In this document: one piece after another, positions 1 through 64,000 of the stretch | How positions within the stretch are numbered: position 1 is the first letter of the stretch | Layout: the number at the start of each line of letters is the position of its first letter | Source: an uncultured Planctomycetales bacterium | GTDB lineage: Bacteria > Omnitrophota > Gorgyraeia > Gygaellales > Profunditerraquicolaceae | Assembly (NCBI GenBank): GCA_964545575.1 | Contig: CAZJFL010000007.1 | Coordinates: 31,848 to 95,847 of the forward strand | Direction of reading: 5' to 3' | DNA: 64,000 nt | Made by a program: the position numbers and the translations under genes | Notes under the pieces: generated by a model | The model's input: only the letters and a program-made list of their open reading frames with translations | The model's database searches: none | Told to the model about the DNA's origin: nothing

Positions 1-336
1 CTGGGTAGTCTTTTCAAAAGGATAAAGGTTTACCACCACCATATCTATCAGGCCGATGTCATGCTCTTTTAAGGTATGCATATGCTCGGGGTTATTTCTT
101 AATGCCAGAAGCCCGCCGTGTATTTTAGGGTGCAGGGTCTTTACCCTGCCGTCGAGCATCTCCGGGAAGCCGGTGTATCCAGAGACCTCCTTAACCGGTA
201 TATTATTTTCTCTGAATAACTTTGCCGTGCCTCCGGTGGAAAGGATCTCCACGCCGAATTTATTTAATTCCCTGGCTAAATCCAGGATCCCGGTTTTATC
301 CGAAACGCTGATCAAGGCGCGCTTAATCTTAACCAT
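1..336 (-). CDS. purH: Bifunctional AICAR transformylase/IMP cyclohydrolase PurH, N-terminal part (gene runs off the left window edge)
   Basis: Manual minus-strand translation from the ATG at 334-336: [41 protein letters not shown]...[28 protein letters not shown], which matches the PurH MGS-like domain. A GGAGG Shine-Dalgarno (SD) sequence lies about 9 nt upstream (plus 345-350). The ORF track misses it because there is no stop inside the window. Confidence 0.7.
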
Positions 337-355
337 CCCCTGTTCCTCCTTAATA

Positions 356-1057
356 TTATTTATTGAATCTAAAGTTCACCAAATCTGCGTCCTGCATGAG
401 GTAATCTTTTTGTTCTAAACGCAGTTTACCCGCCTGCTTAGCCGGCGTTTCTCCGCCTGCCTGGATAAAATCATTGAAGCCGATGATTTCGGCGCGGATA
501 AAACCGTGCTGAATATCGGAATGGACCGCGCCCGCTGCCTCCCAGGCAATAGTTCCTTTTTTAATCAGCCAGGCGCGCGTTTCTTTTTCTCCGGTGGTAA
601 AGAAACTGAGGAATCCTGATGCGCTTAGAACCTTAGCTAATAAACCATCCAAATCTTCTAATTCCTGTTTTTCTGCCGCAATTACCGGTTTATTCGTTAA
701 TAAGCCGTACCCAGAGATCAGCTGCTTTTCGCTATCGGTTAAGCCGGCATTAAAAATAAACTCTTCTTTCTCTAAAATTCCTTTTAATTTATTTAATAGC
801 GATTTTTCCGCTTCCTCTTCGCTGCGCCCTAAGCGCGTTTCTATAAACTCCAGGTCTTTTAAAATCAGGTCGGCGCGGGCATCTTTTAAGGTAAGGATTG
901 CGTCGCAATCCAGGAGAGCATCTTCGCCAACCAACTCTACCTGCAGATAGGTCTTCTTCTTGGCTTTAGTGATTTTATCGACCTCATCCAGCCGGGGGTC
1001 TTTGATGTTATGTTTACCGGGGGAGATTTCCGGGATAGACAATATGCCTATTTTCAT
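356..1057 (-). CDS. YchF/Obg-family-like protein with TGS domain but degenerate/absent P-loop (pseudo-GTPase)
   Basis: C-terminal [41 protein letters not shown]...[16 protein letters not shown] matches the YchF TGS domain. The N-terminus ([24 protein letters not shown]) retains only a vestigial G1 (PGK instead of GxxxxGKS). The DxxG and NKxD motifs are missing. The start ATG directly abuts the TAA of the upstream EF-G paralog (TAAATG). Confidence 0.6.
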
Positions 1058-3016
1058 TTACGCTTCCTCTTCCTGTTTCTTGGTGGCCTGGTATTGCGTG
1101 ATGATGCCGGAGGCGATCTTATGCGGGACCTGTTCGTAATGCGAGAAACGCATGGTATACATACCTCTTCCGCCGGTAAGCGAACGCAGGTCATTGGCAT
1201 AGGTAAACATCTCCGCCAGCGGCACATTCGCCTTGACTACCTGAGACCTTCCTTTAATATCCATGCCCATGATGCGGCCGCGCCGGGAGTTTATATCACC
1301 GGAGATAGCGCCGAGGAAATCTTCCGGTATCAGAATGTCTACCGACATGATCGGTTCTAAGAGAACCGGGCCGGCTGCCTGAACCGCTTTTCTTAAAGCC
1401 ATGGCCCCGGCAATCTGAAAAGCCATATCCGAGGAGTCCACTTCATGATAAGAGCCGTCAACAAGCCTAACCTGTAAATCTACTATCGGATATCCGGCTA
1501 CTGCTCCTTCGCTGGCGGCCTGCCGGATACCTTTTTCTGCAGAGGGGATAAAATTTCTCGGTATTGCCCCGCCGAAAATCTTATCCACGAACTCAACGCC
1601 TTTTCCGCTTTCTAAGGGCTCTACCTCAATCCAGACGTCTCCGTATTGCCCGCGGCCGCCTGACTGGCGCTTAAACTTACCCTGGACTTTGGTGCCCTTG
1701 GTAATCGTCTCCTTGTAGGAAACTTTCGGGGTGCCTAATTCTACTTCCACGTTGAACCTTTTTTTCATCCGCTCTATCATCACCGAAAGATGCAAGTCTC
1801 CTAAACCGGAAACAATCAGCTCTTTGGTCTGGGGGTCATGGGTCACGGTAAAAGTAGGGTCCTCCGTCGCAAGTTTGCTCAAGGCTCCGGAGATCTTATC
1901 TTCGTCCTGGCGGGATTTGGGCTTTACCGAAGCGGATATTGCCGGCTCCGGGAAAACGAGCGGCTCAAATAAAACCTGATTTTTTTCGTCGGTAAGCGAA
2001 TCCGAAGTTGCTGTTTCTTTCAATTTAGCTATGGCGGCTATATCTCCGCAGGAAACCTCATCCACCGGCCTTTGCTCTTTACCCTGTAAAATATAGATTT
2101 GGCCGATTCTCTCCCTGTTTCTTTTGTTGGCGTTATAAAAACCGGTATTGGAAGCCAGGGAGCCGGAGAAGATGCGCAAAAGCGAAAGTTGGCCGACATA
2201 AGGGTCGGATATCGACTTAAAGACAAAGGCAGCAAAAGAGCCGTCTGCTCCAAGGATGAGCTCCTTTTTATTTTGCGGATCCACCGGCAGAGATACTTCT
2301 ACTTTTTCCCGCTCCGCAGGATTAGGCAGGCACTGGATAACCGCATCCAATAATTCAGCTATTCCTTTTTCATTTAAGCCTGAACCGGACAACACCGGAA
2401 ATACCTTACGCTTAATTACTGCCTGATGCAAACCAATTTTTAATTCTTCGGGGGATAGCTGGGTGCCTTCCAGATACTTCTCTATTAATTTGTCGTCACT
2501 CTCTGCGATAGACTCGACTAATTCCGGATTATCCAGGGAGTTTACGGGCAGGGCTTTTTTGGAAAGCCGGGATTGGATATCGGCTAAAACCTTCTCGGGG
2601 TCCGCTCCTTCTTTATCAAGCTTATTGATGAATATTAAGCAGGGTAGGTTGTTTTCTTCTAATACCTGCCAGGCGCGCTCGGTGCCTACTTCTACTCCGG
2701 AGATAGCGTCTACCACAATAACCGCCGCGTCTATCGCGCGGATCCCCGATATTACTTCACCGAAAAAATCCGCATATCCGGGGGCATCGATAATTTGAAT
2801 CCTGATATCCTTATAATCACAGAATAATAAACTTGAGCTGATGGAGCTTTTTCTTTCTATTTCATCAAAGCTATAATCGCTGACAGTAGTGCCGTCGGCA
2901 ACCGTTCCTTTGCGGTTTGTGGCCTTAGAGAAATAGAGCATGGCCTCGGCAAGGGTGGTTTTACCGGATTGGGCGTGCCCCAGAAGGATGAAATTGCGTT
3001 TATTCCTGGGATCCAT
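1058..3016 (-). CDS. Elongation factor G family GTPase (EF-G paralog, 652 aa)
   Basis: G1 GHAQSGKTTL, G3 IIDAPGYADF and G4 NKLD are present, with EF-G domain order through domains III-V. It is shorter than canonical FusA. Confidence 0.75.
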   Translation of the reverse strand: MDPRNKRNFILLGHAQSGKTTLAEAMLYFSKATNRKGTVADGTTVSDYSFDEIERKSSISSSLLFCDYKDIRIQIIDAPGYADFFGEVISGIRAIDAAVIVVDAISGVEVGTERAWQVLEENNLPCLIFINKLDKEGADPEKVLADIQSRLSKKALPVNSLDNPELVESIAESDDKLIEKYLEGTQLSPEELKIGLHQAVIKRKVFPVLSGSGLNEKGIAELLDAVIQCLPNPAEREKVEVSLPVDPQNKKELILGADGSFAAFVFKSISDPYVGQLSLLRIFSGSLASNTGFYNANKRNRERIGQIYILQGKEQRPVDEVSCGDIAAIAKLKETATSDSLTDEKNQVLFEPLVFPEPAISASVKPKSRQDEDKISGALSKLATEDPTFTVTHDPQTKELIVSGLGDLHLSVMIERMKKRFNVEVELGTPKVSYKETITKGTKVQGKFKRQSGGRGQYGDVWIEVEPLESGKGVEFVDKIFGGAIPRNFIPSAEKGIRQAASEGAVAGYPIVDLQVRLVDGSYHEVDSSDMAFQIAGAMALRKAVQAAGPVLLEPIMSVDILIPEDFLGAISGDINSRRGRIMGMDIKGRSQVVKANVPLAEMFTYANDLRSLTGGRGMYTMRFSHYEQVPHKIASGIITQYQATKKQEEEA

Positions 3017-3063
3017 AATATTTTACTCCTTATATAAATAGTAAGCTAACGGAAGGAAGTGCC

Positions 3064-3092
3064 ATTATATAATAGTAAAAAGGAAGGGTCAA
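3064..3092 (-). promoter_or_regulatory. Sigma70-like promoter for the EF-G paralog (-35 TTGACC, 17-nt spacer, -10 TATAAT)
   Basis: On the minus strand: TTGACC cttcctttttactatta TATAAT. The -35 is the reverse complement of plus 3087-3092 and the -10 of plus 3064-3069. A GGAG SD sits at 3021-3024. Confidence 0.4.
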
Positions 3093-3133
3093 GAATAAAA
3101 ATACTTAATCCGCTCTCGGCTGAGGAAAAAGAG

Positions 3134-4315
3134 TTATTCCAGGTAAGTGTAGATTTTCCCGCGGTAATTGCGTAAGACGTATTTTCCTTTGGCCTGCGAA
3201 AGGATGTAGTTAGGCCCCACGGGTATTTTACCGCCGCCGCCCGGGCCGTCGATAACATACGTCGGCACCGCATATCCTGAAGTGTGGCCTCTTAGTTTCT
3301 CCATGATATTGATCCCGACGGCAACCGGGGTGCGGAAATGCTGTGTGCCCCTCACCGGGTCGCACTGATAGATGTAATAAGGCCTGACCCGGATCTGCAG
3401 TAATTCATGCACGAGTTTTTTCATGATGTAAGGCCTGTCGTTTATGCCTTTTAAAAGCACGCTCTGGCTGCCTAAAGGAATCCCGCTATCCGCCAGCATA
3501 TCGCAGGCGGTTTTACAGCGCCTGGTAATTTCTTTGGGATGATTGAAGTGGATGCTCACCCAGATAGGGGCATATTTTTTTAGCATGGCCACCAGATTCT
3601 CGGTGATGCGCTGGGGCAGGGTTACCGGCACACGCGTGCCGATCCTTAAAAACTCCACGTGCGAGATAGAACGGATCTTCTGAATCAAGCTTTCAATTTC
3701 TTCGTCCTCTAAGATAAAGGGGTCTCCTCCGGAAATCAGCACATCCCTGATTTTACGGTTTGATTTTATGTATTCGACGGCGGCATCAAATCTCGACGCG
3801 GAATTATCTTCTTTATGGTCTCCGACTAACCTGCGCCGGGTGCAATGCCGGCAGTACATCGCGCACTGCTCGGTGGCTAATAACAGGACTCTGTCCGGAT
3901 AGCGATGCACCAGATGCGGTGCCGGAGAATCCCTGTCTTCCGCGCAAGGATCGACCATTTCGTGCGGGGCAACCACAAACTCCGAAGCCACGGGAACTGC
4001 CTGGCGCCTTAAGGGGCAAGTAGGGTCTTCCGGGTCGAGCAGGTTCGCCCAATAAGGAGTAATCGCCAGAGATAGCCGGCCGCTAGCCTTCTTTATCCCC
4101 TCTTCTTCTTCGGGGGTCAATTTTATGATCTCCGCCAGTTCTTCGCGGGCACGTATCCGGTGTTTTATCTGCCAATGCCAATCCTCCCAATCCAGGGGAT
4201 TGACATCCTTATAAAGGCTAATTTGCTGATAATCAAGCGACCTCCTGCCGGGGCGAGGCGGCGCTTGGGGCTCCTGTAATAATTTTTGGTTCTCCGTTAC
4301 CGCGGTATGATTCAA
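3134..4315 (-). CDS. kamA: L-lysine 2,3-aminomutase (radical SAM, KamA/AblA family)
   Basis: Near-collinear match to Clostridium KamA, including the CAMYCRHCTRRR radical-SAM/PLP motif, YPDRVLLL and HFNHPKEIT. Confidence 0.85.
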   Translation of the reverse strand: MNHTAVTENQKLLQEPQAPPRPGRRSLDYQQISLYKDVNPLDWEDWHWQIKHRIRAREELAEIIKLTPEEEEGIKKASGRLSLAITPYWANLLDPEDPTCPLRRQAVPVASEFVVAPHEMVDPCAEDRDSPAPHLVHRYPDRVLLLATEQCAMYCRHCTRRRLVGDHKEDNSASRFDAAVEYIKSNRKIRDVLISGGDPFILEDEEIESLIQKIRSISHVEFLRIGTRVPVTLPQRITENLVAMLKKYAPIWVSIHFNHPKEITRRCKTACDMLADSGIPLGSQSVLLKGINDRPYIMKKLVHELLQIRVRPYYIYQCDPVRGTQHFRTPVAVGINIMEKLRGHTSGYAVPTYVIDGPGGGGKIPVGPNYILSQAKGKYVLRNYRGKIYTYLE

Positions 4316-5313
4316 TTTAGCCTTGTCCTTTCCGAGGCGCTGGTCAATATCGCCTCAATCAGCTCTTCGTATTTCATGCCCGCAGCATAAGCCATCATCG
4401 GAAAATTAGATTCCTTAGGGTCTAGCCCGGGCAGAGGATTTATCTCCAAGACGTAAGGCGTGTTATCTTTGCTTAAACGGATATCGGTGCGGGAAATATC
4501 AAAGCAACCTACTGCGCGGTGCGTCCGCAAAGCGGCTTCCTTGACGCGCTCTTCGGTTTCTCTATCCAGGCGCGCAGGGCAATGGAACGTCGGCACCAAC
4601 CCTAAATCCGCATTGCCCTGGTATTCCTTCATCCTCCAGGAATAAAAATATTCACCGCTTTTTGCGCAAGCCGAAAAATCTATCTCCAAAATAGGCAAGA
4701 TCATCGTCTTTCCGTTCTCCAGGACCCCCACGGTCAGCTCTTTCCCGTCGATAAACTCTTCCACGATTACTTCGTGTTTATAGGCATTAATGATTTCTCT
4801 GATTTTAGCAAAAAGCATCTCTTTAGTATGCACTACGTTTGAGGCGTTGATGCCCTTGGCCGAGCCTTCACGGTTAGGTTTGACAATGAGCGGGAATCTT
4901 AAATCCGGGATCAGCTCTTCACTGCCCTTGGCAAATACCTGGAAGCGCGGGGTAGGTATATTTTCTGCTTTTAGGATTTTTTTGGTGAGCGCTTTGTTTA
5001 AGGCCATGGCCAGCGATAAAGTATTGGAGCCGGTGTAAGGTATGTTTAAATAATCCAGTATCGCCGGAATCTCCGACTCTCGGAACTTTCCGGACGAGCC
5101 CTCGGCGATATTAAAGACCATGTCCACGGGGTTCTTCCTAAAATATGAAAAGAGGTTTTCCCTGCCGGCATTGACCGCATCCACGCTATGGCCGTTTTTC
5201 TGGATTGCCGAGACGATTGCCGAGACGGTCTCTTCGGAATCAAACTCGGAAAAATAATCCGCCGGCTTGCTGGAATCTTTTTCTTTTAAATTATAAGTTA
5301 AGGCGATCTTCAT
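4312..5313 (-). CDS. D-alanine--D-alanine ligase family ATP-grasp enzyme (paralog 1)
   Basis: 333 aa with a Ddl-like ATP-grasp layout (FPLIVKPNREGSAKGI, VEEFIDGKELTVGVL, EINPLPGL). Overlaps kamA by 4 nt. Confidence 0.7.
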   Translation of the reverse strand: MKIALTYNLKEKDSSKPADYFSEFDSEETVSAIVSAIQKNGHSVDAVNAGRENLFSYFRKNPVDMVFNIAEGSSGKFRESEIPAILDYLNIPYTGSNTLSLAMALNKALTKKILKAENIPTPRFQVFAKGSEELIPDLRFPLIVKPNREGSAKGINASNVVHTKEMLFAKIREIINAYKHEVIVEEFIDGKELTVGVLENGKTMILPILEIDFSACAKSGEYFYSWRMKEYQGNADLGLVPTFHCPARLDRETEERVKEAALRTHRAVGCFDISRTDIRLSKDNTPYVLEINPLPGLDPKESNFPMMAYAAGMKYEELIEAILTSASERTRLN

Positions 5314-6303
5314 CTAATTCAAATCGTACCTTTTAAGCGCGCTGTCTAAAATCTTTCCGATCATCTGCTCGTAAGAAATACCGGTCTCTTTGGCCACCAA
5401 TAAAAATACGTCCTCCGTCGAGAGAGACGGCAAAGGATTTATCTCTAAGACATAAACGCGGCCTTTGTTATCCACCCGGAAATCCACCCTGCCGAAATCG
5501 CGGCACTCTACCGCGTTATATGCCTTAAGCGCTAAATCGCAAAGTTTCCTCTTTAGATCGACGCTAATGTGCGCGGGGCAGATATATTCTAACCTATCCG
5601 AGGTGATCCGCGCGAAAGTATAGAACTTATCGTTGAGCTTGAAACGGCCGTCTATCTTTATCTGCACCACCGGCATCGCTTCCGGGGGGTCGTTACCGAC
5701 TACGGCGACGGTAAATTCCTGGCCGGAAATAAACTCTTCCACCAGCGCCGGCTGTTTGTAGGTATTGATTACGAATTCAGCCTGCCTTTTTAATCCTTCC
5801 ATGTTTTCCACCCGGGAATCTTCGCTTAAACCTTTGGAGGAGCCTTCGAAACGCGGCTTGACGATCAGGGGAAATTTCAGATGGTCCATATCCACTAAGG
5901 AATCCGTATTTTTTACTTCAAAAAATTTCGGGGTGGGTATCCCTTCGCTGATAAAGATTCTTTTGGCCATAATCTTATCCAGCGTCATGCCTAAGGTAAG
6001 GGCATCTGCGCCCACAAAAGGAATCCCCCTCATCTCTAATAATACCGGGACTTGCGATTCCCGGTTTCTGCCGGATACGCCTTCGGAGATGTTAAAAACA
6101 ATATCTACGCCCAGATTATCTATTTTTTCCAGGAGATTGGAGACGTTGCCGATTTTTTTTACCGGGAAACCACAGGCTTTAATGGCGTCGGCAATGACGT
6201 CAATGGTAGAGGGATGGTCGAATTCCGCGTTGGCATCCGGGGGATCGCCCTCTTTAAACTCGTAATCTGTCTTTAAATCGTATGTTAACCCTACGGTTTT
6301 CAT
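5314..6303 (-). CDS. D-alanine--D-alanine ligase family ATP-grasp enzyme (paralog 2)
   Basis: 329 aa, paralogous to the neighbouring gene (FPLIVKPRFEGSSKGL, VEEFISGQEFTVAVV, EINPLPSL). Directly abuts paralog 1. Confidence 0.7.
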   Translation of the reverse strand: MKTVGLTYDLKTDYEFKEGDPPDANAEFDHPSTIDVIADAIKACGFPVKKIGNVSNLLEKIDNLGVDIVFNISEGVSGRNRESQVPVLLEMRGIPFVGADALTLGMTLDKIMAKRIFISEGIPTPKFFEVKNTDSLVDMDHLKFPLIVKPRFEGSSKGLSEDSRVENMEGLKRQAEFVINTYKQPALVEEFISGQEFTVAVVGNDPPEAMPVVQIKIDGRFKLNDKFYTFARITSDRLEYICPAHISVDLKRKLCDLALKAYNAVECRDFGRVDFRVDNKGRVYVLEINPLPSLSTEDVFLLVAKETGISYEQMIGKILDSALKRYDLN

Positions 6304-6322
6304 AAAGTTATGGCCTCATTTA

Positions 6323-6358
6323 AAAAATAAGGGCCCTCTTACTTCTTGAGCCCTTTAA
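6323..6358 (-). terminator. Hairpin plus U-tract between the UPF0280 gene and the ATP-grasp/kamA genes (possible terminator or attenuator)
   Basis: Minus-strand RNA: AAGGGC-UCAAGAAGUAAGAGG-GCCCUU followed by AUUUUUU, lying 20 nt upstream of the ATP-grasp start codon. Confidence 0.3.
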
Positions 6359-6504
6359 TTTACCCCTTTATTTTTCCAACTTAATTTATTTAACCTCCCT
6401 AAAATTCTCTCAACTCATTCATACATATTGTATTAACAACTATTTTTAACATAATATCTTGTCGTTGTCAAGTAATTTTTGAATTTCAGGGGGCTAAGCG
6501 GAGG

Positions 6505-7266
6505 TTATTTTATCGACGGAGGAATTGAAAAATGGCTGAGAGAGACCTTGCCCCAGCCGATAAGATTATTTTTAATGATGACCACGACACCGATAACGCC
6601 CTTTATGGACCTGGCAAAATCCAGCGCCTTCTCTAAATCCGCCTTGGACTGGACCCGGTTACAGATAGCAGTGGCTGCGGCATCGGCCAAAGAGGCGTTC
6701 TTGGCCAGAATCACCACGCTATCCGCACAACCAAAACTTAAAGAATGCCCTATTGTCCCCGAAGAAGTACAAATACCCAGGGGAGTATCTTGCGGGCGTA
6801 TCTTAAGCACCAATCCTTTCCATAGCTTGGACTTTCCTGCGTATATGGCGATGTTGCGTGTTTTTTTTGTGACTAAAAATACATCTCCTCCGTTTTCAAT
6901 AATCACTTCTTTGTAACCTCCAGCTAATAAATCTTTGCCTAAAAAAGAGGCTATGGCTCCCGCCACGGTTGCCATCGGCCCGACGCCGGCTTTCTTGGCC
7001 TGCCTGCTCATTTCTTTTACGATTGCGGCTGCGTTTATCTCAACCTCCAAAGGCTTAAGGCTGGTCAGGAATTTTGCGTCTTTACTAATATAGTTTTCTA
7101 TCTGTCTGCGGTAAAGCCGCACTCTTTTTTTAGCGAAATCTTGGTCTAACGGCTTATCGGCGAGGATTACTAAATCCGTTTCTCTCTCGACAATATGCGC
7201 CGAATGCAGATCCTTGTGCCCAGCCCAATCGCGATAAAATCTTCTTCGATATTTATTGCTTTTCAT
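6505..7266 (-). CDS. UPF0280/ApbE-like family protein
   Basis: GVGPMATVAGAIASFLG...GICTSSGTIGHSLSFGCADSVVIL resembles the UPF0280 (COG2122) signature. Confidence 0.5.
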   Translation of the reverse strand: MKSNKYRRRFYRDWAGHKDLHSAHIVERETDLVILADKPLDQDFAKKRVRLYRRQIENYISKDAKFLTSLKPLEVEINAAAIVKEMSRQAKKAGVGPMATVAGAIASFLGKDLLAGGYKEVIIENGGDVFLVTKKTRNIAIYAGKSKLWKGLVLKIRPQDTPLGICTSSGTIGHSLSFGCADSVVILAKNASLADAAATAICNRVQSKADLEKALDFARSIKGVIGVVVIIKNNLIGWGKVSLSHFSIPPSIK

Positions 7267-7268
7267 CT

Positions 7269-8276
7269 TTAACAGATGCGCGGCAGCGGGTCGCCGATAA
7301 GCATATCAAGGATACGCCGTGTGCCTAAAACAGTATTCAGTATTACGCGGCCTTTAGGCTCTTTAATTACGGTACCGATCTCCCGGGCCCGGCGGCCTAA
7401 GGGATGCTTTCTTAAAAAATTTAAGACCTTTTTGCTCTCTTGCTGCTTTACCACCAAGACCGCCTTTCCTTCATTAGCCACATACAAGGGGTCTATGCCC
7501 AGCAGCTCGCCAGCAGCCCTGACCTGGCTGGAGATAGGTATATTTTTCTCGTCGATAATAATTCCTAATTTGGAAGCTTCGGCAATTTCATTTAAGGTGG
7601 TAGCTACGCCACCCCTGGTCGGATCGCGCATAAACTTTATGGCGGAGGTTTGTTGAAGCAGGCCGATCAGCATTTTATTTAAGGCCGCGCAGTCGCTTTT
7701 TATATTAAAGCCGAAATCCAGCTCTTTTCTTTTGGCTAAAACCGCCAGGCCATGCTGGCCGATATTTCCGGTAAGAATGATTTTATCCCCTGCTCTGATA
7801 TTGGCGATAGCAAGCTTCCTGTTTTTAAGAATCCTGCCGATGCCGGAAGTATTAATGAATAGTTTATCGCAGGCACCCTTCTCCACTACCTTCAGGTCTC
7901 CGGTAACAAAAAGTATGCCTGCGGCCCTGGCATTCATGGCGATAGAATCAACGACCTGCTCCAGTATCTTGTAATCCAGGCCCTCTTCGATGATCAGCGC
8001 TAAAGAAAGGTATTCCGGGACGGCGCCCAGCATTACTAAATCGTTTACCGTGCCGCAGACTGCCAGCTTCCCGATGTCTCCTCCGGGAAATCTTAAAGGG
8101 CTGACCACAAACGAATCTGTGGAAAAAGCGAGCTTCTCTTTATAGCCGATGTAAGCGCTGTCGCTAAGCTCCCTTAAGACCGGATTATTTAATTTCTCTA
8201 GCAGAAGCCCTTTGATTAAACCGTGCATCAGCCTGCCTCCGCTACCATGACTAAGTAATATCTGTTTATTAAACAT
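7269..8276 (-). CDS. hypE: Hydrogenase maturation carbamoyl dehydratase HypE (PurM-like)
   Basis: N-terminal HGSGG, PurM-like fold and the diagnostic C-terminal PRIC motif. Confidence 0.8.
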   Translation of the reverse strand: MFNKQILLSHGSGGRLMHGLIKGLLLEKLNNPVLRELSDSAYIGYKEKLAFSTDSFVVSPLRFPGGDIGKLAVCGTVNDLVMLGAVPEYLSLALIIEEGLDYKILEQVVDSIAMNARAAGILFVTGDLKVVEKGACDKLFINTSGIGRILKNRKLAIANIRAGDKIILTGNIGQHGLAVLAKRKELDFGFNIKSDCAALNKMLIGLLQQTSAIKFMRDPTRGGVATTLNEIAEASKLGIIIDEKNIPISSQVRAAGELLGIDPLYVANEGKAVLVVKQQESKKVLNFLRKHPLGRRAREIGTVIKEPKGRVILNTVLGTRRILDMLIGDPLPRIC

Positions 8277-8294
8277 ATTTTGTTTGGAACATTA

Positions 8295-8348
8295 GAATTT
8301 AAACTTTAGGATTTGTTTAGGATTTCGGATTTAGAATTTAGGATTTCT
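8295..8348. repeat. GGATTT/TTAGGATTT short-repeat tract (dispersed family, copy A)
   Basis: The plus strand reads tttaggatttgtttaggatttcggatttagaatttaggatttc. The same unit recurs near 11722-11770 and 14780-14940. Confidence 0.5.
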
Positions 8349-8968
8349 ATATCAATACCTGCATCAACAAGGTCCTTTTTGAGTTGTTCTATTCCTGTAA
8401 AAACAGCGCCCTTGATGCCTAATCCGGCGGCAATCTCTACGAGCTCCGGCCTGTCGTCGGTGTAAAAGACTTTTTCCGGCGCCTCTACCCCTAAAGCTTC
8501 CAGCGCCCGGCTATAAATTAGGGGGTGGGGTTTACGCATCCCCAACTCAAAAGAAGTAAGCACGCAATCAAAAGCGTCGAAAAGGGGAAAAATCTGCTTC
8601 AGGTAATTAAAGTGCAAAACGTTGATATTGGAAAGCAGCGCTGTTTTATACCTGCCTTTAAGCGTCTTAGCCAACTTATAGACGCCGCTGTTCTCCCTGG
8701 TTAAAAAGAAAATCTCATTCCAGATAGGCAGAAAATCTTTGTAATCCAGTTTTAAATTGAGCATCTCCCTTACCCTGGAGAAAAAATCCTGGGATGAAAT
8801 TTTGCCTTCTTCGAAGAGCCCGGTAATTCCGGAATCAAAAAAAAGACCGAATATTTCCTGCTCGGTTTTATCGGTAAACCCGGATATTCTCCTGGCGGCG
8901 ATATTATGATCAAAGCTGATCAGGACGTTGCCTAAATCAAAAATAACCGCTTCTATTTTATTTTCCAT
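8306..8968 (-). CDS. HAD-superfamily hydrolase
   Basis: Motif I VIFDLGNVL and the HAD core. The C-terminal KSEILNKS is encoded by an AAATCC/GGATTT repeat tract. Confidence 0.6.
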   Translation of the reverse strand: MENKIEAVIFDLGNVLISFDHNIAARRISGFTDKTEQEIFGLFFDSGITGLFEEGKISSQDFFSRVREMLNLKLDYKDFLPIWNEIFFLTRENSGVYKLAKTLKGRYKTALLSNINVLHFNYLKQIFPLFDAFDCVLTSFELGMRKPHPLIYSRALEALGVEAPEKVFYTDDRPELVEIAAGLGIKGAVFTGIEQLKKDLVDAGIDIEILNSKSEILNKS

Positions 8969-9960
8969 TAATTACCCTTAGGCTTGCCCTGTTTTTTCTT
9001 AAATAAATCCAGGAACCTGTCTTCGTATTCTTTATACACATTCCATTTATCTAGCTCTGTCTTTAATTCGCCGGCCTTGGCAATATCGGTCTTAGCTTGC
9101 ACAAAAAGCCTTTCGATATTTTCCTTCACCGAAACCGGCAGTTTGGTAAGCTGGCTGAGATATTTTTTTATCTTCTCTATCTCCTCTTCTCCGATGGGAG
9201 CGGCGGCCTGGCCGAGCTTTAAATAATCCAGTAGTTTATTGATTTCTCCTTCGGTGGCATGTATCTGTTCAACTAGCCCTGTAAAATCTATTTTTATCTC
9301 TAGCATCCTGCCTAAGGCCTCTAAAACCGCCAGGGACGCCTTGGGATTTTCAACCTGGATAGTGTAAAGCGGTATTTCTCCGAGCAGGCAGAAGCCTTCC
9401 AGGCCCGCTCTTTTCGCTATCCCTAAAAATAAACCGTTCATGCCGCTGATCTGGCCTTCGGATAAAAGATTCAAATTATATGCTTTAAAATTATCTTTGA
9501 CCTGCGCGGAGGTTGCGGCAAACCAGACTCCAGCCTGCTGGGTATGGTCAATGGCCTGGGGCATCGCGGCAAAGCTGATTACCGTCTTTACTTTGAAAGT
9601 AGCGGCAAGCTCCAGTATCCGCTTGCAGTAATCGCCGGCTTTGGCTAAATCCGGCTGGGCATTGCTAATAAAAATAATCAGGTCGCGCCCGCCTTGGGGG
9701 TTACTCCAAAAATAAAACTTGCTGTAAGGAAGCTCCGGCGCCGATAATAAGCCTTCCCGGACAACGCTGCCGGTAAGATAAAAAAACTCTTCGGGCGCAA
9801 TCCGGGTAAACTCTTCGGCTTTCAGTTTTTCCACTAAATAGCTTGCTGCTTTAAAAGCCACCTCGCCCATACCCGGCCAGGCAACAATTAAATAGGGGTC
9901 TTTAAGTTTGGGTTTTTTATCCATCTTTAGTTCCTTTCTCATCTGCCGGCGCTTAATCAA
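8968..9960 (-). CDS. PAC2-family (proteasome-assembly-chaperone-like / ATP-grasp superfamily) protein
   Basis: Its size and the N-terminal YLIVAWPGMGEVA...segment are reminiscent of the PAC2/COG1938 family. This is a weak, memory-based assignment. Confidence 0.35.
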   Translation of the reverse strand: MIKRRQMRKELKMDKKPKLKDPYLIVAWPGMGEVAFKAASYLVEKLKAEEFTRIAPEEFFYLTGSVVREGLLSAPELPYSKFYFWSNPQGGRDLIIFISNAQPDLAKAGDYCKRILELAATFKVKTVISFAAMPQAIDHTQQAGVWFAATSAQVKDNFKAYNLNLLSEGQISGMNGLFLGIAKRAGLEGFCLLGEIPLYTIQVENPKASLAVLEALGRMLEIKIDFTGLVEQIHATEGEINKLLDYLKLGQAAAPIGEEEIEKIKKYLSQLTKLPVSVKENIERLFVQAKTDIAKAGELKTELDKWNVYKEYEDRFLDLFKKKQGKPKGN

Positions 9961-11087
9961 GCTTTAAACCTATATTGCTTTAAAAACTCTTCTAATACCA
10001 GTGCCCCTTTATAGAGGCTGTTTATCTTGGCGTATTCATCCGCGGTATGCGCTAGACCTTCCGAGCCAAAACCTGTAGCTACTGCTGGGATAAATTTATC
10101 CTGGAAGAAAGTAATCACGGTTGCCCCCTCCGAACCCTTAATTTGCGGCTTAAGAGAAACTTTTCTCATCGCAGAAGTTAAACACTTTACCAGGGGATGA
10201 TTTGTCTGTATCGCATAAGGTTTTTGAATATCCTCTATCTCTATTTTAAACCTCTTTGCATGTTTGCCGACTACCGTCCTAATATATTTTAATAACTCTT
10301 CTGCTTCCGTGCCCGGTAAAAACCGAAAGTCCGCCTCAAACTCGCACCAATCAGCCACGACATTTACTTTATCCCCGCCTTTGATGGTCCCGATATTCAT
10401 GGTCGGCGGCCGAAGATACGGATTCCCGGCATAAGCGAATCTGTGATTTTTTAGTTCTTGAATGATACCCACCGCTGCCTCAATCGCGTTTACCCCCAGC
10501 CACGGATAGGCGCCGTGTGCCCTCCTGCCCTGGATTTTTACTTTAAGATGTATCAAGCCTTTCTGGGTAATAACGACGGAAAAATCATCGGAATCTAAAA
10601 CTACCGCTGCATCCGGCTTTAATATGCCTAATTCTAGTAAAGGAATTAACCCGAGAGATGAACCGCTCTCCTCATCCGCGGTAGCAGCAAAGATTAGATT
10701 ATAATCTAAAACCGCGCCATCTTCAACTAAACTATTTATCGCCTCCAGGCCGCAGGCCAGATTTCCTTTACAATCAGTAGCGCCTAGGCCGTAAATTTTA
10801 TTTTTATGGATTTTAGCGGCAAAAGGAGGAAAACACCAGCTTTTTCCGGCAGGCACGGTATCTAAATGCGGAGTGAGTAAAAGCGAATGTTTACCCCCGG
10901 CTCCTTTTAATACCGCTATTACATTAGAGCGTTCTTTTTTAAAATCGTAAATACGGACTTTTAGCCCTAAATTATCCAGGTATTTTTTTACCCAGCAGGC
11001 TATCCTGGATTCGTTGCCGCCGGGATTCTCGGAATTAATCCTGATTAATTGCCGCGTAATTTTTATTAACCTTTTTTTATTAACCAT
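9957..11087 (-). CDS. M20-family metallopeptidase/deacylase (ArgE/DapE-like)
   Basis: LLLTPHLDTVPAG, GATDCKGNLA and ATADEESGS are typical M20 metal-binding motifs. Confidence 0.7.
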   Translation of the reverse strand: MVNKKRLIKITRQLIRINSENPGGNESRIACWVKKYLDNLGLKVRIYDFKKERSNVIAVLKGAGGKHSLLLTPHLDTVPAGKSWCFPPFAAKIHKNKIYGLGATDCKGNLACGLEAINSLVEDGAVLDYNLIFAATADEESGSSLGLIPLLELGILKPDAAVVLDSDDFSVVITQKGLIHLKVKIQGRRAHGAYPWLGVNAIEAAVGIIQELKNHRFAYAGNPYLRPPTMNIGTIKGGDKVNVVADWCEFEADFRFLPGTEAEELLKYIRTVVGKHAKRFKIEIEDIQKPYAIQTNHPLVKCLTSAMRKVSLKPQIKGSEGATVITFFQDKFIPAVATGFGSEGLAHTADEYAKINSLYKGALVLEEFLKQYRFKA

Positions 11088-11089
11088 CT

Positions 11090-11839
11090 CTAAAACTTAA
11101 AGTTCACGCTGGCGGCCAGGGCGTCGCTATCAAAAAACGAGCCTTCCAGGTTGATCCAGATTTTCTGCGCCAGCGGTAGATCAAAACCAAAAATCAGGCC
11201 CCAGCTCTTTCCTAAGTCTGACATTTTGCGTTTACGCCGCTCTCCCTGCCAGTGGATATAATCGATTCTAGACCATCTGGTTCCTAGATAGGGCCTTATA
11301 AACCTGAAGTCATAAGACACCAGCGCCGAAGTCTGCCAATCATCTAAAACTGCCCGCTGCTTTACTCCTAAGACATAAGTATGCTTCGGATGCACGCTGA
11401 TATGCTGAAATCCAAATACAGCCTTAATCTTGTGCGCATCGTAAAGCCTTAAACGCAGGCCGTAACCTCCGTCAAAACTATAGGCATAATCTATTTCGCT
11501 GGCTCCGGGCGGGCGCTGTTTTATATCCCCGGCCCCGCCCTTTAAATCTATGGCGAACCAATCAAAGACTCCGTAGGACAGGGTAAAGAAGTTCTGGATA
11601 CTGCGCACTTTTCCATAAGCATCCTCTAAATACCTTTTAAAGATAGAGTGGGTCTGGAAACCGCCGAAGAACTCGCCCCTCTCGGGCATCTTTGTGCCGT
11701 AACAGGGAGCAGCGTAGCAATTAAAATCCAAAATGCAAAATTCAAAAATCAAAATTACAATCCAAAATTTTCCCGCTAAAGCGGGATCCCGCCATATATT
11801 GAATATTAAGGAGCGGGAAAAATTTATTTTAGCGGACAT
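11090..11839 (-). CDS. Putative outer-membrane beta-barrel protein (start uncertain)
   Basis: Shows an alternating aromatic/hydrophilic pattern and a C-terminal ...SVNFKF. The N-terminal about 50 codons are encoded by an AAAATCC repeat tract plus hairpin, so the true start may be the internal Met near 11689. Confidence 0.35.
   Translation of the reverse strand: MSAKINFSRSLIFNIWRDPALAGKFWIVILIFEFCILDFNCYAAPCYGTKMPERGEFFGGFQTHSIFKRYLEDAYGKVRSIQNFFTLSYGVFDWFAIDLKGGAGDIKQRPPGASEIDYAYSFDGGYGLRLRLYDAHKIKAVFGFQHISVHPKHTYVLGVKQRAVLDDWQTSALVSYDFRFIRPYLGTRWSRIDYIHWQGERRKRKMSDLGKSWGLIFGFDLPLAQKIWINLEGSFFDSDALAASVNFKF
11722..11790. repeat. AAAATCC repeat tract plus CCCGC-taaa-GCGGG hairpin (dispersed family, copy B)
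   Basis: aaaatccaaaatgcaaaattcaaaaatcaaaattacaatccaaaatttt followed by cccgctaaagcgggatcccgcc. Confidence 0.45.
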
Positions 11840-12456
11840 ATATTACACTTCGGCTTACTCTTCAGGCAAAAGTCTTTACCTAACTTTACTAATAGTGCAT
11901 GGTATTCGTTAAATAATTTTAGGTTTGGCTTTAAATTACACATGAATAAGTCCTGTACTTGGGTATATGAACCGTTATCTTTAATCAGCTTATGCCGCAA
12001 GAATATCCTTCTGGTATAGGCGTCGACTACGAAAACCGGTTTATTCAGGGCGTAAAGCAATATGGAATCCGCTGTCTCCGGGCCGATACCGTTTACGGAA
12101 AGTAATTGCCGGCGTAAAACTTTACTTGTCTTCTGTGATATTTTTTTTAGGCTGCCCCGGTAATGATTGATATAAAACTTTAGAAAATTATTCAGGCGTT
12201 TTGCTTTAATATTATAATATCCGGCCGGACGGATAAGTAAAGCTAGCTTCTTAGGATGCAGCCGGTAAAGTTTAAGCGGGCTAAGCAGTTTATTATTTTT
12301 GAGGTTCTTGATCGCCTTTTCTACGTTTGCCCAGCTGGTATTCTGGGTCAGGATTGCCCCCACCATCACCTCAAAAGGCGAATCCCCCGGCCACCAGGCT
12401 TGCGGCCCGAAATGCGAATATAATTTTTTGTAAATACTCTTTAACCGGCGCTTCAT
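11824..12456 (-). CDS. HhH-GPD base-excision DNA glycosylase (endonuclease III-related)
   Basis: LLSVNGIGPETADSILLYAL...VVDAYTRRIF matches the HhH-GPD motif. Confidence 0.6.
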   Translation of the reverse strand: MKRRLKSIYKKLYSHFGPQAWWPGDSPFEVMVGAILTQNTSWANVEKAIKNLKNNKLLSPLKLYRLHPKKLALLIRPAGYYNIKAKRLNNFLKFYINHYRGSLKKISQKTSKVLRRQLLSVNGIGPETADSILLYALNKPVFVVDAYTRRIFLRHKLIKDNGSYTQVQDLFMCNLKPNLKLFNEYHALLVKLGKDFCLKSKPKCNICPLK

Positions 12457-15029
12457 TTGCGAAGTTCCAAGATTATCCTTTGCTTTACCTTTTTAGCCAG
12501 GACCTCCAGGAATTTCTTAAAATCCCGGTATTCGCTTTCGGTTATTCTGTTTTTCTTTAATTCCGTGCTCTGTTTAACATATATTTTGTTTGCCTTACGG
12601 ATATACTCAAGGTTAAAGCTTAACCAGGGGGAGTCGCTGGCGATATTTTCGGGCATATATTTTAGGGTGAAATTATCGGGGATAGTAATCTCTAAAATAG
12701 ATTCTTTGCTATCCATGACTCCAAAATCAAGCGGGTATTTGCGTACGGCTTTGGCTACGAAAGAAGTATCCAGGGAAGCAAACCCCGGGGCTATCCTTAA
12801 GTTTCCCGCCAGAGTAAAGTACTCCGGGCCGCTAAAGGCATAATCCAGGCTTACCGGGGTATTTAAATCTTCTAAGTTTTTAATCTGGTACTGCCTGAGC
12901 TCCGCGCCGATAGAAACCTCCTGTATTTTTTCCTTCAATGCCTCTGCAATCAGTTCCGGCGGAGTGTGCAACAGCCAATACCTTTGCGCCTGATCATAAA
13001 TACCGTAGGTAAAAATGGATTTCTGGGCAGCAATAGATTCATTACCCTGCACCTCAATTTTAAGATATTGCCGGGTCAGGTTATGCTGCGCCGGGTAAAA
13101 AGGTATGTCTTGTATCTGGCATTTATCTTCTTTAATCACTAATACCGACCTGCCCTGGTCCATCGCGGGAAGATCTCTGAAAGAACAAGTCTCTGCCGTG
13201 GGGTCAAGAAATACGGTTTCGCCGTCCAGCGCCACCGCGGCGATAGCGTGGTTAAAAAGCATGGCGGGAAATCCCGGATCTAAGTTATAATATTCTTTGG
13301 TGGGGATCAGCACCGGCCAGGCCTTTATCCCCGCTTCCGTTAGCATCGTAACTAAAAGTATAGCCTGGTCTTTACAGTCGCCGTATTTATTCCTGAAAAT
13401 ATCCTCGGCCTTGTGCGGCTCGTAACCGGCCTGCCCGTATTCCACCGCCACATAACGGATTTCTTTGGCGCAGAAATTATAAACCGCCCTTGCCTTCGCT
13501 TCCAAGGATTCGGCGCCGGAAATCAACTCTCTGACTTTATCTTTGATGGGAGCATCGGCTTTTATTTTATCTTTGGCTAGCCGCCACCACCAGCTGTATA
13601 TATCCTCCCAGGGCTGAAACGTAGAGACCAGGATAGTGGGATTTATTTCTATATTGGGCGGCATGCTGGGTTCCGGGAGTATCTGCGGGATATTATTGAA
13701 CTGCCAGCTATAAATTAAGCTGCCGTTCTGTTTCTCTATCCGGGGCTTTAATTCAGCGGTGAAATTATTGTATTTTTCATTCAAATCTTTAAGGTGCAGG
13801 GTTTTATTTTCGGGCAGAAAAAGCCTAAAATCAGCCCTGATAATCGGCTCTGACGCTTGCACCGGATAGCTGAAAGCAAAATCTTTTTTATTGATCAGCT
13901 GGTTGCGATAAATTTTTACTTTGTATTCTATTACCGAACCTTCTGCGATTTCGGGAAAAGAAATAATATAAACCCGGGCATTGCTGTAGAGCGGAAAATT
14001 AAGGTACTTGGAGACATCGCGGATATGGCGGGAGCCGACCTCCACCACTTTGCCGTCCGGCCGGATGGTACGGGCATACTCCAACTCCACTTTTTCGTAA
14101 GTAGAATCGTAATCTATATGGCTCTCCGAAAAACCTTCCTTACCGCGCTCATTAAGGATCTTCACCAGGTAATATAAAGAAGAAACCAGCGAATTCTGCG
14201 GCGTAACTTCTATTTTTTCGTCGCAATATAAAACCAGCGCACCGGCCTGCGGGTAATCTTCTGCCTTTGGCGCGCCTTTGATCATTTCGGCGACCTTAGG
14301 GTCTAGCTCGGATATATCCCTTAGATTGACCTGCCTTTCAATGATATTGGCCCGCCCTAAGGCAAAGGAGGTGAATTCTTTTGCTTTTATTTTTTTATAG
14401 GTATCCAGCGCCTTGTCAAAAAGGTTTAATTTTTCGCAGGTTAATCCCTGATAATAGAGGTATTCGTCGTCGGGAATCTCGTTTTTATTAAAGACCTCCA
14501 TGGCGTCGGTGAAATTACCGATGCGGTAATAGGAGATAGCGAGTAATTTCCTGGCGGGTAGAGTGTCTATATTTTCCAGCGCTTCTGTTGCTTTTTCAAA
14601 TTCGCCGTGCTCATAATATAGTTTCCCCAATTCAAAACGCAGATTACCTTGTTCAGCGCCTTTGGCGATTAAATCCCGCTGTATCTTTAAGGCACGCTGA
14701 TAACTGGCCTCTGATTGACGGGCGTACTTTTGGACCCGCTCCATCTCACTTTTTTGGGTACACCCCGTTAATAGGAAGGCGAGACATGCAACAATCAAAA
14801 TCCTAAACTCTAAACTCGAAATTCTAAACAAATCCCAAATTCTAAATTCAAATGTTCTAAACGAACTCTGTTTTGAGTTTTGAACATTGGGATTTTGATA
14901 TTGTTTAGGATTTAGGATTTCGGATTTCGGATTTACCGTTTTAGCGGTATTTATAATATGCATTACAGGCTCCTTCGCTAGAAACCATACACGGGCCAAT
15001 GGGATTATCCGGCTTACATATTTTAGCAA
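12453..15029 (-). CDS. Transglutaminase-like lipoprotein with TPR region (DUF3857-like N-domain; start probably downstream of ORF start)
   Basis: Carries the TGase core YGDCKDQAILLVTMLTEAGIKAW, TPR-like repeats, and a lipobox LLTGC after a hydrophobic segment. The ORF-track start overlaps the 3' end of hypD by 88 nt, and the N-terminus is encoded by a palindromic repeat tract. The real start is therefore likely near 14800. Confidence 0.5.
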   Translation of the reverse strand: MLKYVSRIIPLARVWFLAKEPVMHIINTAKTVNPKSEILNPKQYQNPNVQNSKQSSFRTFEFRIWDLFRISSLEFRILIVACLAFLLTGCTQKSEMERVQKYARQSEASYQRALKIQRDLIAKGAEQGNLRFELGKLYYEHGEFEKATEALENIDTLPARKLLAISYYRIGNFTDAMEVFNKNEIPDDEYLYYQGLTCEKLNLFDKALDTYKKIKAKEFTSFALGRANIIERQVNLRDISELDPKVAEMIKGAPKAEDYPQAGALVLYCDEKIEVTPQNSLVSSLYYLVKILNERGKEGFSESHIDYDSTYEKVELEYARTIRPDGKVVEVGSRHIRDVSKYLNFPLYSNARVYIISFPEIAEGSVIEYKVKIYRNQLINKKDFAFSYPVQASEPIIRADFRLFLPENKTLHLKDLNEKYNNFTAELKPRIEKQNGSLIYSWQFNNIPQILPEPSMPPNIEINPTILVSTFQPWEDIYSWWWRLAKDKIKADAPIKDKVRELISGAESLEAKARAVYNFCAKEIRYVAVEYGQAGYEPHKAEDIFRNKYGDCKDQAILLVTMLTEAGIKAWPVLIPTKEYYNLDPGFPAMLFNHAIAAVALDGETVFLDPTAETCSFRDLPAMDQGRSVLVIKEDKCQIQDIPFYPAQHNLTRQYLKIEVQGNESIAAQKSIFTYGIYDQAQRYWLLHTPPELIAEALKEKIQEVSIGAELRQYQIKNLEDLNTPVSLDYAFSGPEYFTLAGNLRIAPGFASLDTSFVAKAVRKYPLDFGVMDSKESILEITIPDNFTLKYMPENIASDSPWLSFNLEYIRKANKIYVKQSTELKKNRITESEYRDFKKFLEVLAKKVKQRIILELRK
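14780..14940. repeat. Large imperfect palindrome built from AATCCTAAA / TTTAGGATT repeats (dispersed family, copy C)
   Basis: The left arm reads aatcctaaactctaaactcgaaattctaaac...; the right arm reads gtttaggatttaggatttcggatttcggattt. The arms are reverse complements of each other. Confidence 0.5.
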
Positions 15030-16032
15030 ATAAAGGGCATCCCTTAGGATTAATCAGGCCTTTTAAGACGTCGCCGCACCTGCACCTGGTTGCCGGTCGA
15101 CCTGTTGGCCTGTTGGCCTGTTTAAGCGAAAAAACTTTTCCGGCGTCAAATTCAGAAAAAGCATCTTTTATCTTCAGCCCGCTTTCCGGGATCCTGCCCA
15201 AACCTCGCCAATCGGCATCGGCGGTTTTGAAAACCCGGCGGATAAACTTTTGCGCTTCTTTATTGCCGCTTTTGGTTACCGCGCGCAGATATTGATTCGC
15301 TACTCTTGCTTTAGCTTGCGCTAACTGCTCAAGAAGCATATATATCCCTTCCAGAATATCCAGCGGCTCAAAACCTGCCACACAACAGGCTATGCCGTAG
15401 TTTTTGGCGATGAACTGATAAGGCCTGGTGCCGATAATCGTGGAAACATGCCCGGGGCATAAAAAAGCGTCGATCGCCAGCCTTTCATCCTGAAGCAAGT
15501 AACCCATTGCCGGAGGAATCAGCTTTAGGGAAGAAAAGAAAAATAAATTCTTAATCTTTTCCTTCTTTGCCGAAAGAATACTTAAGGCAATGGTAGGGGC
15601 GGTGGTTTCAAATCCCACCGCTAAAAACACTACTTTTTTAGCGGGGTTTTTTTGCGCCACCCTTAAGCTATCCAGGGCAGAATAAACTACCGCGACATTA
15701 GCGTTTTTTGCCCTCTCCTTCTCCAGCGTAGACTTAGCGCCAGGCACCTGAAGCATATCGCCGAAAGTAGCGATAATGATATTTTTGTCTGCGGATAATT
15801 TTATGGCGCAATCGATGTAGTCCGCAGAGCTGACGCAAACCGGGCAACCCGGCCCGGCAATCAATTTTATATTAGAAGCCAACAGTTTATCCAGCCCGAA
15901 CCTGAAAAACGACTGGGTATGCGTGCCGCAGACTTCCATAATATTAATCCTGCGCGCCGGGCTTATTTCATTGATGCGCGCTAAGATTTTCAGGCTCAGC
16001 TTTTTATTACGGAATTCGTCAACGTATCTCAT
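14941..16032 (-). CDS. hypD: Hydrogenase maturation factor HypD
   Basis: EVCGTHT, GPGCPVC and the C-terminal CPVC-type cysteine motifs. Confidence 0.85.
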   Translation of the reverse strand: MRYVDEFRNKKLSLKILARINEISPARRINIMEVCGTHTQSFFRFGLDKLLASNIKLIAGPGCPVCVSSADYIDCAIKLSADKNIIIATFGDMLQVPGAKSTLEKERAKNANVAVVYSALDSLRVAQKNPAKKVVFLAVGFETTAPTIALSILSAKKEKIKNLFFFSSLKLIPPAMGYLLQDERLAIDAFLCPGHVSTIIGTRPYQFIAKNYGIACCVAGFEPLDILEGIYMLLEQLAQAKARVANQYLRAVTKSGNKEAQKFIRRVFKTADADWRGLGRIPESGLKIKDAFSEFDAGKVFSLKQANRPTGRPATRCRCGDVLKGLINPKGCPLFAKICKPDNPIGPCMVSSEGACNAYYKYR

Positions 16033-16228
16033 CGATTAACCTTAAGGTCTCTCTTGCTTCCTGCGTGTCGACTTTCTGGATGGCAAAACCGGCGTGCACC
16101 AATACATAATCGCCTGCCTTTGCCTGCGGCAACATCTGAATATTTATCGTCCGGATAAGCCTGCCGGATGAGACTTCGGCGAAATCACCCTTAATCGCCT
16201 TTATTTTCATCGGTATAGCTAAGCACAT
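16019..16228 (-). CDS. hypC: Hydrogenase maturation factor HypC
   Basis: Internal start MCLAIP... is the HypC hallmark, so the likely start is the Met at 16228 rather than 16249. Confidence 0.8.
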   Translation of the reverse strand: MCLAIPMKIKAIKGDFAEVSSGRLIRTINIQMLPQAKAGDYVLVHAGFAIQKVDTQEARETLRLIDEIR

Positions 16229-16229
16229 G

Positions 16230-17351
16230 TCAGTTTCTGTATCCGGCAATAACTGCTTGTCCTAAAGAAATACCACTGTCATCGGGAGAAAGGATCCGGT
16301 GGATAAAAATCCGGAACCCTTCTTTACATAATAAATCTAAAATCAGCCGAAGTAAAAGTTTATTTTGAAAGACCCCTCCGGATAAAACTATTCTTTTTAT
16401 CCCCGTTTCCTTTTTTAGCGCCAAACAGGTTTTCCTAACCATCTCTGCTACGGTTAAATGAAACCTGTAAGCTATTTCCCTTTTAGGCGCCTTACCTTTT
16501 AAATCCGAAACTATTTGTTTAAACATCGGGGCGGGATCGATTATATACTGATCGGAGGTTTTGGTTATTTTGAAGCCGTAACCGGAAGCCTGAGGCCGGG
16601 AACTTAAAGCCAGCTTCTCCAAGGTAATCGCCAGTTCCGCCTCGTAAACGGTGTTTTTCTTTTCTAATACCAAAGCTCCCGCCGCATCAAATAACCTGCC
16701 CATGCTACTGGCTAGGGGAGAATTCAGGCTGATTTTATATATTTTTTCCAAAATCCGCCACTTCTGCTTATCCAAATTTTTCACAAAGTTTATTTTTAAA
16801 CTTAAAAATTTATCTTTATAGGTTAAATACAGCCAGGCTGCGGCCACCCGCCAGGGCTCTAATATCGCCCTCTCGCCTCCCAAAAGCGGGATTTCTTTTA
16901 AATGCGCCAGGCGGGTAAAACTTTTATAATCGCAAACTAAAAACTCCGCCCCCAAAAGCCTATTATCCACGCCCAGGCCTGTGCCGTCAAAAGCCACACC
17001 GATTACTTTTTGGTTCGCCAGGCCGTTTTCTACCATGCAGGAGGCGATGTGAGCATGGTGATGCTGAATAACTTGAAACTTGTAATTTGAAACTTGTAAC
17101 CCATGTATATATTTACTAGACTGATATTCCGGATGTAAGTCAGAGGCGATAATCTTGGGTTTCTTTTTTAAAAAATATTTTACCGTCTTGGCAAAATTTA
17201 AAAAGTCTATTGGGTTATTCAGGTCCGGATGCACCGGGCTAAGATAGGCAAAGTTGCCTTTGGCAAAACAGACGGTATTCTTGCCTTGAGGCCCCAATGC
17301 CAGGACTGATTTTTTTAATTTAAAAGGCAGCTTTATTTTTACCAACCTCAT
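16230..17351 (-). CDS. hypF: HypF-like carbamoyltransferase, Kae1-like C-terminal domain only (no acylphosphatase, Zn-finger or YrdC domains)
   Basis: VLALGPQGKNTVCFAKGN, QHHHAHIASC and the Kae1/HypF C-domain. It is 373 aa, against about 750 aa for full-length HypF. Confidence 0.65.
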   Translation of the reverse strand: MRLVKIKLPFKLKKSVLALGPQGKNTVCFAKGNFAYLSPVHPDLNNPIDFLNFAKTVKYFLKKKPKIIASDLHPEYQSSKYIHGLQVSNYKFQVIQHHHAHIASCMVENGLANQKVIGVAFDGTGLGVDNRLLGAEFLVCDYKSFTRLAHLKEIPLLGGERAILEPWRVAAAWLYLTYKDKFLSLKINFVKNLDKQKWRILEKIYKISLNSPLASSMGRLFDAAGALVLEKKNTVYEAELAITLEKLALSSRPQASGYGFKITKTSDQYIIDPAPMFKQIVSDLKGKAPKREIAYRFHLTVAEMVRKTCLALKKETGIKRIVLSGGVFQNKLLLRLILDLLCKEGFRIFIHRILSPDDSGISLGQAVIAGYRN

Positions 17352-18175
17352 CTGTCCATCTCCAGTTGCAAGATATTATCTACCCTGAAAGTACGTTCAT
17401 CCTGCCTTAAAGAACAGAAGCCTACCAGATAATTTTTCTTGTTCTCCTGCCTGATTTCTTTGGGGATAACCTGCCGCTCGGTAACTTCGGCGCTGGAACT
17501 GGAGAGGTATTTAATCTTTAGGCCTACCCCCAGATTAATCGCCTCCTGGATCAGGGCAAGCCTATGATTATTGACATCCTCTAAAAACCCGGAATTAATC
17601 CCGAAGAGCTGGGAAAAATTGGTAAAATCTTCGACTCCTTTTGCCCCCAGTATCCTCTTTAGCTTATCGAATACGCTTAAGGTTAATTCTACGTCGGAAA
17701 AGGCACGGTGCTGCTGTTGTTTTTCTATGCCCAATCCTTCGGCTACAAACCAAAGCGCGTAACGCTCTAATCCCGGCAGAAGCCTTTTGGCCATTTTCAG
17801 TATATCTATCACCACTATCCCCTCTTCCAGACTTTTTCTTCCCAGCAGCCTTAATTCGTTATTTAAAAAGTCCAGGTCAAAGCCGGCGTTATAGGAACAG
17901 AGGCAGCTATTGCGGATAAAATCCAGAAATTTAGGCATCACCTCCTGCGGCTGGGGCGCGCCTTTAAGCATTCCCGCATCAATATGGTTGACAGCAAAAG
18001 CCGCTTCTGAAATTTCTCTCCCCGGATTGACCAGGCTTTCAAAAAACGAGATTTTTTCCCTGCCTTTGATGCGGACAGCCGCGATCTCTACTATCCTATC
18101 TCCGGAATCCGGGTCTAAACCAGTGGTCTCGGTATCAAAAATAGTGAATTCTACCTCATCTATATTCTGCGACAT
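17348..18175 (-). CDS. DnaQ-like 3'-5' exonuclease (DEDDh) with C-terminal extension
   Basis: FTIFDTETTGLDPDSGDRIVEIAAV (Exo I), a HRAFSDVELT-like Exo III, and an extra C-terminal domain of about 100 aa. Confidence 0.65.
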   Translation of the reverse strand: MSQNIDEVEFTIFDTETTGLDPDSGDRIVEIAAVRIKGREKISFFESLVNPGREISEAAFAVNHIDAGMLKGAPQPQEVMPKFLDFIRNSCLCSYNAGFDLDFLNNELRLLGRKSLEEGIVVIDILKMAKRLLPGLERYALWFVAEGLGIEKQQQHRAFSDVELTLSVFDKLKRILGAKGVEDFTNFSQLFGINSGFLEDVNNHRLALIQEAINLGVGLKIKYLSSSSAEVTERQVIPKEIRQENKKNYLVGFCSLRQDERTFRVDNILQLEMDR

Positions 18176-19067
18176 TTTTTCTGGTAATCACGTAATTGGA
18201 GATTAATTTTACCGGCCGATAAGAAAGCTTAACTTTTCTTAGATTTGCCAGCCCCGAATCATCCATAATATTTATATATTTGTAATCCTTTAATTCTAGG
18301 CAAAACTTACGGAAGATAAATTGGGATAAGCCTTTCAGGGAGAGGTCGGTTATTTCATATAAGATGCAAAAAGTATCTTTATTCAGCCTGAAACCGAAAG
18401 TAAAGGCTTTGATTTCGCCTTTTATTTTCACCACCCTGCCGACGACGTTTAATCCGGGGTACCCTGCAAGCAACGCCTCCAGGGCAGCGCGGCTGTCCAG
18501 AAGCATCCCCCGATATACAGGGTCGGTTCTTTTACCCTCCCTCTCCTGCATCCACTCCAGATAGAGCTTAAGGCAATCTTTCTTCTGCCGCCAAGAAAAA
18601 GGCAGGTATTCGTATTTATAATGCTTGATAAAATAATTAAAGAGCGCCCGCTGTGATTTAAACTTATTGCCCTTTAGCCCTGCCAGCTCGTCCCTGGAAC
18701 AGAGGTAGTCTCTAAACTTATCGCGGCAGATATACCCGGCGTCCCGATAAAAAGCCAGATCTTTTTCCTCTATATTTTCTATGCGCGAGATCTCTTTATT
18801 GCGGTTAAAGCGGTCCATAATGTTAAAAACCTTCACCATAAACGCAAGATTTATTTTTTTGCCCAACGGCGCAAGGTATAAGAAACAGCCCGTATTATCC
18901 CGGAAGAATACGCAAAGATTTCCTTCTATCAGCTGCCACTTAATCTGGAAGAGCTTTTTCCAGATATAGATATTGGCAAAGTTGTAGACGGACAGCTCAT
19001 GGCCGGATAGATTTAGGAACCTCTCAAATAACCGCTTGTCTTTGAGGGCGAGAGTATTCAGTTTCAT
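18156..19067 (-). CDS. DUF2156 / MprF-C-terminal-domain-like protein (aminoacyl-phosphatidylglycerol-synthase-like fold)
   Basis: About 300 aa. The assignment rests on overall pattern and is weak. Confidence 0.3.
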   Translation of the reverse strand: MKLNTLALKDKRLFERFLNLSGHELSVYNFANIYIWKKLFQIKWQLIEGNLCVFFRDNTGCFLYLAPLGKKINLAFMVKVFNIMDRFNRNKEISRIENIEEKDLAFYRDAGYICRDKFRDYLCSRDELAGLKGNKFKSQRALFNYFIKHYKYEYLPFSWRQKKDCLKLYLEWMQEREGKRTDPVYRGMLLDSRAALEALLAGYPGLNVVGRVVKIKGEIKAFTFGFRLNKDTFCILYEITDLSLKGLSQFIFRKFCLELKDYKYINIMDDSGLANLRKVKLSYRPVKLISNYVITRKNVAEYR

Positions 19068-19070
19068 GGT

Positions 19071-19526
19071 TTAAATATTTAATTCTATTAAATCCTGGGC
19101 TTCCTTGTAGGCTTGGATTATCTGGGGGTTGTCCTTTAAGATGTTCCTCTGTTCCGGGCGGTTGAAGAAATCCGCCAGCTTCTGGACATATTCTCCAAAG
19201 CCCTGGGTTCCCGCATTCTCCTGTACAAAAGGGCAATTTAAATCTACGGCCAAGAAAACTTTATTTGCCTTAAAGTTGATCAGGAAAGGGTAAAGCTGGC
19301 ATTCAAAAGGGCGCAGAGGATATATGGTGCACTTATTCTGGGCAGGATTAAAAGAAGCGCAGATAAAACTATCCTCTTTGGCGCCGGGTACCAGTTTGAT
19401 TTTTTCTCTTAAAGATTCTTCCTCCTGGCGCAAAAGACAGGGCGACCAGACCGTGCCCTGGTTGCTGAACCGGCAACAGCCGGGGCACTTTAAACAGACC
19501 TCTTCTGGCACGAATTGTGCGATCAT
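19071..19526 (-). CDS. YkgJ-family cysteine-cluster protein (UPF0153)
   Basis: CLKCPGCCRF...CTIYPLRPFECQLYPF. Confidence 0.6.
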   Translation of the reverse strand: MIAQFVPEEVCLKCPGCCRFSNQGTVWSPCLLRQEEESLREKIKLVPGAKEDSFICASFNPAQNKCTIYPLRPFECQLYPFLINFKANKVFLAVDLNCPFVQENAGTQGFGEYVQKLADFFNRPEQRNILKDNPQIIQAYKEAQDLIELNI

Positions 19527-19843
19527 TTGACCGTGCTACCCAGCTTAATTTTTCGCTCCGGCGCCACAATAGCCATGCCGGTTTCATCCGCAGCCGCCAG
19601 AATCATCCCCTGGCTTTCTACTCCGCGTAATATCGCCGGCTCTAAATTATCCACCACCACCACTTGCTTGCCTACCAACTCTTCTTTTGAATATGCGCTC
19701 TTTATCCCGGCGACCACCTGTTTGGTCTTATCCCCTAAATCAACGGTGATCACATAAAGCCTGTCGGCATTAGGATGGTCGCTAACCTCTTTGATTTCTG
19801 CTACTTTTAGCTCTAATTTTTTAAATTCCTCAAAGGTAATCAT
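19523..19843 (-). CDS. csaA: tRNA-binding protein (CsaA/Trbp111, EMAP-like fold)
   Basis: EEFKKLELKVAEIKEVSDHPNADRLYVITVDLG...QVVAGI. Confidence 0.7.
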   Translation of the reverse strand: MITFEEFKKLELKVAEIKEVSDHPNADRLYVITVDLGDKTKQVVAGIKSAYSKEELVGKQVVVVDNLEPAILRGVESQGMILAAADETGMAIVAPERKIKLGSTVK

Positions 19844-19860
19844 TTTATCTCCTTTAGCCT

Positions 19861-20113
19861 AAGGAAATATTTTGTAAATAAATTAGCGAGTTATTTGCTT
19901 GTCGGATTTATCTGGACATGCACTTAGCTCGCTATTTTGCTTGTTAATTCGCCCGCTATTACTTGTCGGCGAATTATCCCGAGTCCGCCGAAGACGGACG
20001 AGGGACTGCAAAAAATCAAACATGCACTCCGCTCGCTAAACCGCTTGTCGCGGTTTGCCTTTGAGGCCGCTCGCTTGAGTGCCGTTTCAATTTTGCTTGT
20101 CGCAAAATTGAAA
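19861..20113 (-). repeat. Repeat-dense, hairpin-rich region 3' of tRNA-Asp (candidate structured RNA / repeat array)
   Basis: A perfect 15-bp hairpin (20082-20116, loop ttgtc) overlaps the tRNA 3' end. A second hairpin, aaaccgc-ttgtc-gcggttt, sits at 20038-20056. A 31-nt direct repeat CGACAAGC..UAGCGAGC..AGUGCAUGU occurs twice, and the CTTGTCG heptamer occurs five times. Confidence 0.5.
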
Positions 20114-20189
20114 CGGGGTCGACGAGATTTGAACTCGCGATCTTCGCCGTGACAGGGCGACGTGTTAGACCAGGCTACACCACGACCCC
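20114..20189 (-). tRNA. tRNA-Asp (anticodon GTC)
   Basis: The reverse complement folds as GGGGTCGTGGTGTAGCCTGGTCTAACAC...CCCTGTCACGG...GTTCAAATC...CGACCCCG. No CCA is encoded. Confidence 0.85.
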
Positions 20190-20249
20190 AAAATAAGGAA
20201 TAAATTCTAACTTAAAATACTGCTTTAGGCAATGCCTTTTTATAAAAAT

Positions 20250-20325
20250 GGTGGGCGCTAGAGGACTTGAACCCCCGACCTGTTGAATGTAAGTCAACCG
20301 CTCTAACCAACTGAGCTAAGCGCCC
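20250..20325 (-). tRNA. tRNA-Val (anticodon TAC)
   Basis: The reverse complement reads GGGCGCTTAGCTCAGTTGGTTAGAGCGGTTGACTTACATTCAAC...GGTTCAAGTCC...GCGCCCACCA. CCA is encoded. Confidence 0.85.
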
Positions 20326-20353
20326 GTTTTAATTCCAAGGAACAATACTTTTT

Positions 20354-20812
20354 TTACCCTCCGGCTAAACGACCTAAAAAGACGATGGTAAAAACCATGA
20401 CTAAGAGCGCAACGGTCTCGGTCATGCCTAAGACCACCATGTAATTGCCGAACCCTTTGCCGGTCTCACCCATGGCGTCGCAGGCTACTGCCGCGCACTT
20501 GCCCTGCCAGTAGGCAGATAAGCCAATTGCCGCTCCGGCAAAAAGCCCAGCACTCCAGAGATACTGGCCGCTTAAAGTCAGGGAAAGCATGCGGTTCATT
20601 ACAATAAAACCGTAAATTGTCTGGGTTAAAGGCGCAGCAGTCAGAGCCACCAGCAAAAAAGAAGCGGTTTTGTTCTGGATAAAGCTCTTTTTCCAGGCGC
20701 CGATAGCGCTCATCCCGGCAATTCCAGTCCCTGCCGCCGAGCCAAACGCTGCCAATGCCAAAACCATTACCGCTCCCAAATCCTTAAATTGTGCCAAGAT
20801 ATTCTGTTCCAT
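20354..20812 (-). CDS. ntpK: V-type ATP synthase proteolipid subunit K (double-hairpin c subunit)
   Basis: 152 aa, four TM helices, GxGxGxG-rich. Confidence 0.8.
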   Translation of the reverse strand: MEQNILAQFKDLGAVMVLALAAFGSAAGTGIAGMSAIGAWKKSFIQNKTASFLLVALTAAPLTQTIYGFIVMNRMLSLTLSGQYLWSAGLFAGAAIGLSAYWQGKCAAVACDAMGETGKGFGNYMVVLGMTETVALLVMVFTIVFLGRLAGG

Positions 20813-22591
20813 CTAAAGACTCCTTTCTTCATTTAAGTCTTCTAGCGGCTTATAAGATACGCCACTCCAGGATAAACCTGCGTGGCCCGAAAACTCCAAA
20901 ACATTCAGGCGCACGCCGTGCACCAAAACCGACATCGGGCCCAAAACCATATTAATACTATGGCCCAAAAATAAAATCAAGGCCTTAAGCAGAAAATTAT
21001 CGCCGAAACCCGCAGCCAGAGCATTCACCGTATTGGAAATGGTCACTCCTGCCAGGCCCACGGCAAAAATACGCACGTAGGAGACCACGTCGGTAAAATT
21101 ATTCATTAAACTTAAAGCCAGAGTCCCTAATCCCTTCGCGAGCATCTTCAAAATATTTTTTTGTGGGCTGCTAAAAATAACCACCAGAGCGATACCGGAT
21201 ATAATCATTTTGTTTACGAAAGCCGGATACGTAGCATCTAAAATCAGAGTCCGGGCGATAAAAAACCCCGACCAGAGCAGTATAATCCAACCCAAATCTG
21301 TCAACGCGGCCAGGGAAGGCATCTTACGTATCCCCTGCATTGCGTGGGCTAAAGTAAGATGCAATGCCCCTAAAAAGAAACAAAAGGCCTGCAAGAATTT
21401 AAGGTCATTTAATATGGGTATAATCGGCTTAAAGCCGGCTGCTAAGTACCAATCCTGGCCGAATACGGTTCCGGTAATCAGGCCCCAGAAAATCGCGCAG
21501 GCGCTGAAAAGATAAAAAAGGAAAAATACCCTTTGATCCTTTGCTCGCCTGGAAAACTTCTTCTGCAGCAGGAAGGTAAGCAGAAAATACAGCGCCCCGT
21601 ATCCGGCGTCACCGATAATCATACCGAAAAACAAACTTAAGAAAAGAAGAAACACCGGGCTGATATCCAGTTCGCGGTAACCCGGGATAATCTCCAACAG
21701 CCTGAATACCGGCCTGATCAAAGCCACCCAACGCGGATTGCGGATTAAAGTAGGTACGACGTCTTCTGCGCTTGGCTCTTCAATGAGAAAGCCCCAATTT
21801 TCTCTAGCGGCGGTTTTTTCTAAGAGTATTGCTTTATCAAAAGGAATGAAACCCCTTAAATAAACAAAGCTTTCTATCTGACCCATGCCTCTAAGTGCTT
21901 CGGAAAATTCTATTTTTTTCACTAACTGCGCCTTTATTGCTTTGAAGCCGCCTAGATATGCCAGATATTTACAGATATCATCCCGGATAATCGCCATCAT
22001 CCGGCCGTCTTCATATAAGCGCTTGCGTATATCTTCCAGGCCCATTTTAGGCAGGGGGATTTCTCCAAAAGAGACCTTTATTTCCTGCCGCGCAATTAAC
22101 AGGTAATACCCAACGCCTGCACTGGCATATATTTGCCTGGCGATTAACCCTGCGGGAAGAGTTTTTATTTCTTTAAGCGGCACTTCGTACAGGCCGATAT
22201 AAATACCCTTCTGGCGCAATGCTTCGATTTGCGCCGGATCAAAATCGCCCCAAGGCTGCCATTGCGCAACCTGAGCCCTTAAGGTAAGGGCATATTCTTC
22301 TAGGTGGATAAGCCGTTTATATAAATCCATAAGGTGTTTGGCGATAAACTGCCAGTCTATGGGGGCCTGTTTTTGCTGCGTTTGCTTTTGTTTTAAAAAT
22401 TCCGGTGCCGAGAGTATTTCTATGGCACGGTTTGCCAAAGCTAAATCTTCCTTAAGGACAGCGATATCCTCGCCCCTAGGCTGCTTTTGGTGCTCCACGT
22501 GCATGATACCTAGAGAGCGCAATTTAACCAATGCGTCTGGCGCATCTTTTGCTTGCGCTATCACCGTAGCTTTTTTCATCGGCACAATCAT
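20813..22591 (-). CDS. ntpI: V-type ATP synthase subunit I (a subunit)
   Basis: A hydrophilic N-half plus a multi-TM C-half. The start is probably the MIVPMKK Met at 22591, overlapping the stop of subunit D. Confidence 0.8.
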   Translation of the reverse strand: MIVPMKKATVIAQAKDAPDALVKLRSLGIMHVEHQKQPRGEDIAVLKEDLALANRAIEILSAPEFLKQKQTQQKQAPIDWQFIAKHLMDLYKRLIHLEEYALTLRAQVAQWQPWGDFDPAQIEALRQKGIYIGLYEVPLKEIKTLPAGLIARQIYASAGVGYYLLIARQEIKVSFGEIPLPKMGLEDIRKRLYEDGRMMAIIRDDICKYLAYLGGFKAIKAQLVKKIEFSEALRGMGQIESFVYLRGFIPFDKAILLEKTAARENWGFLIEEPSAEDVVPTLIRNPRWVALIRPVFRLLEIIPGYRELDISPVFLLFLSLFFGMIIGDAGYGALYFLLTFLLQKKFSRRAKDQRVFFLFYLFSACAIFWGLITGTVFGQDWYLAAGFKPIIPILNDLKFLQAFCFFLGALHLTLAHAMQGIRKMPSLAALTDLGWIILLWSGFFIARTLILDATYPAFVNKMIISGIALVVIFSSPQKNILKMLAKGLGTLALSLMNNFTDVVSYVRIFAVGLAGVTISNTVNALAAGFGDNFLLKALILFLGHSINMVLGPMSVLVHGVRLNVLEFSGHAGLSWSGVSYKPLEDLNEERSL

Positions 22592-23202
22592 GCGAGTACC
22601 TCTTTTAGTTCTACCGCCTCTATTTTTCTCTTGGCCATCTTGCATCTGCCTACGGCATTAGCCATCTGGTCACCGATATAAATTTTAATTAGGCGGATGG
22701 CTTCTTCTGCCTCCGGAATTTTCACTTTTTCAAAAAGATTGACCCGCTGGGTAGTGATGCGCAGCTCCTGGCGCAAGATTTCTATGCCTCTTTCGATAAC
22801 GCCTGTTTCTACGCGTAAAACATTGACCGCCCTTAAAGCATCTATTGCCCCGTCCACCCACAGCGGCGTGGTAAATAAGTCGTAACCAGGCTGATTAAAT
22901 TCTGCGCGCGTAAAAACAACTAAGTCTGTGCCCGCAATATTGCGGACAGCGGTAATAATCTTCTCGGCGATAATAAAAGGTTTTATCTCTACCGGGTCGC
23001 TAAGTAAGCCCGCCCACGCTTCTATGGCTTTTCTCTTTGCCTCTTCGGCGCGCTTTTTCTCATCCCGCAGATTCAGCTGATGCAGTATCTCCATCTGCAG
23101 CTGTTGTTTTTTTAGCTGCAGGGTAGGCAGATAGCGCTGGTATTGCCTCAAGGAATCGCGCTGCCGCTTTAATTCTCCTTTGGTAAGCTTTATCTTCGCC
23201 AT
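22588..23202 (-). CDS. ntpD: V-type ATP synthase subunit D
   Basis: MAKIKLTKGELKRQRDSLRQYQRYLPTLQLKKQQL... Confidence 0.8.
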   Translation of the reverse strand: MAKIKLTKGELKRQRDSLRQYQRYLPTLQLKKQQLQMEILHQLNLRDEKKRAEEAKRKAIEAWAGLLSDPVEIKPFIIAEKIITAVRNIAGTDLVVFTRAEFNQPGYDLFTTPLWVDGAIDALRAVNVLRVETGVIERGIEILRQELRITTQRVNLFEKVKIPEAEEAIRLIKIYIGDQMANAVGRCKMAKRKIEAVELKEVLA

Positions 23203-23249
23203 AAAAATTACTAGTTACGAGTTACTAGTTTACTAGTTACTGAATTTTA

Positions 23250-23321
23250 GGCCAGTCCCCGCAGAAGGCGGGACACCAAACCATCCGATAGGTTTGGGTG
23301 CTTAACCTGTTTTTGGCCAGT
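23250..23321. repeat. Two-hairpin ~50-nt repeat element, copy 1 (between the ntpB stop and the ntpD start), flanked by ggccagt direct repeats
   Basis: ggccagt-CCCCGCAGAAGGCGGGACACCAAACCATCCGATAGGTTTGGGTGCTTAACC-tgttttt-ggccagt. The 3' end of the core overlaps the ntpB stop codon. A tandem ttactagt repeat lies at 23207-23240. Confidence 0.55.
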
Positions 23322-24600
23322 ATTTCTCTATCAGCGACATCTTTATCCCGGTTTCTTCTGGGGTAAAATTTTCTGCCATCAGCCGCCAGCCCAAATCCAG
23401 CGCTTCTTCCAGCGGGATATTCACTTCCAAAGACATCATCTCTTTTTCAAATAACACGCCGTATTTAAGCAGTTTTTTATCCCAGGAGTTCATCTGAAAC
23501 CCCATTGCCCGCTTCTCTAATGTAGAACGGTATTGGGCAAACAATTGAATCATTGTATCCATCACCGTGCGGTGGTCGGCCCTAGTCTTACCATTGACCT
23601 GCTGCTTCAGGCGGGAGAGCGACCCAAAAGGCTCAATCACCGAACTTTTAAGGTAAAATTGGCCTTCGGTAATGTAGCCGGTATTATCCGGAACCGGATG
23701 CGTCACATCGTCTCCGGGCATGGTTGTTGCCGCCAGAATGGTGATCGAGCCGGCAGTATCAAAATCAACCGCCTTTTCATAACGGCTGGCTAATTGGCTG
23801 TATAGATCTCCGGGATAACCGCGGTTAGAAGGAACCTGCTCCATAGTAATTGAGATTTCCTTCAGGGCATCGCAGAAATTAGTCATATCCGTCAGGAGGA
23901 CCAGGACGCGCTTACCACCAAGAGCAAAATTTTCCGCCACCGCCAAGCTGATATCCGGTACAAGTAGGCATTCCACTGTCGGGTCGGCGGCAGTATGGAT
24001 AAAAAATACGCACTTAGACAAAGCGCCGTGTGTCTCTAAAGTATCGCGGAAGAAAAGATAATCGTCGTATTTTAAGCCCATCCCGCCTAAAATAATAATA
24101 TCTACCTCTGCCTGAATGGCAATCCTGGCTAATAATTCATTGTAAGGCTCTCCGGCAATGGAAAAAATCGGCAATTTCTGCGACTCAACCAGAGAATTAA
24201 AGACATCGATCATGGGAATACCGGTACGGATCATCTTGTTAGGAATAATCCTTTTTACCGGATTTACCGGCGGCCCGGCAATATCGGTCAGGTTGTCAGA
24301 AAGTATCGGGCCTAAATCCCGCGGCAGGCCGCTGCCGTTAAAAATGCGGCCCAGGAGGTCTCTTCCCGTAGCAATGCGCATGGGATGCCCCAAGAAGCGC
24401 ACTTTATCCTCGGTAGAAATCCCTTTGCTTCCTGCAAAGACCTGTAAATCCACACGCCTGCCGCTTAACCTGATCACCTGGGCCAGTGATTTACCGCGCT
24501 GCGTAGCTACTTCGGCAATATCCGAGTAGCCCACGCCTTCGGCCTCTACCGTAATCACGTCTCCGGCAATCTGAATAATATCAGTATAAACCTTATGCAT
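23302..24600 (-). CDS. ntpB: V-type ATP synthase subunit B
   Basis: Strong match to V/A-ATPase B (regulatory) subunits. Confidence 0.9.
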
Positions 24601-24603
24601 AAA

Positions 24604-26346
24604 TTAACCTTTGCCCTGGATAACTTTTTCCTTCAATATGGCGGAGATCTTGTTCTCCCGACTTTTGAAATCCTGGCTCTGCCATTCCAGGGAATTCCAT
24701 TCGCGGAACTGCTGCCTTAATACCTGAAAGAAATGCAGGGCTTCTTCTTTATTGCTAAAAGTAAATTCCGCCTCCAGGATTTCGTAAATAAAATGGAAAA
24801 TATATTTTTGCCGCTCTCGGGAGGTGGCTTCATCTACTTTATCAAAGGCATTCTGCTGTAAATAAACAAAATCCAGGAATTCTCCCTTAAGATAATCGAC
24901 GTAGTCATTTAAAGAAGTCCCTTCTTCACCGACGACTTTCATCATCTGGGCTACATCATTGGCTTTGCGCAAGATACGGCGGCCGACCTCTGCCTCTTTT
25001 GCGTCGATAAAGCTTTGATATTTGCTCCAGCTGATCAACGGGTCGATTGCCGGGTAACGCCGGGCATCCGAACGCTCGCGGGAAAGCCCGTGAAAAGCGC
25101 CCACCACTTTCAGGGTGGCCTGGGTCACCGGTTCTTCAAAATTTCCTCCGGCAGGGCTGACCGTGCCTCCGATGGTGACTGAGCCGGTTTTACCGTCGTG
25201 TAGTTTCACCAGGCCCGCCCGCTCATAGAAAGAGGCGATGCGCGACTCCAGATACGCCGGGAATGCTTCCTCTCCCGGGATCTCTTCCAGCCGACCAGAC
25301 ATCTCCCGCATCGCCTGGGCCCAGCGGGAAGTGGAATCCGCCAAGAGCAAAACCTGCAGGCCCATCTGGCGGTAATACTCGGCAATCGTTACTGCGGTAT
25401 AAACGCTGGACTCTCTGGCTGCCACCGGCATAGAGCTAGTGTTACAAATAATTACGGTACGGTCGCTTAAAGGCCGGCCGGTGCGCGGGTCAGTGATTTC
25501 AGGAAAAGTCTTTAATGTCTCCACCACTTCTCCGGCGCGCTCTCCGCAGGCAGCAATTACCACCACATCCGCCTCGGCATGCCGGCTGGTGAGTTGCTGT
25601 AAAACAGTTTTTCCTGCGCCAAAAGGCCCAGGGATACAATAAGTCCCCCCCTTAGCCACGGGAAACAAAGAATCGATGGTGCGCATTTTGGTAATCAAGG
25701 GCTCAGTCGGCATTAATTTCTCGGCATAAGCGCGGATAGGAATCTTAACCGGCCATTTCTGCTGCAGAAAGCACTCTTGGATTTTTCCGTTTGCATCTTT
25801 AAGTTTAACGATGCATTGCTTTAGATTATATCTGCCGGCCTTGGCAACACTTACTACCTCAAACGCCCCCTTAAGGCCAAAGGGGACCATGATATAATGC
25901 TTAAGAATTTTTTCGGGGACAAAACCTAAATTTTGTCCGGCGATTACAGCCTCTCCCTCTTTTACCAAAGGAGTAAAATCCCAAACTGATTCATCCGGCA
26001 GGGGGTCAACATAGATTCCGCGTTTCAGGAAGAAGCCACACTTTTCGGCTAAAATAGGCAGGGGATTTTGTAGGCCGTCAAAAATCTGGCCTAAAAGGCC
26101 GGGGCCTAATTCCGCCGATAAAAGCTCGCCGCTAAACTCCACTTCCAGGCCGATTTTCAGGCCTTTGGTATTTTCGTAAACCTGCAATTCCACGGATTTG
26201 GCGCGCACGCGGATGACCTCGCTTTTCAAGCGCTCATCGCCGCATAAAATATAGGCCACTTCGTTCTGGATCACGAAAGTTTCCAGGGAGGCGCTGACCA
26301 TGTTGCCGCTAATGCTATTGATGTAACCTGTTCTTTTTTCTGGCAT
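24604..26346 (-). CDS. ntpA: V-type ATP synthase catalytic subunit A
   Basis: Walker A GPFGAGKT, 580 aa. Confidence 0.9.
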   Translation of the reverse strand: MPEKRTGYINSISGNMVSASLETFVIQNEVAYILCGDERLKSEVIRVRAKSVELQVYENTKGLKIGLEVEFSGELLSAELGPGLLGQIFDGLQNPLPILAEKCGFFLKRGIYVDPLPDESVWDFTPLVKEGEAVIAGQNLGFVPEKILKHYIMVPFGLKGAFEVVSVAKAGRYNLKQCIVKLKDANGKIQECFLQQKWPVKIPIRAYAEKLMPTEPLITKMRTIDSLFPVAKGGTYCIPGPFGAGKTVLQQLTSRHAEADVVVIAACGERAGEVVETLKTFPEITDPRTGRPLSDRTVIICNTSSMPVAARESSVYTAVTIAEYYRQMGLQVLLLADSTSRWAQAMREMSGRLEEIPGEEAFPAYLESRIASFYERAGLVKLHDGKTGSVTIGGTVSPAGGNFEEPVTQATLKVVGAFHGLSRERSDARRYPAIDPLISWSKYQSFIDAKEAEVGRRILRKANDVAQMMKVVGEEGTSLNDYVDYLKGEFLDFVYLQQNAFDKVDEATSRERQKYIFHFIYEILEAEFTFSNKEEALHFFQVLRQQFREWNSLEWQSQDFKSRENKISAILKEKVIQGKG

Positions 26347-26355
26347 CTTGAGAAC

Positions 26356-26880
26356 CTATACTAAGACTGTCTGGAGTAATTCCTGCCTATCCGCGGCATT
26401 GATCCTTTGCCAGCGTTCCAGGATTAGTAATTTTTGTAAATAGATTAATAAAAGTTCCAAATCAAAATAGTGGCCTGCTGCCAGTTCATCCAGATAATGC
26501 CAGCGCGCCTCATCCAGCGCTAGCTCTGCTTCTAGCAAAGATGGATTCCTGCAGGCAGTGCCGGCGATATGCAAGACGTCCGCACTAAAATATCCGTCGG
26601 GGCGCAGGAATTTTGCCGGGTCAAGATGTTTACGGCCAGCCCTGATTTTAGCGATTTCATTGTTCAGGGCAATATTAAAAGCGCACCATTTCTTTAAGGC
26701 CTGCGATGATCCGGCATAAGAAAAATCGCTGCCGATAGCGACGGACTGTCTTAAAATAATCGCGTCCTTTTCATCTATCAGTTCGCCGCACATCCGGATA
26801 AATTTTTCCGCAAGAAATGGAGGCGCTGCCCCAAAATGTAATGCCGGAAGGCTGGAGACAATATAAACGTAAAATGACAT
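26356..26880 (-). CDS. Hypothetical protein conserved between E and A in Chlamydia/spirochaete-type V-ATPase operons
   Basis: Its position mirrors the hypothetical gene between atpE and atpA in chlamydial operons. It has no recognisable motif. Confidence 0.4.
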   Translation of the reverse strand: MSFYVYIVSSLPALHFGAAPPFLAEKFIRMCGELIDEKDAIILRQSVAIGSDFSYAGSSQALKKWCAFNIALNNEIAKIRAGRKHLDPAKFLRPDGYFSADVLHIAGTACRNPSLLEAELALDEARWHYLDELAAGHYFDLELLLIYLQKLLILERWQRINAADRQELLQTVLV

Positions 26881-26881
26881 C

Positions 26882-27490
26882 TTAATCTTCTACCGGGGCT
26901 TTAAGTATTTCGTTTAGGCCGGGCTTAAGGTAAAGGCTGATATATTCGCCTAAGGCCTGGTCGCTAAAATCAAACTCGGATTTACCGCCGTCGAAACTGA
27001 TCACAAAGCCTGCCTGGATATCTTCGGTGGGCCGGATTACTATTTTCTGCTTCGCCGCATCTTTCAAGGTTGCCAAAAAGCCGGTTAATTCTTTAACCTC
27101 TTTTTTAGCCAAAGAGATGACGATATCTTCTTTGGCCTCGCCGCCGTATTCTTTTATAAAGCCAAGAATGATCCTGGCCAGCTCATCGGGTTTTAAGGCC
27201 TGCCGCACTTCGGCAGTAATTAATCTCTGGAGCATGGCATTGATTTCCCGACGCAAAGAAATCAGCATATCCCGGCCGGCCTGCTCAAGAAGGGCCTGCG
27301 TGCTCTCGCCGGTCCTTTTGGCTTCCTGCCGGCCTTGAGCAATAATTTTTTCTGCTTCTAGCCTCGCTTGCCTTAAAACAGATTCTGCCCTCTCTTTTGC
27401 CTCTGCCTCAATCTGTTTGGCCTTAACATCGGCGGCCTGAATGCCTTCTTTTTGAATCTTTTCAATTAAATTCTTTATATCTTCGGGCAT
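26882..27490 (-). CDS. ntpE: V-type ATP synthase subunit E
   Basis: Lys/Glu/Ala-rich N-terminal coiled coil with a globular C-terminus, typical of the E subunit. Confidence 0.7.
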   Translation of the reverse strand: MPEDIKNLIEKIQKEGIQAADVKAKQIEAEAKERAESVLRQARLEAEKIIAQGRQEAKRTGESTQALLEQAGRDMLISLRREINAMLQRLITAEVRQALKPDELARIILGFIKEYGGEAKEDIVISLAKKEVKELTGFLATLKDAAKQKIVIRPTEDIQAGFVISFDGGKSEFDFSDQALGEYISLYLKPGLNEILKAPVED

Positions 27491-28173
27491 AATTCTCTCC
27501 TGATTTCTTGCGCGGCTAAGAGCGGATTTGGCGCTCCCAGTATCGGCCGGCCGACTACGATATAATCTACCCCGGCTCCCGCTGCTGCCGCAGGGGTGGC
27601 GATCCTCTGCTGATCGCCTTTTGCTGCTGCCTTAGGCCTGATACCGGGGGTGACGATAAGAAAATTTTTTCCCAGATGCTTTCGCAATATCACTGCCTCC
27701 TGCACGGAACAGACTACCCCGTCTAAGCCGCATCTTTTAGCCATTTTCGCCAGGTAAAGAACCTCTAGAGCCAACGTCCTTTTAATTTTTAAATCTTTTA
27801 AGAAGTTTGCAGAGATGCTGGTCAAGATAGTCACGCCCAGCGCTTTGGTTTTGCTGCCGCGGCAGGCACTCGCTACTTCTTTTAAAGCCGCCGGCCCGGA
27901 TAAAGTATGCACGGTAAACATCGCCACCTTATGCCTGGCTGCTTCCCTGGCTGCCCCGGCCATAGTATTGGGGATATCATTAAATTTTAAATCCAGGAAA
28001 ACCCCTGAGCCGATTTTACGGATGTCCTGAATGATTTTTGGCCCGCAGGCAGTATAAAGTTGTAGCCCTACTTTAAATATTTTTACCTCCGGGTAGAGTA
28101 ATTTAACCCAGCGCATTGCCTGTTTGTAGTTATCTACGTCTAAAGCCACGATTAATTTAGGATTTTTACTCAT
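27475..28173 (-). CDS. pyrF: Orotidine 5'-phosphate decarboxylase
   Basis: LIVALDV...K...DLKFNDIPNT... Confidence 0.8.
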   Translation of the reverse strand: MSKNPKLIVALDVDNYKQAMRWVKLLYPEVKIFKVGLQLYTACGPKIIQDIRKIGSGVFLDLKFNDIPNTMAGAAREAARHKVAMFTVHTLSGPAALKEVASACRGSKTKALGVTILTSISANFLKDLKIKRTLALEVLYLAKMAKRCGLDGVVCSVQEAVILRKHLGKNFLIVTPGIRPKAAAKGDQQRIATPAAAAGAGVDYIVVGRPILGAPNPLLAAQEIRRELCPKI

Positions 28174-29084
28174 ATTTTTAACGCGCCGATAAGCGCACTG
28201 ATATCTTTGATTTTATTTTGTGCGAGGTATTTTTTTATCCCAATAATAATTTCTACGCTCACTTTAGGATTAATAAAGTTTGCCGTGCCTACGCTGACTG
28301 CGGTTGCTCCGGCGAGGATAAATTCCAGGGCGCTGGAGGCATCCATTATACCACCCATTCCGATAATCGGAATTTTAATTTTCTGCGCTGCCTCCCAGAC
28401 CATGCGCACGGCAACCGGCCGGATAGCCGGGCCGCTTAAGCCGGCGACCCCAAGAGCGATTTTTGGCCTTTTCTTCTCTACATCTATGCTTATGGCAGTG
28501 AAAGTATTAATCAGGGAAACTGCGTCGCTTCCGGCGTTTTGCGCTGCCAAGGCAATATGAGCGATAGAGGTGACATTGGGCGAAAGTTTAGTGATCAAAG
28601 TTTTACGGGTTGCTTTGCGCACTGCGCGCACCAAATTATAAGTCTCCTTTGCATCCTGGGAAATCAACTTGGTGTGCGCAAGGTTAGGGCAAGAGATGTT
28701 CAACTCTATCGCCGCCACTGCTTTGATTTTATCCAAACGCCGGGTGAGAGCAATGAATTCCCGCGGATCCGATTCCGAAGCAATGCTGACGATTACCGGA
28801 ACGCCTGTTTTCTTTAAAACAGGCAGCTTCTCTTTGATAAAAACCTCTAGCCCCGGATTCTCCAGGCCGATGGAATTCAACATCCCGGCCGGCGTCTCGC
28901 AGGTGCGCGGAGGCGGATTACCCTTACGCGGTTTCAAAGTGATGGTTTTAGTGACAATGGCGCCTAATTTTCTTAAGTCCATAAAATCGCGGAACTCTTC
29001 GGCGTAACCAAAAGTCCCGGAGGCCACCATCACCGGATTCTTTAATTTCAGTTTGCCAATATTTACAGAAAGTTTTGACTGCAT
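28170..29084 (-). CDS. pyrD: Dihydroorotate dehydrogenase, catalytic subunit (class 1B)
   Basis: NPVMVASGTFGYAEE... TIM-barrel DHOD, with pyrK nearby. Confidence 0.8.
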   Translation of the reverse strand: MQSKLSVNIGKLKLKNPVMVASGTFGYAEEFRDFMDLRKLGAIVTKTITLKPRKGNPPPRTCETPAGMLNSIGLENPGLEVFIKEKLPVLKKTGVPVIVSIASESDPREFIALTRRLDKIKAVAAIELNISCPNLAHTKLISQDAKETYNLVRAVRKATRKTLITKLSPNVTSIAHIALAAQNAGSDAVSLINTFTAISIDVEKKRPKIALGVAGLSGPAIRPVAVRMVWEAAQKIKIPIIGMGGIMDASSALEFILAGATAVSVGTANFINPKVSVEIIIGIKKYLAQNKIKDISALIGALKI

Positions 29085-29085
29085 A

Positions 29086-29472
29086 TTATTTAGTTAAAAT
29101 CATCCTCAGGGAAATGAAAAGCAAAAATATACCGAACAATCTTTTTAACAGCGCATCCGGTAGCCCCTGAATAAGGTTGGCGCCCAATAGGCCTCCGATA
29201 AAAAACCCCAAGCAGATAAAACCAGCCATGCCTATTTTTACATTACCGCTATAGTAATAGCGCAGCGCCGCTAATAACCCGATGGGCGGGACCATAATCG
29301 CCAAAGTCGTGCCCTGCGCCTGATGCTGGGTTAAGCCAAAGATGAACACCAGCGCCGGAATCAAGATCGTCCCTCCTCCGATGCCAAAGATACCGCTGAA
29401 TATTCCGGCCACTATTCCTAAAACAACATATAACACTACGTTCATTTCTTCCTCCCTAAAAGCTCGGTTCAA
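29086..29472 (-). CDS. Half-size TauE/SafE (TSUP)-like membrane protein
   Basis: A 128-aa, 4-TM unit with GIGGGTILIPALVF. Confidence 0.45.
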   Translation of the reverse strand: MNRAFREEEMNVVLYVVLGIVAGIFSGIFGIGGGTILIPALVFIFGLTQHQAQGTTLAIMVPPIGLLAALRYYYSGNVKIGMAGFICLGFFIGGLLGANLIQGLPDALLKRLFGIFLLFISLRMILTK

Positions 29473-30607
29473 TACAGAGTATTTTATATTTTGCGAAATC
29501 CTTTAATCCGCCCTTGATAAAACTTAAGTTAGTCAAATACTTCATCTTCGCCCAGGTCCAAAACTCACTCTTGGGCTCCATCCCAAAGTTCCACTTTACG
29601 TATTGGTAAGCAAAATAGGCGGTCAGCAATAAAGCGGCGGCGCTCAAAACCAACCAGAATAACCCCGGCCAGATAAAACTAAATATTGCCCCTAAGATAA
29701 ACAAAAGGCCGAATAGATGCATCAAGTGAAAATTCCCTAAATAGATAAAGCCCCTGACGGGAAACGGCATCACAAAGGATGGGCCACCTTTTAAAAATTG
29801 TAAGACTATCTCTAATCCCTTTTTCTTGACATATTTATCGATCAGAGGCAGGTGCGCCTGGCCATAGGTAACCCAGACTTTCAGCAGCGCTTTTAAGTCT
29901 GCCCGGTGCATATGGTCAACTTTGGCTTTGGGCGCAAAGTAAAACTTATAGCCGCGACTTCTCATCTCATAACTTAAATTCATATCTTCGCCTGTAGGCC
30001 TATCCCAGAACTTTACTCCGGTTTCATCCAGCACCTTTTTTCGATATGCCACATTACAGGTGCCGAAAAAATAAGCCCGGTGCCCTCCGATATCCACCGG
30101 ATTAGGGCTCTTAGGGAACTCCGGGTAATAACCTTCTTTAATAAATCCGTAGCGCGGTGAAACCATATTAAACCTAAAATGCTGGCACCAAGCCTCGACT
30201 AAATTATTAGGATCGACTTTTAAAGTATAAATTTCCCCGCCGACGGTAGAGATCTTTTCATCACGCTGGAAGTGCCCAAGCATCTCATTGATCCAATCGG
30301 GGCAGGGCGCGCAATCGGCGTCGGTAAAGAATAAAAAGTCCCCCTTCACCACTTCCAGGGCTTTGTTGCGGGCAAACCCGGGAGAAGGGCAATTGGGAAC
30401 TTCTACTAATTTAATAAAGGGGTATTTTTGCTGCCAGTTCTTGATGATTTCGATGGTCTTGTCGGTTGAGCCGCCGTCGGCAATTACCCATTCCCATCTT
30501 TCATGCGGATAATCTACTTTAAGCAGGTATTGGAAAGTCTTCTCGATAGTGCGCTCAAAGTTCTTGACCGGGATGATAATCGAAACAAAAGGCTTCTCGG
30601 ACATCAC
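29456..30607 (-). CDS. Family 2 glycosyltransferase with C-terminal TM segments
   Basis: VSIIIPVKN...ADGGSTDKT...FFTDADC. Confidence 0.65.
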   Translation of the reverse strand: MMSEKPFVSIIIPVKNFERTIEKTFQYLLKVDYPHERWEWVIADGGSTDKTIEIIKNWQQKYPFIKLVEVPNCPSPGFARNKALEVVKGDFLFFTDADCAPCPDWINEMLGHFQRDEKISTVGGEIYTLKVDPNNLVEAWCQHFRFNMVSPRYGFIKEGYYPEFPKSPNPVDIGGHRAYFFGTCNVAYRKKVLDETGVKFWDRPTGEDMNLSYEMRSRGYKFYFAPKAKVDHMHRADLKALLKVWVTYGQAHLPLIDKYVKKKGLEIVLQFLKGGPSFVMPFPVRGFIYLGNFHLMHLFGLLFILGAIFSFIWPGLFWLVLSAAALLLTAYFAYQYVKWNFGMEPKSEFWTWAKMKYLTNLSFIKGGLKDFAKYKILCIEPSF

Positions 30608-30655
30608 AATCCTCCTTCACAATGTAAACGCCAATCTATCCGATAAGATTGGGCG

Positions 30656-31441
30656 TTAACGCCAAATTATCTCATCCGCACAAAATACCGGGCCTTCTTT
30701 ACAGACCCGCTGGAAACCCGCTTTGGTATTTACGACGCAGCCAAGGCATGCCCCGATACCGCAACTCATATGTTCTTCAAGAGAAACCTGGGCCGGGATT
30801 CTATAATTTTTAGAGATTTTTGAAATCTCTTTTAGCATCGGGCGCGGGCCGCAGGCATAGATTGCTAATCGCTTATTGCTAATCGCTAATCGCAAAAAAC
30901 TGTTTAATAAATCTGCGGCTTTGCCCTTAAAACCCCGGGAGCCGTCATCGGTAGCTATTTTAACACTACAGCCCAATTTCTTAAACTCTTTTTCGCATAA
31001 GACCTGCTCCTTTGACCTAGCCCCGATTAAAACTTGTGACTTATTGAGCCTCTCAGCGAGGAATAATAAAGGCGCTACCCCCATGCCGCCTGCCACCAAA
31101 ATCGGTGTTCGGTGTTCGGTGTTCGCTGCTCGGTAATCAAAGCCATTGCCCAACGGTCCTAATATATCCAGGAACTCCCCGGATTTTCTCTGAGATAAAA
31201 TCTTGGTAGCCGGGCCCAGCACTTCATAAAGAAGAAAGATATTCGCGCCGCTTACCCGGTGTATGCCTAGCGGCCTTCTTAAAAGCGGCTGGCAGCTATC
31301 CGATACTTTTACCTGCACAAACTGTCCGGGATAAGCTGCCCGGCTGATGCCGCCGGCGGCTAAAATCATTTCAAAATAGGCAGAGCCTACTTTTTTATTG
31401 GCGACAATCTTAGCCTTTTGCTGCAGTATCTTTTTTCTCAT
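30656..31441 (-). CDS. pyrK: Dihydroorotate dehydrogenase electron-transfer subunit
   Basis: FAD/NAD-binding fold with a C-terminal 2Fe-2S Cys cluster (CGIGACLGC). Contains in-frame short tandem DNA repeats at 30862-30900 and 31095-31135. Confidence 0.75.
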   Translation of the reverse strand: MRKKILQQKAKIVANKKVGSAYFEMILAAGGISRAAYPGQFVQVKVSDSCQPLLRRPLGIHRVSGANIFLLYEVLGPATKILSQRKSGEFLDILGPLGNGFDYRAANTEHRTPILVAGGMGVAPLLFLAERLNKSQVLIGARSKEQVLCEKEFKKLGCSVKIATDDGSRGFKGKAADLLNSFLRLAISNKRLAIYACGPRPMLKEISKISKNYRIPAQVSLEEHMSCGIGACLGCVVNTKAGFQRVCKEGPVFCADEIIWR

Positions 31442-32084
31442 GGAATACCGTATAAATAATGGCTGCTAAAACTACTATCACCAAAAACACTCTGAACGCC
31501 CCGCTTCCTTGCCAAATTTTAATTGCCATAATAAATGCGACGGCGGCGGCCAAAGAACCAATCTCTTTCTTGAGCCATATTTTTTTAAAAGCCAGACTTT
31601 CGCGTAAGTCTGTCTTAAACCAAGCCGGGACAGTGGGAAATAATCTCGGGGTTTTTTTGCAGTATGCTTGATAATCCTGGCCAAAGCGCTGGGATAAAAT
31701 TTGCTCTTCATGCCTTATCTGAGGCATGTATATCCATAAAAATACGGCGAGGAAAATAAAATTTATCCACCAGGCAAAAAGCGCCAGAATAATACCCAAG
31801 CCGATTAATAAGGTGCCCAAATACATCGGGTTACGGATCAACCGATAAGGCCCGCTGATCACCAGCCTTTTACTTTCCAGAGACATCTCTGCTTTATAGC
31901 CTCTGGCTGCAATACGCAATAAAAATCCCAATAAGAATAAACCCGCGCCAAATCCGTCTATAAATCTAGAGAGTATGCTATTTTGGGGCTGGCGGAATAA
32001 AAACTTAGAGAATAAAAAAGAGAGCGCTATGGCTACAAAAATCAGAAATCCCTGTATTTTTATTCTCTTTTTCATTTCTGGCAC
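31410..32084 (-). CDS. Isoprenylcysteine carboxyl methyltransferase (ICMT/PEMT) family membrane protein
   Basis: GPYRLIRNPMYLG... Confidence 0.55.
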   Translation of the reverse strand: MPEMKKRIKIQGFLIFVAIALSFLFSKFLFRQPQNSILSRFIDGFGAGLFLLGFLLRIAARGYKAEMSLESKRLVISGPYRLIRNPMYLGTLLIGLGIILALFAWWINFIFLAVFLWIYMPQIRHEEQILSQRFGQDYQAYCKKTPRLFPTVPAWFKTDLRESLAFKKIWLKKEIGSLAAAVAFIMAIKIWQGSGAFRVFLVIVVLAAIIYTVFHEKKDTAAKG

Positions 32085-32872
32085 TTAGGGCAGAAATACG
32101 TACCCCTGCCCCCTAAGGCTGTCCTCTTAATCGGGGTTTTACAGACTAAACAGGGTTTACCTTGGCGATCGTAAACCTTATGAAACTTTACATAAGCCCC
32201 CGGCTCACCGGTTAATTGCACGTATTGGTCAACCGAAGAACCTTTATATTTTATCGCCTCAAGCAGTGTATCCTTTATTTCCTTAAAAAGCCGCTCTTTT
32301 TCTTTCTTGGAAAGAGAGTTGGCCCGCCTTTCCGGATTAATTTTGGCGCGGAAGAGCGCTTCTGCGGCATAGAGATTACCGATGCCGGAAATAAAGGTCT
32401 GGTCCATTAAAAGCGGCTTAATTTTGCTTTTCTTGGTACTGAGCATCTCTTTAAAGGCATCTGTGCTGATATCAAACGGCTCCGGGCCTAACCCTTGAAT
32501 AAACTTTAAAGAGCGCCAATCATCCATCAGGCGTAGTTCCGCAAATAAACGCTGGTCGTTAAAATCTAGGGTTTTACCGTCGGATAAATGAAAAATTACC
32601 CTCGCCTGTTTACCATTTCCCGGATAGACGAGCTGGCCGGTCATTTTTAAATGTATCACCAGAGACTTGCCATTGGATAACTCAAAGATTAAGACCTTGG
32701 CCTTACGCAGAATATTCTTTATAGTTACCCCGGCTAGACCTTGCTTGAATTTATCTGCCGAGGGCTGACGGATCACCTTGGGGTTCTTTACCGAGACTGC
32801 GGTAATTTTTTTACCCAAGACCGCTTTTTCTAATTCGCGCTTGACGGTTTCAACTTCCGGCAGTTCGGGCAT
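32072..32872 (-). CDS. mutM: Formamidopyrimidine-DNA glycosylase
   Basis: N-terminal MPELPEVE and a C-terminal zinc finger CxxC...CxxC. Confidence 0.85.
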   Translation of the reverse strand: MPELPEVETVKRELEKAVLGKKITAVSVKNPKVIRQPSADKFKQGLAGVTIKNILRKAKVLIFELSNGKSLVIHLKMTGQLVYPGNGKQARVIFHLSDGKTLDFNDQRLFAELRLMDDWRSLKFIQGLGPEPFDISTDAFKEMLSTKKSKIKPLLMDQTFISGIGNLYAAEALFRAKINPERRANSLSKKEKERLFKEIKDTLLEAIKYKGSSVDQYVQLTGEPGAYVKFHKVYDRQGKPCLVCKTPIKRTALGGRGTYFCPKCQK

Positions 32873-32875
32873 AAT

Positions 32876-33271
32876 TTAACCTTCTAAGACTTTAATCCAG
32901 ACCTCTCTTGTTCGGGGGCCGTCGCCCTCGCAGAAATATATCCCCTGCCAGGTGCCCAGCGCCAATTGCCCATCCTCGATAAAAATAGTCAGCGCTGAAC
33001 CAAAAAGAGAAGATTTTATATGGCTGTCGGCATTGCCTTCGCTGTGCGCATAACCGGCGCCGGCGGGAATAATTTTACTTAATGTATTGATAATATCGCG
33101 CCTAACCGAGGGGTCGGCATTCTCATTGATGGTCAGGCCGGCGGTGGTGTGCGGGCAAAATATAAAACAGACGCCGTCTTTGATTTTGCTTTTGGAAACT
33201 ACCGCCTGAACTTTATCAGTAATATCGATTAAATCAACCCGGCTATTTGTTTTTAGGCTTATTCTTTCCAC
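32876..33271 (-). CDS. YjbQ-family secondary thiamine-phosphate synthase-like protein (UPF0047)
   Basis: [14 protein letters not shown]. Confidence 0.7.
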
Positions 33272-36200
33272 GTTTTAATCCTTCTTTATGATATTTTTGT
33301 AACGATTTTACCTCCAGGCCTTTTTTCGCCAGCGCCTCTATACCGTTGGTGGTTGCCTGCGCTCCGGAAATCGTAGTGGTATAAGGGATATTGTATAAAA
33401 TAACCGCGGAGCGGATTTTTACTTCGTCTTCGCGCGGAATCCTTCCCGAAGGAGTATTAATCACTAACTGAATCTTTCCGTCCTTCATCAGGTCGATGAT
33501 ATTAGGCCTGCCTTCGGCGATCTTATTCAGCACTTTTACGTCAATACCGTTTTTCCCCAGGGCAGAAGCGGTCCCGACAGTCGCATAAATATGGAACCCT
33601 AAATCCTCTAATTTTTTAGCGATAAAGGCTACCGGCCGCTTATCTCTATCGCGTACTGAGATAAAGACGTTCCCTTTAACGGGAACTTTTTGGCCGGCGG
33701 CAATCTGGCTTTTGATGTAAGCGTGGGCAAAATCTTTATCAATGCCCATTACCTCTCCGGTAGATTTCATCTCCGGCCCCAAAATCACATCTACTCCCGG
33801 GAAGCGGTTAAAAGGAAATACCGACTCTTTCACTGCTACGTGCGCAGGAATAATCTCTTTGGTAAAACCTAAATCCTTTAATTTCTTGCCCAGCATCACT
33901 TTGGTGGCTAAATTTGCCAGAGGCACTCCGATGACCTTAGAGACCAGGGGCACGGTCCGAGAAGCGCGCGGGTTGACCTCTAAAACATAAACTTTTTCGT
34001 CCTTCACCGCATATTGCACATTCATTAACCCCACCACATTTAATTCTTTCCCCATCTTAACAGTAGAATCTCTGATTTCATCCAGGATTTTTTGCGATAA
34101 AGTATAGGTGGGCAGCGCCATCGCCGAATCTCCGGAGTGGATCCCCGCCTCTTCAATATGCTCCATGATCCCGCCGATGACATAAGTTTGGCCGTCTCCG
34201 ATCATATCCACATCCACCTCAATGGCATCCTCTAAGAACTTATCAATCAAGACCGGATGCTCGCCGGAAACCGCCACCGCCTCCTTGATGAATTTTTCCA
34301 AATTACTTTCATCATAGACTATTTCCATCGCCCGGCCGCCTAAAACATAGGAAGGCCGCACCAATACCGGATAGCCGATTTTACGCGCTACCTCTTTTGC
34401 CTCTTGGAAGGTAAAGGCAGTGCCGTTATCCGGCTGCAGCAGATTCAGCTTATGCAGCATCTGCTTAAAGCGTTTGCGGTCTTCGGCAATATCGATACTA
34501 TCCGCGCTAGTCCCGAGCAAATTCACCCCGGCTTTTCTTAAAGGGATGGCTAAGTTCAACGGGGTCTGGCCTCCGAATTGCACAATCACCCCCATGGGTT
34601 TTTCTACTTCAATAATATTCAATACGTCCTCCACCGTAACCGGCTCAAAGTATAACCTGTCCGAAGTATCGTAGTCGGTAGAGACTGTCTCGGGGTTACA
34701 GTTAACCATGATACTATCAATGCCTTCCTCTTTTAAGGCGTATGCCGCATGGCAGCAGCAATAATCAAATTCAATACCCTGCCCGATCCTGTTCGGGCCG
34801 CCGCCTAAAATCACCACTTTTTTATTTTTACTCGGCCGGGCCTCCTGCTGGGTCTCGCGGGTAGAGTAAAAATAAGGCTGCTTGGCGGCGAACTCTCCGG
34901 CACAGGTATCCACTAATTTGTAAACCGGATTTTTATTCTGCTTTTTAGCGAATTTACGCACCACCTCCTCTTTGGAGTTCAGTAAAAATGCCAGCTGCCG
35001 GTCGGAAAAACCGTCTGCCTTGGCTTGTGCGTATAATTCAGGCGGCATATCGATATCCTGGTCTATTTTCGCGTTGCGGAATCTCTTGACCTGTTCTTCC
35101 ATTTCGGTCAACTGTTTCATATTATCCAGAAACCACTTGTCAATTTTGGAAAGCTGGTATATCTCATCCAGCGACAAGCCAGCCTTCAGGCCGTAGCGGA
35201 TATAAAATAATCTTTCATCGTTGGGGATGCGGATTTTGTCTTTGATCGCCTTAAGCAGCCCGTTCTCGGGGTTTTTCAGCATCTCGTCTGTGATTTTATC
35301 CTTACCGTCGGCGCCGAAACCGAAGCGGGAAATTTCAATCGAACGGATGCCTTTCTGAAAGGCCTCCTTGAAATTCCTGCCGATAGACATCGCCTCGCCC
35401 ACTGCCTTCATCGAAGTATTCAGCACCCGCTCTGTGCGGGGAAATTTTTCAAAGGTAAACCTGCAGATCTTAAAGACACAGTAATCTACGGTCGGCTCAA
35501 AAAAAGAAGTGGTCTTGCCGGTGATCTGGTTCATCACTTCCGGAAGGGTGAGCCCCACGGCTAATTTTGTCGCTACTCTGGCAATGGGAAAACCGGTGGC
35601 TTTGGAGGCCAAAGCAGAAGAACGTGAAAGCCGCGGGTTAACTTCAATAATCACGATGCGACCGTTTTCCGGGTTTTGCGCAAACTGAATATTGGCCCCG
35701 CCGCCGTTGACCCCCACCCGGCGGATGATCCGCTTAGATAAGTTCACAAAATTAGTGTATTCTTCCGCAGTCAAAGTCTGCGCCGGGGCAACCACGATGC
35801 TGTCTCCGGTATGTACACCCATGGGATCAACATTTTCCATGGAAGTGATCATAATCACGTTATCGGCCGAATCACGCATCACTTCAAATTCGATTTCTTT
35901 CCAGCCTAAAACCGACTGTTCCACTAAAACCTGATGTACCGGGCTAGTCTCCAGGCCTTTAGCAAGAAATTTTTCCAGCTCTTCTTTGTTGTAGGCAGTA
36001 GCTCCGCCGCTCCCGCCAAGACAATAAGCCGGACGTAAAATCAGGGGGAAACCGATATTTAGGCCGATTTTTATACCTTCTTCGACCGTGGTAGCAATGC
36101 CGCTTTTGGGCACATCTACTCCGATCTCCTGCATCGCCTTTTTGAAAAGCTTGCGGTCTTCGGCGCAGGCTATCGCCTCTACGGGCGCGCCTATAGATTC

Positions 36201-36539
36201 TACGCCGTATTTTTTTAGCACTCCCTGCTTCATTAGAAAGAAAGCTAAATTAAGCCCGGTCTGACCTCCCAGGGTGGGTAAGATAGCGTCCGGCCTTTCT
36301 TTGGCGATGATTTTAGTGACCATCTCTACGGTCAGCGGCTCTATATAGGTCACATCTGCCATCCCCGGATCGGTCATAATCGTGGCCGGGTTAGAATTAA
36401 CCAGAATGGTAAAATATCCTTCTTCTCTTAAGGCCTTGCAAGCCTGGGAGCCGGAATAATCAAATTCACAGGCCTGTCCAATAATAATCGGGCCTGAGCC
36501 AATCATTAAAACTTTTTTGATGTCTTTGCGTCTGGGCAT
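33243..36539 (-). CDS. carB: Carbamoyl-phosphate synthase large subunit
   Basis: 1098 aa with duplicated ATP-grasp halves and an MGS domain. Confidence 0.95.
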
Positions 36540-36550
36540 GGTTATTCTCC

Positions 36551-37639
36551 TTATAACATTTTAGTGAATTTTTTTAAGGCGCTGTTTACCTCATTGAACC
36601 CGGGCGAGGCCGGACAATACTGTAGCCCCATAATTTTAAGTTTTTTGCTCTCTATTTCCTCAACGCTACGGTCATTCAGATTATAGCCGGTAATTTTTAC
36701 TGCTTTAATTTTGTTGAGCGAATCTCTGTCCACCACAAAGGCATGGTTCTGCACCGTGATTTCGCCCTTGTAGGACGCAGGATGCGCCATAGGATAATTT
36801 ACTCCGCGGTGCCCCAGCCTCATCTTGACGATTTTTGCCCCTAAGGCACGCGCTAAAACCTGATGCCCGGTAGAAATTCCCAGTATCGGCAGCCGCCCAA
36901 TCAGCGGTTTAAGGTTATCTGCCACCTCTTCCAAAGCAACATCTTCCTCTGGTCCGCCAGATATAATCAGGCCATCCGGCTTCAGGCGCGCTATCTCTTG
37001 CGCTTTGGTATTATAAGGCAACAGCACCAGGCCCAAGCCCAGCGTTTCCAGCTGGTTAATAGTGCTTTGCGTTACTCCCAAATCCAAAACCGCGATTTTG
37101 CGTCTGGCTTTTTTTGCGCCCAGATGTTCGGGCTTAGCCACGGAAATTTCCGGCAATAAACTTTTTTGTTTTTCTTTACGGAAATTACTTATTTTGGCGA
37201 AAAGGCTTTTTGCTTCCAAGTCGCGCACGGAAATAATCCCGAGCATCTCTCCCTTTTGTCTTAAGTGTACGGCTAAGGTCCGGGTGTCTATTCCGGCCAA
37301 GACAGGAAGTTTATTTTCCTTAATAAAATCGTCGAAGCTCTGTTTAGCCTGCCAGTTAGAGTAGATGCGGGATTTCTCCTTGATCACCAGACCTGCCAAC
37401 CATACGCGTTTTGACTGGTTAAATTTAGGCGCGCAGCCGTAATTTCCGATTAAAGGATAAGTAAGCACCAGAATTTTCCCCGCGTTTGCCGGATCAGTCA
37501 TCATCTCCTGATAACCCACCACCGCGGTATTTAAAATCACTGCCCCGATAGCCTCGGCAGTTGCTCCCAGGCTTTCGCCGCTAAAAATCTTACCGTCTTC
37601 CAACATTAAGACTGCTTTCATTTCTTCTCCTTTGCCCAT
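36551..37639 (-). CDS. carA: Carbamoyl-phosphate synthase small (glutaminase) subunit
   Basis: A class-I glutamine amidotransferase (GATase) domain preceded by the CPSase small-subunit N-terminal domain. Confidence 0.9.
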
Positions 37640-38129
37640 ACCATAAAGCGCGGTCTTGATCCAGATTTAACTTCTCTTTCTTTAATGCCTCTTTTACCTT
37701 TTTTACCGCTTGATCCACTGTCTTGACTTTGATCACTCCCTTAATATCCCAGGAGCCTAAACTGATTACCGGGATGCCAAATTGCAGGCAGTAAGCCACT
37801 TCGGAAAGCGTTCCTGCTTCTCCCGGAAGCGCCACTACCGCATCCGCTGCCTTCACTACCAACACGTTTCTCGCTAAACCCAAGCCCGTAGGAAGGGGAA
37901 TATCCACAAAATCATTAGCATCGCTTTTGCTGTAACTCGGTATAATACCTATAGTTAGACCACCGGCGACCTTAAAACCCTGACAAACTGCCTCCATGGT
38001 ACCACTTAAGCCCCCTGAAACCAGCACATCCGCCACTTTAGCCAGTTTTTTGCCTAAATCGTGGGCTAATCGCTCCACCTCTTCCGTACATTCCCTACCG
38101 CCAATGACGCTGACAATCTTTTTACGCAT
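37590..38129 (-). CDS. TIGR00725 / LOG-like Rossmann-fold nucleotide-binding protein
   Basis: IVSVIGG...VVSGGLSGTMEAV...PGEAGTLSE. The start was moved to the MRKKIV Met at 38129, because the longer ORF would run through the repeat element and into tRNA-Arg. Confidence 0.6.
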   Translation of the reverse strand: MRKKIVSVIGGRECTEEVERLAHDLGKKLAKVADVLVSGGLSGTMEAVCQGFKVAGGLTIGIIPSYSKSDANDFVDIPLPTGLGLARNVLVVKAADAVVALPGEAGTLSEVAYCLQFGIPVISLGSWDIKGVIKVKTVDQAVKKVKEALKKEKLNLDQDRALWYGQRRRNESSLNVGRR

Positions 38130-38155
38130 CTCCCGCACAACCCTTATCTTGTCGC

Positions 38156-38230
38156 GGGACAGTCCCCGCAGGAGGCGGGGCACCAAACCATCCGATAGGT
38201 TTGGGTGCCTAACCCTTCGGGGACAGTCCC
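38156..38230. repeat. Two-hairpin ~50-nt repeat element, copy 2, flanked by palindromic GGGACAGTCCC direct repeats
   Basis: gggacagtCCCCGCAGGAGGCGGGGCACCAAACCATCCGATAGGTTTGGGTGCCTAACCcttcggggacagtccc. Confidence 0.55.
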
Positions 38231-38251
38231 TAGCTGCAGTACGTATTATAA

Positions 38252-38326
38252 TGGTGCGCCTGGTGGGAATCGAACCCACACACCCAGCTCCGGAGGCTGG
38301 TGCCCTATCCATTGGGCCACAGGCGC
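38252..38326 (-). tRNA. tRNA-Arg (anticodon CCG)
   Basis: The reverse complement reads GCGCCTGTGGCCCAATGGATAGGGCACCAGCCTCCGGAGCTGG...GGTTCGATTCCCACCAGGCGCACCA. CCA is encoded. Confidence 0.85.
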
Positions 38327-38796
38327 GTCAATTCCTTGATCTTAGAGAAAACGAATTCCTTATTTTTAACTTTGCCGGCCGGCACAGAAAAGCGCTTAAA
38401 ACTGACGGCTCCTTTTGGGGCTAAAATCTCCTGCATGGCATCCGCGCAACGCTTATCTCCTGACCCGCCGGAGGTAGTAAACAGAATTACCTCTTTACCT
38501 CCCAAGCCACTGCATTTATCCAGGCATGCCCACATTGCCGGGGTCGGGCCAAAAGCCCAGACCGGTGTACCGAAACAAACTAAATCATAAGCGGAAAAAT
38601 CCAAACTTGTTTCTTCCAGAACCGCCCTTATTTTTTTCAGCGCCCGACGTCCCTGCAGAAAGAAGTTTTTAGGCTCATCTGTAGGTTTCAATTCCTTAAG
38701 CTCTACCTCGCCTTTTTCTGTCAAGATGTCCATTAAAAACCTGGCTATTCTTCTGGTATTTCCGCTATAAGAATAATAAATAATTACGCTTTTCAT
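38305..38796 (-). CDS. Flavodoxin-family protein
   Basis: MKSVIIYYSYSGNTRRIA. The 3' end overlaps the tRNA-Arg 5' end by about 20 nt. Confidence 0.6.
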   Translation of the reverse strand: MKSVIIYYSYSGNTRRIARFLMDILTEKGEVELKELKPTDEPKNFFLQGRRALKKIRAVLEETSLDFSAYDLVCFGTPVWAFGPTPAMWACLDKCSGLGGKEVILFTTSGGSGDKRCADAMQEILAPKGAVSFKRFSVPAGKVKNKEFVFSKIKELTRLWPNG

Positions 38797-38797
38797 T

Positions 38798-41347
38798 TTA
38801 AAATAAACTTAACTGCTCCTCGTCTTTATGCTCTTTTTCTTCGTCGCCGAAGATGGAAATTATCCCGTATTCTCCGTCGAAACCGGCCTTGATATTGACT
38901 TGTGCCTGGCGCACCCTGAAAACTCCCTCTGCCACGCGCGCAGGCAACCCTTTTAACAAATCCTCCTTAGAAGCACGCAGCAGGATTTCAAATTCCGTGC
39001 CGAACCTGGCTACTACGTTGCGATACTCTCTTTCTACGGCCAGCGAATTTTTGCCCACCCCTCTTGCCTCGGCAATAATCTCATCCAGCGGAATCAGGTG
39101 TTTAAAGGGGATTACTCCTGAAGGGGCATAGCCTTCGGGACGATCCGCTAGCTGCTCTACGCGGTTCATTACCCCGACAGTCACGGGCTTACCGCACTTC
39201 GGGCATCTGCCATTGTGAGCTTTGGTTTCCTTTGGCGACCAGCGCACTCCGCATAAGCGGTGGCCGTCGAAATGGTATTTGCCCTCTTCAGGAAAAAATT
39301 CGATGGTATATAAAAATCTGGATTTATCCTTGGTCCTGAGCACCTCTCTGATAGTTTTATAATTTAACTCACAATTAAATACATTTGCCTCCCGCCCGAT
39401 TTTAGAAGGAGAGTGGGCATCGCTATTAGATATCAGACTAAATCTATCTAACGCGCTGAGCCTCCAATTCATGGCAGGATCCGACGATAAACCTGTTTCC
39501 CCCGCAAATATTTTTGGGGTTTGCTTCTCAAAACAATCCTCTATTCTATCAAACCCGGACATTGAACCAAATAAAGAAAACCACGGTGTCCAGCAATTAT
39601 GAACAGCTGCAAATTCACAGACATAAGAATTATCATCTTCTACCTCTAAATTATATACGATGCCTTTATATTCTTTCTTTGTAATTGTCCGGACTGGCAA
39701 GTATGCATAATTATTATCTATCCAGCCGTGCCTAGCGGTCAATTTGGTTTTAAATTTTTTAAATAAGCCTTTTTTTAACAAATTAAATTTGTCTTCGAAA
39801 AAAGAAAGATTACTAAATTGAAAAAGATTATACTTTGCCGATATTCTCCTAGTTCCTATAAAATGCTTTCCGCGATTGTTATACTTCTCTATAGAATCTA
39901 CGCCTATCGATGGAATAATGCCTAGTTTTAAAAATATGATTTTCATTTGATTCATTAAATTCCTTGAAACAGTATAACCTTTATCACCAGCCCACCAACT
40001 TTTGATAATCTCTACCTGTTTTTGAAGTGGCAGGTTTAACATCCAATCCGGCAAAGACTTGGAATGCGCCTTTTTTGCTTTAACACTTGTATAGAATAAC
40101 CGGCTAAATAATTCATATAAAACTTTGGAATAGAAAATTAATTCTATTCCTTTTATATCTTTTTTAACCTGTTTTTTTGATAATCCGACGCCAAAGATTT
40201 TTTTCATTAAATCTATAACATCTTTTATGTATTCGCCCTCACTTTCCAAGAAACAAAACGCAACGCAATCTCTACCGTTTGTATACCCTTCAGAAACGAA
40301 ATATCCTGCAAGTCTACAGAAATTTTTATCAATATCGATATGGTTATTTATAAAATTAACCTTCGTCCCATGATAAGCTATTTTGTCTTTCTTTAAAATA
40401 AAATTTCCCAGTATCAATTTATTGATTTGTATCTCCTTTTTGTCTATGATTTGGCCATTAAACCTTGGAAAAATCATAATATCGCCTATTTCTATATCTT
40501 TAGCTTGGACCCATTGGGGATAATATTTATTAAAGAATTTACGCTTACAACCTTTATATTTTAACTGGGAGCAGTTTGGCATACAAAAACTGCCTCGTGA
40601 TGCACAATTTTTATAGGTTTTTATTAAATAAAAAGGGTGCTCCGGAGTGACTTTTATACCTTCTCGAAAATAATAAGGTTTTACATGAAATATGGGCCCC
40701 TCGTATTTTCTTTGTAATGATTGGGTTATCTTCTTAAATCTCATTTTATGAGTGTATGCATAATCTCTGACCGCGATATCTTTTATTGGTTTTAATCCTT
40801 TGCTGGTGTGTACCATTGTATCCGGCAAAAGACAATGGGCCGGGATGACCATGCAATTCTCGTCAATATCAAAAACTATCCGCGCCAGTTCTGATGCGTC
40901 CATCCCCAGTATCGGCCGGCCGTCTGAGGCTAAATTGCCGTGCCTGGCGAGCACTTCATTGATTTTGTCGGTGGTCTTAAAAGAAGGGCTGATCACCATG
41001 TTGTGGATACGGTAGCCCTTGCCGCCTTTGGAATAAATGCTGCTGATCTCAGAGGTTAAAATAAAATAAACCTCTTTGTACTTAAATAACCCGCTGCCTA
41101 AATCCTCCAAATTGTTTTTGAGCTCCTCCAGCCATAAATGATGGGTAAAATCGCCGGTGCCCATCAAGGTAATGCCTTTTAGCTTTGCCCACTCGGCAAT
41201 ATGCTGAATATCCATATCGCGCGATGTGGCGCGCGAATATTTGGAATGAATGTGGAAATCAGCGATAAATTCCATTACTTCATTATCTCCTCTAAAGTTT
41301 TCTCGACATTTCCCCAATGCGTGCCCTGCCAATAAATCCGGTTGCAT
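38798..41347 (-). CDS. PHP-domain nuclease (endonuclease-Q-like) interrupted by an intein; extein about 436 aa
   Basis: PHP-like FHIHSKYS at the N-terminus and a zinc ribbon CPKCGKPV in the C-extein. The extein length matches EndoQ-type proteins. Total length 849 aa. Confidence 0.5.
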   Translation of the reverse strand: MQPDLLAGHALGKCRENFRGDNEVMEFIADFHIHSKYSRATSRDMDIQHIAEWAKLKGITLMGTGDFTHHLWLEELKNNLEDLGSGLFKYKEVYFILTSEISSIYSKGGKGYRIHNMVISPSFKTTDKINEVLARHGNLASDGRPILGMDASELARIVFDIDENCMVIPAHCLLPDTMVHTSKGLKPIKDIAVRDYAYTHKMRFKKITQSLQRKYEGPIFHVKPYYFREGIKVTPEHPFYLIKTYKNCASRGSFCMPNCSQLKYKGCKRKFFNKYYPQWVQAKDIEIGDIMIFPRFNGQIIDKKEIQINKLILGNFILKKDKIAYHGTKVNFINNHIDIDKNFCRLAGYFVSEGYTNGRDCVAFCFLESEGEYIKDVIDLMKKIFGVGLSKKQVKKDIKGIELIFYSKVLYELFSRLFYTSVKAKKAHSKSLPDWMLNLPLQKQVEIIKSWWAGDKGYTVSRNLMNQMKIIFLKLGIIPSIGVDSIEKYNNRGKHFIGTRRISAKYNLFQFSNLSFFEDKFNLLKKGLFKKFKTKLTARHGWIDNNYAYLPVRTITKKEYKGIVYNLEVEDDNSYVCEFAAVHNCWTPWFSLFGSMSGFDRIEDCFEKQTPKIFAGETGLSSDPAMNWRLSALDRFSLISNSDAHSPSKIGREANVFNCELNYKTIREVLRTKDKSRFLYTIEFFPEEGKYHFDGHRLCGVRWSPKETKAHNGRCPKCGKPVTVGVMNRVEQLADRPEGYAPSGVIPFKHLIPLDEIIAEARGVGKNSLAVEREYRNVVARFGTEFEILLRASKEDLLKGLPARVAEGVFRVRQAQVNIKAGFDGEYGIISIFGDEEKEHKDEEQLSLF
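39596..40834 (-). mobile_element. Intein (413 aa) with LAGLIDADG-type homing endonuclease
   Basis: Splice-junction signature ...VIPAH|CLLPDTMV...AAVHN|CWTPW (Cys1, terminal HN, +1 Cys) and a LAGYFVSEGY DOD motif. Confidence 0.7.
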
Positions 41348-41733
41348 TTGGGGCAGGTGATAAAATCTTTTTGGGTCTTGAAAACATATTCCGGAACTTT
41401 ATCCTTTATTTTCTCTTTCTCAACGGCAACCAGCCCTACATTACACAGCAGGCAACGCGTAAACATCATGCTTTTGTCCGGGATAATCTCCAATTTTTTT
41501 ATTACCTCCGCTACCTGCTCCTTGATTTTCTCCGCCTCCAGCAGCACTATTTTTAAACCCCTGGATTTGGGCAAATGCGAATTACGGCTTAAAATGATGC
41601 GCTCATCTCTTAAGGCCTGGATGATCAAAGAGCCGGGATTATTTTCGGGAAAATACTCAGCATCAAACCCGAGCAGTCTTAGCCATTTCACTAGCCTGCC
41701 TAATTCCTGAGTCAGGATAAAGCGCATGGACAA
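41275..41733 (-). CDS. Mut7-C RNase-domain protein (DUF82; PIN-like plus zinc ribbon)
   Basis: RFILTQELGRLVKWLRLLGFDA... and CPKCNRIYW. Confidence 0.6.
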   Translation of the reverse strand: MSMRFILTQELGRLVKWLRLLGFDAEYFPENNPGSLIIQALRDERIILSRNSHLPKSRGLKIVLLEAEKIKEQVAEVIKKLEIIPDKSMMFTRCLLCNVGLVAVEKEKIKDKVPEYVFKTQKDFITCPKCNRIYWQGTHWGNVEKTLEEIMK

Positions 41734-42994
41734 CTCTCCCGCCGCAAAGCGTATATTCCACTAAGCCTTTTAAGACTTTACCTAAAAAGGCGGAATTTTT
41801 TGACTTGGAAACCAGTCCTGTCTTCTGAACCACCCATTCTTTATCCGGATCAACCACGATGATATCAGCATCCGCACCAAGGCTTAAGGTACCTTTAGCA
41901 ATGCCTAAAATTTGTGCCGGATTAAGGGACAGCTTTTTTACCAACTCAGGCCAGCTCAATAATTTCGGCGCGATTAACTCGGTAATGCTGACGGCTAAAA
42001 TAGTTTCTAATCCTCCGGTGCCGAATTCCGCGCGCTCAAATTCAATATCCTTTTCGTTCTCGGTGTGCGGGGCGTGGTCCGAGGCAATAGCATCAATGGT
42101 CCCGTTTTTTAGCCCCTCTTTAATCGCCTGCACATCTTCTTTGCTGCGTAGCGGCGGGTTAACTTTCATATTGGTATCGTACTCCAAAACCGCCTCTTCG
42201 TTTAAGGCAAAGTGGTGGGGAGCGGCTTCTGCCGTGACCTTGATTCCTTTAATCTTCGCTTTGGCGATGATTTCTACCGATTCTTTACAACTGACATGCG
42301 CGATATGCACCGGGGCGCCGGCTTTTTCTGCCAGCTCTATGTCTCTGGCTACTCTTTTATATTCCGACTCTTTAGGAATCCCTCTCAGGCCCAAGCGCGT
42401 AGAGGTAAAACCTAAATTCACTACCCCATTTCCGGAAAGAGCCTTGTCTTCGCTATGGCAGGTGACTAAAACTTTCTCTTGTTTTGCCTTTTTTAAAGCT
42501 TCTAACATTAGCGTATCGTCATCTACAGAAGCGCCGTCATCAGAAATAGCAATCGCGCTTTCTTTCTTAAGGCCGGCGATATCAGTTAATTCCTTGCCTA
42601 AGCGACCTTTAGTGATTGCTGCGCAAATAAAGACATTTACGCAGGCAGTTTTCTTAATAATCCCTTTTAATAACACAACATTCTCTACGCAATCTATCGG
42701 TGTCGAGGTATTCGGCATAGCTAAGACGGATGTGGCCCCGCCTTTGGCTGCGGCTTTGCTGCCGCTGGCGATAGTCTCTTTGTCTTCGCGCCCCGGCTCC
42801 CTTAAATGCACGTGCATATCTACGATGCCCGGCAGTACAATCTTACCGGCTGCCTCAATAACCGTATCCGCGTCGGCTTTGATATTTTTTGCGACCTTGG
42901 CAATACGGGAGTTTTCGACCAGAATATCCGCGATGCCGTCTAAGTTGTTTGCCGGGTCAATTACCCGGCCGTTTTTAATCAGTATCTTGGCCAT
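41663..42994 (-). CDS. pyrC: Dihydroorotase
   Basis: DMHVHLREPG and the cyclic-amidohydrolase fold. The start was moved to MAKILIKNGRV. Confidence 0.8.
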   Translation of the reverse strand: MAKILIKNGRVIDPANNLDGIADILVENSRIAKVAKNIKADADTVIEAAGKIVLPGIVDMHVHLREPGREDKETIASGSKAAAKGGATSVLAMPNTSTPIDCVENVVLLKGIIKKTACVNVFICAAITKGRLGKELTDIAGLKKESAIAISDDGASVDDDTLMLEALKKAKQEKVLVTCHSEDKALSGNGVVNLGFTSTRLGLRGIPKESEYKRVARDIELAEKAGAPVHIAHVSCKESVEIIAKAKIKGIKVTAEAAPHHFALNEEAVLEYDTNMKVNPPLRSKEDVQAIKEGLKNGTIDAIASDHAPHTENEKDIEFERAEFGTGGLETILAVSITELIAPKLLSWPELVKKLSLNPAQILGIAKGTLSLGADADIIVVDPDKEWVVQKTGLVSKSKNSAFLGKVLKGLVEYTLCGGRVVHALYPDSGIRQASEMAKTARV

Positions 42995-43918
42995 TTTTGT
43001 CGTGCCCCTGTGCCACCAAAAACAACACTGCCATGCGCACGGCAATGCCGTTGGTGACCTGCTCTAAAATTACGGAATTTACGCCGTCGGCGACTTCACT
43101 GGACATCTCAATGCCGCGGTTAATCGGCCCGGGATGCATCACCACAATATTCTTTTTGGCTTTTTTCAGGCGCTCTTCGGTAATCCCGAAGGTCTTAAAA
43201 TATTCTAACGCTTGAGGAAAGGCCGCCTTTTCATCGCGCTCAAATTGCATCCTGAGTACATTAATCGCGTCGGCGCCTTTTAGCGCTTCATCTATATTAT
43301 CGGTAATCCCCACCCCCATCTTTTCTATTTCCGGGGGAATAAGCATTTTGGGCGCGCAAACTTTGACCTTTGCCCCCAGCTTTGTCAGCCCCCAGATATT
43401 GGAACGCGCCACCCGCGAATGCGCGATATCCCCGGCAATGCTGACATTTAAACCTTCAATGTGGCCTAATTTTTCCTTTAAGGTAAAAATATCTAAGAGC
43501 GCCTGCGTCGGGTGTTCGTGCCAGCCGTCCCCGGCATTAACCACGCTAATATTTAAGTGCCGGGCAAGCATGGTCGCTGCGCCAGAGCAATTATGGCGCA
43601 TGACAATAATATCTGCTTTCAGGGCTTCGATATTCCTACCAGTATCTACTAAGGTCTCGCCTTTCTTGACGCTGGAAGTCTCCACCGCGATATTAATCAC
43701 ATCCGCGGATAATCTTTTGGCAGCTACCTCAAAGGAAACTCTGGTGCGGGTGGAGGGTTCGTAGAATAAATTGACTACGGTTTTTCCGCGCAGAGCCGGA
43801 ACTTTCTTGATATTTCTGCCGGAAACCTCTTTAAAGGATTCAGCCGTAGAAAGAATCAGCTCGATTTCTTCTTTAGTCAGATATTCCAGTCCTAATAAAT
43901 CTTTCTTAGCCCAGTTCA

Positions 43919-43919
<1 letters not shown>
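42975..43919 (-). CDS. pyrB: Aspartate carbamoyltransferase catalytic subunit
   Basis: STRTRVSFE, HPTQ and HPGP. Confidence 0.9.
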
Positions 43920-44503
<584 letters not shown>

Positions 44504-44590
44504 TTAAAATGTGTTAAAACTCTGGTTTCCATTTTTACTTTACCTTGCCGGCTTCTCAAGAGCCGGGCTTAAAGGTCCTTTCTATTGTGA
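44504..44590 (-). promoter_or_regulatory. pyr leader with PyrR-box-like anti-antiterminator hairpin
   Basis: The leader RNA contains UUUAAGCCCGGCUCUUGAGAAGCCGGC, a hairpin built on GCCGGCU/AGCCGGC, and CCAGAG...UUUAA elements. These resemble the UUUAA/GAGAAG/CCAGAGAGG features of Bacillus PyrR binding loops. Confidence 0.4.
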
Positions 44591-44593
44591 GTA

Positions 44594-44622
44594 AATATAA
44601 CATCCAAATAGCTACTTGTCAA
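44594..44622 (-). promoter_or_regulatory. Sigma70-like promoter of the pyrR operon (-35 TTGACA, 17 nt, -10 TATATT)
   Basis: Minus strand: cTTGACAagtagctatttggatgtTATATTtactc. Confidence 0.45.
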
Positions 44623-44642
44623 GAGGAAATTTTAAGGCGGTC

Positions 44643-45071
44643 TTAATCTCGCTCTAGGGGTATGATATAAGTTTTTATAAACTTTTGGATATATTTCACA
44701 ACCTCTTCTTTGGCGCCAGGCGGGCTCTCTGCTACCCACTTAGCAAAGTTGTAGAGCGTCTGGGTATCAACTTTTAACCATTTTTTCTCTTCATATAACA
44801 CATAAAATAAGGTTGTCATGGCAACCCTTTTATTCCCATTTTGAAAAGGATGGTTTTTAGTCATCAAATAGAAAAGAATAGCCGCTTTGGTAATAAAAGT
44901 GGGGTAGAGCTCTCTCGCCCCGAATGTCTGGAAAGGAGTCTCTAAGCAACTTTCCAAAATATTGGGGAAGCGCGTTGCGAATTCGGGTATTGGTTCGTCA
45001 AAAGAAAATTTTTGTTGCGCAATAAGAAAAGCTATGTGCTCTACTTCGGCAACGGTAAGTCTGTACATCAC
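44643..45071 (-). CDS. doc: Doc (death-on-curing) / Fic-family toxin
   Basis: Fic/Doc motif HPFQNGNKR. Confidence 0.75.
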   Translation of the reverse strand: MMYRLTVAEVEHIAFLIAQQKFSFDEPIPEFATRFPNILESCLETPFQTFGARELYPTFITKAAILFYLMTKNHPFQNGNKRVAMTTLFYVLYEEKKWLKVDTQTLYNFAKWVAESPPGAKEEVVKYIQKFIKTYIIPLERD

Positions 45072-45337
45072 CCCGCCCCCAGCTTCTTTAAAACTTCGCC
45101 GTATTCATTCATTGTCTTGGTTACCGCTTTTTGAATCTGGCTTTTTTCTCCTTCGCTTAAACTATGGCCTTTAACTTTGCGGATCTTCTTTATAATGTTA
45201 TTTCTGGGAATAGCAAAAATTTTCCCGATTCTTATCGCCTCAATTTCCCCTTTTTTAACCTTTTTATAGACCGCTATCCTGGTTATTCTTAAGATTTTCG
45301 CTACCTGGGCTATGGTTAGATATTCACTATTTTTCAT
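45068..45337 (-). CDS. HTH DNA-binding antitoxin (excisionase/MerR-like) paired with Doc
   Basis: LTIAQVAKILRITRIAVYKKVKKGEI helix-turn-helix. Overlaps the doc gene by 4 nt. Confidence 0.55.
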   Translation of the reverse strand: MKNSEYLTIAQVAKILRITRIAVYKKVKKGEIEAIRIGKIFAIPRNNIIKKIRKVKGHSLSEGEKSQIQKAVTKTMNEYGEVLKKLGAG

Positions 45338-45376
45338 TCTTGCACCTCTTTTATTTTATTGGGGTTACAGAGATAG

Positions 45377-45410
45377 TGTTAACTTATGTTAACTCGATTT
45401 TAATGGTTAA
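45377..45410. promoter_or_regulatory. Three GTTAAC palindromes (putative operator of the HTH-Doc module)
   Basis: gtGTTAACttatGTTAACtcgattttaatgGTTAACaa, lying 40-70 nt upstream of the antitoxin start. Confidence 0.35.
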
Positions 45411-45539
45411 CAAAAGATAACCAAGCATAATTTACCACGCTATTTTTGGTTAGTCAAGGGGTTTTTATACGGCAGGATAAATAAAAAGGGCGCCTGATTT
45501 TTTCTTCGGCAGGGTTTATGGCTGATAAACCTGGAAGGC

Positions 45540-48500
45540 TCAGACGCCCTTTTGTAAAGCCACTTTAATTTCCTGCGCCGGCTTTCCGGATTCAAGTAGA
45601 ACTAACAATTCCCTTAAAGCCGAATCCGTAGCGCAGCAACTCTCTTCTTCTAATCTTAAAATATCGGCAATACAGCTTAAGACTTTATCTATCTGCTGAT
45701 TAAAATCGCTCTTTTCGCAGTAGGCGGCCAAATATTCCTTGATTCTTTGAACAGATGGCGTAATCCCGGCGTTGAGCATATTCTCTATTTGCTGCCATTC
45801 TTTATCATTGCTTGCTACAGGCATCATTCCCGGAATAGGCCGTAACGCAGGAATTGCCCCGGGCATTCCCGCAGAAGGCGGGACACCCGCCAATCCGATA
45901 TGGCGGGGTGCTGGCTGGGTAATAATCGGCAGCGCGCGGAAATCGATACCGCCGGTACCGCCATCAGCCTTAGCTGATGCTGGGATAGGCTGACCAGCTG
46001 GCCCTCTCGAATTATCGCTGCCACCCGCTGGACGGTTAAGGTCGCCTGTGGCATTCGGCTGCTCTAATAATAGATAAGCGCATTTCCTACCCGGTACATT
46101 TCGTTTTAATGTCACCCTGCCGTATATCTGTTCTATTGCAGCAACAAGATTAAATTTATCTAACATATCATCTATTCTATCGCCATTACAAACAATGAAA
46201 CCGCCGTCAGAAAGCAACCGAGCTAAATCGGCAAGATGATTTAAGAATCTGCTGTAAGAAAGCCCTGGTTGATTTGATTGGGAAACTTCTGGCCGTAATA
46301 AGAATTGTATTGCTTCGTAACTATAGATAATATCTATCTTCGCGCCAGGAAATCTTCGCTCTATAGCCTTCGGTAAATTTTCAGCGACATCTACAATGAA
46401 TGTAACATTGTCGGGGATGCCTCCTTGTTCCGTTTCCGGAAAATAGGTATCGCCGAAAGCAATAATTTGAACATTATTACTTCTCGATTCTTTTAATTTA
46501 CGGGATAGGTCCTTTACTTCTTTTAAATTACCTGCGCCCCAAGCCAAAATATACAATGTCTCGTCTTTACTGCTCTTGGCTTTTGCCTTAGCAACAATCT
46601 GCTCGAATAGGGATCTATTCAAGAAACGAAATCTTTCCTTAAAAATAACCGCTAGGTCGGAGTCTACTGTGTCAAAAGAACTATCGGAAACAATCCAATA
46701 GTGATCCGTATGCATCCCCATGCTGCCATCTTCGTTAAGAAAAATCCTGCCTCCAGTTGGGCTTTCTTTAAGTTTTCTTTTTTGATCCGGGGTTAACTGT
46801 TCACTAAACACGATTTGTTCGTTATTATCCTCGGCGGCGGGCGCGGCGGTGGATGGCTGCGGAACACCGCTATAACCTGTAGTCGGCACATTAATATTTG
46901 CTCTTAAGGCGCGCTCTCTGCGTCCGAGAAAATAATCTACCACCTCTTTTTGAATCAACAGGGCAGCTAAGGGGTTAACAACAGAATCGTTTATCCCTCT
47001 AGCCTGGTCGATATCGTCCCGGGTCTCTGTTAAGCTGGCAGAAACTGCGCTGATTCGACCGTCAGCAGCGTGGGATAACTCGCTTATCGGCCCGTAATAA
47101 CGCGGCATCAATTGCATGGCCACGGCTAAAACGCTATTGGTGGTCATCGCTTTTTCTGAGCGTTCCACTAGCGGAGCTGTTTTAGGAAAGGCTTGCCTTA
47201 GCGCTGCCGAAGTGCCTACAGGAAAATCCATCAATCTGCGCGACTCGTTGGCGGTATAAACAAGCTTAATATCGATTTGCCTAAATATTGACGGGCGGCT
47301 GTAAACCCGGCCGATAATTTCTGTAGCCAAGTCTCTGGTGCTCCCATCGAATGCGGTATCAATGACAATGAATCTTTCCCCTTTATTCACTGCCTCTTCT
47401 GTAATACCAAAGCCGGCAAAAAGATTTTTTATTTCCTGCTGGAAAGCATAGTCTTTACGTCCTGCTGGAGAGATCAAGCGGCCCCGTAGCTTCAATAGCA
47501 GCGGCATGCTGACGTTAAAAAGCACTATCCGCTCAGCCTCTGGGCTGCCTTTCAGCACTGCTTGTAAAGCATCATAAATCATTTCGGCGTCCCTGCCGGC
47601 GATTAAAATCCTGCTGTGGGTGGATAAATATTTCTGTACTTCTTTTATTATTTGCTCTAGATACCCGCCCTCTAGCAGATGCCTGACTTCCTGAAAAGTC
47701 AAAGAATTCTCAATCGTTGCAATATTAACTTTGGCTTCTTCCTTGTTACCGGCTACCCTGGTAGCCGCAGCTAAGATATCATCCCGCGTAAAACTGGCTA
47801 CTTCATATGGGTGCGGACGAAGACTAGGCCGAAAAAGATATTTTTGAATACGCTCGGCGGTGGGCGCGGCGGCACTTTCTTTTTCCTTGGCTGATGGCGA
47901 CGCTGGTTGCGCTGGCGCAGGAGGAACTATTCCTAGCGGTAGCTCAATAAAGAAAGTCGTGCCTTTTCCGATTTCGCTTTTATACCAAATGTCGCCGCCG
48001 TAATCCTTAACCACCATCCTGGCTTCAGCCAGGCCTACGCCGCCTCCGGTACTAGATACCCAAAGGCTGAAGATATCCTGCTTCTGCATTGCTTCAGGTA
48101 TCCCCGGGCCTTTATCATTAATACTGATAATTACGCGGCGGCGAGCAGCATCACCTGTTATCTGTGTCCGAATAACTATCGGCTTTTCTCTTTCCTTTAT
48201 ATCTACCGGCCCTTGTCTTTCCTTTGTGTGGCGCCTGGCATTATCGATGATATTGGTAAGGATTACTCGCAATCTCAGATTATTACCCATAATAGGCAAA
48301 GGACTTGATTTAACAAAACTCACCTCCTCGACGTGCGGAGCAACAACGCTATCAATCAGATCCCCTAAATCGAACAACTTTGCCTTCCCTATATTTCCTT
48401 CAAAAAACATAATCCGATCCTGCAAAATAGTTAAAAGGCCATTAAACTCCTTTCTTATCCCGTCTTTGTCTTCATCTACGTGCGGATCATCAGACAAATT

Positions 48501-51500
48501 CTTATGCAACCCAGCGATCAATTCTTCAAATTGGCCTTGGTATTGCTTAAACAATCCGGTGATCGCCCTCATCTCTTCTTGCCATTTCTGCGCCTGTTGA
48601 GTATCTGATCTTATCCCTAATTTACATTTCTCGACAACATCACTACGAAGACTAGACACCCTACTACAGAGCTTCTTCACAATTTCTTTAAAACCTATGA
48701 GATTATTAACAATTACTTTGCTCTCTCCCTTTGTATCTATAGCTCCAACATCATCGGCTAACATCTGTAAATATCCGGGCAAAGCGGCCACATTTGCAAC
48801 AACATTTAATACAGGTCCGTGGTACATACTGCGTATAATAAGGGCGATGCGCTCAAATTCATCTTCTTGGCTACGACTGAGCAAAGAGGAGGTGGCGGAC
48901 CCTTCGACTGCGCTCGGGGTAAACGGCTCCGGCGCAGCGGGCGCGGCGGTGGGCGTAACATCTATAGGCTCATTAAAAATACCAAGCCTACGGATGGCGC
49001 GTTCTATCCTCGCTAGTAAATTACCTGTACCAGCCGCCAGAGGATTAAATCCTTTGATAGCGCCCGAACGCGTATCTAGTGCAAAATCGCCCTCTAAAAC
49101 AGTTTCCTCTATTATCTCGTCGCCTGATCGAAGCATCTGCTCCTTGAGTTTGTCTTTGAGTTCCGGGTCCAAATTACGCGTATAACCGAAAACAAGTTGA
49201 AGATTACCACCTCCTGCCAATCTCCTTAATTTAAACAGCATCAATTTTATAAAGTTTTCTTCTGCCGCTGGGCTGTCTATGTGCGCAATCGCGCCAACGC
49301 GCTGCTGCCTGTCATATAATAATAGGCCTCTGCAGGCCTGAGGTTTTCCGGTGGCAAATGTCGCCACTACCGGATAAGGGCTGTTTGCGGAAGTCACGGC
49401 ATATTCGCCTTGAACCACGACAATATGTTTTGCTCCGTTTATCTCTATGGGTTCGGCTTTCAGGGCGGCCTTATCCGTTAAAATTCCGCCCCGGCCGGTA
49501 ATCTGGATAATTTGAGGAGCGAGGAAATCTTCAACGTCTGGAGAAAAATATACTGCGAACCCCCGGCCGCGCAATATATTAAGTAAGTGGATGAACATCT
49601 GATCATCAAGGCCGCGGCAATGTATAGACCCGTCCTTGCCTAACTGCACAAGCTCTCTGCCATCAATATTCTTAAAGATTATGCCCGAATCCCCTTGCGC
49701 AGGTTCTGCTTTTGCGATTACTTTCAGGGATAAGATTGTTTCTTCTAAATCCCGTATATCTGCGGCGGCCAACGGCAACCTTGTGCCGACAGGTAGCCTC
49801 TCCCCGGCTGTGCTCGGCGCGGGCTTGGCGGCGGACGCGTCAGCGCTCGTTTCAGCGGGCGGCGCGGATTGGCTCGGGGGAAGTTGCTCTTCTATCTTAA
49901 GCGCCTCTTCAACCGTAATGATCTTCACTGCTTTACCGCCGCGCACCACATAACGATGCTTGGCAAAATCAGCGCTTCCGGCTAAGATAATCGTGCCTTC
50001 CTTGCAACTATCCAGTATGTCCTTCCAGGCCTTTTCCCGTCCGCCTCCATAGCCAGGAGAAAAATGCATATCCACGTTGGTAAAGACGATGATATCCGGC
50101 CGCTGCCCAAAGGGCAGGGGGCTTTCTAAGATATCGTGCTGCCGGAATTCTTCGGGAGATAAAACTAAATCCTTTGAACTAAAAATATCGGTGCCCGCAT
50201 AGCGAAACGGCAGAGCGCGCTTCCTAAGCAAGTCAAGGTACAGTTGCGCGCTGCGTCCTCCGGCAGAACCTATTTCAACGATAAAAGGCGCGCCTTCTCC
50301 AAACTTGCCGGCACGAACCCCTGCTTCGACTAGGGCGACTACAAAATCAGCTACCTCCCTCTGGTAAATATCTACGACTTTCCCGATATTCTGCCGGCTC
50401 TCGGCTAAAGTGCGTTCTATGTCGGAAGTGAATACGGGGAAAAGCTCTAACAACATATTTCTTAGGTTTGGTTCGGCAAAAATTCTGGCAATCTGTTCTT
50501 GCTGTTCCTGAAGGGGCGCCTGGCTTAAATCCTTGCCGATAATCTGCTTTAGCAATAGACCCAGGCGCGGCAAATCGCGTAAGCCCCGTTGATCGCGCTT
50601 TCCGGCTAACTCCAAAATTGTTCCGTAGATACTTGACTCTTTAGCCTGCCTTAAAAATACAGCCCATAAGGAATCTTGTTTCACCGGAAGGCGCCGTAGA
50701 GTTTCTTGGCAGGAGAATTCGCTGCCTAATAATCCGCCATCGATAGACACAACAGCCCGCCCATCCAAATATATAGAATTAAAGCGGATTTCCTCCTGGG
50801 GCAGGCGGGGATCTACTTTTAGCGGGCTATTCTGGTTAATAAATTCCCGCAACTTTATAGTTAGCTTGCCGGTTAAATTTTCTGTTCCGGACTGCCGCAA
50901 CCATTGCTCCGGGGTTAAATTATCGTAATTATCCACAAAGAGCGCCTTCTGGATTAACCGGGCGACCTGATGCCCCAAGGGATCCCCTAATATTGCGGTA
51001 AGGCGATAGCAAAGAGGTTCGTGTAAAAGATATTCTGTTCTTAATTCGACAGGCAATGACTCTAAAAGCTCCCGGCTATAAGCTAAGTAAGTTTCCCCGG
51101 CCAGGCCAAGAGCATAATGATCAGGGCTTCTGACGATAGCGGAAAACTGCTTAAGGGATTTAGCCCCCTTTACTAAGTCATCGCGCGCCTGTACAATCGC
51201 CTTAAATATTGTTTCCTTTGATATAACCTGAGTGGCGCTTAAATTATCTAAAATAGCCTGCAAAATTACATTTTCTTTCAAGGCGCGTATGTCGGGGATA
51301 GCGGCGTTGATCCGGGAAAAATCTTGACTCAATAAAGCACTGTCTAAGCCCGCCAGCCGGCTCTCTACTTCACTTGGAGCGACGCCTCTGATGATCGCCC
51401 CGTGGCCTTCCTGGTCAATTCCGGCATCGGCAGGTGCGGCGGCGGCGGGCGGCGCGGGCTTGGCAGCGGACTGCCGAGCACCTTTTGTCTGCCGTATGCT

Positions 51501-54500
51501 GGCAATAGCCAAAAATGTAGCTCCTGACAACATTAAAACAGGAATACCGTAGGTAAGGCCTATTACCAACAATATGCCCCCAAAGGCAGCGCGAGCAAAA
51601 ATAGGAGGAACCCGTATCTTTGGCCTGTCGAATTCTCCTCCTTCTCCCCGCTTAGTCATCTGATTAACAGATCTTAATTCTTTTGCCGCAAGAGAATTAT
51701 CCTGTAATAGTATTCTCATCTTACCGATAAACCCGGCTATTCGATCCTTCAAATACTTCTCTACCCTTGTCGTTAATATAGACGTCTGGATCAGCGGCTT
51801 ATTTAACCCTATGGCATACCGATGTTTCAAGGCCATGACCAGATCTGCAAATTTCTTGCCTTCCTGCAACTTCTTAATCATAACAAAAACAGAATTCAGG
51901 AAATCCCGCTGGGTAGGAATAGCTTCTTTCAGCCCACGCAGCGCCAGATGATCGAAAAACTTGCGGAACTCTTCTATGATTGCGAATGCAGCTTGGTGTT
52001 CGCTATCAGTAAGCCTATTTTGTTGATGCAAGGATTTGCGCAGCTTGTCATATTCCTTCCGACGCCAGGCGATAGTATCAGACCAACCCATCTCTTCCAG
52101 AAATAAAAGAGCTATTTCCTCGGCAACGAATTCCTTTAGCGCCCGTATTTGTGTATCTACTACTTTTTCTGACGTTAACTCCTCACCTGCATAAGCGGAT
52201 AAGATGTTGTGTCCGATTTCATGGGCTATAAAACTAAAACAATTGTCTGCGGTACCAATACGGACTATAGTAGGATAACTAATAGAATAGGCGGCATTCA
52301 TCGCGTAGTTCTGTTCTTCAGCTTTTAACAACGTATTGCCCATGATGTTACGCGCCCACTCTGCAAAGTCTTTTTTGCTTATTGCAGCCCTGGTCCGCTG
52401 CAAGCTTTCTTGCAGCACAAGCAATACCGCCAATATATAAACCTTAGCCATCTCATTAGACAGGCTGTCGCTACCCGGCAAGATTGTTTTGACTGTTACA
52501 TTACGCTTCTCTTTTAACAAAGTTTTTGCCAGACGCAGCGCTAATGCCTGATCATCTTGGCTTATGTTTTCCTGCGCTAACAAGCCAAAGGCGTAAAGAC
52601 GTAATTCTGTAGGGATCACTTCTCCCGCTAACGTTTCTTGATTAAAGAGCTGGCGCAGGGTTTCTTCATAAGAGCCTGATTTTAATGCCCCGATGTCTAG
52701 TTTACGGCTATATTTCTGATTTATCCGCTGTATCAGGCCGCCTAACATCTCCCGCAGATAATCTACATTCTTGCTTTCTATGCATAACGCATTGTAAGTA
52801 TTAAAAGCCCCGTTCCTTGCCGCCTCGCCGGACTCACTACCCAATGTCCCTGTTATCTGGCTGTGTACCTCCTTTACGCAAGACTGATCCGACAATGATA
52901 ATAATGCCTTGAGCGCATTAAATTTACCTTTAGAGTTTCCCGACGCCACTTCTTTTAGAATGCGCTGCGCTGTTTTATCGCCTTGCCCTGCACGCCATAT
53001 AGTCTCGTAGGTTACCGGCCAGGCCTCATTTTCAACCCCTATTACGGTTCTCTGATAATCGCTAAGCTCTGCCCAGGCCTCAAGCTCTTCCAGAAGTTCT
53101 CTGACTGCGTTAACGTTAGCGATATCTTTCCTTAAACGCCCATCGCCGTTGCTTAAAAATCTTTTGGCTAGAGAAGCTACTTGCGGATGTATCTCGTATG
53201 CCCTATTTATCAGCACTTCTAATTCTTCCTGGCTCGGCTCCCGGTCAACAAAAATACCGTTATACAGCTGCCTGCCAAGCCGCATACTATCCGGGGAAGC
53301 CGCTAGGCTAGCCTGCGGACTACGTCCTATCAAAAGCTCCCGTAACTCCTTAAGCGCCGCCGCCGATGGCAATTCGTCTAGGTATATGGTAAAAGGATAC
53401 GCTTTATTTTTGCCGTCCCAATTATCAAATGATTGCGCTTGAGTGTAGTGGACATTACTAAGATTATGTTTTTGGGCCCAACTTTCTATTTTATCTATGA
53501 CCTCTGCTTCGTTTTGGACGCCATAAAAATATACCCTGTACTTGGAAGGCGCATTGAGCAAACTGCTGATATCGTTGGACACATGTGCGCTCTGTATTTC
53601 AGCAAAGATAAATCCTCCCAGACTAATACATGCGGCTAAGGCAGGCGCGAAAATCAAAAGCGTGCTTGGCATTAATCCCAGAGTAGTAAGCGCCAAAGCT
53701 ACCCAACCAACGAAGCTTAATCCGCTTGCTACTCCTAACCCGGCTGTGATATATTTAAACGCCTTAGCTACTCTATTTAATCTTTGCTCTTTACCTCGCA
53801 GTAAATCAATATTTTTTGATTTACCGCGGTCGATCAGTGGCTCGCGATATTTCACATAAAGCGTGGTCAGCCAAGGCTGTAATATTACGTGCAGAGATGG
53901 GCCTGCCCGTTGACGCTGCATGGCGCGGATAACCCGGGCGAACTCTATAGCGGATTGCCTACTTTCTGCTTTTAATTTTGTAAGCTTATCCTTCTGGTAC
54001 TTAAGATCGCCTGGAATCGATAGCATATACACTCCTATAATGACTACTACGGCGATAATTCCCTGAATTATTTGTGCTTCCGCGCTGCCGTAAGGATTTG
54101 CCATTTGCTTCAAGAGCAACGAGTCTGACGGCGAAGCTAATACTCTTGTGAAAGAGTCCAGCACTACTGCCGCGGCGATGCCCTGCAGCAGGCGCGTGAA
54201 AAATCCGGTCCTTGGCTGTGGAGTTACTTCGGTTGCGGGCGCCTCTTCGTTTTCGGCGGGACGCGGCGCTACTTTCTCTTCGGCGGCTGACGGTTCTACC
54301 TGAGGAAGTTCCAAAAGAGGCACCCCAAATACCTGTTGGCATGCCCTATCGCCAACTACGAATTCTCTGCCCTGCGGGCCTGCCTTATCTCTTATCTTAA
54401 CCAGTACAGCAAAAAGCTGGCTACGCGCCTGCTCTTTCTGCGCGTCAGACGCAGCGGTTACTGCGACCCAAACATCCAATAAATACCCCAACAAGGATGA

Positions 54501-57500
54501 GTCAGTATAATCATCAATGGTTTCATCCCGAATATAATCCCGGATACGCGCCATCGTCACTCTTCCGCCCTTACGGAGGAGGTCGTATTCTTTAAGGGTA
54601 ATGCCATATAAGCTAATAAAGTAAGATTCTGCGCCCCGAAATTCCCCTATGACCGCATAACTTTTTTCCAAGCCGGCTATTTTTTTATCTCCCTGCTCAG
54701 CCTTCTCGGTAATCCTGGCAAATATTTTGGCCAACTGATCAAGGTCCACCTCAGCAACTGTCCCAAGCTTTGTCGTAAACTTCTTCTCATAAATTTGATA
54801 AATACGTAGGAGTTCTTGCTGTACAACCGAGTTACTTTCCTTCTTTATCCTGGCTAGTAAATCTTGCCTATTCAAGACAAACTGGCGGAAGAACTCTGCC
54901 CGGAACTGGCTTGCAGAATAATCTATCTTGGTATATCCTCTTATGGCGCGCACTGCTCCCGGAAATAAAATTTCGTTGTCTCTTTCCAAAAACATACTAA
55001 AGCCGTTTTCCTCAGCCTTGAAGTAAGCGTCTTCGGTATCCTTCTTTTCCTGCGCAGTCAGCGTTTCTTCAAAGGCATGCCCTATTTCATGCAGGAAAAT
55101 CCGCGCCAAGCCGTATAAATCCCAATACCCTACTGCGCCAGGGCCGATGGAAACTTTTTTCTCCCCTATATCATAGTATCCGATATCATCTTTAAATAGA
55201 TAGCCTAAGGATTCGCCCAGCGCAAAAGACCGCACTGCTTTCTGCAATACATCCTCTGGCACATAAGAAATAAGAAAAGCGAATAATTCGCTGAAATGCG
55301 CTAGGATGTATCCACTAGATCTGGGCGTCTCCAGGTCTATACCGTAACGCGTCTTTAATAACTTCCGTAAAGCAATGTTTGCATCTTTCTTATTTTTCTG
55401 CTGAAGAACTCTCCATTGTTCATAAAAGCCGCTTGGTGTCTGCATCTCTGTTTTCTTAGTGGCGGGCGGCGGCGTTTTTTCTGGCTTGGCGGCGGGCGGC
55501 TGGGTACGAACCTCCCCCCCAAGAAGGATATAATCAATGTTTCCTAAAAGCGCTTCGCCACGCTTAATCTTCCAGAGCACATAATTCAACCCCGGTAAAT
55601 ACGCATCCTTGGACCTGATGATTTCGCCTTTCTCATCAGTTAATATCACAGTCATGAAATTGATACCGTTAATTCGGCTTGCGGTGGCCACGCCTATCGG
55701 AATCGGATTAAATGCTATTGTGTAATATGGCTGGCTGCCGTTGATTACGAACGTTTCTGCGACGTCGACTTTATAAGAATAACGCTTGATGATTTCAATA
55801 ATATCACCGATCAGGAATCGTTTGGCCAGGGCGGAGGGTAACCAATCATAACGATAGGCGCGCACATAGGGGACAAAACCATATTTCTGGGCAATCTTAA
55901 TCATAGGAACACTTACTGCGTGACCGCCTGCTGCTCCACTTGCTTGTTCTATGAAAATATCTTTGGCGCCCAAGGACCTTAATTCCGCGATCGCCTTTCC
56001 TACCACCATTTCTCCAATGCCTAAACCTTGTTTTATTTCGCCCATGTAGTACTTGGTACTGCCCGCAGCCGGATCATTAATAATAACATCCGTAATAATG
56101 CCACGCCGCTCCTTAGGATCGTAATGCGCTTGCACGAAGGCTTGATTTAACCCGTATAGCAAGTCGGTTCCGTGCCTCTCTGTAACCTTTCCTATAACCT
56201 CAGGCGTGTCCTCCAGCTTAATAGATAAATATTGCCGGCCTATCAAGTGATGAAAGATGCCGCCTACAAAACCAGATACGGAGATAGTCAACTTCGCTTC
56301 TTTCCCGTTTGGCAAAGTTATCGTAGATCCGGATTTTGTTGTCTGAAGGGTAGGTTTAGGTATTCGAATGAACCGATCTTTAAAAATAATCTTACATTTA
56401 TCCACTGCGATCTTGGCGCCGGCGGCAATATCTCTAAAGATCCGGCCGATAGCAGCCCAATTAAAGCTGGTGCTACTACGCTGGCCGGTAGGCAGCGCGG
56501 GCTGGATTTTTTCTGCTTGGGTTACTGTTGGCGTTGAATAAGTTGGGGTGGGAGTCGTGGTTGGCTCGGAAAATTTTTGTATATCTGTTACCGTTGTGAC
56601 TATTCGGCCATTCTCATATACGGCAATAGCAGGCACGGTAAAACCAGGCGTAGGAGTATGATTTACTACATCAAAATTTACCGAACCAGTGATTGCTCCT
56701 GGTGTCCAGTATGTCTCTAGGCCAAGGTCCGCTCCTCCCGAAAAATAGCTCCTGATGGTCTGACCATAGGGAGTATAGGCTGGCTCTTTGAGATTGTACT
56801 CGCCGTCTTTGAATGATTTCTGATAGGCTTGGAAGTAGGTAGTCTTAGACCAAGACTGCTTAGAAGTGATGCCAGTAAGGTCTTTCTTGTTAATACGCCA
56901 GCTATAAAGCCCTCCCTTACCATAGAACCTTTGCTTGAACCACTGGGCGATGATTAGAGAATAGTAAACTTGGCGCAGGGGAGCATATCTCTTGGCGGAG
57001 TTGATTTCTTTGGTCAGTTTAGGGATAATCAGCTCACGGATAAGCTGGGAGGAATATTCGTTCAGAGCCTTCAGGCGCGGGTCTTTGAAGCTGTAAAGAG
57101 CGGAGTTTTTCAGGTAATCCTGCTCCAGCATCACCTTAAGGCTGGCTTTGTAGATATAGGCTGAGGTGCCGGTTTCGCGGATGATGATCTCGCCCGGCAC
57201 AATCCAGGGCCGGGTTAAGGTGGGGATAGTGATGTTTTCGTTCCCGAAAAGCTCTTCTGCCTTCTGATAGAGCTTATCCCAGTAAGTTTTGCCTTCCAGC
57301 GTTTCCGGAGAAGTAAACTTAGCAGTGTCTTTTTTCAGCTGCAGGTCAGCTTCCAACAGGATTTTACCTACATCCGTCTTAGCTAAAGATTCATCAATAA
57401 TATTATCTTCGCCGTCCGGCCGCAGGTTAACCCAGAAAGAATCGTTGGAAAGAGCGATACCTACGAAGACGTAATTCAATAAATCTTTGGTGGAACTCTC

Positions 57501-57752
57501 GAGTTCTTGAGTGCGCGGGTTGTTGAGGTCGCCTTTGTCTAAAAGTAATTTAAAATTATTCTTGAGGTTGTCGTAGGAAAGATAACGCAGGTGCAGGGGC
57601 CTGAACTTTTCCGAGAAGATATTCTGATGCAGGCTGGCAAGATGGCCGGCAAGATTTAGCTCCACTGCAGCTGCTTGAGCAAAACCAGATTGCTCAAAGC
57701 AAAGCAGGAAGCAGAGAACAAACGCGATTATTTTGCTTACCTTCCGTGGCAT
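45540..57752 (-). CDS. Giant (4070 aa) multidomain secreted/membrane protein: signal peptide, GNAT-like region, two HEIGH zincin-like motifs, three TM clusters, two class-I-SAM-methyltransferase-like regions, histidine-kinase-type ATPase domain, Pro/Ala-rich linkers
   Basis: A single uninterrupted 12.2-kb ORF. The N-terminal signal-peptide-like hydrophobic segment (IIAFVLCFLLCFEQSGFAQAAAV) is followed by a GNAT-like motif QGLGIGEMVVGKAIAELRSLG (around aa 575). HEIGH motifs lie at about aa 888 and 1844. TM clusters lie at about aa 1190-1245, 1335-1385 and 2055-2090. MTase motif I VEIGSAGGRS is at about aa 2490, and ILAWGAGN...IIAFGD...GGFIV at about aa 3735-3855. The HATPase_c N/G1/G2 boxes (NIIDNARRHT, DKGPGIP, GGGVGLAE) lie at about aa 3168-3245. 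Confidence 0.7.
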   Translation of the reverse strand: MPRKVSKIIAFVLCFLLCFEQSGFAQAAAVELNLAGHLASLHQNIFSEKFRPLHLRYLSYDNLKNNFKLLLDKGDLNNPRTQELESSTKDLLNYVFVGIALSNDSFWVNLRPDGEDNIIDESLAKTDVGKILLEADLQLKKDTAKFTSPETLEGKTYWDKLYQKAEELFGNENITIPTLTRPWIVPGEIIIRETGTSAYIYKASLKVMLEQDYLKNSALYSFKDPRLKALNEYSSQLIRELIIPKLTKEINSAKRYAPLRQVYYSLIIAQWFKQRFYGKGGLYSWRINKKDLTGITSKQSWSKTTYFQAYQKSFKDGEYNLKEPAYTPYGQTIRSYFSGGADLGLETYWTPGAITGSVNFDVVNHTPTPGFTVPAIAVYENGRIVTTVTDIQKFSEPTTTPTPTYSTPTVTQAEKIQPALPTGQRSSTSFNWAAIGRIFRDIAAGAKIAVDKCKIIFKDRFIRIPKPTLQTTKSGSTITLPNGKEAKLTISVSGFVGGIFHHLIGRQYLSIKLEDTPEVIGKVTERHGTDLLYGLNQAFVQAHYDPKERRGIITDVIINDPAAGSTKYYMGEIKQGLGIGEMVVGKAIAELRSLGAKDIFIEQASGAAGGHAVSVPMIKIAQKYGFVPYVRAYRYDWLPSALAKRFLIGDIIEIIKRYSYKVDVAETFVINGSQPYYTIAFNPIPIGVATASRINGINFMTVILTDEKGEIIRSKDAYLPGLNYVLWKIKRGEALLGNIDYILLGGEVRTQPPAAKPEKTPPPATKKTEMQTPSGFYEQWRVLQQKNKKDANIALRKLLKTRYGIDLETPRSSGYILAHFSELFAFLISYVPEDVLQKAVRSFALGESLGYLFKDDIGYYDIGEKKVSIGPGAVGYWDLYGLARIFLHEIGHAFEETLTAQEKKDTEDAYFKAEENGFSMFLERDNEILFPGAVRAIRGYTKIDYSASQFRAEFFRQFVLNRQDLLARIKKESNSVVQQELLRIYQIYEKKFTTKLGTVAEVDLDQLAKIFARITEKAEQGDKKIAGLEKSYAVIGEFRGAESYFISLYGITLKEYDLLRKGGRVTMARIRDYIRDETIDDYTDSSLLGYLLDVWVAVTAASDAQKEQARSQLFAVLVKIRDKAGPQGREFVVGDRACQQVFGVPLLELPQVEPSAAEEKVAPRPAENEEAPATEVTPQPRTGFFTRLLQGIAAAVVLDSFTRVLASPSDSLLLKQMANPYGSAEAQIIQGIIAVVVIIGVYMLSIPGDLKYQKDKLTKLKAESRQSAIEFARVIRAMQRQRAGPSLHVILQPWLTTLYVKYREPLIDRGKSKNIDLLRGKEQRLNRVAKAFKYITAGLGVASGLSFVGWVALALTTLGLMPSTLLIFAPALAACISLGGFIFAEIQSAHVSNDISSLLNAPSKYRVYFYGVQNEAEVIDKIESWAQKHNLSNVHYTQAQSFDNWDGKNKAYPFTIYLDELPSAAALKELRELLIGRSPQASLAASPDSMRLGRQLYNGIFVDREPSQEELEVLINRAYEIHPQVASLAKRFLSNGDGRLRKDIANVNAVRELLEELEAWAELSDYQRTVIGVENEAWPVTYETIWRAGQGDKTAQRILKEVASGNSKGKFNALKALLSLSDQSCVKEVHSQITGTLGSESGEAARNGAFNTYNALCIESKNVDYLREMLGGLIQRINQKYSRKLDIGALKSGSYEETLRQLFNQETLAGEVIPTELRLYAFGLLAQENISQDDQALALRLAKTLLKEKRNVTVKTILPGSDSLSNEMAKVYILAVLLVLQESLQRTRAAISKKDFAEWARNIMGNTLLKAEEQNYAMNAAYSISYPTIVRIGTADNCFSFIAHEIGHNILSAYAGEELTSEKVVDTQIRALKEFVAEEIALLFLEEMGWSDTIAWRRKEYDKLRKSLHQQNRLTDSEHQAAFAIIEEFRKFFDHLALRGLKEAIPTQRDFLNSVFVMIKKLQEGKKFADLVMALKHRYAIGLNKPLIQTSILTTRVEKYLKDRIAGFIGKMRILLQDNSLAAKELRSVNQMTKRGEGGEFDRPKIRVPPIFARAAFGGILLVIGLTYGIPVLMLSGATFLAIASIRQTKGARQSAAKPAPPAAAAPADAGIDQEGHGAIIRGVAPSEVESRLAGLDSALLSQDFSRINAAIPDIRALKENVILQAILDNLSATQVISKETIFKAIVQARDDLVKGAKSLKQFSAIVRSPDHYALGLAGETYLAYSRELLESLPVELRTEYLLHEPLCYRLTAILGDPLGHQVARLIQKALFVDNYDNLTPEQWLRQSGTENLTGKLTIKLREFINQNSPLKVDPRLPQEEIRFNSIYLDGRAVVSIDGGLLGSEFSCQETLRRLPVKQDSLWAVFLRQAKESSIYGTILELAGKRDQRGLRDLPRLGLLLKQIIGKDLSQAPLQEQQEQIARIFAEPNLRNMLLELFPVFTSDIERTLAESRQNIGKVVDIYQREVADFVVALVEAGVRAGKFGEGAPFIVEIGSAGGRSAQLYLDLLRKRALPFRYAGTDIFSSKDLVLSPEEFRQHDILESPLPFGQRPDIIVFTNVDMHFSPGYGGGREKAWKDILDSCKEGTIILAGSADFAKHRYVVRGGKAVKIITVEEALKIEEQLPPSQSAPPAETSADASAAKPAPSTAGERLPVGTRLPLAAADIRDLEETILSLKVIAKAEPAQGDSGIIFKNIDGRELVQLGKDGSIHCRGLDDQMFIHLLNILRGRGFAVYFSPDVEDFLAPQIIQITGRGGILTDKAALKAEPIEINGAKHIVVVQGEYAVTSANSPYPVVATFATGKPQACRGLLLYDRQQRVGAIAHIDSPAAEENFIKLMLFKLRRLAGGGNLQLVFGYTRNLDPELKDKLKEQMLRSGDEIIEETVLEGDFALDTRSGAIKGFNPLAAGTGNLLARIERAIRRLGIFNEPIDVTPTAAPAAPEPFTPSAVEGSATSSLLSRSQEDEFERIALIIRSMYHGPVLNVVANVAALPGYLQMLADDVGAIDTKGESKVIVNNLIGFKEIVKKLCSRVSSLRSDVVEKCKLGIRSDTQQAQKWQEEMRAITGLFKQYQGQFEELIAGLHKNLSDDPHVDEDKDGIRKEFNGLLTILQDRIMFFEGNIGKAKLFDLGDLIDSVVAPHVEEVSFVKSSPLPIMGNNLRLRVILTNIIDNARRHTKERQGPVDIKEREKPIVIRTQITGDAARRRVIISINDKGPGIPEAMQKQDIFSLWVSSTGGGVGLAEARMVVKDYGGDIWYKSEIGKGTTFFIELPLGIVPPAPAQPASPSAKEKESAAAPTAERIQKYLFRPSLRPHPYEVASFTRDDILAAATRVAGNKEEAKVNIATIENSLTFQEVRHLLEGGYLEQIIKEVQKYLSTHSRILIAGRDAEMIYDALQAVLKGSPEAERIVLFNVSMPLLLKLRGRLISPAGRKDYAFQQEIKNLFAGFGITEEAVNKGERFIVIDTAFDGSTRDLATEIIGRVYSRPSIFRQIDIKLVYTANESRRLMDFPVGTSAALRQAFPKTAPLVERSEKAMTTNSVLAVAMQLMPRYYGPISELSHAADGRISAVSASLTETRDDIDQARGINDSVVNPLAALLIQKEVVDYFLGRRERALRANINVPTTGYSGVPQPSTAAPAAEDNNEQIVFSEQLTPDQKRKLKESPTGGRIFLNEDGSMGMHTDHYWIVSDSSFDTVDSDLAVIFKERFRFLNRSLFEQIVAKAKAKSSKDETLYILAWGAGNLKEVKDLSRKLKESRSNNVQIIAFGDTYFPETEQGGIPDNVTFIVDVAENLPKAIERRFPGAKIDIIYSYEAIQFLLRPEVSQSNQPGLSYSRFLNHLADLARLLSDGGFIVCNGDRIDDMLDKFNLVAAIEQIYGRVTLKRNVPGRKCAYLLLEQPNATGDLNRPAGGSDNSRGPAGQPIPASAKADGGTGGIDFRALPIITQPAPRHIGLAGVPPSAGMPGAIPALRPIPGMMPVASNDKEWQQIENMLNAGITPSVQRIKEYLAAYCEKSDFNQQIDKVLSCIADILRLEEESCCATDSALRELLVLLESGKPAQEIKVALQKGV
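45867..45911. repeat. Two-hairpin repeat element, copy 3, embedded in-frame in the giant gene (encodes PRHIGLAGVPPSAG)
   Basis: tCCCGCAGAAGGCGGGACACC-CGCCA-ATCCGATA-TGGCGG-GGTGC. There are 20/20 identities with copy 1 in hairpin 1. Hairpin 2 keeps the ATCCGATA loop with a compensatory change of the stem (CCAAACC/GGTTTGG to CGCCA/TGGCG). Confidence 0.5.
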
Positions 57753-57820
57753 TTTTTATAGGTGGTTTTTTGGTTTATCAGCCTTTATGTAGTAAATATA
57801 TACTATATAGGGGGGTGGTT

Positions 57821-57990
57821 CAAGGGTATTTGGGGGTGTTTGGGAAAGCGCTTCCTATAGGGACACTTCTTGTCCCAAAGCAGGGACGTTTCTTTAGTTA
57901 AAGCAAGGAGTGCCCCCGAATTTAGCGCTAGGGGACACTTTCCCGATTGGCTCGGGACCTGTCCCTAAGTTAGAATGGACATTTTAGACT
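57821..57990. promoter_or_regulatory. Array of GGGAC/GTCCC palindromes and hairpins upstream of the giant gene
   Basis: gggaca-cttct-tgtccc, gggac-ct-gtccc, agtgccccc...ggggacact and cagggacg: at least six GGGAC/GTCCC units within 170 nt. Confidence 0.3.
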
Positions 57991-58003
57991 GGACGTTTTA
58001 AGA

Positions 58004-58657
58004 TTAAATTATGACTACAAACTCCCCGCGGGGCTTATTTTGTTTAAAATAAGCGATGATTTGGCTGGTCTTTGCGCGCTTGATTTCTTCAAATTTCTTA
58101 GTCAGCTCCCGGGCTACGGCTATCTCTTTATCACCAAAAACCGCTAAAATATCCTCTAAAGTGGCTAAAATGCGGTGGCAGGACTCATAAATGATTATTG
58201 TCATCTTAGCCTTAGCCAGCGTTTTCAGCCGGTTTTTGCGGGCGCCGGAACGGTTAGGCAGGAATCCGGCAAAGATAAATTCATGCGCCGGCTTGCCTGA
58301 AAGCACTAAGGCATTGACAAAAGCGGTTGCTCCCGGGATTACCGTCATCTCAATATTATTTTTTATGGCTAGATTAATTAAATTATAGCCCGGATCTAAA
58401 ATCCCGGGCATCCCTGCGTCTGAAACTAAGGCGATGTTTCTGCCTTCCTGCAAAAGTTTTAACAAATACTCGCCTTTAATAAACCTATTGTGTTGATAGA
58501 AACTGGTGGTGGGAACGCGAATCCCGTAATGGTCAAGTAGAATTTTTGTATGGCGGGTATCTTCGCAGGCGATTAGATCGACGGATTTTAAAACCTCTAC
58601 GGCGCGAAAAGTTATGTCTTTGAGATTGCCTATGGGGGTAGCGACGATATAGAGCAT
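58004..58657 (-). CDS. rsmI: 16S rRNA (cytidine1402-2'-O)-methyltransferase
   Basis: MLYIVATPIGNLKDITFRAVEVL...IACEDTRHT. Confidence 0.8.
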   Translation of the reverse strand: MLYIVATPIGNLKDITFRAVEVLKSVDLIACEDTRHTKILLDHYGIRVPTTSFYQHNRFIKGEYLLKLLQEGRNIALVSDAGMPGILDPGYNLINLAIKNNIEMTVIPGATAFVNALVLSGKPAHEFIFAGFLPNRSGARKNRLKTLAKAKMTIIIYESCHRILATLEDILAVFGDKEIAVARELTKKFEEIKRAKTSQIIAYFKQNKPRGEFVVII

Positions 58658-60495
58658 TATTCGACGGTGACGGACTTGGCGAGGTTACGCGGCTGGTCGA
58701 CATCGCAGCCGCGTTTTAGCGCAATATGATACGCTAATAATTGCAGCGGCAGCGCTACGATTAACGGAGAAAGGGATTCGCCCACTTTGGGTATATAAAT
58801 TACTTCTCCGGTCAACTCTTGAATATTTTTGTTGCCTTGGGTGGCAATGGCGATGATTTTGCCATGGCGGCTGCGAATCTCCTGGATATTGGAGATCATC
58901 TTATCATAAACCTTAGACTCAACAGCAATACAAACTACGGCGCGGTATTCATCAATAAGGGCAATGGGGCCGTGTTTCATCTCGCCGGCAGCATAGCCTT
59001 CGGCGGGAATATAGGAAATCTCTTTCAGTTTTAATGCCCCCTCTAATGCGGAAGGGAAATTTATGTTTCTACCCAGATACAAAAACGACCCAAAATGCGA
59101 ATGGCGACGGGCGAGGCTGGCAATGGCATTTTGCTGCTTTAACACCGCTTCTTGCTGCTCGGGTATTTTCCTTAGCTCATTCAGATATTTATTAATCCTG
59201 GCCTGCGGTAGGGTTTTGCGGATACCCGCCAGATAAAACGCAAATAAATATAGGGCAACCAGCTGGGCGGTGTAGGCCTTGGTAGAAGCCACGCCTATTT
59301 CCGGGCCGGCGTGGGTATAGATAATGCCGTCGGATTCGCGGGTTATGGTTGAGCCTAAAACATTGCAAATAGAAAGTACGGGTGAGCCGCATTTCCTGGC
59401 CTGTCTTACTCCGGCTAAAGTATCCGCTGTCTCCCCGGACTGGCTCACCGCAATCACCAAAGTATCCGGGCCGATCAATAAATCGCGGTAGCGGAATTCG
59501 CTGGAGACATCCACTGCCGTCGGGATGCCGCATAAAGACTCTAAAATATACTTGCCTACAAAGCCGGCATGATACGCCGTGCCGCAGGCAACGATGGAGA
59601 TCCGCCGGATATTTTTAAGCTTGGCTTCGGGGATACGCTGTTCGGAAAAAATTATTCTGTTCGTGCCCTGCGCTATGCGCAGCTTTAAAAAATTATCGAT
59701 GATTGCGGGCTGTTCATTGATTTCTTTGAGCATAAAATGCTTATAGCCCTGCTTTTCTGCCTGCGTAATATCCCAATTGATACGGGTGGATTTTTTGGAG
59801 AGCTTTCTGCCGTTTAGGCCGGTCACCTGCACGCTGTCTTTGGTCAAGACCGCCACTTCGTTTTCATCTAAAAAGATGATCTCCTTGGTGTACTCTAAAA
59901 CCGCCGGCGCGTCCGAGGCCAGGAAATTCTCGTTTTTCCCTATGCCTAAAATGAGCGGGCTGCCGGAGCGGGCGCCCACCAGCTTATCCGGTTCTTTTTT
60001 GGAAATAACTCCTATAGCAAACGAACCGACGACCAGCTTCAGGGCTTTACGCACTGCTTCTTCCAGCGGCACGCCGCGATAAAACTTTTCAATCAGGTGC
60101 ACCATCACTTCGGTATCAGTCTGGCTTTTAAAACGGTGGCCTTCTTTAATCAGCTTTACCTTTAAGGTTTCGAAGTTTTCGATGATCCCGTTGTGGACAA
60201 CTACAATTTCTCCGCGGCAGTCATCATGCGGATGGGCATTGGCCTGATTCGGAGCGCCGTGCGTAGCCCAGCGGGTATGCGCAACACCGACGGTGCCGAC
60301 AAGGGGTTTATTTTTCAGGATTTTTTCTAGGACAGCGATTTTGCCGGGGGATTTTCTAATCGAAGGGGCATTTTTGCCTGAGAGGATCACTGCCATGCCG
60401 CTTGAGTCATAGCCGCGGTATTCCAGCCGCTTCAGGCCGTTCAATAAAATCGGCTGCGCCTGCCTAACCCCTACGTATCCGACTATTCCGCACAT
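58657..60495 (-). CDS. glmS: Glutamine--fructose-6-phosphate aminotransferase
   Basis: MCGIVGY... Ntn amidotransferase plus two SIS domains, ending in ...VTVE. Confidence 0.95.
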   Translation of the reverse strand: MCGIVGYVGVRQAQPILLNGLKRLEYRGYDSSGMAVILSGKNAPSIRKSPGKIAVLEKILKNKPLVGTVGVAHTRWATHGAPNQANAHPHDDCRGEIVVVHNGIIENFETLKVKLIKEGHRFKSQTDTEVMVHLIEKFYRGVPLEEAVRKALKLVVGSFAIGVISKKEPDKLVGARSGSPLILGIGKNENFLASDAPAVLEYTKEIIFLDENEVAVLTKDSVQVTGLNGRKLSKKSTRINWDITQAEKQGYKHFMLKEINEQPAIIDNFLKLRIAQGTNRIIFSEQRIPEAKLKNIRRISIVACGTAYHAGFVGKYILESLCGIPTAVDVSSEFRYRDLLIGPDTLVIAVSQSGETADTLAGVRQARKCGSPVLSICNVLGSTITRESDGIIYTHAGPEIGVASTKAYTAQLVALYLFAFYLAGIRKTLPQARINKYLNELRKIPEQQEAVLKQQNAIASLARRHSHFGSFLYLGRNINFPSALEGALKLKEISYIPAEGYAAGEMKHGPIALIDEYRAVVCIAVESKVYDKMISNIQEIRSRHGKIIAIATQGNKNIQELTGEVIYIPKVGESLSPLIVALPLQLLAYHIALKRGCDVDQPRNLAKSVTVE

Positions 60496-60570
60496 GGTTT
60501 AGCTTATCGCTTATGGCTAATCGCTTGTCGTACGATATGCGATAAGCGATATGCCATTTGTCAATTTAAA

Positions 60571-60645
60571 CGTCCCCAACCGGATTCGAACCGGTGTCGA
60601 GAGCTTGAAAAGCTCTTGTCCTAGGCCAGGCTAGACGATGGGGAC
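60571..60645 (-). tRNA. tRNA-Glu (anticodon TTC)
   Basis: The reverse complement reads GTCCCCATCGTCTAGCCTGGCCTAGGACAAGAGCTTTTCAAGCTCT...GGTTCGAATCC..GGGGACG. No CCA is encoded. Confidence 0.85.
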
Positions 60646-60652
60646 TTTAAGT

Positions 60653-63082
60653 TTACTCTTCTTCAGCAATCACCGGAGCAACGCAGGATACGCGGTCTTT
60701 ATCCTGCAGCTTAATCAGGCGCACGCCCTGCGCAGAGCGGCCGGTTTCGCGGATGTCTTTCACCGCGCAGCGCAGGAACATCCCGTTTTGGGTAATCACC
60801 ATCAACTCGTCTTTATCGCTGACCGCCTTCAAATTCACTGCCTCGCCGTTTTTATCCGTAACCTTGATATTAATCACGCCCTTGCCTCCGCGCGAGGTCA
60901 GGCGGTATTCCTCTACGGTAGTGCGCTTGGCAAAACCGAGCGAGGTAACCGTCAGGATATCAGAACCTTTTTGCGGGACCACCATATCAATGACTTCGTC
61001 CTTCTTGGCTAAAGATATACCGCGCACGCCGCGCGCGCCCCTGCCCATATCCCGCACTTTGGCCTCGGTAAATCTGACCGCTTTGCCCTGGCGGGTACCG
61101 ATTAATAATTCCTGTTCCCCGTCGGTTAATTCGACGCCGATCAGCGCATCGCCTTTATCCAGAGTAATCCCGATGATCCCGCCCTTGCGCGGATTGCTGT
61201 AAGCGTCGAGCTTAGTTTTTTTGATCTGCCCGTTTTTAGTGACCATCACCAGATATTTATCCGCGGAAAATTCCTTTACCGGTATGGTCGAGCTGATTTT
61301 ATAACCCGCCTCCATCTGCAAAAGATTGATCAGGGCTTTGCCCTTAGAAATCCTGCTTGCCTGTGGAATTTCGTAGACTTTTAACCAGTGCACCTGGCCT
61401 TTATCGGTAAAAATTAAAATGTAGTCTTTAGTGGAGGCGACAAAAAGATGCCCTATGAAATCCTCTTCTTTGACTTCTGCCCCTGTGGCCCCGGTGCCGC
61501 CGCGTTTCTGTTTGCGGTAGGCGCTCACCGGCAGGCGCTTGATATAACCGCCGTGGCTGATGGTAACTACCACATCTTCTTCGGCAATCAAGTCTTCTAC
61601 TTCTAATTCTTCCACTTCTCCCACTATCTCGGTCCTGCGCTCATCGCCGTATTTTTTCTTTAAATTTTCCAACTCCTCTTTAATAATGCCTTTGATCTTC
61701 TTCTCCGAGGCCAGTATCGCCCGGCAAAGCTCGATTTTTTTCAAGAGCTCCACGTATTCGGCGTCGATTTTATCGCGCTCCAAAGCCGTGAGGCGCTGCA
61801 GCTGCATCTCCAGTATCGCCTGCGACTGTATTTCGGATAAATCAAATTCCTTCATCAGGCGCTCTTTGGCGTTCTCGGTATTCTTGGAGGTCTTGATCGT
61901 CTTAATAATGCGGTCGATGAATTTCAGCGCAATTTTCAAGCCTTCCAGGATGTGCGCGCGCCTTAAGGCCTTGTCTAATTCAAACTGCGTCCTGCGCCGG
62001 ATGATGATTTTGCGGTGCTCGATATAATAACCCAACATCTGGTGTAAATTCAGCACCCGCGGCCGGTTTTCTACCAATGCCAGCATAATAACCCCGAAAG
62101 TGCCTTCTAACTGGGTATGCTTAAAAAGCTGATTTAAAATAATCTGCGGCTCGACATCGCGCTTTAATTCTACTACTATGCGCATCCCTTCTTTATCGGA
62201 TTCATCGCGGATGTCGGAAATGCCTTCGATCTTTTTTTCATCCACTAAATTGGCGATCGCTTCTATCAGCGCCGACTTCTGCACCTGATAGGGGATTTCG
62301 CTAACCACGATTAAGTCCTTACCGTTCTTCTGATGCTCGACGGTGGCACGGGCGCGCACGGTGAGCTTCCCGCGGCCAGTAGTATAGGCTTCTTTAATGC
62401 CCCCCTTGCCGCAAATCACGCCACCCGTCGGGAAATCCGGGCCCTTAACATAGCGCATCAGGTCCTTGATATCCGCCTCGGGGTGCTCCAGGAGATAAAT
62501 AATCGCATCGGCGATTTCGTTTAAGTTATGCGGCGGGATGTTGGTGGCCATGCCTACAGCAATACCGCTTGAGCCGTTGACTAATAAATTAGGCAGGGCT
62601 GCCGGCAGTAAAAGCGGCTCCTGCAAAGAAGCATCAAAATTCGGGCCGAAATTAACCGTATCCTTATCAATATCCCCGAGCATCTCATCGGCAATCGCAG
62701 CCAGACGGGCTTCTGTGTAACGCATCGCTGCGGCAGCATCTCCATCAACAGAGCCGAAGTTGCCCTGTCCGTCGACAAGGGGATAACGCAAAGAAAAATC
62801 CTGCGCCATTCTCACTAAGGTATCATAAATCGCCACATCCCCATGCGGATGGTACTTACCCATGGTTTCGCCCACAATACGTGCGCATTTCTTATAGGGC
62901 TTAGAATGCTCGAGCCCCAGATCCTGCATCGCGTAAAGTATGCGCCGGTGCACCGGCTTTAGCCCGTCGCGGATATCCGGGAGGGCGCGCCCGACGATTA
63001 CGCTCATGGCGTAATTCAGGTAGGAATCTTTTACCTCTTCTTCAATGTAAATGGGAATGATTTTTTCGTTACGCGTATACAT
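60653..63082 (-). CDS. gyrA: DNA gyrase subunit A
   Basis: The QRDR-type AMRYTE motif (active-site Tyr), 809 aa, and C-terminal beta-pinwheel repeats. Confidence 0.95.
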
Positions 63083-63232
63083 TTTTAATGAGCGCTAAAC
63101 TTATGCACGCGATAGCGTGAATAAGTTTATGCGCGAATTAATACCGCTACCTCGCTCCGTAAATGCCGGGTAGCGGTATAAGTCCGGGCTTATGATTTAT
63201 GTTCGCTTATGCTCCATAAATCATGCCCTCAC

Positions 63233-64000
63233 TTATATATCCAGGTTCTTCACCTGGTGTGCGTATTCCTCGATAAATTGCCGGCGCGGCTCAACCTGAT
63301 CCCCCATCAGCACGGTGAACATCTTGTCTGTGGCTACGGCGTCTTCTAAGGTGACTTTTAAAATAGTGCGCTTTTCAGGGTCCATGGTCGTCTCCCAGAG
63401 CTGCTGCGGATTCATCTCGCCTAAACCTTTATATCTTTGAATATGCATCCCCTTGGTAGCTGCCTCCTTGATATAAGCCAAAACCTCGGTGAGGCTAAAA
63501 AGATCGCGCTGCTCCTTTTCGTTAGTAATGCGGTAAGGCGCCTTGGGCTTCTTATCCGCTTCTTTGGCAGAAACCTCCTGCCGGGGCAGGGCTTCGGAAG
63601 CATAAGTAGTAATATCTAAGCCTAGTTTTTCTATTTTCGCCACTGCCTCTTCTACCTCCCGCGCTTCAAAGAGCTCCAAGATATCCGGTTCGTTCTCTTT
63701 ATCTTCCTTGCCAGTAATCGCGGCTAATTCCTTATCTGAAGCGATAAAACGCTCTTTTCCATCCACTTTTACCCTATAAATAGGTATTTTTTTGGTCTTT
63801 GGATGCCTGAAAGTGAGTAATTTTGCTAATTCTACTCCCTTTTTCTCTAACATCTTACCAACCTTCTCCAGCTCTACTAAGAGGTATAATAAGTCTTTAA
63901 ACTGGTTATCAGTAAAGGCCTTTTTATCTTTCAGGCGCAGCAGCTGATGCCCTTCCCGGCCTAAGTCTAAAAGCAGGTCGTCCATTTGTTGTTCGGTCTG
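63233..64000 (-). CDS. gyrB: DNA gyrase subunit B, C-terminal part (gene continues beyond the right window edge)
   Basis: The TOPRIM/C-terminal region ...[14 protein letters not shown]...[15 protein letters not shown]. Confidence 0.9.

What the first reader, a model, noticed from the sequence alone, without database searches (positions are those of the whole stretch)
356..3016. EF-G paralog translationally coupled (TAAATG) to a YchF-like protein that has lost its P-loop and G motifs
The 233-aa downstream protein keeps the YchF coiled-coil and TGS (ribosome/RNA-binding) domains. It lacks the roughly 130 residues that carry G1 to G4, leaving only a vestigial PGK where GxxxxGKS should be. Its ATG follows the EF-G paralog stop codon directly. 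This suggests a ribosome-associated factor pair in which the YchF-like partner acts as a nucleotide-independent adaptor, or alternatively a decaying gene.
Basis: seen in the sequence. Interest (0 to 1): 0.55.

Follow-up and report, generated by a model that had tools for sequence, protein, structure and literature searches.

The report
YchF relative without its nucleotide-binding pocket
The small gene after the EF-G copy is not decaying: it belongs to a conserved, unstudied family in Omnitrophota and Verrucomicrobiota in which the near-universal ATPase YchF has lost every nucleotide-binding element, while its position next to EF-G is only a local gene-order habit.

Summary
Both genes are real and lie on the minus strand: an EF-G-like gene (1058..3016, 652 aa) and a 233-aa YchF relative (356..1057), joined by TAAATG.

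**The 233-aa protein**
- It is YchF with five internal segments removed, not an N-terminal truncation. Gone are the P-loop/switch I, G3/switch II, the catalytic-His segment, the G4-G5 block and the basic tip of the helical hairpin.
- The "PGK" aligns with E. coli G42-V43, not the P-loop.
- It is not decaying. All 94 copies examined are intact (86 of exactly 233 aa), median dN/dS is 0.22, and AlphaFold gives pLDDT 94.5 with a YchF-like fold (TM about 0.8).
- The family is monophyletic. At least 597 species genomes of Omnitrophota and Verrucomicrobiota carry it. It keeps nearly every YchF-conserved residue outside the nucleotide pocket. I found no paper on it.

**The EF-G copy**
- It is EF-G2 type, with the catalytic His replaced by Tyr.

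**The pairing**
- EF-G2 lies directly upstream in 25 of 37 informative Omnitrophota loci, with spacers of -4 to 78 nt.
- It is adjacent in none of 42 Verrucomicrobiota-type loci and in no deep-branch locus.
- Zero-nt junctions are the norm in this window (26 of 48 are 0 nt or less).

**Open question:** whether a canonical YchF coexists in these genomes could not be tested here.

The parts
1058..3016 (-). EF-G2-type (EFG II) paralog of elongation factor G, 652 aa, including stop codon 1058..1060
   Evidence: Pfam finds GTP_EFTU, EF-G_D2, EFG_III, EFG_IV and EFG_C. NCBIfam NF009381 scores 850 bits against a cutoff of 583. The closest solved structures are EF-Gs. About 45 aa of the G' subdomain are missing relative to canonical EF-G.
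2954..2980 (-). EF-G2 P-loop, GHAQSGKTT followed by L22 (aa 13-21)
   Evidence: Gly at the first position and Leu at the last position of the P-loop are the EFG II signature; EFG I has Ala and Thr there (Margus 2011, PMC3150367). Coordinates. The motif GH[AS][QH][SA]GKTTL is conserved in 20 of 20 orthologues.
2765..2788 (-). EF-G2 G3/switch II motif DAPGYADF; Tyr81 (codon 2774..2776) replaces the catalytic His
   Evidence: It aligns to DTPGHVDF of S. aureus EF-G. D[TASV]PGY[AL]DF is found in 20 of 20 orthologues. M. smegmatis EF-G2 has the same substitution (Y98). An H88Y mutation nearly abolishes ribosome-dependent GTPase activity in M. smegmatis EF-G1 (bioRxiv 10.64898/2026.05.25.727771).
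3064..3092 (-). Sigma-70-like promoter (TTGACC, 17 nt, TATAAT) in the 117-nt gap upstream of EF-G2, followed by an AAGGAG ribosome-binding site
   Evidence: The scan gives 11 of 12 consensus matches, the best in the region. Sequence shown. This is a consensus match only, not proof of function.
1055..1080 (-). Junction: the 3' end of EF-G2 carries a Shine-Dalgarno-like GGAAGAGGAAG, then TAA and ATG with 0 nt between
   Evidence: In orthologous loci the spacer ranges from -4 to 78 nt, so the exact juxtaposition is not conserved.
356..1057 (-). mini-YchF, 233 aa (a YchF lacking all G motifs; databases call it 'DUF933 domain-containing protein'), including stop codon 356..358
887..1057 (-). mini-YchF aa 1-57: remnant of the G-domain beta-sheet (beta1, loop SIPEISP in place of P-loop/alpha1/switch I, beta2, DPRLD helix, beta3, short helix, beta4)
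   Evidence: Alignment to E. coli YchF and full-length relatives. AlphaFold secondary structure with pLDDT of at least 93. D20 and R22 correspond to E. coli D48 and R50, which are conserved in both the short and the full-length forms.
689..886 (-). mini-YchF aa 58-123: helical hairpin domain, shortened, with an acidic turn ([11 protein letters not shown]) in place of the Lys-rich tip
   Evidence: The function of the tip in E. coli is taken from PMC11814078.
614..688 (-). mini-YchF aa 124-148: strand beta5 (KPVIA) joined directly to the helix that precedes the TGS domain; the G4 (NxxE)-G5 block of about 57 aa is absent
359..613 (-). mini-YchF aa 149-233: TGS / YchF C-terminal domain, complete
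   Evidence: PF06071 covers 83 of 84 model positions, E = 1.2e-32. It is 54% identical to the E. coli YchF TGS domain. The invariant residues T154, W163, H179, G185 and F186 are shared with canonical YchF.
1..336 (-). Start of the next gene in the same array (PurH, an AICAR transformylase/IMP cyclohydrolase orthologue), beginning 19 nt after the mini-YchF stop behind an AAGGAGG site; cut by the window edge
   Evidence: Sequence. The orthologous loci show a 518-aa MGS + AICARFT_IMPCHas protein at this position. It lies downstream of mini-YchF in 36 loci.

Best explanation
**What it is.** The 233-aa ORF is a functional member of an old, monophyletic "mini-YchF" family found in Omnitrophota and Verrucomicrobiota. 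It descends from the near-universal ATPase YchF/OLA1. Five segments have been removed: those that build the nucleotide pocket and the catalytic machinery, plus the basic tip of the helical hairpin. What remains is the beta-sheet core, a shortened helical hairpin and a complete TGS domain, predicted to sit in the canonical three-lobed arrangement.

**How it most likely works (inferred).** Almost every residue conserved in full-length YchF outside the pocket is also conserved here. The protein therefore most likely performs the binding part of YchF's job, docking to the ribosome, RNA or a protein partner through the TGS/helical cleft and the conserved D48/R50/D136-type surface. It would do so constitutively, with no ATP/GTP switch.

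**Genomic setting.** In this genome it is the second gene of a compact same-strand array that starts at a sigma-70-like promoter: EF-G2, mini-YchF, PurH and onward. EF-G2 is a second EF-G copy of the EFG II type whose catalytic His is Tyr, so it is probably a poor GTPase.

**The pairing.** The two genes are probably co-transcribed, but the linkage is specific to one Omnitrophota clade and is dispensable for mini-YchF.

**Shown versus inferred.** Shown here are the gene structure, the absence of motifs, the selection, the predicted fold, the distribution and the synteny statistics. Inferred are nucleotide independence (from sequence only), the binding partner, and co-transcription.
For: - **Motif loss.** The five-block deletion pattern appears in the alignment with E. 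coli YchF and full-length relatives. No P-loop occurs in any short representative, whereas most full-length neighbours have one.
- **HMM evidence.** Only PF06071 matches, and the TIGR00092 score is below its cutoff.
- **Selection.** All 94 genes are intact, 86 of exactly 233 aa. Median dN/dS is 0.22 over 479 pairs, and 0.26 even in the remnant half.
- **Fold.** The AlphaFold model has pLDDT 94.5 and pTM 0.82. Its top 15 Foldseek hits are all YchF/OLA1 structures, with TM scores normalised to the query of 0.69-0.82.
- **Conserved residues.** Positions at least 85% conserved in the short family are nearly all the same residues conserved in full-length YchF.
- **Breadth.** Full-length-coverage relatives reach down to 32% identity. 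At least 597 GTDB species genomes carry it, from Omnitrophota and Verrucomicrobiota, including the cultured Limisphaera sp. 4302-co. Named deep members are Omnitrophota.
- **Single origin.** All 25 short sequences form one clade against 92 full-length representatives.
- **Operon context.** A promoter-like site lies upstream of EF-G2 and no minus-strand terminator-like site lies between or after the two genes. Ribosome-binding sites and spacers are shown.
- **EF-G2 type.**
- **Synteny.**
Against: - No biochemical data exist. Loss of nucleotide binding is inferred from sequence and a predicted model only.
- Two of the four contact regions that E. coli YchF uses on the 50S subunit are deleted: the Lys-rich hairpin tip, and the tip after alpha7 of the ATPase domain. 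Ribosome binding in the canonical mode is therefore not assured.
- I could not determine whether these genomes also encode a canonical YchF. That leaves open whether mini-YchF replaces the ATPase, supplements it or antagonises it.
- The AlphaFold alignment contained only sequences 60-100% identical to the query, and the network has seen YchF structures, so the domain arrangement may be partly recalled rather than derived.
Confidence: 0.6

Rival explanations
1. **Dedicated two-factor module.** A GTPase-impaired EF-G2 (His to Tyr) and the nucleotide-free mini-YchF would act together on the ribosome, for example in stress-induced silencing, hibernation or subunit anti-association. Expression from one transcript would keep them stoichiometric.
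For: - EF-G2 lies directly upstream, on the same strand, in 25 of 37 informative Omnitrophota species loci, across 55-100% mini-YchF identity.
- There is a single promoter-like site upstream of EF-G2 and no terminator-like site between the genes.
- Two Verrucomicrobiota loci (L079, L084) have an EF-G2-type gene with DAPGYADF/DSPGYADF 1.7-1.9 kb from mini-YchF.
- Mycobacterial EF-G2, with the same His-to-Tyr change, is reported to be a stress-specific ribosome binder without ribosome-dependent GTPase activity.
- E. coli YchF binds the 50S subunit at the subunit interface side.
Against: - Adjacency is absent from all 42 Verrucomicrobiota-type loci and from the deep-branch loci L012, L013/L014 and L095-L097.
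- Twelve Omnitrophota loci lack EF-G2 at this position and have KamA directly before an intact mini-YchF. Ten of these form one nested clade, which indicates secondary loss.
- Within Omnitrophota the mini-YchF/PurH/FolC linkage is at least as conserved as the EF-G2 linkage.
- In a genome where 49 of 50 genes share a strand and most junctions are 10 nt or less, adjacency carries little information.
- The L079/L084 proximity is in convergent orientation and is probably a single inherited event. About 0.1 such events would be expected by chance over 42 genomes.
Confidence: 0.2
2. **Competitor or regulator of a canonical YchF.** Mini-YchF would be a paralogue that coexists with a full-length YchF and occupies the same docking sites without hydrolysing ATP, so that it tunes or blocks YchF action.
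For: - It retains nearly all YchF-conserved non-catalytic residues, so it should recognise the same partners.
- KEGG orthology finds YchF in about 99.4% of non-CPR bacterial genomes, which makes outright loss of the ATPase a priori unlikely.
- The short family is equally distant from all full-length representatives. That fits an old duplication.
Against: - No full-length YchF was seen in the 64-kb window or in any fetched flank of the short-family loci. This is a tiny fraction of each genome and so is weak evidence.
- The family evolves slowly and keeps a constant length, as a sole orthologue would.
- No data bear on coexistence either way.
Confidence: 0.15
3. **Decaying pseudogene, or an assembly/frameshift artefact** that hides an intact G domain.
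For: The only support is the absence of motifs in a single sequence.
Against: - The identical protein was recovered from four independent assemblies.
- All 94 copies are intact, 86 of exactly 233 aa, with dN/dS of 0.22.
- Two protein searches each scored more than 7,300 clusters as related; the 120 listed from each are full-length, 232-239 aa.
- The deletions are internal and in frame at five places.
- The EF-G2 stop abuts the start codon, so no upstream coding sequence could supply a G domain.
- The structure model is confident.
Confidence: 0.01

Closest known systems
YchF / OLA1 (Obg-family P-loop ATPase; TIGR00092; PDB 1JAL, 2DBY, 2OHF, 8KIE)
   Same: - The three-lobed architecture is the same: sheet core, inserted helical hairpin, C-terminal TGS domain.
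- Foldseek TM scores normalised to the query are 0.69-0.82.
- The TGS domain is 54% identical to that of E. coli.
- The same conserved residues are kept outside the pocket: D48, R50, D136, E141, P201, T284, W293, H309, D311, GFIRAE, Y349, D353, D355 in E. coli numbering.
   Different: - G1, switch I, G3/switch II, the catalytic-His segment and G4-G5 are all deleted.
- The Lys-rich hairpin tip that binds 23S rRNA helix H62 is deleted.
- The protein is 233 aa rather than about 363 aa.
- It scores below the equivalog cutoff (130.6 against 279.2 bits).
Pseudo-GTPases / pseudoenzymes (G-domain folds that no longer bind or hydrolyse nucleotide, such as eukaryotic CENP-M; cited from my own knowledge, not checked here)
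   Same: It is a derivative of a P-loop NTPase that is kept under selection although its catalytic motifs are gone. It presumably acts as a scaffold or binder.
   Different: The pocket-forming segments are physically excised rather than mutated. The family is bacterial and derives from a translation-associated ATPase. I found no described bacterial YchF example.
Full-length YchF-like proteins with degenerate P-loops (e.g. P0195 of candidate division WOR-1, 341 aa, GNSQSGKEE; also P0183, P0192, P0227, P0231, P0232, P0235, P0243)
   Same: They are YchF homologues that appear to have lost canonical nucleotide binding. Databases call them 'YchF C-terminal domain-containing' or 'DUF933' proteins.
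   Different: They keep the full G-domain length (325-364 aa) and differ by point changes in G1. They fall outside the mini-YchF clade in the tree.
EFG II / EF-G2 (T. thermophilus EF-G2, PDB 1WDT; M. smegmatis EF-G2, PDB 9K0Z/9K10): the closest known kind for the upstream gene
   Same: - Five-domain EF-G architecture outside the str operon.
- P-loop Gly...Leu signature.
- Catalytic His replaced by Tyr, as at M. smegmatis EF-G2 Y98.
- Shortened G' region.
   Different: - By sequence it is closer to canonical EF-Gs (about 595 bits) than to the solved EF-G2s (about 453 bits).
- It falls below the NCBIfam EF-G2 equivalog cutoff (600.7 against 890) while passing the NF009381 subfamily model.
- No EF-G2 has been reported next to a YchF-like gene.

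Membership tests
YchF/OLA1 ATPase (TIGR00092) | G1 P-loop GxxxxGK[ST] after strand beta1 | tested here: not met
   The 7-residue loop SIPEISP replaces E. coli residues 10-41. No P-loop occurs in any of the 25 short-family sequences aligned.
YchF/OLA1 ATPase (TIGR00092) | G3 (DxxG)/switch II and the catalytic His (E. coli H114) | tested here: not met
   Both lie in deleted blocks: E. coli about 73-95 and 103-128.
YchF/OLA1 ATPase (TIGR00092) | YchF-specific G4 motif N(M/L/V)xE, and G5 | tested here: not met
   A block of about 57 residues (E. coli about 207-265) is absent. [10 protein letters not shown] replaces KPTMYIANVNE.
YchF/OLA1 ATPase (TIGR00092) | Helical coiled-coil domain inserted in the G domain | tested here: met
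   Helices at aa 58-78 and 82-96 in the model align to E. coli alpha4/alpha5. The domain is shortened and lacks the basic tip.
YchF/OLA1 ATPase (TIGR00092) | C-terminal TGS / YchF_C domain (PF06071) | tested here: met
   112.3 bits against a cutoff of 27, covering 83 of 84 model positions.
YchF/OLA1 ATPase (TIGR00092) | Whole-protein score at or above the curated equivalog cutoff | tested here: not met
   130.6 bits against 279.2.
YchF/OLA1 ATPase (TIGR00092) | ATP/GTP binding and ribosome-stimulated hydrolysis | not testable with these tools
   This needs biochemistry. The sequence predicts neither activity.
EFG II / EF-G2 subfamily of elongation factor G | Five-domain EF-G architecture | tested here: met
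   GTP_EFTU, EF-G_D2, EFG_III, EFG_IV and EFG_C are all found.
EFG II / EF-G2 subfamily of elongation factor G | P-loop signature: Gly (EFG I has Ala) at position 16 and Leu (EFG I has Thr) at position 25, in 1WDT numbering | tested here: met
   The motif is GHAQSGKTTL. The criterion comes from PMC3150367.
EFG II / EF-G2 subfamily of elongation factor G | Located outside the str operon, with an EFG I copy elsewhere in the genome | tested here: inconclusive
   The neighbours are KamA and mini-YchF, not rpsL/rpsG/tuf. No other EF-G occurs in the 64-kb window. The rest of the genome was not available.
EFG II / EF-G2 subfamily of elongation factor G | Curated HMM membership | tested here: inconclusive
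   It passes NF009381 (850.3 against 583) and TIGR00484 EF-G (687.3 against 659.4). It fails the EF-G2 equivalog NF009377 (600.7 against 890).
Translationally coupled gene pair | Stop/start overlap or juxtaposition conserved among orthologous loci | tested here: not met
   The spacer is 0 nt here but ranges from -4 to 78 nt in the loci where EF-G2 lies directly upstream. Of 48 same-strand junctions in the window, 26 are 0 nt or less.
Pseudogene | Relaxed selection, disruptions, variable length | tested here: not met
   None of 94 copies is disrupted, 86 are exactly 233 aa, and median dN/dS is 0.22.

The most novel reading that the evidence does not exclude
Mini-YchF may be the only YchF homologue in Omnitrophota and Verrucomicrobiia. 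In that case a near-universal translation-associated ATPase, one of the standard bacterial marker genes, would have been converted in a large branch of the PVC group into a nucleotide-free protein that keeps every other conserved surface. YchF's conserved core role would then be a binding function that does not need ATP hydrolysis. In the window's clade that function may be exercised together with a hydrolysis-impaired EF-G2.
Probability: 0.35. Interest if true: 0.75.

Novelty: new variant of a known kind. Interest (0 to 1): 0.55.

Why it matters
YchF/OLA1 is among the most widely conserved bacterial proteins, yet what its ATPase cycle is for remains debated. This family is a natural experiment. 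It spans hundreds of species in two phyla, is under purifying selection, and has had the nucleotide pocket and catalytic segments removed while the other conserved residues are kept.

If it is the sole YchF in these organisms, the essential conserved activity is separable from ATP hydrolysis. The family would then point directly to the surfaces that matter: the TGS/helical cleft and the D48/R50/D136 patch.

There is also a practical consequence. The protein scores below the TIGR00092 cutoff, and YchF is listed as a bac120 marker, so it could look "missing" in marker-based completeness or phylogeny pipelines for these phyla; I did not test this.

The family occurs in cultured Verrucomicrobiota (Limisphaera sp. 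4302-co), so it can be tested experimentally.

Tried and rejected
- **Family-specific locus search.** Alignments of only the N-terminal 146 residues were rejected twice because no stretch was conserved enough.
- **Metagenome scan with a deep-branch alignment.** It was swamped by canonical YchFs through shared TGS motifs. Only 4 of 80 loci (L095-L098) were short-family members.
- **Looking for a canonical YchF in the same genomes.**
  - tblastn of E. coli YchF against the window and all short-family loci found only the TGS part of the short gene.
  - Names of the best-scoring full-length representatives gave Wallbacteria and WOR-1 but no Omnitrophota or Verrucomicrobiota.
  - No tool here reads whole genomes, so the question stays open.
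  - I left the third large protein search unused, because its 120-row output cannot be aimed at a taxon.
- **Literature.** Nothing was found on G-domain-less YchF, DUF933-only proteins, or YchF in Omnitrophota or Verrucomicrobia. The supplements of PMC12641178 have no per-phylum ychF table.
- **"PGK" as a vestigial P-loop.** Rejected on alignment and predicted secondary structure.
- **A split gene with the G domain encoded elsewhere.** Rejected because the deletions are five separate internal blocks.
- **Odd 362-369-aa representatives P0136 and P0154.** They look like permuted or duplicated YchF pieces and were excluded as probable assembly artefacts.


Full report
**1. What is in the sequence**

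Both genes lie on the minus strand. The EF-G-like ORF is 1058..3016 (652 aa) and the downstream ORF is 356..1057 (233 aa). The EF-G stop is followed directly by the ATG, giving TAAATG on the minus strand.

Pfam finds all five EF-G domains in the first protein. In the second it finds only PF06071, the YchF C-terminal/TGS domain, at aa 150-232. NCBIfam's YchF equivalog TIGR00092 gives 130.6 bits against a cutoff of 279.2.

**2. Anatomy of the small protein**

I aligned it with E. coli YchF, three other full-length YchFs and 24 short relatives. This is not an N-terminal truncation. Five internal blocks are missing (E. coli numbering):
- the P-loop, helix alpha1 and switch I (about 11-41), replaced by a 7-residue loop, SIPEISP;
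- G3/switch II (about 73-95);
- the segment after strand beta4 that holds the catalytic His114 (about 103-128);
- the turn of the helical hairpin (about 145-158);
- the G4 (NxxE)-G5 block (about 207-265).

The structure model also places a strand at residues 14-18.

The deleted hairpin turn carries K149, K152, K156 and K159. In the cryo-EM structure of E. coli YchF on the 50S subunit these residues contact 23S rRNA helix H62. The alpha7 tip of the ATPase domain, another contact in that structure, is also gone (PMC11814078). The turn in the short protein is acidic ([11 protein letters not shown]).

**3. Is it a decaying gene or an artefact? No.**

- The identical protein was recovered from four independent assemblies.
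- Two searches of the large protein collection each scored more than 7,300 clusters as related. The 120 best of each are full-length at 232-239 aa, almost all of exactly 233 aa.
- A search of 1.84 billion cluster representatives finds short relatives (225-235 aa) with end-to-end coverage down to 32% identity.
- I extracted 94 copies from the window and the fetched loci. None has an internal stop, and lengths are 233 (86 copies), 234 (5), 230 (2) and 239 (1).
- Nei-Gojobori dN/dS over 479 pairs with dS between 0.2 and 1.5 has a median of 0.22. It is 0.26 in the remnant half (aa 1-148) and 0.12 in the TGS domain.
- AlphaFold2 on a 61-sequence alignment gives mean pLDDT 94.5 and pTM 0.82, with no low-confidence segment.
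- The 15 best Foldseek hits in the PDB are all YchF/OLA1 structures, with TM scores normalised to the query of 0.69-0.82.

**4. What is conserved**

Positions at least 85% conserved among 110 short-family sequences are almost all the same residues conserved among 92 full-length YchF representatives. In E. coli numbering these are D48, R50, D136, E141, E161, L172, P201, T284, W293, H309, D311, G315-F-I-R-A-E, Y349, D353, D355 and F361.

The family has thus kept what is conserved in YchF except the nucleotide pocket. This is the main basis for my mechanistic reading: the binding function is retained and the switch is lost.

**5. Distribution**

- In a neighbour-joining tree the 25 short sequences form one clade that excludes all 92 full-length representatives, which indicates a single origin.
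- Named deep-branch members are Omnitrophota, including one on the complete 1.28-Mb genome CP070684.1.
- The best 80 comprise Omnitrophota (about 55-77% identity) and, unexpectedly, Verrucomicrobiota (51-61%): Limisphaerales, Opitutaceae and Roseibacillus. They include the cultured Limisphaera sp. 4302-co and complete chromosomes.
- A few records carry other taxon names (Planctomycetales, Margulisiibacteriota, Acidoferrum, Bifidobacteriaceae) but show Omnitrophota- or Verrucomicrobiota-type gene order. I read these as mislabelled or misbinned.
- I found no paper on this family. Databases call it "DUF933 domain-containing protein".

**6. The upstream gene**

- Its P-loop, GHAQSGKTTL, has the Gly...Leu signature that separates EFG II from EFG I (PMC3150367).
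- Its switch II motif is DAPGYADF, aligned to DTPGHVDF of S. aureus EF-G, so Tyr81 replaces the catalytic His. Tyr is present in all 20 orthologues I could parse.
- M. smegmatis EF-G2 has the same substitution. It is reported to lack ribosome-dependent GTPase activity and to act under stress. An H88Y change nearly abolishes GTPase activity in M. smegmatis EF-G1 (bioRxiv 10.64898/2026.05.25.727771).
- Single-copy EF-G genes were always EFG I in the Margus survey, and a His-to-Tyr EF-G is unlikely to be the working translocase. A canonical fusA is therefore probably present elsewhere. This is an inference; none is in the window.

**7. Is the pairing meaningful?**

*Local context*
- A near-consensus sigma-70-like promoter (TTGACC, 17 nt, TATAAT; 11 of 12 matches) sits at 3092..3064 upstream of EF-G2.
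- No minus-strand terminator-like site lies between or after the two genes.
- A Shine-Dalgarno-like GGAAGAGGAAG lies inside the EF-G2 3' end. PurH starts 19 nt after the mini-YchF stop behind AAGGAGG.
- Co-transcription is therefore likely. However, 49 of 50 genes in the window are on the same strand and 26 of 48 junctions are 0 nt or less, so a 0-nt junction carries no special weight.

*Comparative context*
- In Omnitrophota the conserved block is ATP-grasp, KamA, (EF-G2), mini-YchF, PurH, FolC.
- EF-G2 is directly upstream in 25 of 37 informative species loci, with spacers of -4 to 78 nt.
- Twelve loci have KamA directly before an intact mini-YchF. Ten of these form one clade nested among EF-G2-bearing loci, which indicates secondary loss.
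- Deep-branch loci have other neighbours, such as gltX or peptidase U32.
- None of 42 Verrucomicrobiota-type loci has EF-G2 adjacent. There uvrA is upstream in 13 loci and a TPR protein is downstream in 10.

*One hint in favour of a link*
- Loci L079 and L084 carry an EF-G2-type gene with DAPGYADF/DSPGYADF 1.7-1.9 kb downstream in convergent orientation.
- This is probably one inherited event. About 0.1 would be expected by chance over 42 genomes, so it is suggestive only.

**8. Verdict on mechanism**

Best-supported reading (confidence 0.6): mini-YchF is a nucleotide-independent derivative of YchF that keeps YchF's docking surfaces. In this lineage it is co-expressed with a hydrolysis-impaired EF-G2.

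Rivals:
- a dedicated EF-G2/mini-YchF ribosome module (0.2);
- a competitor or regulator of a coexisting canonical YchF (0.15);
- a pseudogene or artefact (0.01).

**9. What I could not do**

No tool here reads whole genomes. The window and all short-family flanks lack one, but that covers only a small part of each genome.

This single test decides between "replacement of a near-universal ATPase" and "extra paralogue", and it is easy with the complete genomes listed under next steps. YchF is found by KEGG orthology in 99.4% of non-CPR genomes and is a bac120 marker, so replacement would be notable.

**10. Novelty and score**

The thing is real, widespread and undescribed, but it is a derivative of a known family: a new variant of a known kind. 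The headline of the original finding, a coupled EF-G/YchF pair, is mostly ordinary synteny. The interesting part is the hollowed-out YchF itself. Interest: 0.55.

Noticed in passing
window 45540..57752 (-): A single 4,070-aa ORF. Giant proteins are a known feature of Omnitrophota genomes (bioRxiv 10.64898/2026.06.07.730766). I did not analyse it.
   Followed up: no
window 3134..6303 (-); also L006, L008, L010, L037: A KamA-type lysine 2,3-aminomutase (radical SAM plus the LAM_C domain, 393 aa) is preceded by two D-Ala-D-Ala-ligase-like ATP-grasp genes. The trio is conserved upstream of the EF-G2/mini-YchF block across Omnitrophota. It may make a beta-lysine-containing product.
   Followed up: partly
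window 1..64000: Gene packing is extreme and one-sided. Of 50 called genes, 49 are on the minus strand. Of 48 same-strand junctions, 26 are overlapping or 0 nt and 35 are 10 nt or less.
   Followed up: yes
L079 8424..10538 (-) and L084 about 8595..10658 (-): Opitutaceae-type Verrucomicrobiota carry a 704-aa EF-G2-like gene 1.7-1.9 kb from mini-YchF in convergent orientation. Its P-loop is GHASSGKTLL, switch II is DAPGYADF (Tyr for the catalytic His) and G4 is NALD instead of NKxD.
   Followed up: partly
L053, L056, L058, L059, L063, L065, L067-L070, L073, L075 (Verrucomicrobiota-type loci): In these loci mini-YchF follows uvrA on the same strand, in seven of them with a spacer of only 6-20 nt (up to 224 nt in the others). 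A TPR-repeat protein of about 900 aa often follows it. This is a different conserved neighbourhood from the one in Omnitrophota.
   Followed up: partly
proteins P0183, P0192, P0195, P0227, P0231, P0232, P0235, P0243: Full-length (325-364 aa) YchF-like representatives have degenerate P-loops such as GLPQSGRRT, GNSQSGKEE and GLPKTGTRT. P0195 comes from candidate division WOR-1 and is annotated 'YchF C-terminal domain-containing protein'. Loss of the canonical G1 motif in YchF homologues has therefore probably happened more than once.
   Followed up: partly
L015, L017, L021, L054, L058, L060, L081 (record titles): These contigs have Omnitrophota- or Verrucomicrobiota-type mini-YchF genes, and those with enough flanking sequence have the matching gene order. 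Their records are nonetheless titled Margulisiibacteriota, Planctomycetales, Acidoferrum, Limnocylindrales, Bifidobacteriaceae or Deltaproteobacteria. Mislabelling or misbinning of the MAGs is likely.
   Followed up: no
proteins P0136 (369 aa) and P0154 (362 aa): These cluster representatives look like circularly permuted or duplicated YchF pieces. One starts at 'HVVRCFED...' and the other repeats the G4-TGS region. They are probably assembly or gene-calling artefacts, and I excluded them from the analyses.
   Followed up: no
window 2954..2980 and 2765..2788 (-): In EF-G2 the switch I sequence is ERKSSIS where canonical EF-G has ERGITIT. The Arg-Gly-Ile-Thr contacts with the sarcin-ricin loop are therefore altered, in addition to the His-to-Tyr change.
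   Followed up: partly

What the first reader, a model, noticed from the sequence alone, without database searches (positions are those of the whole stretch)
3134..11087. Lysine 2,3-aminomutase followed by two tandem Ddl-like ATP-grasp ligases in an operon with UPF0280, HypE, HAD, PAC2-like and M20 deacylase genes
KamA makes beta-lysine. The two D-Ala-D-Ala-ligase-family ATP-grasp enzymes immediately downstream overlap or abut kamA and are paralogs of each other. They are positioned to ligate beta-lysine (or lysine) to another amino acid or to itself. This gene combination does not match the known fates of beta-lysine, which are:
- N-epsilon-acetyl-beta-lysine via a GNAT (AblB);
- EF-P beta-lysylation via EpmA/EpmB;
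- fermentation via KamDE.

Upstream on the same strand, with minimal spacing, lie an M20 deacylase, a PAC2/ATP-grasp-superfamily-like protein, a HAD phosphatase and a UPF0280 protein. This is consistent with a small-molecule (beta-lysine-containing peptide or compatible-solute-like) biosynthetic module. A hairpin plus U-tract and an AT-rich candidate promoter (TTGACA...TAAAAA around 6440-6470) separate the kamA/ATP-grasp triad from the upstream genes. The triad may therefore be its own regulated unit.
Basis: inference. Interest (0 to 1): 0.65.

Follow-up and report, generated by a model that had tools for sequence, protein, structure and literature searches.

The report
Conserved beta-lysine ligase gene trio
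Two D-Ala-D-Ala-ligase-like enzymes and a lysine 2,3-aminomutase form a separately regulated three-gene unit that is conserved across Omnitrophota and fused into single proteins in many archaea and other bacteria; it most likely makes a small beta-lysine-containing peptide that nobody has yet described.

Summary
They lie on the minus strand, so the transcription order is ATP-grasp 1, ATP-grasp 2, KamA.

- **KamA.** It is a lysine-type 2,3-aminomutase: 57% identical to the C. subterminale enzyme, with all substrate and cofactor residues kept. It is not EpmB, although it lacks the C-terminal zinc/multimerisation domain.
- **ATP-grasps.** Both have a full Ddl fold and intact catalytic residues. 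They fall below NCBI's Ddl cut-offs and differ at D-Ala-site positions.
- **Linkage.** The trio is intact in essentially every one of 80 Omnitrophota genomes examined. KamA and Ddl-like domains are fused, in both orders, in about 100 protein clusters from Thermoplasmatota, DPANN archaea, Deltaproteobacteria and Spirochaetes. Each of the four examined outside Omnitrophota with flanking sequence on both sides had a further ATP-grasp gene beside it.
- **Regulation.** A near-invariant promoter and an 88-nt leader ending in a terminator precede the trio and occur nowhere else in 1.2 Mb.
- **Upstream genes.** M20, PAC2, HAD, HypE and UPF0280 are variable neighbours, not part of the module.

The product is unknown and I found no literature on it. 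I rate it a new variant of a known kind, of moderate-to-high interest.

The parts
6442..6471 (-). Promoter: -35 TTGACA (6471-6466), 17-nt spacer, -10 TAAAAA (6448-6443), preceded by an A-rich tract
   Evidence: An exact TTGACA occurs in 75 of 77 orthologous upstream regions against 4.5% by chance. A -10-like hexamer at N16-18 occurs in 73 of 77.
6449..6462 (-). Operator-like near-palindrome (ACAAGATATTATGT; consensus about ACAATATATTGT) inside the promoter spacer
   Evidence: Seen in the anchored alignment of 65 upstream regions. Its function is inferred only.
6421..6433 (-). Second copy of the operator-like motif (ATACAATATGTAT) just downstream of the -10
   Evidence: Inferred only.
6323..6409 (-). 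Conserved 88-nt leader: TTTT-GGGAGG (6399-6394), 14 nt, TTGGAAAAA (6379-6371), then the terminator
   Evidence: Covariance model R1 scores 68.8 bits here. It gives one hit per locus in 78 of 84 Omnitrophota sources, always directly 5' of grasp1. There are no other hits in 1.22 Mb and none in non-Omnitrophota loci. No Rfam family matches.
6368..6379 (-). Candidate leader mini-ORF TTG GAA AAA TAA (M-E-K-stop), 14 nt after the GGAGG
   Evidence: The first 2-3 codons are conserved (MEK, MKK, MKN). In 36 loci scored, the ORF is 3 codons long in 12. In 7 loci it is 20-22 codons and ends in an ATGA overlap with the grasp1 start. Translation has not been shown.
6322..6355 (-). Intrinsic-terminator-like hairpin (AAGGGC...GCCCTT) plus the T-run TTATTTTTT, ending 18 nt before the grasp1 ATG
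   Evidence: It is the only consensus structure in the 32-sequence alignment: 7 pairs, one of them covarying, with the stem sequence itself conserved.
5314..6303 (-). ATP-grasp ligase 1 (329 aa), Ddl fold, 'GRNRES' subfamily
   Evidence: - PF07478 E=1.4e-39. NF002378 scores 186.9, below the cut-off of 243.
- AlphaFold2 model has pLDDT 94. The best PDB folds are all Ddl, at TM about 0.8 and 22-26% identity.
- Catalytic residues K110, K149, E189, R272, D274, E287 and N289 are invariant.
- Ddl substrate positions have changed: H63>E, E68>R, K215>I, Y216>T, G276>S, S281>D.
- More than 120 90%-identity clusters are at least 79% identical.
4312..5313 (-). ATP-grasp ligase 2 (333 aa), paralogue of ligase 1 (37% identity)
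   Evidence: -. NF002378 scores 202.7, below 243.
- Catalytic residues are invariant.
- It keeps the Ddl-like K215, G276 and S281, but has H63>E, E68>K/R, Y216>E and L282>N.
- It is present between grasp1 and KamA in all sufficiently long Omnitrophota loci except L083.
3134..4315 (-). Lysine 2,3-aminomutase (KamA/AblA type, 393 aa), short form without the C-terminal Zn/multimerisation domain
   Evidence: - TIGR03820 scores 528.9 (cut-off 525.4). EpmB scores 251.9 (cut-off 369.3) and glutamate aminomutase 478.6 (cut-off 650).
- It is 57% identical to 2A5H over 362 ungapped residues and ends at the equivalent of residue 367 of 416.
- C151/C155/C158, R160, D319, D356 and K363 correspond to C125/129/132, R134, D293, D330 and K337.
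- The Zn ligand C268 is replaced by R294.

Best explanation
The unit is promoter, leader/attenuator, ATP-grasp 1, ATP-grasp 2, KamA (window 6471-3134, minus strand). It is a self-contained, separately regulated biosynthetic module.

Proposed mechanism:
1. KamA, a radical-SAM/PLP enzyme, converts free L-lysine to beta-lysine. This follows from conserved residues and family knowledge.
2. Each of the two Ddl-fold ATP-grasp ligases then activates a carboxylate as an acyl phosphate and forms one amide bond. This is the family mechanism, and the catalytic residues are intact.
3. The end product would be a small beta-lysine-containing peptide or isopeptide with two new amide bonds.

No other precursor-making enzyme travels with the module in any lineage. 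The simplest product is therefore a short beta-lysine oligomer, or beta-lysine joined to common amino acids. One ligase per bond would explain why relatives carry two or three ATP-grasp domains per KamA.

The role is most likely a cytoplasmic metabolite made on demand, either an osmolyte-like or a polycationic solute. A conserved promoter with an operator-like palindrome and a leader terminator with a mini-ORF control expression. The order of the two ligations, the co-substrates and the physiological role are all inferred, not shown.
For: 1. KamA identity. It reaches the TIGR03820 equivalog score. It is 57% identical to the solved LAM. R134, D293, D330, K337 and the CxxxCxxC motif are all conserved.
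2. Both ligases keep every ATP/Mg/transition-state residue of Ddl. Grasp1 models confidently as a complete Ddl fold.
3. Conserved linkage. The triad is intact in all sufficiently long loci of 80 Omnitrophota species-level genomes, while the flanks vary.
4. Rosetta-stone fusions.
   - Grasp-then-KamA fusions (P0190 lineage) form at least 11 clusters at 47-100% identity.
   - KamA-then-grasp fusions account for about 100 of the 120 listed clusters. Their sources name them as Thermoplasmatota, Woesearchaeota, Nanoarchaeota, Methanocellales, Spirochaetales and Deltaproteobacteria.
   - Grasp-grasp fusions also exist.
5. Further ATP-grasp genes sit beside KamA in four loci outside Omnitrophota: L094 (one), L095 (one, fused to a GNAT), L096 (two), and L089 (separate KamA, double grasp and single grasp). 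Two fusion loci of the P0190 grasp-then-KamA lineage, L086 and L088, have no further ATP-grasp gene.
6. In 119 such proteins the KamA domain keeps R134, D330 and K337 in 119 of 119, and D293 in 109 of 119.
7. Autonomous regulation. Promoter conservation is 75 of 77. The leader/terminator model hits once per locus in 78 of 84 sources and nowhere else in 1.22 Mb.
8. Possible hints at an osmolyte-like role. The Woesearchaeota locus lies next to MscL, Na+/H+ and Na+/Ca2+ exchangers and CorA. A GNAT domain is fused to the second ligase in L095; AblB, the beta-lysine acetyltransferase, is also a GNAT, but this domain's only listed NCBIfam match is PseH-like.
Against: - No product is known, and substrates cannot be read from sequence.
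- The residue-based guesses rest on a MAFFT alignment to an E. coli DdlB sequence that I recalled from memory. Residues 50-304 were checked. The N-terminal 50 residues align poorly.
- A short beta-lysine oligomer would be strongly cationic, which is unlike classical compatible solutes.
- The osmotic-context hint comes from a single locus.
- One Omnitrophota genome (L083) lacks grasp2.
- The two Omnitrophota ligases do not pair one-to-one with the 'fused' and 'partner' ligase types of archaea in a rough NJ tree. Products may therefore differ between lineages.
- I did not establish whether Omnitrophota carry a separate canonical ddl elsewhere in the genome.
Confidence: 0.65

Rival explanations
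1. Same chemistry but a different role. The module makes a secreted or conflict-related cationic beta-lysine oligopeptide, comparable to the beta-lysine chain of streptothricins. Ultra-small, possibly host-dependent cells (Omnitrophota, DPANN) would use it against or on partner cells.
For: - The module is enriched in lineages named as Omnitrophota, Woesearchaeota and Nanoarchaeota.
- The number of ligase domains varies (2-3), as in natural-product tailoring.
- L089 has a P450 and an amino-acid permease next to the module.
- Expression is tightly regulated.
Against: - No exporter, resistance or immunity gene is consistently adjacent.
- The ligases are 70-95% identical across a whole phylum and sit in a housekeeping neighbourhood. 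That is atypical for conflict systems.
- There is no PADLOC match.
Confidence: 0.15
2. Protein modification. The ATP-grasps attach beta-lysine to a lysine of EF-P or another translation factor, replacing EpmA. KamA would then be a functional EpmB.
For: - KamA lacks the C-terminal multimerisation domain, the hallmark that separates YjeK/EpmB from LAM (PMC2821294).
- In most Omnitrophota loci the triad is followed by an EF-G paralogue and a YchF-like gene.
Against: - The EpmB model scores 251.9 against a cut-off of 369.3, whereas the AblA model passes.
- KamA is 57% identical to LAM. YjeK is about 33% identical (PMC2821294).
- There is no efp or epmA in the window or in 80 loci.
- The EF-G paralogue has its own strong promoter (3092-3064, 11 of 12 matches). 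It is absent from several loci, and outside Omnitrophota.
- The module is common in archaea. They use aIF5A with hypusine rather than beta-lysylated EF-P (my own knowledge).
- Two to three ligase domains are unnecessary for a single attachment.
- To my knowledge no Ddl-type ATP-grasp is known to use a protein amine as nucleophile.
Confidence: 0.07
3. M20 deacylase, PAC2, HAD, HypE and UPF0280 belong to the same pathway as the triad, for example in carrier-protein or deacylation steps.
For: - The genes are co-directional and tightly spaced in this window.
- M20-PAC2-HAD lies within about 5 kb upstream of the triad in roughly three quarters of Omnitrophota loci that have enough upstream sequence.
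- From my own memory, and untested here: B. subtilis kamA lies in an operon with an M20 deacetylase.
Against: - The entire 64-kb window is on one strand.
- A conserved promoter and leader terminator lie between UPF0280 and grasp1.
- HypE is a hydrogenase maturation protein (TIGR02124, 437 bits). Both HypE and UPF0280 are variably present.
- The block is absent upstream of the triad in L001, L009, L011, L018, L023, L031, L035, L036 and others.
- It is also absent from every non-Omnitrophota module.
Confidence: 0.08
4. The two ATP-grasps are simply the organism's cell-wall D-Ala-D-Ala ligases, and their adjacency to kamA is coincidental.
For: - The best HMM and structure matches are Ddl.
- I did not find another ddl, but only 64 kb of the genome was available.
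Against: - Both are below all NCBIfam Ddl cut-offs (203 and 187 against 243).
- They score 208 bits or more against family members but 124 bits or less against any solved Ddl or VanA.
- D-Ala-site residues have changed: H63>E invariantly, Y216>T/E, and in grasp1 K215>I and S281>D.
- They are fused to KamA in about 100 clusters, including archaea that lack murein.
- They are not in a mur/fts context.
- They are preceded by an attenuator.
Confidence: 0.03

Closest known systems
AblA/AblB pathway for N-epsilon-acetyl-beta-lysine (methanogens, some bacteria)
   Same: The first step is the same: a LAM-clade lysine 2,3-aminomutase. The window protein reaches the AblA equivalog score. Beta-lysine is then capped by amide-bond formation. 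In one archaeal relative (L095) a GNAT domain is fused to the second ligase.
   Different: There is no AblB-type GNAT next to kamA or anywhere among the ORFs scanned in the 64-kb window. Two ATP-dependent Ddl-fold ligases take its place. KamA also lacks the C-terminal Zn/multimerisation domain.
EpmB/EpmA (YjeK/YjeA) beta-lysylation of EF-P
   Same: A KamA-family enzyme without the C-terminal multimerisation domain feeds beta-lysine to an ATP-dependent amide-forming enzyme (PMC2821294).
   Different: The sequence is LAM-clade, not the EpmB clade. The partner is an ATP-grasp, not a LysRS paralogue. There is no efp or epmA linkage. There are two to three ligase domains. The module is widespread in archaea.
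PylB/PylC of pyrrolysine biosynthesis
   Same: The logic is the same. A radical-SAM enzyme isomerises L-lysine to an unusual diamino acid, and a Ddl/CPS-superfamily ATP-grasp then ligates it by an amide bond. PylC's family relationship is stated in PMC2933860. The reaction details are from my own knowledge.
   Different: PylB is biotin-synthase-like, not KamA-like, and makes 3-methylornithine. PylC is not among the PDB sequence matches of these ligases. There is no PylD, PylS or tRNA.
D-Ala-D-Ala / D-Ala-D-Lac ligases (DdlA/B, VanA)
   Same: Same three-domain fold (TM about 0.8) and identical catalytic residues.
   Different: Identity is only 22-29%. Scores are below the family cut-offs. Residues lining the D-Ala sites have changed. 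There is a distinct 'NI(A/S)EG..G(R/K)xRES' motif in place of 'HG..GEDG'. There is no cell-wall gene context, and the family is present in murein-less archaea.
ATP-grasp L-amino-acid ligases and tandem ATP-grasp pathways (BacD/YwfE, BL00235, MysC/MysD)
   Same: Stand-alone ATP-grasps build small peptides one bond per enzyme.
   Different: Sequence similarity is only remote: 3VOT matches at E=5e-6 and 6e-8. None of these pathways is coupled to an aminomutase. The comparison with MysC/MysD and BacD is from my own knowledge and was not tested here.

Membership tests
Lysine 2,3-aminomutase (KamA/AblA, TIGR03820) | Equivalog HMM score at or above the curated cut-off | tested here: met
   528.9 against 525.4, which is marginal because the last 57 model positions are missing.
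Lysine 2,3-aminomutase (KamA/AblA, TIGR03820) | Radical-SAM CxxxCxxC, PLP lysine (K337), alpha-carboxylate Arg134, epsilon-ammonium ligands Asp293 and Asp330 | tested here: met
   C151/C155/C158, K363, R160, D319 and D356, from the ungapped alignment to 2A5H. The residue roles are from my own knowledge of the 2A5H structure and the glutamate-aminomutase comparison.
Lysine 2,3-aminomutase (KamA/AblA, TIGR03820) | C-terminal multimerisation domain with the inter-subunit Zn site (C268 plus C375/C377/C380) | tested here: not met
   The protein ends at the equivalent of residue 367 of 416, and C268 is replaced by R294.
Lysine 2,3-aminomutase (KamA/AblA, TIGR03820) | Conversion of L-lysine to beta-lysine, and the product's stereochemistry | not testable with these tools
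   Needs an anaerobic enzyme assay.
EpmB/YjeK (EF-P beta-lysylation) | Equivalog HMM score (TIGR03821) at or above the cut-off | tested here: not met
   251.9 against 369.3.
EpmB/YjeK (EF-P beta-lysylation) | Lacks the LAM C-terminal multimerisation domain | tested here: met
   Criterion taken from PMC2821294.
EpmB/YjeK (EF-P beta-lysylation) | Gene clustering or co-occurrence with efp and epmA | tested here: not met
   tblastn with E. coli EF-P and EpmA gave no hit in the window or in 80 Omnitrophota loci of +/-8 kb. The query sequences were recalled from memory. The rest of the genome was not available.
Cell-wall D-Ala-D-Ala ligase (Ddl) | Three-domain Ddl/ATP-grasp fold with ATP/Mg/transition-state residues (K97, K144, E180, R255, D257, E270, N272) | tested here: met
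   Pfam PF07478. AlphaFold2 pLDDT 94, with all top PDB folds being Ddl. The residues are invariant in 79 grasp1 and 70 grasp2 sequences.
Cell-wall D-Ala-D-Ala ligase (Ddl) | NCBIfam Ddl subfamily scores at or above the cut-offs (NF002378 243; TIGR01205 245.65) | tested here: not met
   Grasp2 scores 202.7 and 173.4. Grasp1 scores 186.9 and 160.9.
Cell-wall D-Ala-D-Ala ligase (Ddl) | D-Ala-site residues (H63, K215/Y216 of the omega loop, G276, S281, L282) | tested here: not met
   H63>E in all sequences. Y216>T in grasp1 and E in grasp2. Grasp1 also has K215>I, G276>S and S281>D. Grasp2 has L282>N. The alignment in the omega-loop region is uncertain.
Cell-wall D-Ala-D-Ala ligase (Ddl) | Cell-wall (mur/fts) gene context and restriction to murein-bearing organisms | tested here: not met
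   No mur or fts genes in the window. Close family members are fused to KamA in Thermoplasmatota, Woesearchaeota and Nanoarchaeota.
AblA/AblB N-epsilon-acetyl-beta-lysine system | AblB-type GNAT adjacent to the aminomutase | tested here: not met
   No GNAT among the neighbours or among the minus-strand ORFs of at least 150 aa that were scanned, which is all of them except three. A GNAT is present only in the archaeal relative L095, fused to an ATP-grasp.
Known riboswitch or leader families (Rfam 15) | Match of the 5' leader to any curated RNA family | tested here: not met
   Only chance-level hits, E of 3.7 or higher.

The most novel reading that the evidence does not exclude
KamA plus two or three Ddl-fold ligases is the biosynthetic signature of a hitherto unknown, widespread beta-lysine-derived metabolite. 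A candidate is a defined beta-lysine oligo-isopeptide, in some lineages N-acylated by a fused GNAT. This metabolite would be a core physiological molecule of anaerobic, often ultra-small lineages (Omnitrophota, DPANN archaea, Thermoplasmatota). In Omnitrophota its synthesis would be controlled by a new leader-peptide/terminator attenuator that senses lysine, beta-lysine or the product.
Probability: 0.35. Interest if true: 0.8.

Novelty: new variant of a known kind. Interest (0 to 1): 0.62.

Why it matters
The known fates of beta-lysine are few: acetylation, EF-P modification, fermentation and NRPS-type antibiotics. This module would add an ATP-grasp route.

It is not a curiosity of one genome:
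- It is a fixed feature of a whole candidate phylum.
- It recurs, as gene fusions, in many archaeal and bacterial lineages that have no cultured representatives.

It gives enzymologists a defined three-protein system to reconstitute. It points to an unknown metabolite in organisms whose physiology is almost entirely inferred. It also supplies a strongly conserved, unclassified leader that could be a new attenuator.

Finally, it shows that 'D-alanine-D-alanine ligase' annotations on these genes, as JGI assigns them, are probably wrong.

Tried and rejected
- **Literature.** Ten full-text searches were run. Seven of them combined aminomutase/KamA/beta-lysine with ATP-grasp, D-alanine ligase, Omnitrophota or archaea, and found no paper describing this gene combination. 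The only KamA hit in the Aravind 'lipocone' paper was the author name Kamada. A blasticidin + ATP-grasp + aminomutase search also found nothing, so I did not use that recalled precedent.
- **Riboswitch.** Rfam gave nothing. The leader does not fold better than shuffles, z=0.79. RNAalifold finds only the terminator hairpin. I therefore rejected a structured riboswitch in favour of a protein- or ribosome-read leader.
- **Leader ORF as an N-terminal extension of grasp1.** Rejected because it is out of frame.
- **Defence system.** No PADLOC match.
- **Reaching beyond Omnitrophota with the single genome-contig scan.** This failed. Distant lineages were reached instead through the 50%-representative search and the two remaining homologue searches.
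- **DUF2156/LPG_synthase_C as a partner.** It directly follows the fusion gene in L088. The window's copy is 12 kb away and only 21% identical. Not pursued.
- **PylC kinship by sequence.** Not found among PDB matches.
- **Orthology of grasp1 and grasp2 with the archaeal 'fused' and 'partner' ligases.** The NJ tree was too poorly resolved to claim it.

Full report
**Observation**

Pfam and NCBIfam confirm every assignment:
- 3134-4315: KamA-family radical-SAM aminomutase.
- 4312-5313 and 5314-6303: two Ddl-family ATP-grasps, 37% identical to each other.
- 6505-7266: UPF0280/PRK04334.
- 7269-8276: HypE (437 bits).
- 8306-8968: HAD.
- 8968-9960: PAC2.
- 9957-11087: ArgE/DapE-type M20.

The transcription order is therefore M20, PAC2, HAD, HypE, UPF0280, a 200-nt gap, ATP-grasp 1, ATP-grasp 2, KamA. 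The aminomutase is the last gene, not the first. The three core genes abut with zero or negative spacing.

Every ORF of at least 150 aa that reads as a real gene lies on the minus strand across all 64 kb; the three plus-strand ORFs of that size sit inside minus-strand genes. Co-orientation with the upstream genes is therefore not evidence of an operon. The closest homologues are labelled Candidatus Omnitrophota.

**The aminomutase**

- The protein aligns without a single gap to the C. subterminale lysine 2,3-aminomutase structure 2A5H. Query residues 32-393 match chain residues 6-367, at E=8e-147 and 57% identity.
- It just reaches the AblA equivalog cut-off: 528.9 against 525.4.
- The glutamate, arginine and EpmB models are all far below theirs: 478.6 against 650, 414.6 against 600, and 251.9 against 369.3.
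- The CxxxCxxC cysteines, Arg134, Asp293, Asp330 and Lys337 are all present, as C151/155/158, R160, D319, D356 and K363. From my own knowledge of 2A5H and of the glutamate 2,3-aminomutase comparison, the two aspartates bind the epsilon-ammonium group of lysine. I therefore read the substrate as free L-lysine.
- The protein stops 49 residues short of the LAM C-terminus, and the Zn ligand C268 is replaced by Arg. The inter-subunit zinc site and the multimerisation domain are therefore missing.
- That truncation is the structural hallmark of YjeK/EpmB (PMC2821294). However, YjeK is only about 33% identical to LAM and clusters with efp. Here there is no efp or epmA homologue in the window or in 80 related loci.

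**The two ATP-grasps**

- Both hit PF07478 strongly but stay below every NCBIfam Ddl cut-off.
- Against solved structures the best sequence matches are Ddl/VanA at 124 bits or less. A profile of the family reaches 144 bits at most, and no solved structure lies within the family.
- By contrast, the 150 best 50%-identity representatives all score 208 bits or more. Some 1184 representatives have E of 1e-30 or lower. This is a large, distinct subfamily.
- An AlphaFold2 model of grasp1 (pLDDT 94, pTM 0.92) is a complete three-domain Ddl fold. All top PDB neighbours are Ddl, at TM about 0.8 and 22-26% identity.
- I aligned 79 grasp1 and 70 grasp2 sequences with E. coli DdlB. The DdlB sequence was recalled from memory, and residues 50-304 were verified.
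  - All ATP/Mg/transition-state residues are invariant: K97, K144, E180, R255, D257, E270, N272 and S150. Both enzymes should therefore be active.
  - Residues around the D-Ala sites differ. H63 becomes E throughout the family. The 'GEDG' motif is replaced by 'G(R/K)xRES'. Y216 becomes T or E. In grasp1, K215 becomes I, G276 becomes S and S281 becomes D. Grasp2 keeps K215, G276 and S281.
- One speculative reading follows. Grasp2 would accept an amine substrate that still carries a carboxylate, as D-Ala2 does. Grasp1 would accept something without a carboxylate at that spot, or with a cationic group there. I do not rely on this.

**Are the three genes a functional unit?**

- In 80 species-level genomes from the GTDB scan, all 69-82% identical in grasp1, the order grasp1-grasp2-KamA is intact wherever the contig is long enough. 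Most are labelled Omnitrophota. A few carry generic labels such as 'uncultured Planctomycetales'. The single exception is L083, which lacks grasp2.
- The flanks vary.
  - M20-PAC2-HAD lies upstream in roughly three quarters of the loci that have enough sequence.
  - HypE and UPF0280 are each present or absent independently.
  - In L001, L009, L011, L018, L023, L031, L035, L036 and others, unrelated genes precede the triad.
  - Downstream, an EF-G paralogue and a YchF-like gene are common but not constant.
- The stronger evidence is from fusions. Representatives include:
  - ATP-grasp-then-KamA (P0190);
  - KamA-then-ATP-grasp (P0233, P0261);
  - ATP-grasp-then-ATP-grasp (P0123, P0124, P0188 and many more).
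- The P0190 lineage has at least 11 clusters at 47-100% identity.
- A search with P0233 returned about 100 fused clusters among the 120 listed. Their sources name them as Thermoplasmatota, Woesearchaeota, Nanoarchaeota, Methanocellales, Spirochaetales and Deltaproteobacteria. Some of them retain a full LAM C-terminal domain.
- Outside Omnitrophota I examined six loci that carry the module. Four of them have further ATP-grasp genes beside KamA:
  - one in a Woesearchaeota locus (L094);
  - one fused to a GNAT in L095;
  - two in a Deltaproteobacteria genome (L096);
  - a separate KamA plus a double grasp plus a single grasp in L089.
- The other two, L086 and L088, carry a P0190-type grasp-then-KamA fusion with no further ATP-grasp gene. 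L088 is followed by a DUF2156 protein instead.
- In 119 of these proteins the KamA domain keeps R134, D330 and K337 (119 of 119) and D293 (109 of 119).
- The conserved core is therefore a lysine-type aminomutase with, in Omnitrophota and in those four loci, two or three Ddl-fold ligase domains. None of M20, PAC2, HAD, HypE or UPF0280 follows the module outside Omnitrophota.

**Regulation**

- An alignment of 32 upstream regions shows the following, in order:
  - TTTT-GGAGG;
  - 13-14 nt;
  - AAATTG(G/A)AAAA;
  - about 20 nt;
  - a GGGCTC/GAGCCC hairpin;
  - a T-run.
- A covariance model built from this alignment finds exactly one copy, directly 5' of grasp1, in 78 of 84 Omnitrophota sources.
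  - This holds regardless of which gene lies upstream.
  - There are no hits elsewhere in 1.22 Mb, and none in the non-Omnitrophota loci.
- Upstream of the leader, 75 of 77 loci carry an exact TTGACA against 4.5% by chance. It is followed at fixed spacing by T(G/A)TGATAAAAA.
- A palindrome of about ACAATATATTGT sits in the spacer and again after the -10. It looks like an operator.
- Rfam has no match. The leader is not unusually stable. The only consensus structure is the terminator. A classical riboswitch therefore seems unlikely.
- The TTG after the GGAGG opens a mini-ORF whose first codons are conserved (MEK, MKK, MKN).
  - It is 3 codons long in 12 of the 36 loci scored.
  - It is 20-22 codons long in 7 loci, where it ends in an ATGA overlap with the grasp1 start codon.
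  - In many loci grasp1 has no Shine-Dalgarno sequence of its own.
- I read this as a candidate leader-peptide/terminator attenuator, with a repressor-controlled promoter in front. Both are inferred.
- Whatever the details, the triad is an autonomous transcription unit. The EF-G paralogue downstream has its own near-consensus promoter (3092-3064).

**Most likely mechanism**

1. KamA makes beta-lysine from lysine.
2. Each ATP-grasp activates a carboxylate as an acyl phosphate and couples it to an amine.
3. The outcome is a small peptide or isopeptide containing beta-lysine.

No other precursor enzyme is conserved with the module, and the number of ligase domains varies from two to three. The most economical product is therefore a short beta-lysine oligomer, or beta-lysine linked to common amino acids, with one ligase per bond.

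Two observations may hint at an osmolyte-like or otherwise intracellular role, but they are weak:
- the GNAT fusion in L095, since AblB is also a GNAT (its only listed NCBIfam match is PseH-like);
- the MscL, Na+/H+ exchanger and CorA neighbourhood in L094.

The logic resembles PylB/PylC, where a radical-SAM lysine isomerase is followed by a Ddl-superfamily ligase (PMC2933860 for the family relationship; reaction details from my own knowledge). The proteins are not members of those families.

**Rivals**

- **Bona fide cell-wall Ddl** is disfavoured. The scores, the changed D-Ala-site residues, the attenuator, the fusions to KamA and the presence in murein-less archaea all count against it.
- **EF-P-type protein modification** is disfavoured. 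The HMM scores, the absence of efp/epmA linkage, the archaeal distribution and the multiplicity of ligases all count against it.
- **A conflict or antibiotic role** for the same chemistry remains possible.
- **The extended eight-gene operon** is not supported.

**Novelty**

Within the searchable literature I found nothing on this gene combination. NCBI names the proteins generically as 'ATP-grasp domain-containing protein' or 'KamA family radical SAM protein'. JGI calls the ligases 'D-alanine-D-alanine ligase'.

The parts belong to known families and the chemistry is predictable, so this is a new variant of a known kind rather than a new category. Its breadth across phyla, the unknown product and the unclassified leader make it a worthwhile target.

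Noticed in passing
A GGAGG-N13/14-TTG mini-ORF has conserved first codons; in 7 loci it runs through the terminator and ends in an ATGA overlap with the grasp1 start. An operator-like palindrome (about ACAATATATTGT) is present twice around the -10. In many loci grasp1 has no Shine-Dalgarno sequence of its own.
   Followed up: partly
window 1-64000: Every ORF of at least 150 aa that looks like a real gene, and all four tRNAs, lie on the minus strand across the whole 64 kb.
   Followed up: no
window 45540-57752 (minus): A single giant ORF of 4070 aa. It was not analysed.
   Followed up: no
window 356-1057 (minus): A 233-aa YchF-like protein that matches only the C-terminal part of YchF (TIGR00092 positions 266-367) and has no recognisable P-loop. 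It is conserved downstream of the triad in most Omnitrophota loci.
   Followed up: partly
window 1058-3016 (minus), promoter-like site 3092-3064: A 652-aa EF-G family protein (NF009381, 850 bits) with a near-consensus TTGACC-17-TATAAT promoter. It is shorter than typical EF-G and matches in two stretches. It is present after KamA in many relatives but not all.
   Followed up: partly
window 18156-19067 (minus); L088 4843-5808: A stand-alone LPG_synthase_C/DUF2156 protein (303 aa) lies 12 kb from the triad. A member of the same Pfam family (21% identity) directly follows the ATP-grasp-KamA fusion gene in L088.
   Followed up: partly
L092 7001-10116; L093 7001-10126: Double ATP-grasp proteins of the same subfamily that are not linked to KamA are immediately followed by a Peptidase_S58 (DmpA/BapA-family) gene in two unrelated contigs. 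To my knowledge that peptidase family acts on D-Ala and beta-amino-acid peptides.
   Followed up: no
window 16230-17351, 14941-16032, 7269-8276 (minus): Hydrogenase maturation genes are scattered among unrelated genes, with no hydrogenase structural gene in the window. They are a 373-aa protein with only the HypF C-terminal/Kae1-like domains, HypD (read from its sequence only, not scanned) and HypE.
   Followed up: no
window 38252-38326 (minus): tRNA-Arg(CCG) overlaps the mechanical ORFs 37590-38312 (SLOG/LDcluster4) and 38305-38796 (flavodoxin-like). Their real boundaries must therefore differ from the ORF list.
   Followed up: no
window 38798-41347 (minus): An 849-aa ORF whose only Pfam signal is a sub-threshold Intein_splicing match (31.7 against a cut-off of 35.8).
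   Followed up: no
L083 311-2542: One Omnitrophota genome has grasp1 followed directly by KamA with no grasp2 (64-nt gap). This could be a real loss or an assembly artefact.
   Followed up: no
L086 12150-12272: A 40-codon ORF (MHEVRKIVINRVQGVKGPGVQVKNVEKMTGKRNQKNHLNP) overlaps the end of the ATP-grasp-KamA fusion gene and is also called in L087. Its significance is unknown.
   Followed up: no

Follow-up and report, generated by a model that had tools for sequence, protein, structure and literature searches.

The element between the V-ATPase B and D genes of this stretch belongs to a family of two-hairpin interspersed repeats that is apparently previously undescribed and that, as far as our sequence searches extended, is confined to Candidatus Omnitrophota. 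Compensatory changes preserve its secondary structure in roughly 100 copies from 43 species-level genomes. The copies occupy permissive places: operon junctions, tRNA spacers and 5' UTRs, the apical loops of palindromes (their own hairpin 2 among them) and, in-frame, disordered linkers of proteins. We consider it probable that these repeats constitute a new family of REP- or Rickettsia palindromic element (RPE)-like non-autonomous mobile palindromic elements. The phylum consists of bacteria that have not been cultured, are for the most part ultra-small and carry giant genes; to our knowledge, their non-coding DNA has hardly been characterized.

The window, by which we mean the whole 64-kb stretch of DNA analysed, contains four copies of the element rather than the three recorded in the initial annotation; those three were all recovered, and the fourth had been overlooked together with the Shine-Dalgarno-linked subclass that it represents. 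All credible genes of the window lie on the minus strand, so that the transcribed form of the element is the reverse complement of the version first presented. The features are listed below, with scores from two covariance models, R1, built from 23 uniform copies, and the broader R2.

23250-23256, no strand assigned: right-hand 'ggccagt' beside copy 1, a degenerate GGGGACTGTCCC module remnant (alignment with L081 and L083)
23257-23301, minus strand: copy 1, class B core (72.3 bits, R1), with hairpin 2 at 23274-23301 and hairpin 1 at 23257-23273
30616-30658, minus strand: copy 4, class A (Shine-Dalgarno-linked), more divergent (model match at 30614-30658; 32.5 bits, R1; 39.2 bits, R2), with the TAA stop codon of a pyrK-like gene at 30656-30658, hairpin 2 at 30629-30655 and hairpin 1 at 30616-30628
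30611-30615, 3' of copy 4: GGAGG, followed by the GTG/ATG start (30607/30604) of a GT2 glycosyltransferase gene
38156-38166, no strand assigned: GGGACAGTCCC palindromic module flanking copy 2, part of a separate paired-palindrome element
38164-38208, minus strand: copy 2, class B core (72.9 bits, R1), with hairpin 2 at 38181-38208 and hairpin 1 at 38164-38180
38220-38230, no strand assigned: second GGGACAGTCCC module flanking copy 2, able to pair with the first
45867-45911, minus strand: copy 3, class B core (73.4 bits, R1)

Copies 1 to 3 match both hairpin patterns where they had originally been placed, with hairpin-1 matches at 23259-23272, 38166-38179 and 45869-45882, and matches to the hairpin-2 pattern CACC-N3-CCATCCGATAGG-N3-GGGTG at 23274-23300, 38181-38207 and 45884-45910 (three in the window versus 0.01 expected from shuffles). 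Copy 1 directly follows the TAA stop codon of V-ATPase B (23302-23304), with 55 nt separating it from the V-ATPase D start (23202) downstream; copy 2 is located between tRNA-Arg(CCG) (38252-38326) and the start of a SLOG/LOG-like gene (38129; PF18306); and copy 3 sits in-frame in the linker of the C-terminal domain of a 4070-aa ORF (45540-57752), where it is translated as APRHIGLAGVPPSAG. All three settings, including translation of copy 3 inside a giant ORF, had been read correctly in the initial annotation. Copy 4 has the arrangement TAA-CGCCC-AAUCU-UAUCGGAU-AGAUU-GGCG-UUUAC-AUU-GUGAA-GGAGG-N-AUG, in which TAA is the stop codon of the pyrK-like gene and AUG the start codon of the GT2 gene, and it fills the entire pyrK-GT2 intercistronic gap. 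Its outer stem presents G-C instead of A-U, a further compensatory change.

On the gene strand, the unit spans approximately 45-50 nt and is composed of two adjacent, unlike hairpins with the architecture 5'-GCACC(C)-N5-UAUCGGAU-N5'-GGUG-[hairpin 1]-3'. Hairpin 2, the conserved one, is a short imperfect palindrome of 9-10 bp, a form also seen in REPs. Its lower stem (GCACC/GGTG) contains a bulged C and is continued by an upper stem of 5 bp that covaries freely and by a loop that reads TATCGGAT as DNA. Hairpin 1, which follows immediately 3' of it, has 5-6 bp and a loop rich in pyrimidines, and its sequence varies. The two hairpins are independent of each other, and terminal inverted repeats are absent. 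Folding of copies 1 to 3 on either strand yields the two adjacent hairpins at about -21 to -26 kcal/mol (z-scores between -2.3 and -3.4).

A stem swap that had been reported for copy 3 proved to be real, with AAACC/GGTTT replaced by CGCCA/TGGCG in a fourfold compensatory change, and the broader claim of a conserved secondary structure with covariation was upheld by an alignment of 100 copies. In this alignment, 96.7% of stem cells form standard pairs, compared to 38-48% when the partners are slid by 1-3 columns, a figure to be read knowing that the alignment was fitted to a covariance model, which favours pairing, and that the complementarity of the upper stem was already apparent in the raw pattern matches. 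Changes on both sides were observed in 14 of 15 pairs (332 cells), and none of 500 shuffles reached the observed values. The loop and the lower stem (GCACC/GGUG with the bulged C) are invariant by construction in the pattern matches, but the 27 additional, pattern-independent model matches still present mostly TA(T/A)NGGAT in the loop, and the loop variants among these unbiased matches (TATAGGAT, TAAAGGAT, TGAAGGAT and TCTTGGAA) mostly retain GGA. Stem mismatches on the sense strand comprise 21 G-U and 19 A-C, so that wobble pairs provide no strand signal; this symmetry looks like neutral transition decay of inserted copies rather than RNA-specific selection. A loop-loop or loop-Shine-Dalgarno pseudoknot was considered by eye and dropped, as no covariation supported it, and a tRNA-like (T-arm) mimicry was rejected because the loop is unlike the T-loop consensus.

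To assess the distribution of the family, the exact pattern CACC-N5-ATCCGATA-N5-GGGTGC was searched in 185,579 species, each represented by a single genome. The scan returned 78 loci, of which 68 have complementary N5 stretches together with a second hairpin and derive from 43 Omnitrophota-type metagenome-assembled genomes (MAGs), labelled Candidatus Omnitrophota/Omnitrophica, 'uncultured Planctomycetales' (TPA bins) or simply 'bacterium'. The remaining 10 loci belong to other phyla and have non-complementary N5 stretches; about 17 chance matches are expected for 18 specified bases. The relatives of its V-ATPase B place the window itself in Omnitrophota. A covariance-model search, which the initial annotation had proposed for the whole genome, was carried out on the pattern loci and raised the total to 100 copies (43 MAGs plus the window), with strong covariation. 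The 18-nt loop and stem signature is identical across MAGs labelled 40% to 47% GC, an unusually deep conservation for REP-like repeats. The element is unevenly spread, since R2 detected 2 copies in 420 kb of related contigs versus 4 in the 64-kb window, making it about 13 times rarer in the former, and the same pattern had no matches in viral contigs.

The novelty proposed for the element is consistent with searches of Rfam 15, which at the gathering score identified only tRNAs in the window; even with E-values up to 10, scans of the window and of two individual copies gave nothing that overlapped the element, and nothing overlapped about 35 copies in 18 loci. In the literature on Omnitrophota/Omnitrophica repeats, REPs and RNA motifs we found no description of such an element, and a 2026 preprint on intergenic features does not mention the phylum.

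Two classes of copies can be distinguished by their genomic settings. In class A (about 35 of 98 copies, including window copy 4), a Shine-Dalgarno sequence and start codon lie close to hairpin 1, which is short (e.g. UGCGUUUUCUACGCA) and is followed directly by AAGGAGG, with the start codon 6-12 nt further on. Eighteen copies, mostly of class A, begin no more than 8 nt from the stop codon of a long upstream ORF, and in many of them that codon, TAG or TAA, overlaps with the first base of the element. About one third of the copies fit an operon junction exactly, with the stop codon on one side and the Shine-Dalgarno sequence and start codon on the other. Inspection of translated N-termini downstream of class A copies points to functionally unrelated genes, among them rpoA, HU, ACP, folE, pilT, glycosyltransferases, ribonucleotide reductase and slyD, to which the window adds the V-ATPase D, SLOG and GT2 genes downstream of its own copies. 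A gene-specific cis-regulator such as a riboswitch or leader was accordingly discarded, since the downstream genes share no function. In two species, the copies upstream of the HU gene lie 11-14 nt after a sigma-70-like -10 box/promoter (11/12 and 10/12 positions).

Class B, to which window copies 1 to 3 belong, has a GC-rich hairpin 1 (YCCCGC-CUUCU-GCGGGR) and is often embedded between copies of another palindrome, GGGAC(A/U)GUCCC or GGGACGGUUC. With respect to local genes, class B copies are sense in 34 cases, antisense in 16 (about 30%) and mixed in 7, compared to an overall count of 69 sense versus 19 antisense. The local GC skew simply tracks the coding strand (+0.12 around sense and -0.11 around antisense copies). 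The element was also considered as an intrinsic terminator, and this was rejected: neither hairpin of the four window copies is followed by a T-run, whichever strand is read, L058 being an isolated exception elsewhere.

The comparison with empty sites suggested in the initial annotation was performed, and relatives without the element were identified at all four window loci, indicating that the window copies are insertions. The closest V-ATPase B relatives of the window (L081-L084, 93-97% amino-acid identity) have a B-D spacer with the structure GGGACTGTCCCC-N27-GGGGACTGTCCC and no two-hairpin core. Copy 1 is absent from L081 and L083, even though their B and D genes are 93% and 92% (L081) and 89% and 85% (L083) identical to those of the window at the nucleotide level, and in a more distant relative (L087) the B and D genes overlap. 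The presence of the GGGACTGTCCCC/GGGGACTGTCCC pair without a core in L081-L084 shows that, in the lineage of the window, the interior of a GGGAC pair was replaced by the core. About 120 V-ATPase B homologues end in ...EKYWPK plus 0-3 residues, and the window protein ends in KYWPKTG. For copy 2, the tRNA-Arg to SLOG synteny is preserved in at least 13 of 23 inspected metagenomic relatives, mostly with a spacer of about 10-15 nt; one of them (L102) presents GGGACTGTCCCC-GCA-GGGGACTGTCCC at this site, followed by the downstream sequence of the window, and has a palindrome pair without a core. The C-terminal domain that hosts copy 3 (GGIDFRALPI-linker-EWQQIE...SCIADILRLEEE) is common to 39 proteins with different N-termini, and in 36 of the 39 the linker lacks the core-derived peptide. 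At the pyrK-GT2 junction occupied by copy 4, the genes of five relatives either overlap or are separated by a 2-16 nt spacer with AAGGAGG, and L111 has a divergent variant with the loop UCUUGGAA.

The short direct repeats bracketing copies 1 and 2, which had been likened to target-site duplications, do exist, but they are resident sequence. The left-hand ggccagt of copy 1 corresponds to the conserved YWP codons of V-ATPase B, found in all homologues, and the gggacagtccc brackets of copy 2 are instances of a second palindromic module, pairs of which (GGGACTGTCCC) occupy the same sites in relatives without the core. Pairing of the two GGGACAGTCCC modules would enclose the copy-2 core in the loop of a larger hairpin. 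The GGGAC pair without a core is observed both in L102 and in the V-ATPase B-D spacer of L081-L086, and the GGGACNGTCCC module is likewise translated, giving GTVP in numerous linkers and, in relatives, in the extension at the C-terminus of V-ATPase B. The presence of the YWP codons and of the GGGACNGTCCC modules at empty sites led us to reject the idea of a target-site duplication.

Several other features of the family are those of a mobile element. Insertion polymorphism and multiple copies, as in MITEs, are both apparent here, with empty sites for 4 of 4 window copies and 100 copies in total. In six cases (L063, L020, L071, L051, L011 and L027), a copy is found within the hairpin-2 loop of another one, the insert of L027 being in the opposite orientation. 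Furthermore, perfectly complementary flanks of at least 7 nt enclose 20 of 98 copies, compared to 5% in re-paired controls; these copies therefore sit in the apical loop of a larger palindrome, and one such enclosing stem shows a compensatory change of its own (AACTTATG/CATAAGTT versus AACTTACG/CGTAAGTT). Tandem and inverted clusters occur in L024, L038, L042, L054 and L009, and a single MAG harbors near-identical subfamilies with common flanks.

Copies that are translated in-frame recur at unrelated positions, in five contexts or more (window copy 3, P0124, P0122, P0156 and L030/L069) and using two reading frames, an insertion into protein-coding genes like that of RPEs, the resemblance being one of behaviour alone. 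Besides that of copy 3, the core-derived peptides are APRPIGRPGVPLSAG (P0124), MHPNLSDGLVSR (P0122) and TPRPIGGPGVPPSA (P0156, at another site of the same C-terminal domain), together with MHPGLSDGRVSRFLRE and MHPAVSDRRVSRPLRE inside a PLD-like domain in two species (L030/L069).

The search for associated enzymes was limited to the surroundings of the copies. A Pfam scan of a first batch of 150 neighbouring ORFs revealed no transposase and no Y1 domain among the 25 commonest families, all of them housekeeping families, and tblastn on 1.06 Mb of loci with IS200 TnpA and E. coli RAYT queries gave no matches, which is weak evidence. No target-site duplication, terminal inverted repeat or exact element boundary could be defined.

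Taken together, these data favor, among the three explanations offered in the initial annotation, a REP/MITE-like mobile element, on account of the empty sites and the nesting, though without the target-site duplications of MITEs. According to this explanation, the family would be non-autonomous mobile DNA of the REP/BIME/RPE kind, and the invariant loop, bulge and lower stem would form a recognition module for a vertically inherited, trans-acting factor. The most plausible candidate for this factor is an enzyme handling single-stranded-DNA hairpins, such as an HUH/Y1-type nuclease, which would also account for the preference for hairpin loops. HUH/Y1 enzymes recognize bulged hairpins, act on the lagging-strand template and generate strand-biased insertions (PMC6006769); combined with the strong gene-strand bias of the genome, strand-biased insertion would appear as a sense bias. 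With most copies co-transcribed in sense, the insertions would add stable RNA hairpins to mRNAs. In class A, in which hairpin 1 abuts AAGGAGG, an insertion may insulate or stabilize the downstream cistron, and the unit, spanning exactly from stop codon to Shine-Dalgarno sequence, would be harmless when inserted. Ahead of the ribosome-binding site, in 5' UTRs or between cistrons, the hairpins of class A units are probably neutral or of slight benefit.

Some observations do not sit easily with the mobile-element explanation. Only 7 of 94 copies have the canonical REP 5' GT[AG]G guide on the sense strand, and 4 of 93 on the antisense strand. The failure to find a mobilising enzyme in the neighbouring ORFs and loci, or to define a target-site duplication, also counts against this explanation, as does the depth of conservation of the 18-nt signature, which speaks for a host function. 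At an orthologous in-ORF site of L030 and L069, with about 80% flank identity, two stem pairs differ in a fully compensatory manner that alters the encoded amino acids, which calls for either in-situ selection on the structure or gene conversion by other copies. The Shine-Dalgarno placement, the stop-codon proximity and the HU promoters are likewise compatible with a function of the RNA in the host.

Such a function defines the main alternative, in which the element primarily serves the host as a cis-acting RNA module, a 'punctuation' of operons and 5' UTRs, its spread by duplication or mobility being secondary; we regard this as possible, but do not expect it to be the case. The GGA-containing loop (UAUCGGAU) would be presented to an RNA-binding protein or an RNase, and hairpin 1 and the adjacent Shine-Dalgarno sequence would set the stability or translation of the downstream cistron, for instance through processing between the hairpins, after which the upstream mRNA would carry a hairpin at its 3' end and the downstream mRNA another at its 5' end. 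Several results are those expected from such a module: the proximity of a Shine-Dalgarno sequence and start codon (within approximately 12 nt of hairpin 1 in 35 of 98 copies) and of an upstream stop codon (within 8 nt in 18 copies), the sense bias of 69 to 19, the retention of GGA in most loop variants among the unbiased model matches, the position of the HU-gene copies of two species 11-14 nt after a sigma-70-like -10 box, the compensatory change at the orthologous L030/L069 site, and a G-C to G-U change tolerated on the sense strand between L045 and L023. However, orthologous junctions lack the element in most relatives, 420 kb of related contigs are nearly devoid of it, class B copies run antisense to local genes in about 30% of cases, and copies occur inside ORFs and inside one another. 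Moreover, G-U is not in excess over A-C, the downstream genes have no common function, and no CsrA homologue was seen in the loci (tblastn on 1.06 Mb, a weak test).

A further scenario, which we deem unlikely, is that the family is more than selfish DNA: a phylum-wide mobile module targeting hairpin loops has been co-opted as an 'operon punctuation' RNA, or is mobilized by an enzyme class new to REP-like repeats. If co-option were true, a bulged hairpin with a GGA loop would be read by a conserved Omnitrophota protein, the element itself would carry the interface from stop codon to Shine-Dalgarno sequence, and in-frame copies would supply linker peptides to giant proteins.

Very improbable, in our assessment, is a family of double-stranded-DNA or cruciform binding sites for a nucleoid or topology protein (cf. 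BIME/REP for IHF and gyrase), for which mobility and RNA structure would be irrelevant. The multiple intergenic copies near highly expressed genes, the palindromic modules and the strand-symmetric pattern of G-T versus A-C mismatches are in line with such sites, but the covarying upper stem with its invariant loop and bulge indicates an intrastrand hairpin rather than a duplex motif, in-frame and nested copies are unexpected for architectural sites, and presence in relatives is patchy. Finally, that the similarity arose by chance or through faulty assembly, or that the element is part of a known RNA (terminator, riboswitch or ribozyme), is a reading to which nothing beyond the short length of the element lends support; it is so improbable as to be negligible, being already refuted by the pattern statistics (0.01 matches expected in the window), by the 68 structure-compatible loci in independent assemblies, by the same sequence in two other public assemblies of this organism, by the lack of a T-run after the window copies and by the absence of Rfam matches at E-values up to 10.

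As a compact and strongly covarying structure, the element can be annotated across Omnitrophota, whose genomes carry nested mosaics of small palindromic elements that remodel operon junctions, alter the C-termini of proteins (as in V-ATPase B) and, in a manner for which Rickettsia is the best-known example, add peptides to proteins. Phyletic profiling of the element provides a handle on its putative trans-acting factor. These results also convey a warning for annotation, because the GTVP, PRxIGxxGVPPSAG and MHPxxSDxxVSR 'peptide motifs' of Omnitrophota proteins are footprints of DNA repeats.

Among known systems, REPs are imperfect palindromes of 21-65 nt with a bulge, present in many copies that are isolated or arranged in mosaics (PMC3116915, PMC3479197, PMC6006769), and are described as species-specific, with a conserved 5' GT[AG]G tetranucleotide 0-2 nt from the foot of the hairpin (PMC6006769). 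Genomes with RAYT-associated REPs contain a tnpA-REP (RAYT) gene, which REPs typically flank. As in REP, BIME and REPIN sequences, the units described here are short, bulged and multi-copy, occur singly or clustered with other modules, have covarying stems, are mostly co-transcribed between genes, and show an apparently vertical, lineage-restricted persistence. Unlike REPs, they have no conserved GT[AG]G guide (7 of 94 copies), combine two adjacent unlike hairpins instead of one hairpin or an inverted REP pair, retain an identical loop and lower stem across 43 species and include copies inside ORFs, and a weak tblastn test on 1.06 Mb of loci found no RAYT gene.

RPEs, reportedly described by Ogata et al. 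in 2000, are said to be palindromic repeats located in-frame at permissive sites of protein genes and also between genes. They are about 100-150 bp long and restricted to Rickettsia, and their mobilising mechanism is unknown. The family described here shares both the in-frame location at permissive protein sites and the intergenic one, but differs from RPEs in its length of about 45 nt, its Shine-Dalgarno-linked subclass and its host, a free-living or epibiotic candidate phylum, and has no sequence relationship with them. RPEs are mentioned in a review of prokaryotic MITEs (PMC10969869), and the ends of IS200/IS605 elements carry subterminal hairpins that are recognized on single-stranded DNA in a strand-biased manner (PMC6006769). 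Like MITEs and IS200/IS605-derived elements, the present repeats are non-autonomous, structured and multi-copy, and show insertion polymorphism; unlike MITEs, they are shorter, at about 45 nt, and no terminal inverted repeats, target-site duplication or parent insertion sequence were found.

The sense-oriented intercistronic placement, with ends overlapping stop and start signals, is shared with MIRUs, which, reportedly according to Supply et al. in 1997, are 40-100 bp long and lie in sense orientation in the intercistronic gaps of operons, their ends overlapping these same signals. MIRUs are tandem direct repeats with small ORFs and are not defined by hairpins, whereas the copies described here are usually single and hairpin-defined, and occur also in antisense or in ORFs. 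CsrA/Rsm sites consist of A(N)GGA in a hairpin loop and a GGA at the Shine-Dalgarno sequence; judging from motif geometry, class A copies would resemble them in having a loop GGA about 30 nt upstream of the AAGGAGG Shine-Dalgarno sequence that is mostly kept in variants. In contrast with CsrA sites, which need no invariant lower stem or bulge, many copies lack a Shine-Dalgarno sequence, are antisense or lie in ORFs. Integron attC sites, in which R''/R' core sites (RYYYAAC/GTTRRRY) bound a palindrome within cassette arrays, were also considered and rejected, as the element ends in GCACC/GGTG and its neighbours are housekeeping genes.

The family is thus akin to small palindromic interspersed repeats but is not a member of the REP, MITE, RPE, MIRU or Rfam families, and it is unusual in its two-hairpin unit, the deep conservation of its loop and lower stem, its nesting into its own loop, its Shine-Dalgarno-linked subclass and its recurrent exonisation.

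A second repeat family accompanies the two-hairpin element (the ~45-nt repeat of Omnitrophota), consisting of a paired near-palindrome, GGGAC(A/T)GTCCC(C), with a spacing of 3-30 nt, from which a 12-bp hairpin could form. Pairs were found at the following places:

Window 38156-38166 and 38220-38230: one pair
V-ATPase B-D spacers of six related loci (L081-L086): pairs
tRNA-Arg to SLOG spacer of a further locus (L102): one pair

The two-hairpin core is present with some of these pairs and absent from others. Within ORFs the palindromes are translated as GTVP; examples are the linkers of many proteins and, in relatives, the C-terminal extension of V-ATPase B.

In the window, the stretch 38129-38326 runs from the start of the SLOG/LOG-like gene to the tRNA-Arg(CCG), which it includes. 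In most relatives with this junction (L095, L096, L099, L114, L118, L127 and others), the SLOG/LOG-like gene starts 10-15 nt 3' of the tRNA, and it therefore seems to be co-transcribed with the tRNA or to start just behind it. Five relatives (L090, L091, L092, L097 and L098) carry, in place of the tRNA and in the ~200 nt upstream of the SLOG gene, a structured-looking conserved region of ~190 nt (GCGGGTGGCTTGG...CCAAGACAGGACCCGTAAAA), which may be another non-coding element.

Two element-bearing loci also contain c-di-GMP-I riboswitches (RF01051), one within ~50 nt of the two-hairpin element array (L024) and the other ~1.5 kb from it (L038):

L024 7190-7318 (-): c-di-GMP-I riboswitch, 38.1 bits
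L038 1730-1850 (+): c-di-GMP-I riboswitch, 80.6 bits

All credible genes and all four tRNAs of the window (1-64000) lie on the minus strand. The pyrimidine-synthesis genes (pyrR-like, pyrB, pyrC, carA, carB, pyrK-like, pyrD and pyrF) are dispersed across the region and interleaved with those of the V-type ATPase. Two further ORFs have domain matches:

38798-41347 (-): 849-aa ORF, sub-threshold match to an intein splicing domain (PF14890; 31.7 bits, below the 35.8 cut-off)
45540-57752 (-): giant 4070-aa ORF containing a HATPase_c domain

The giant ORF ends in a domain of ~135 aa (GGIDFRALPI...EWQQIENML..PS.QRIKEY...SCIADILRLEEE...LLESG) that is covered by no Pfam family and is common to 39 or more proteins whose N-terminal portions are unrelated, the named ones mostly from Omnitrophota and one labelled Nitrospirota.

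Short tandem arrays with a 7-nt period also recur in the window:

8305-8346, 11719-11769, 14798-14853, 14904-14935
17070-17100, 23208-23241, 30864-30893, 60502-60530

A TTACTAG array (x4.7) lies immediately 5' of V-ATPase D, TTTAGGA arrays occur at two places, and the heptamer array beside copy 1 of the element (V-ATPase B-D spacer) is missing from the relative with 97% identity. Several arrays seem to be placed at gene boundaries or close to them, position relative to genes having been determined for 23208-23241 only. These arrays recall the intergenic TAACTGA heptamer repeats reported from Beggiatoaceae (PMC4679880).
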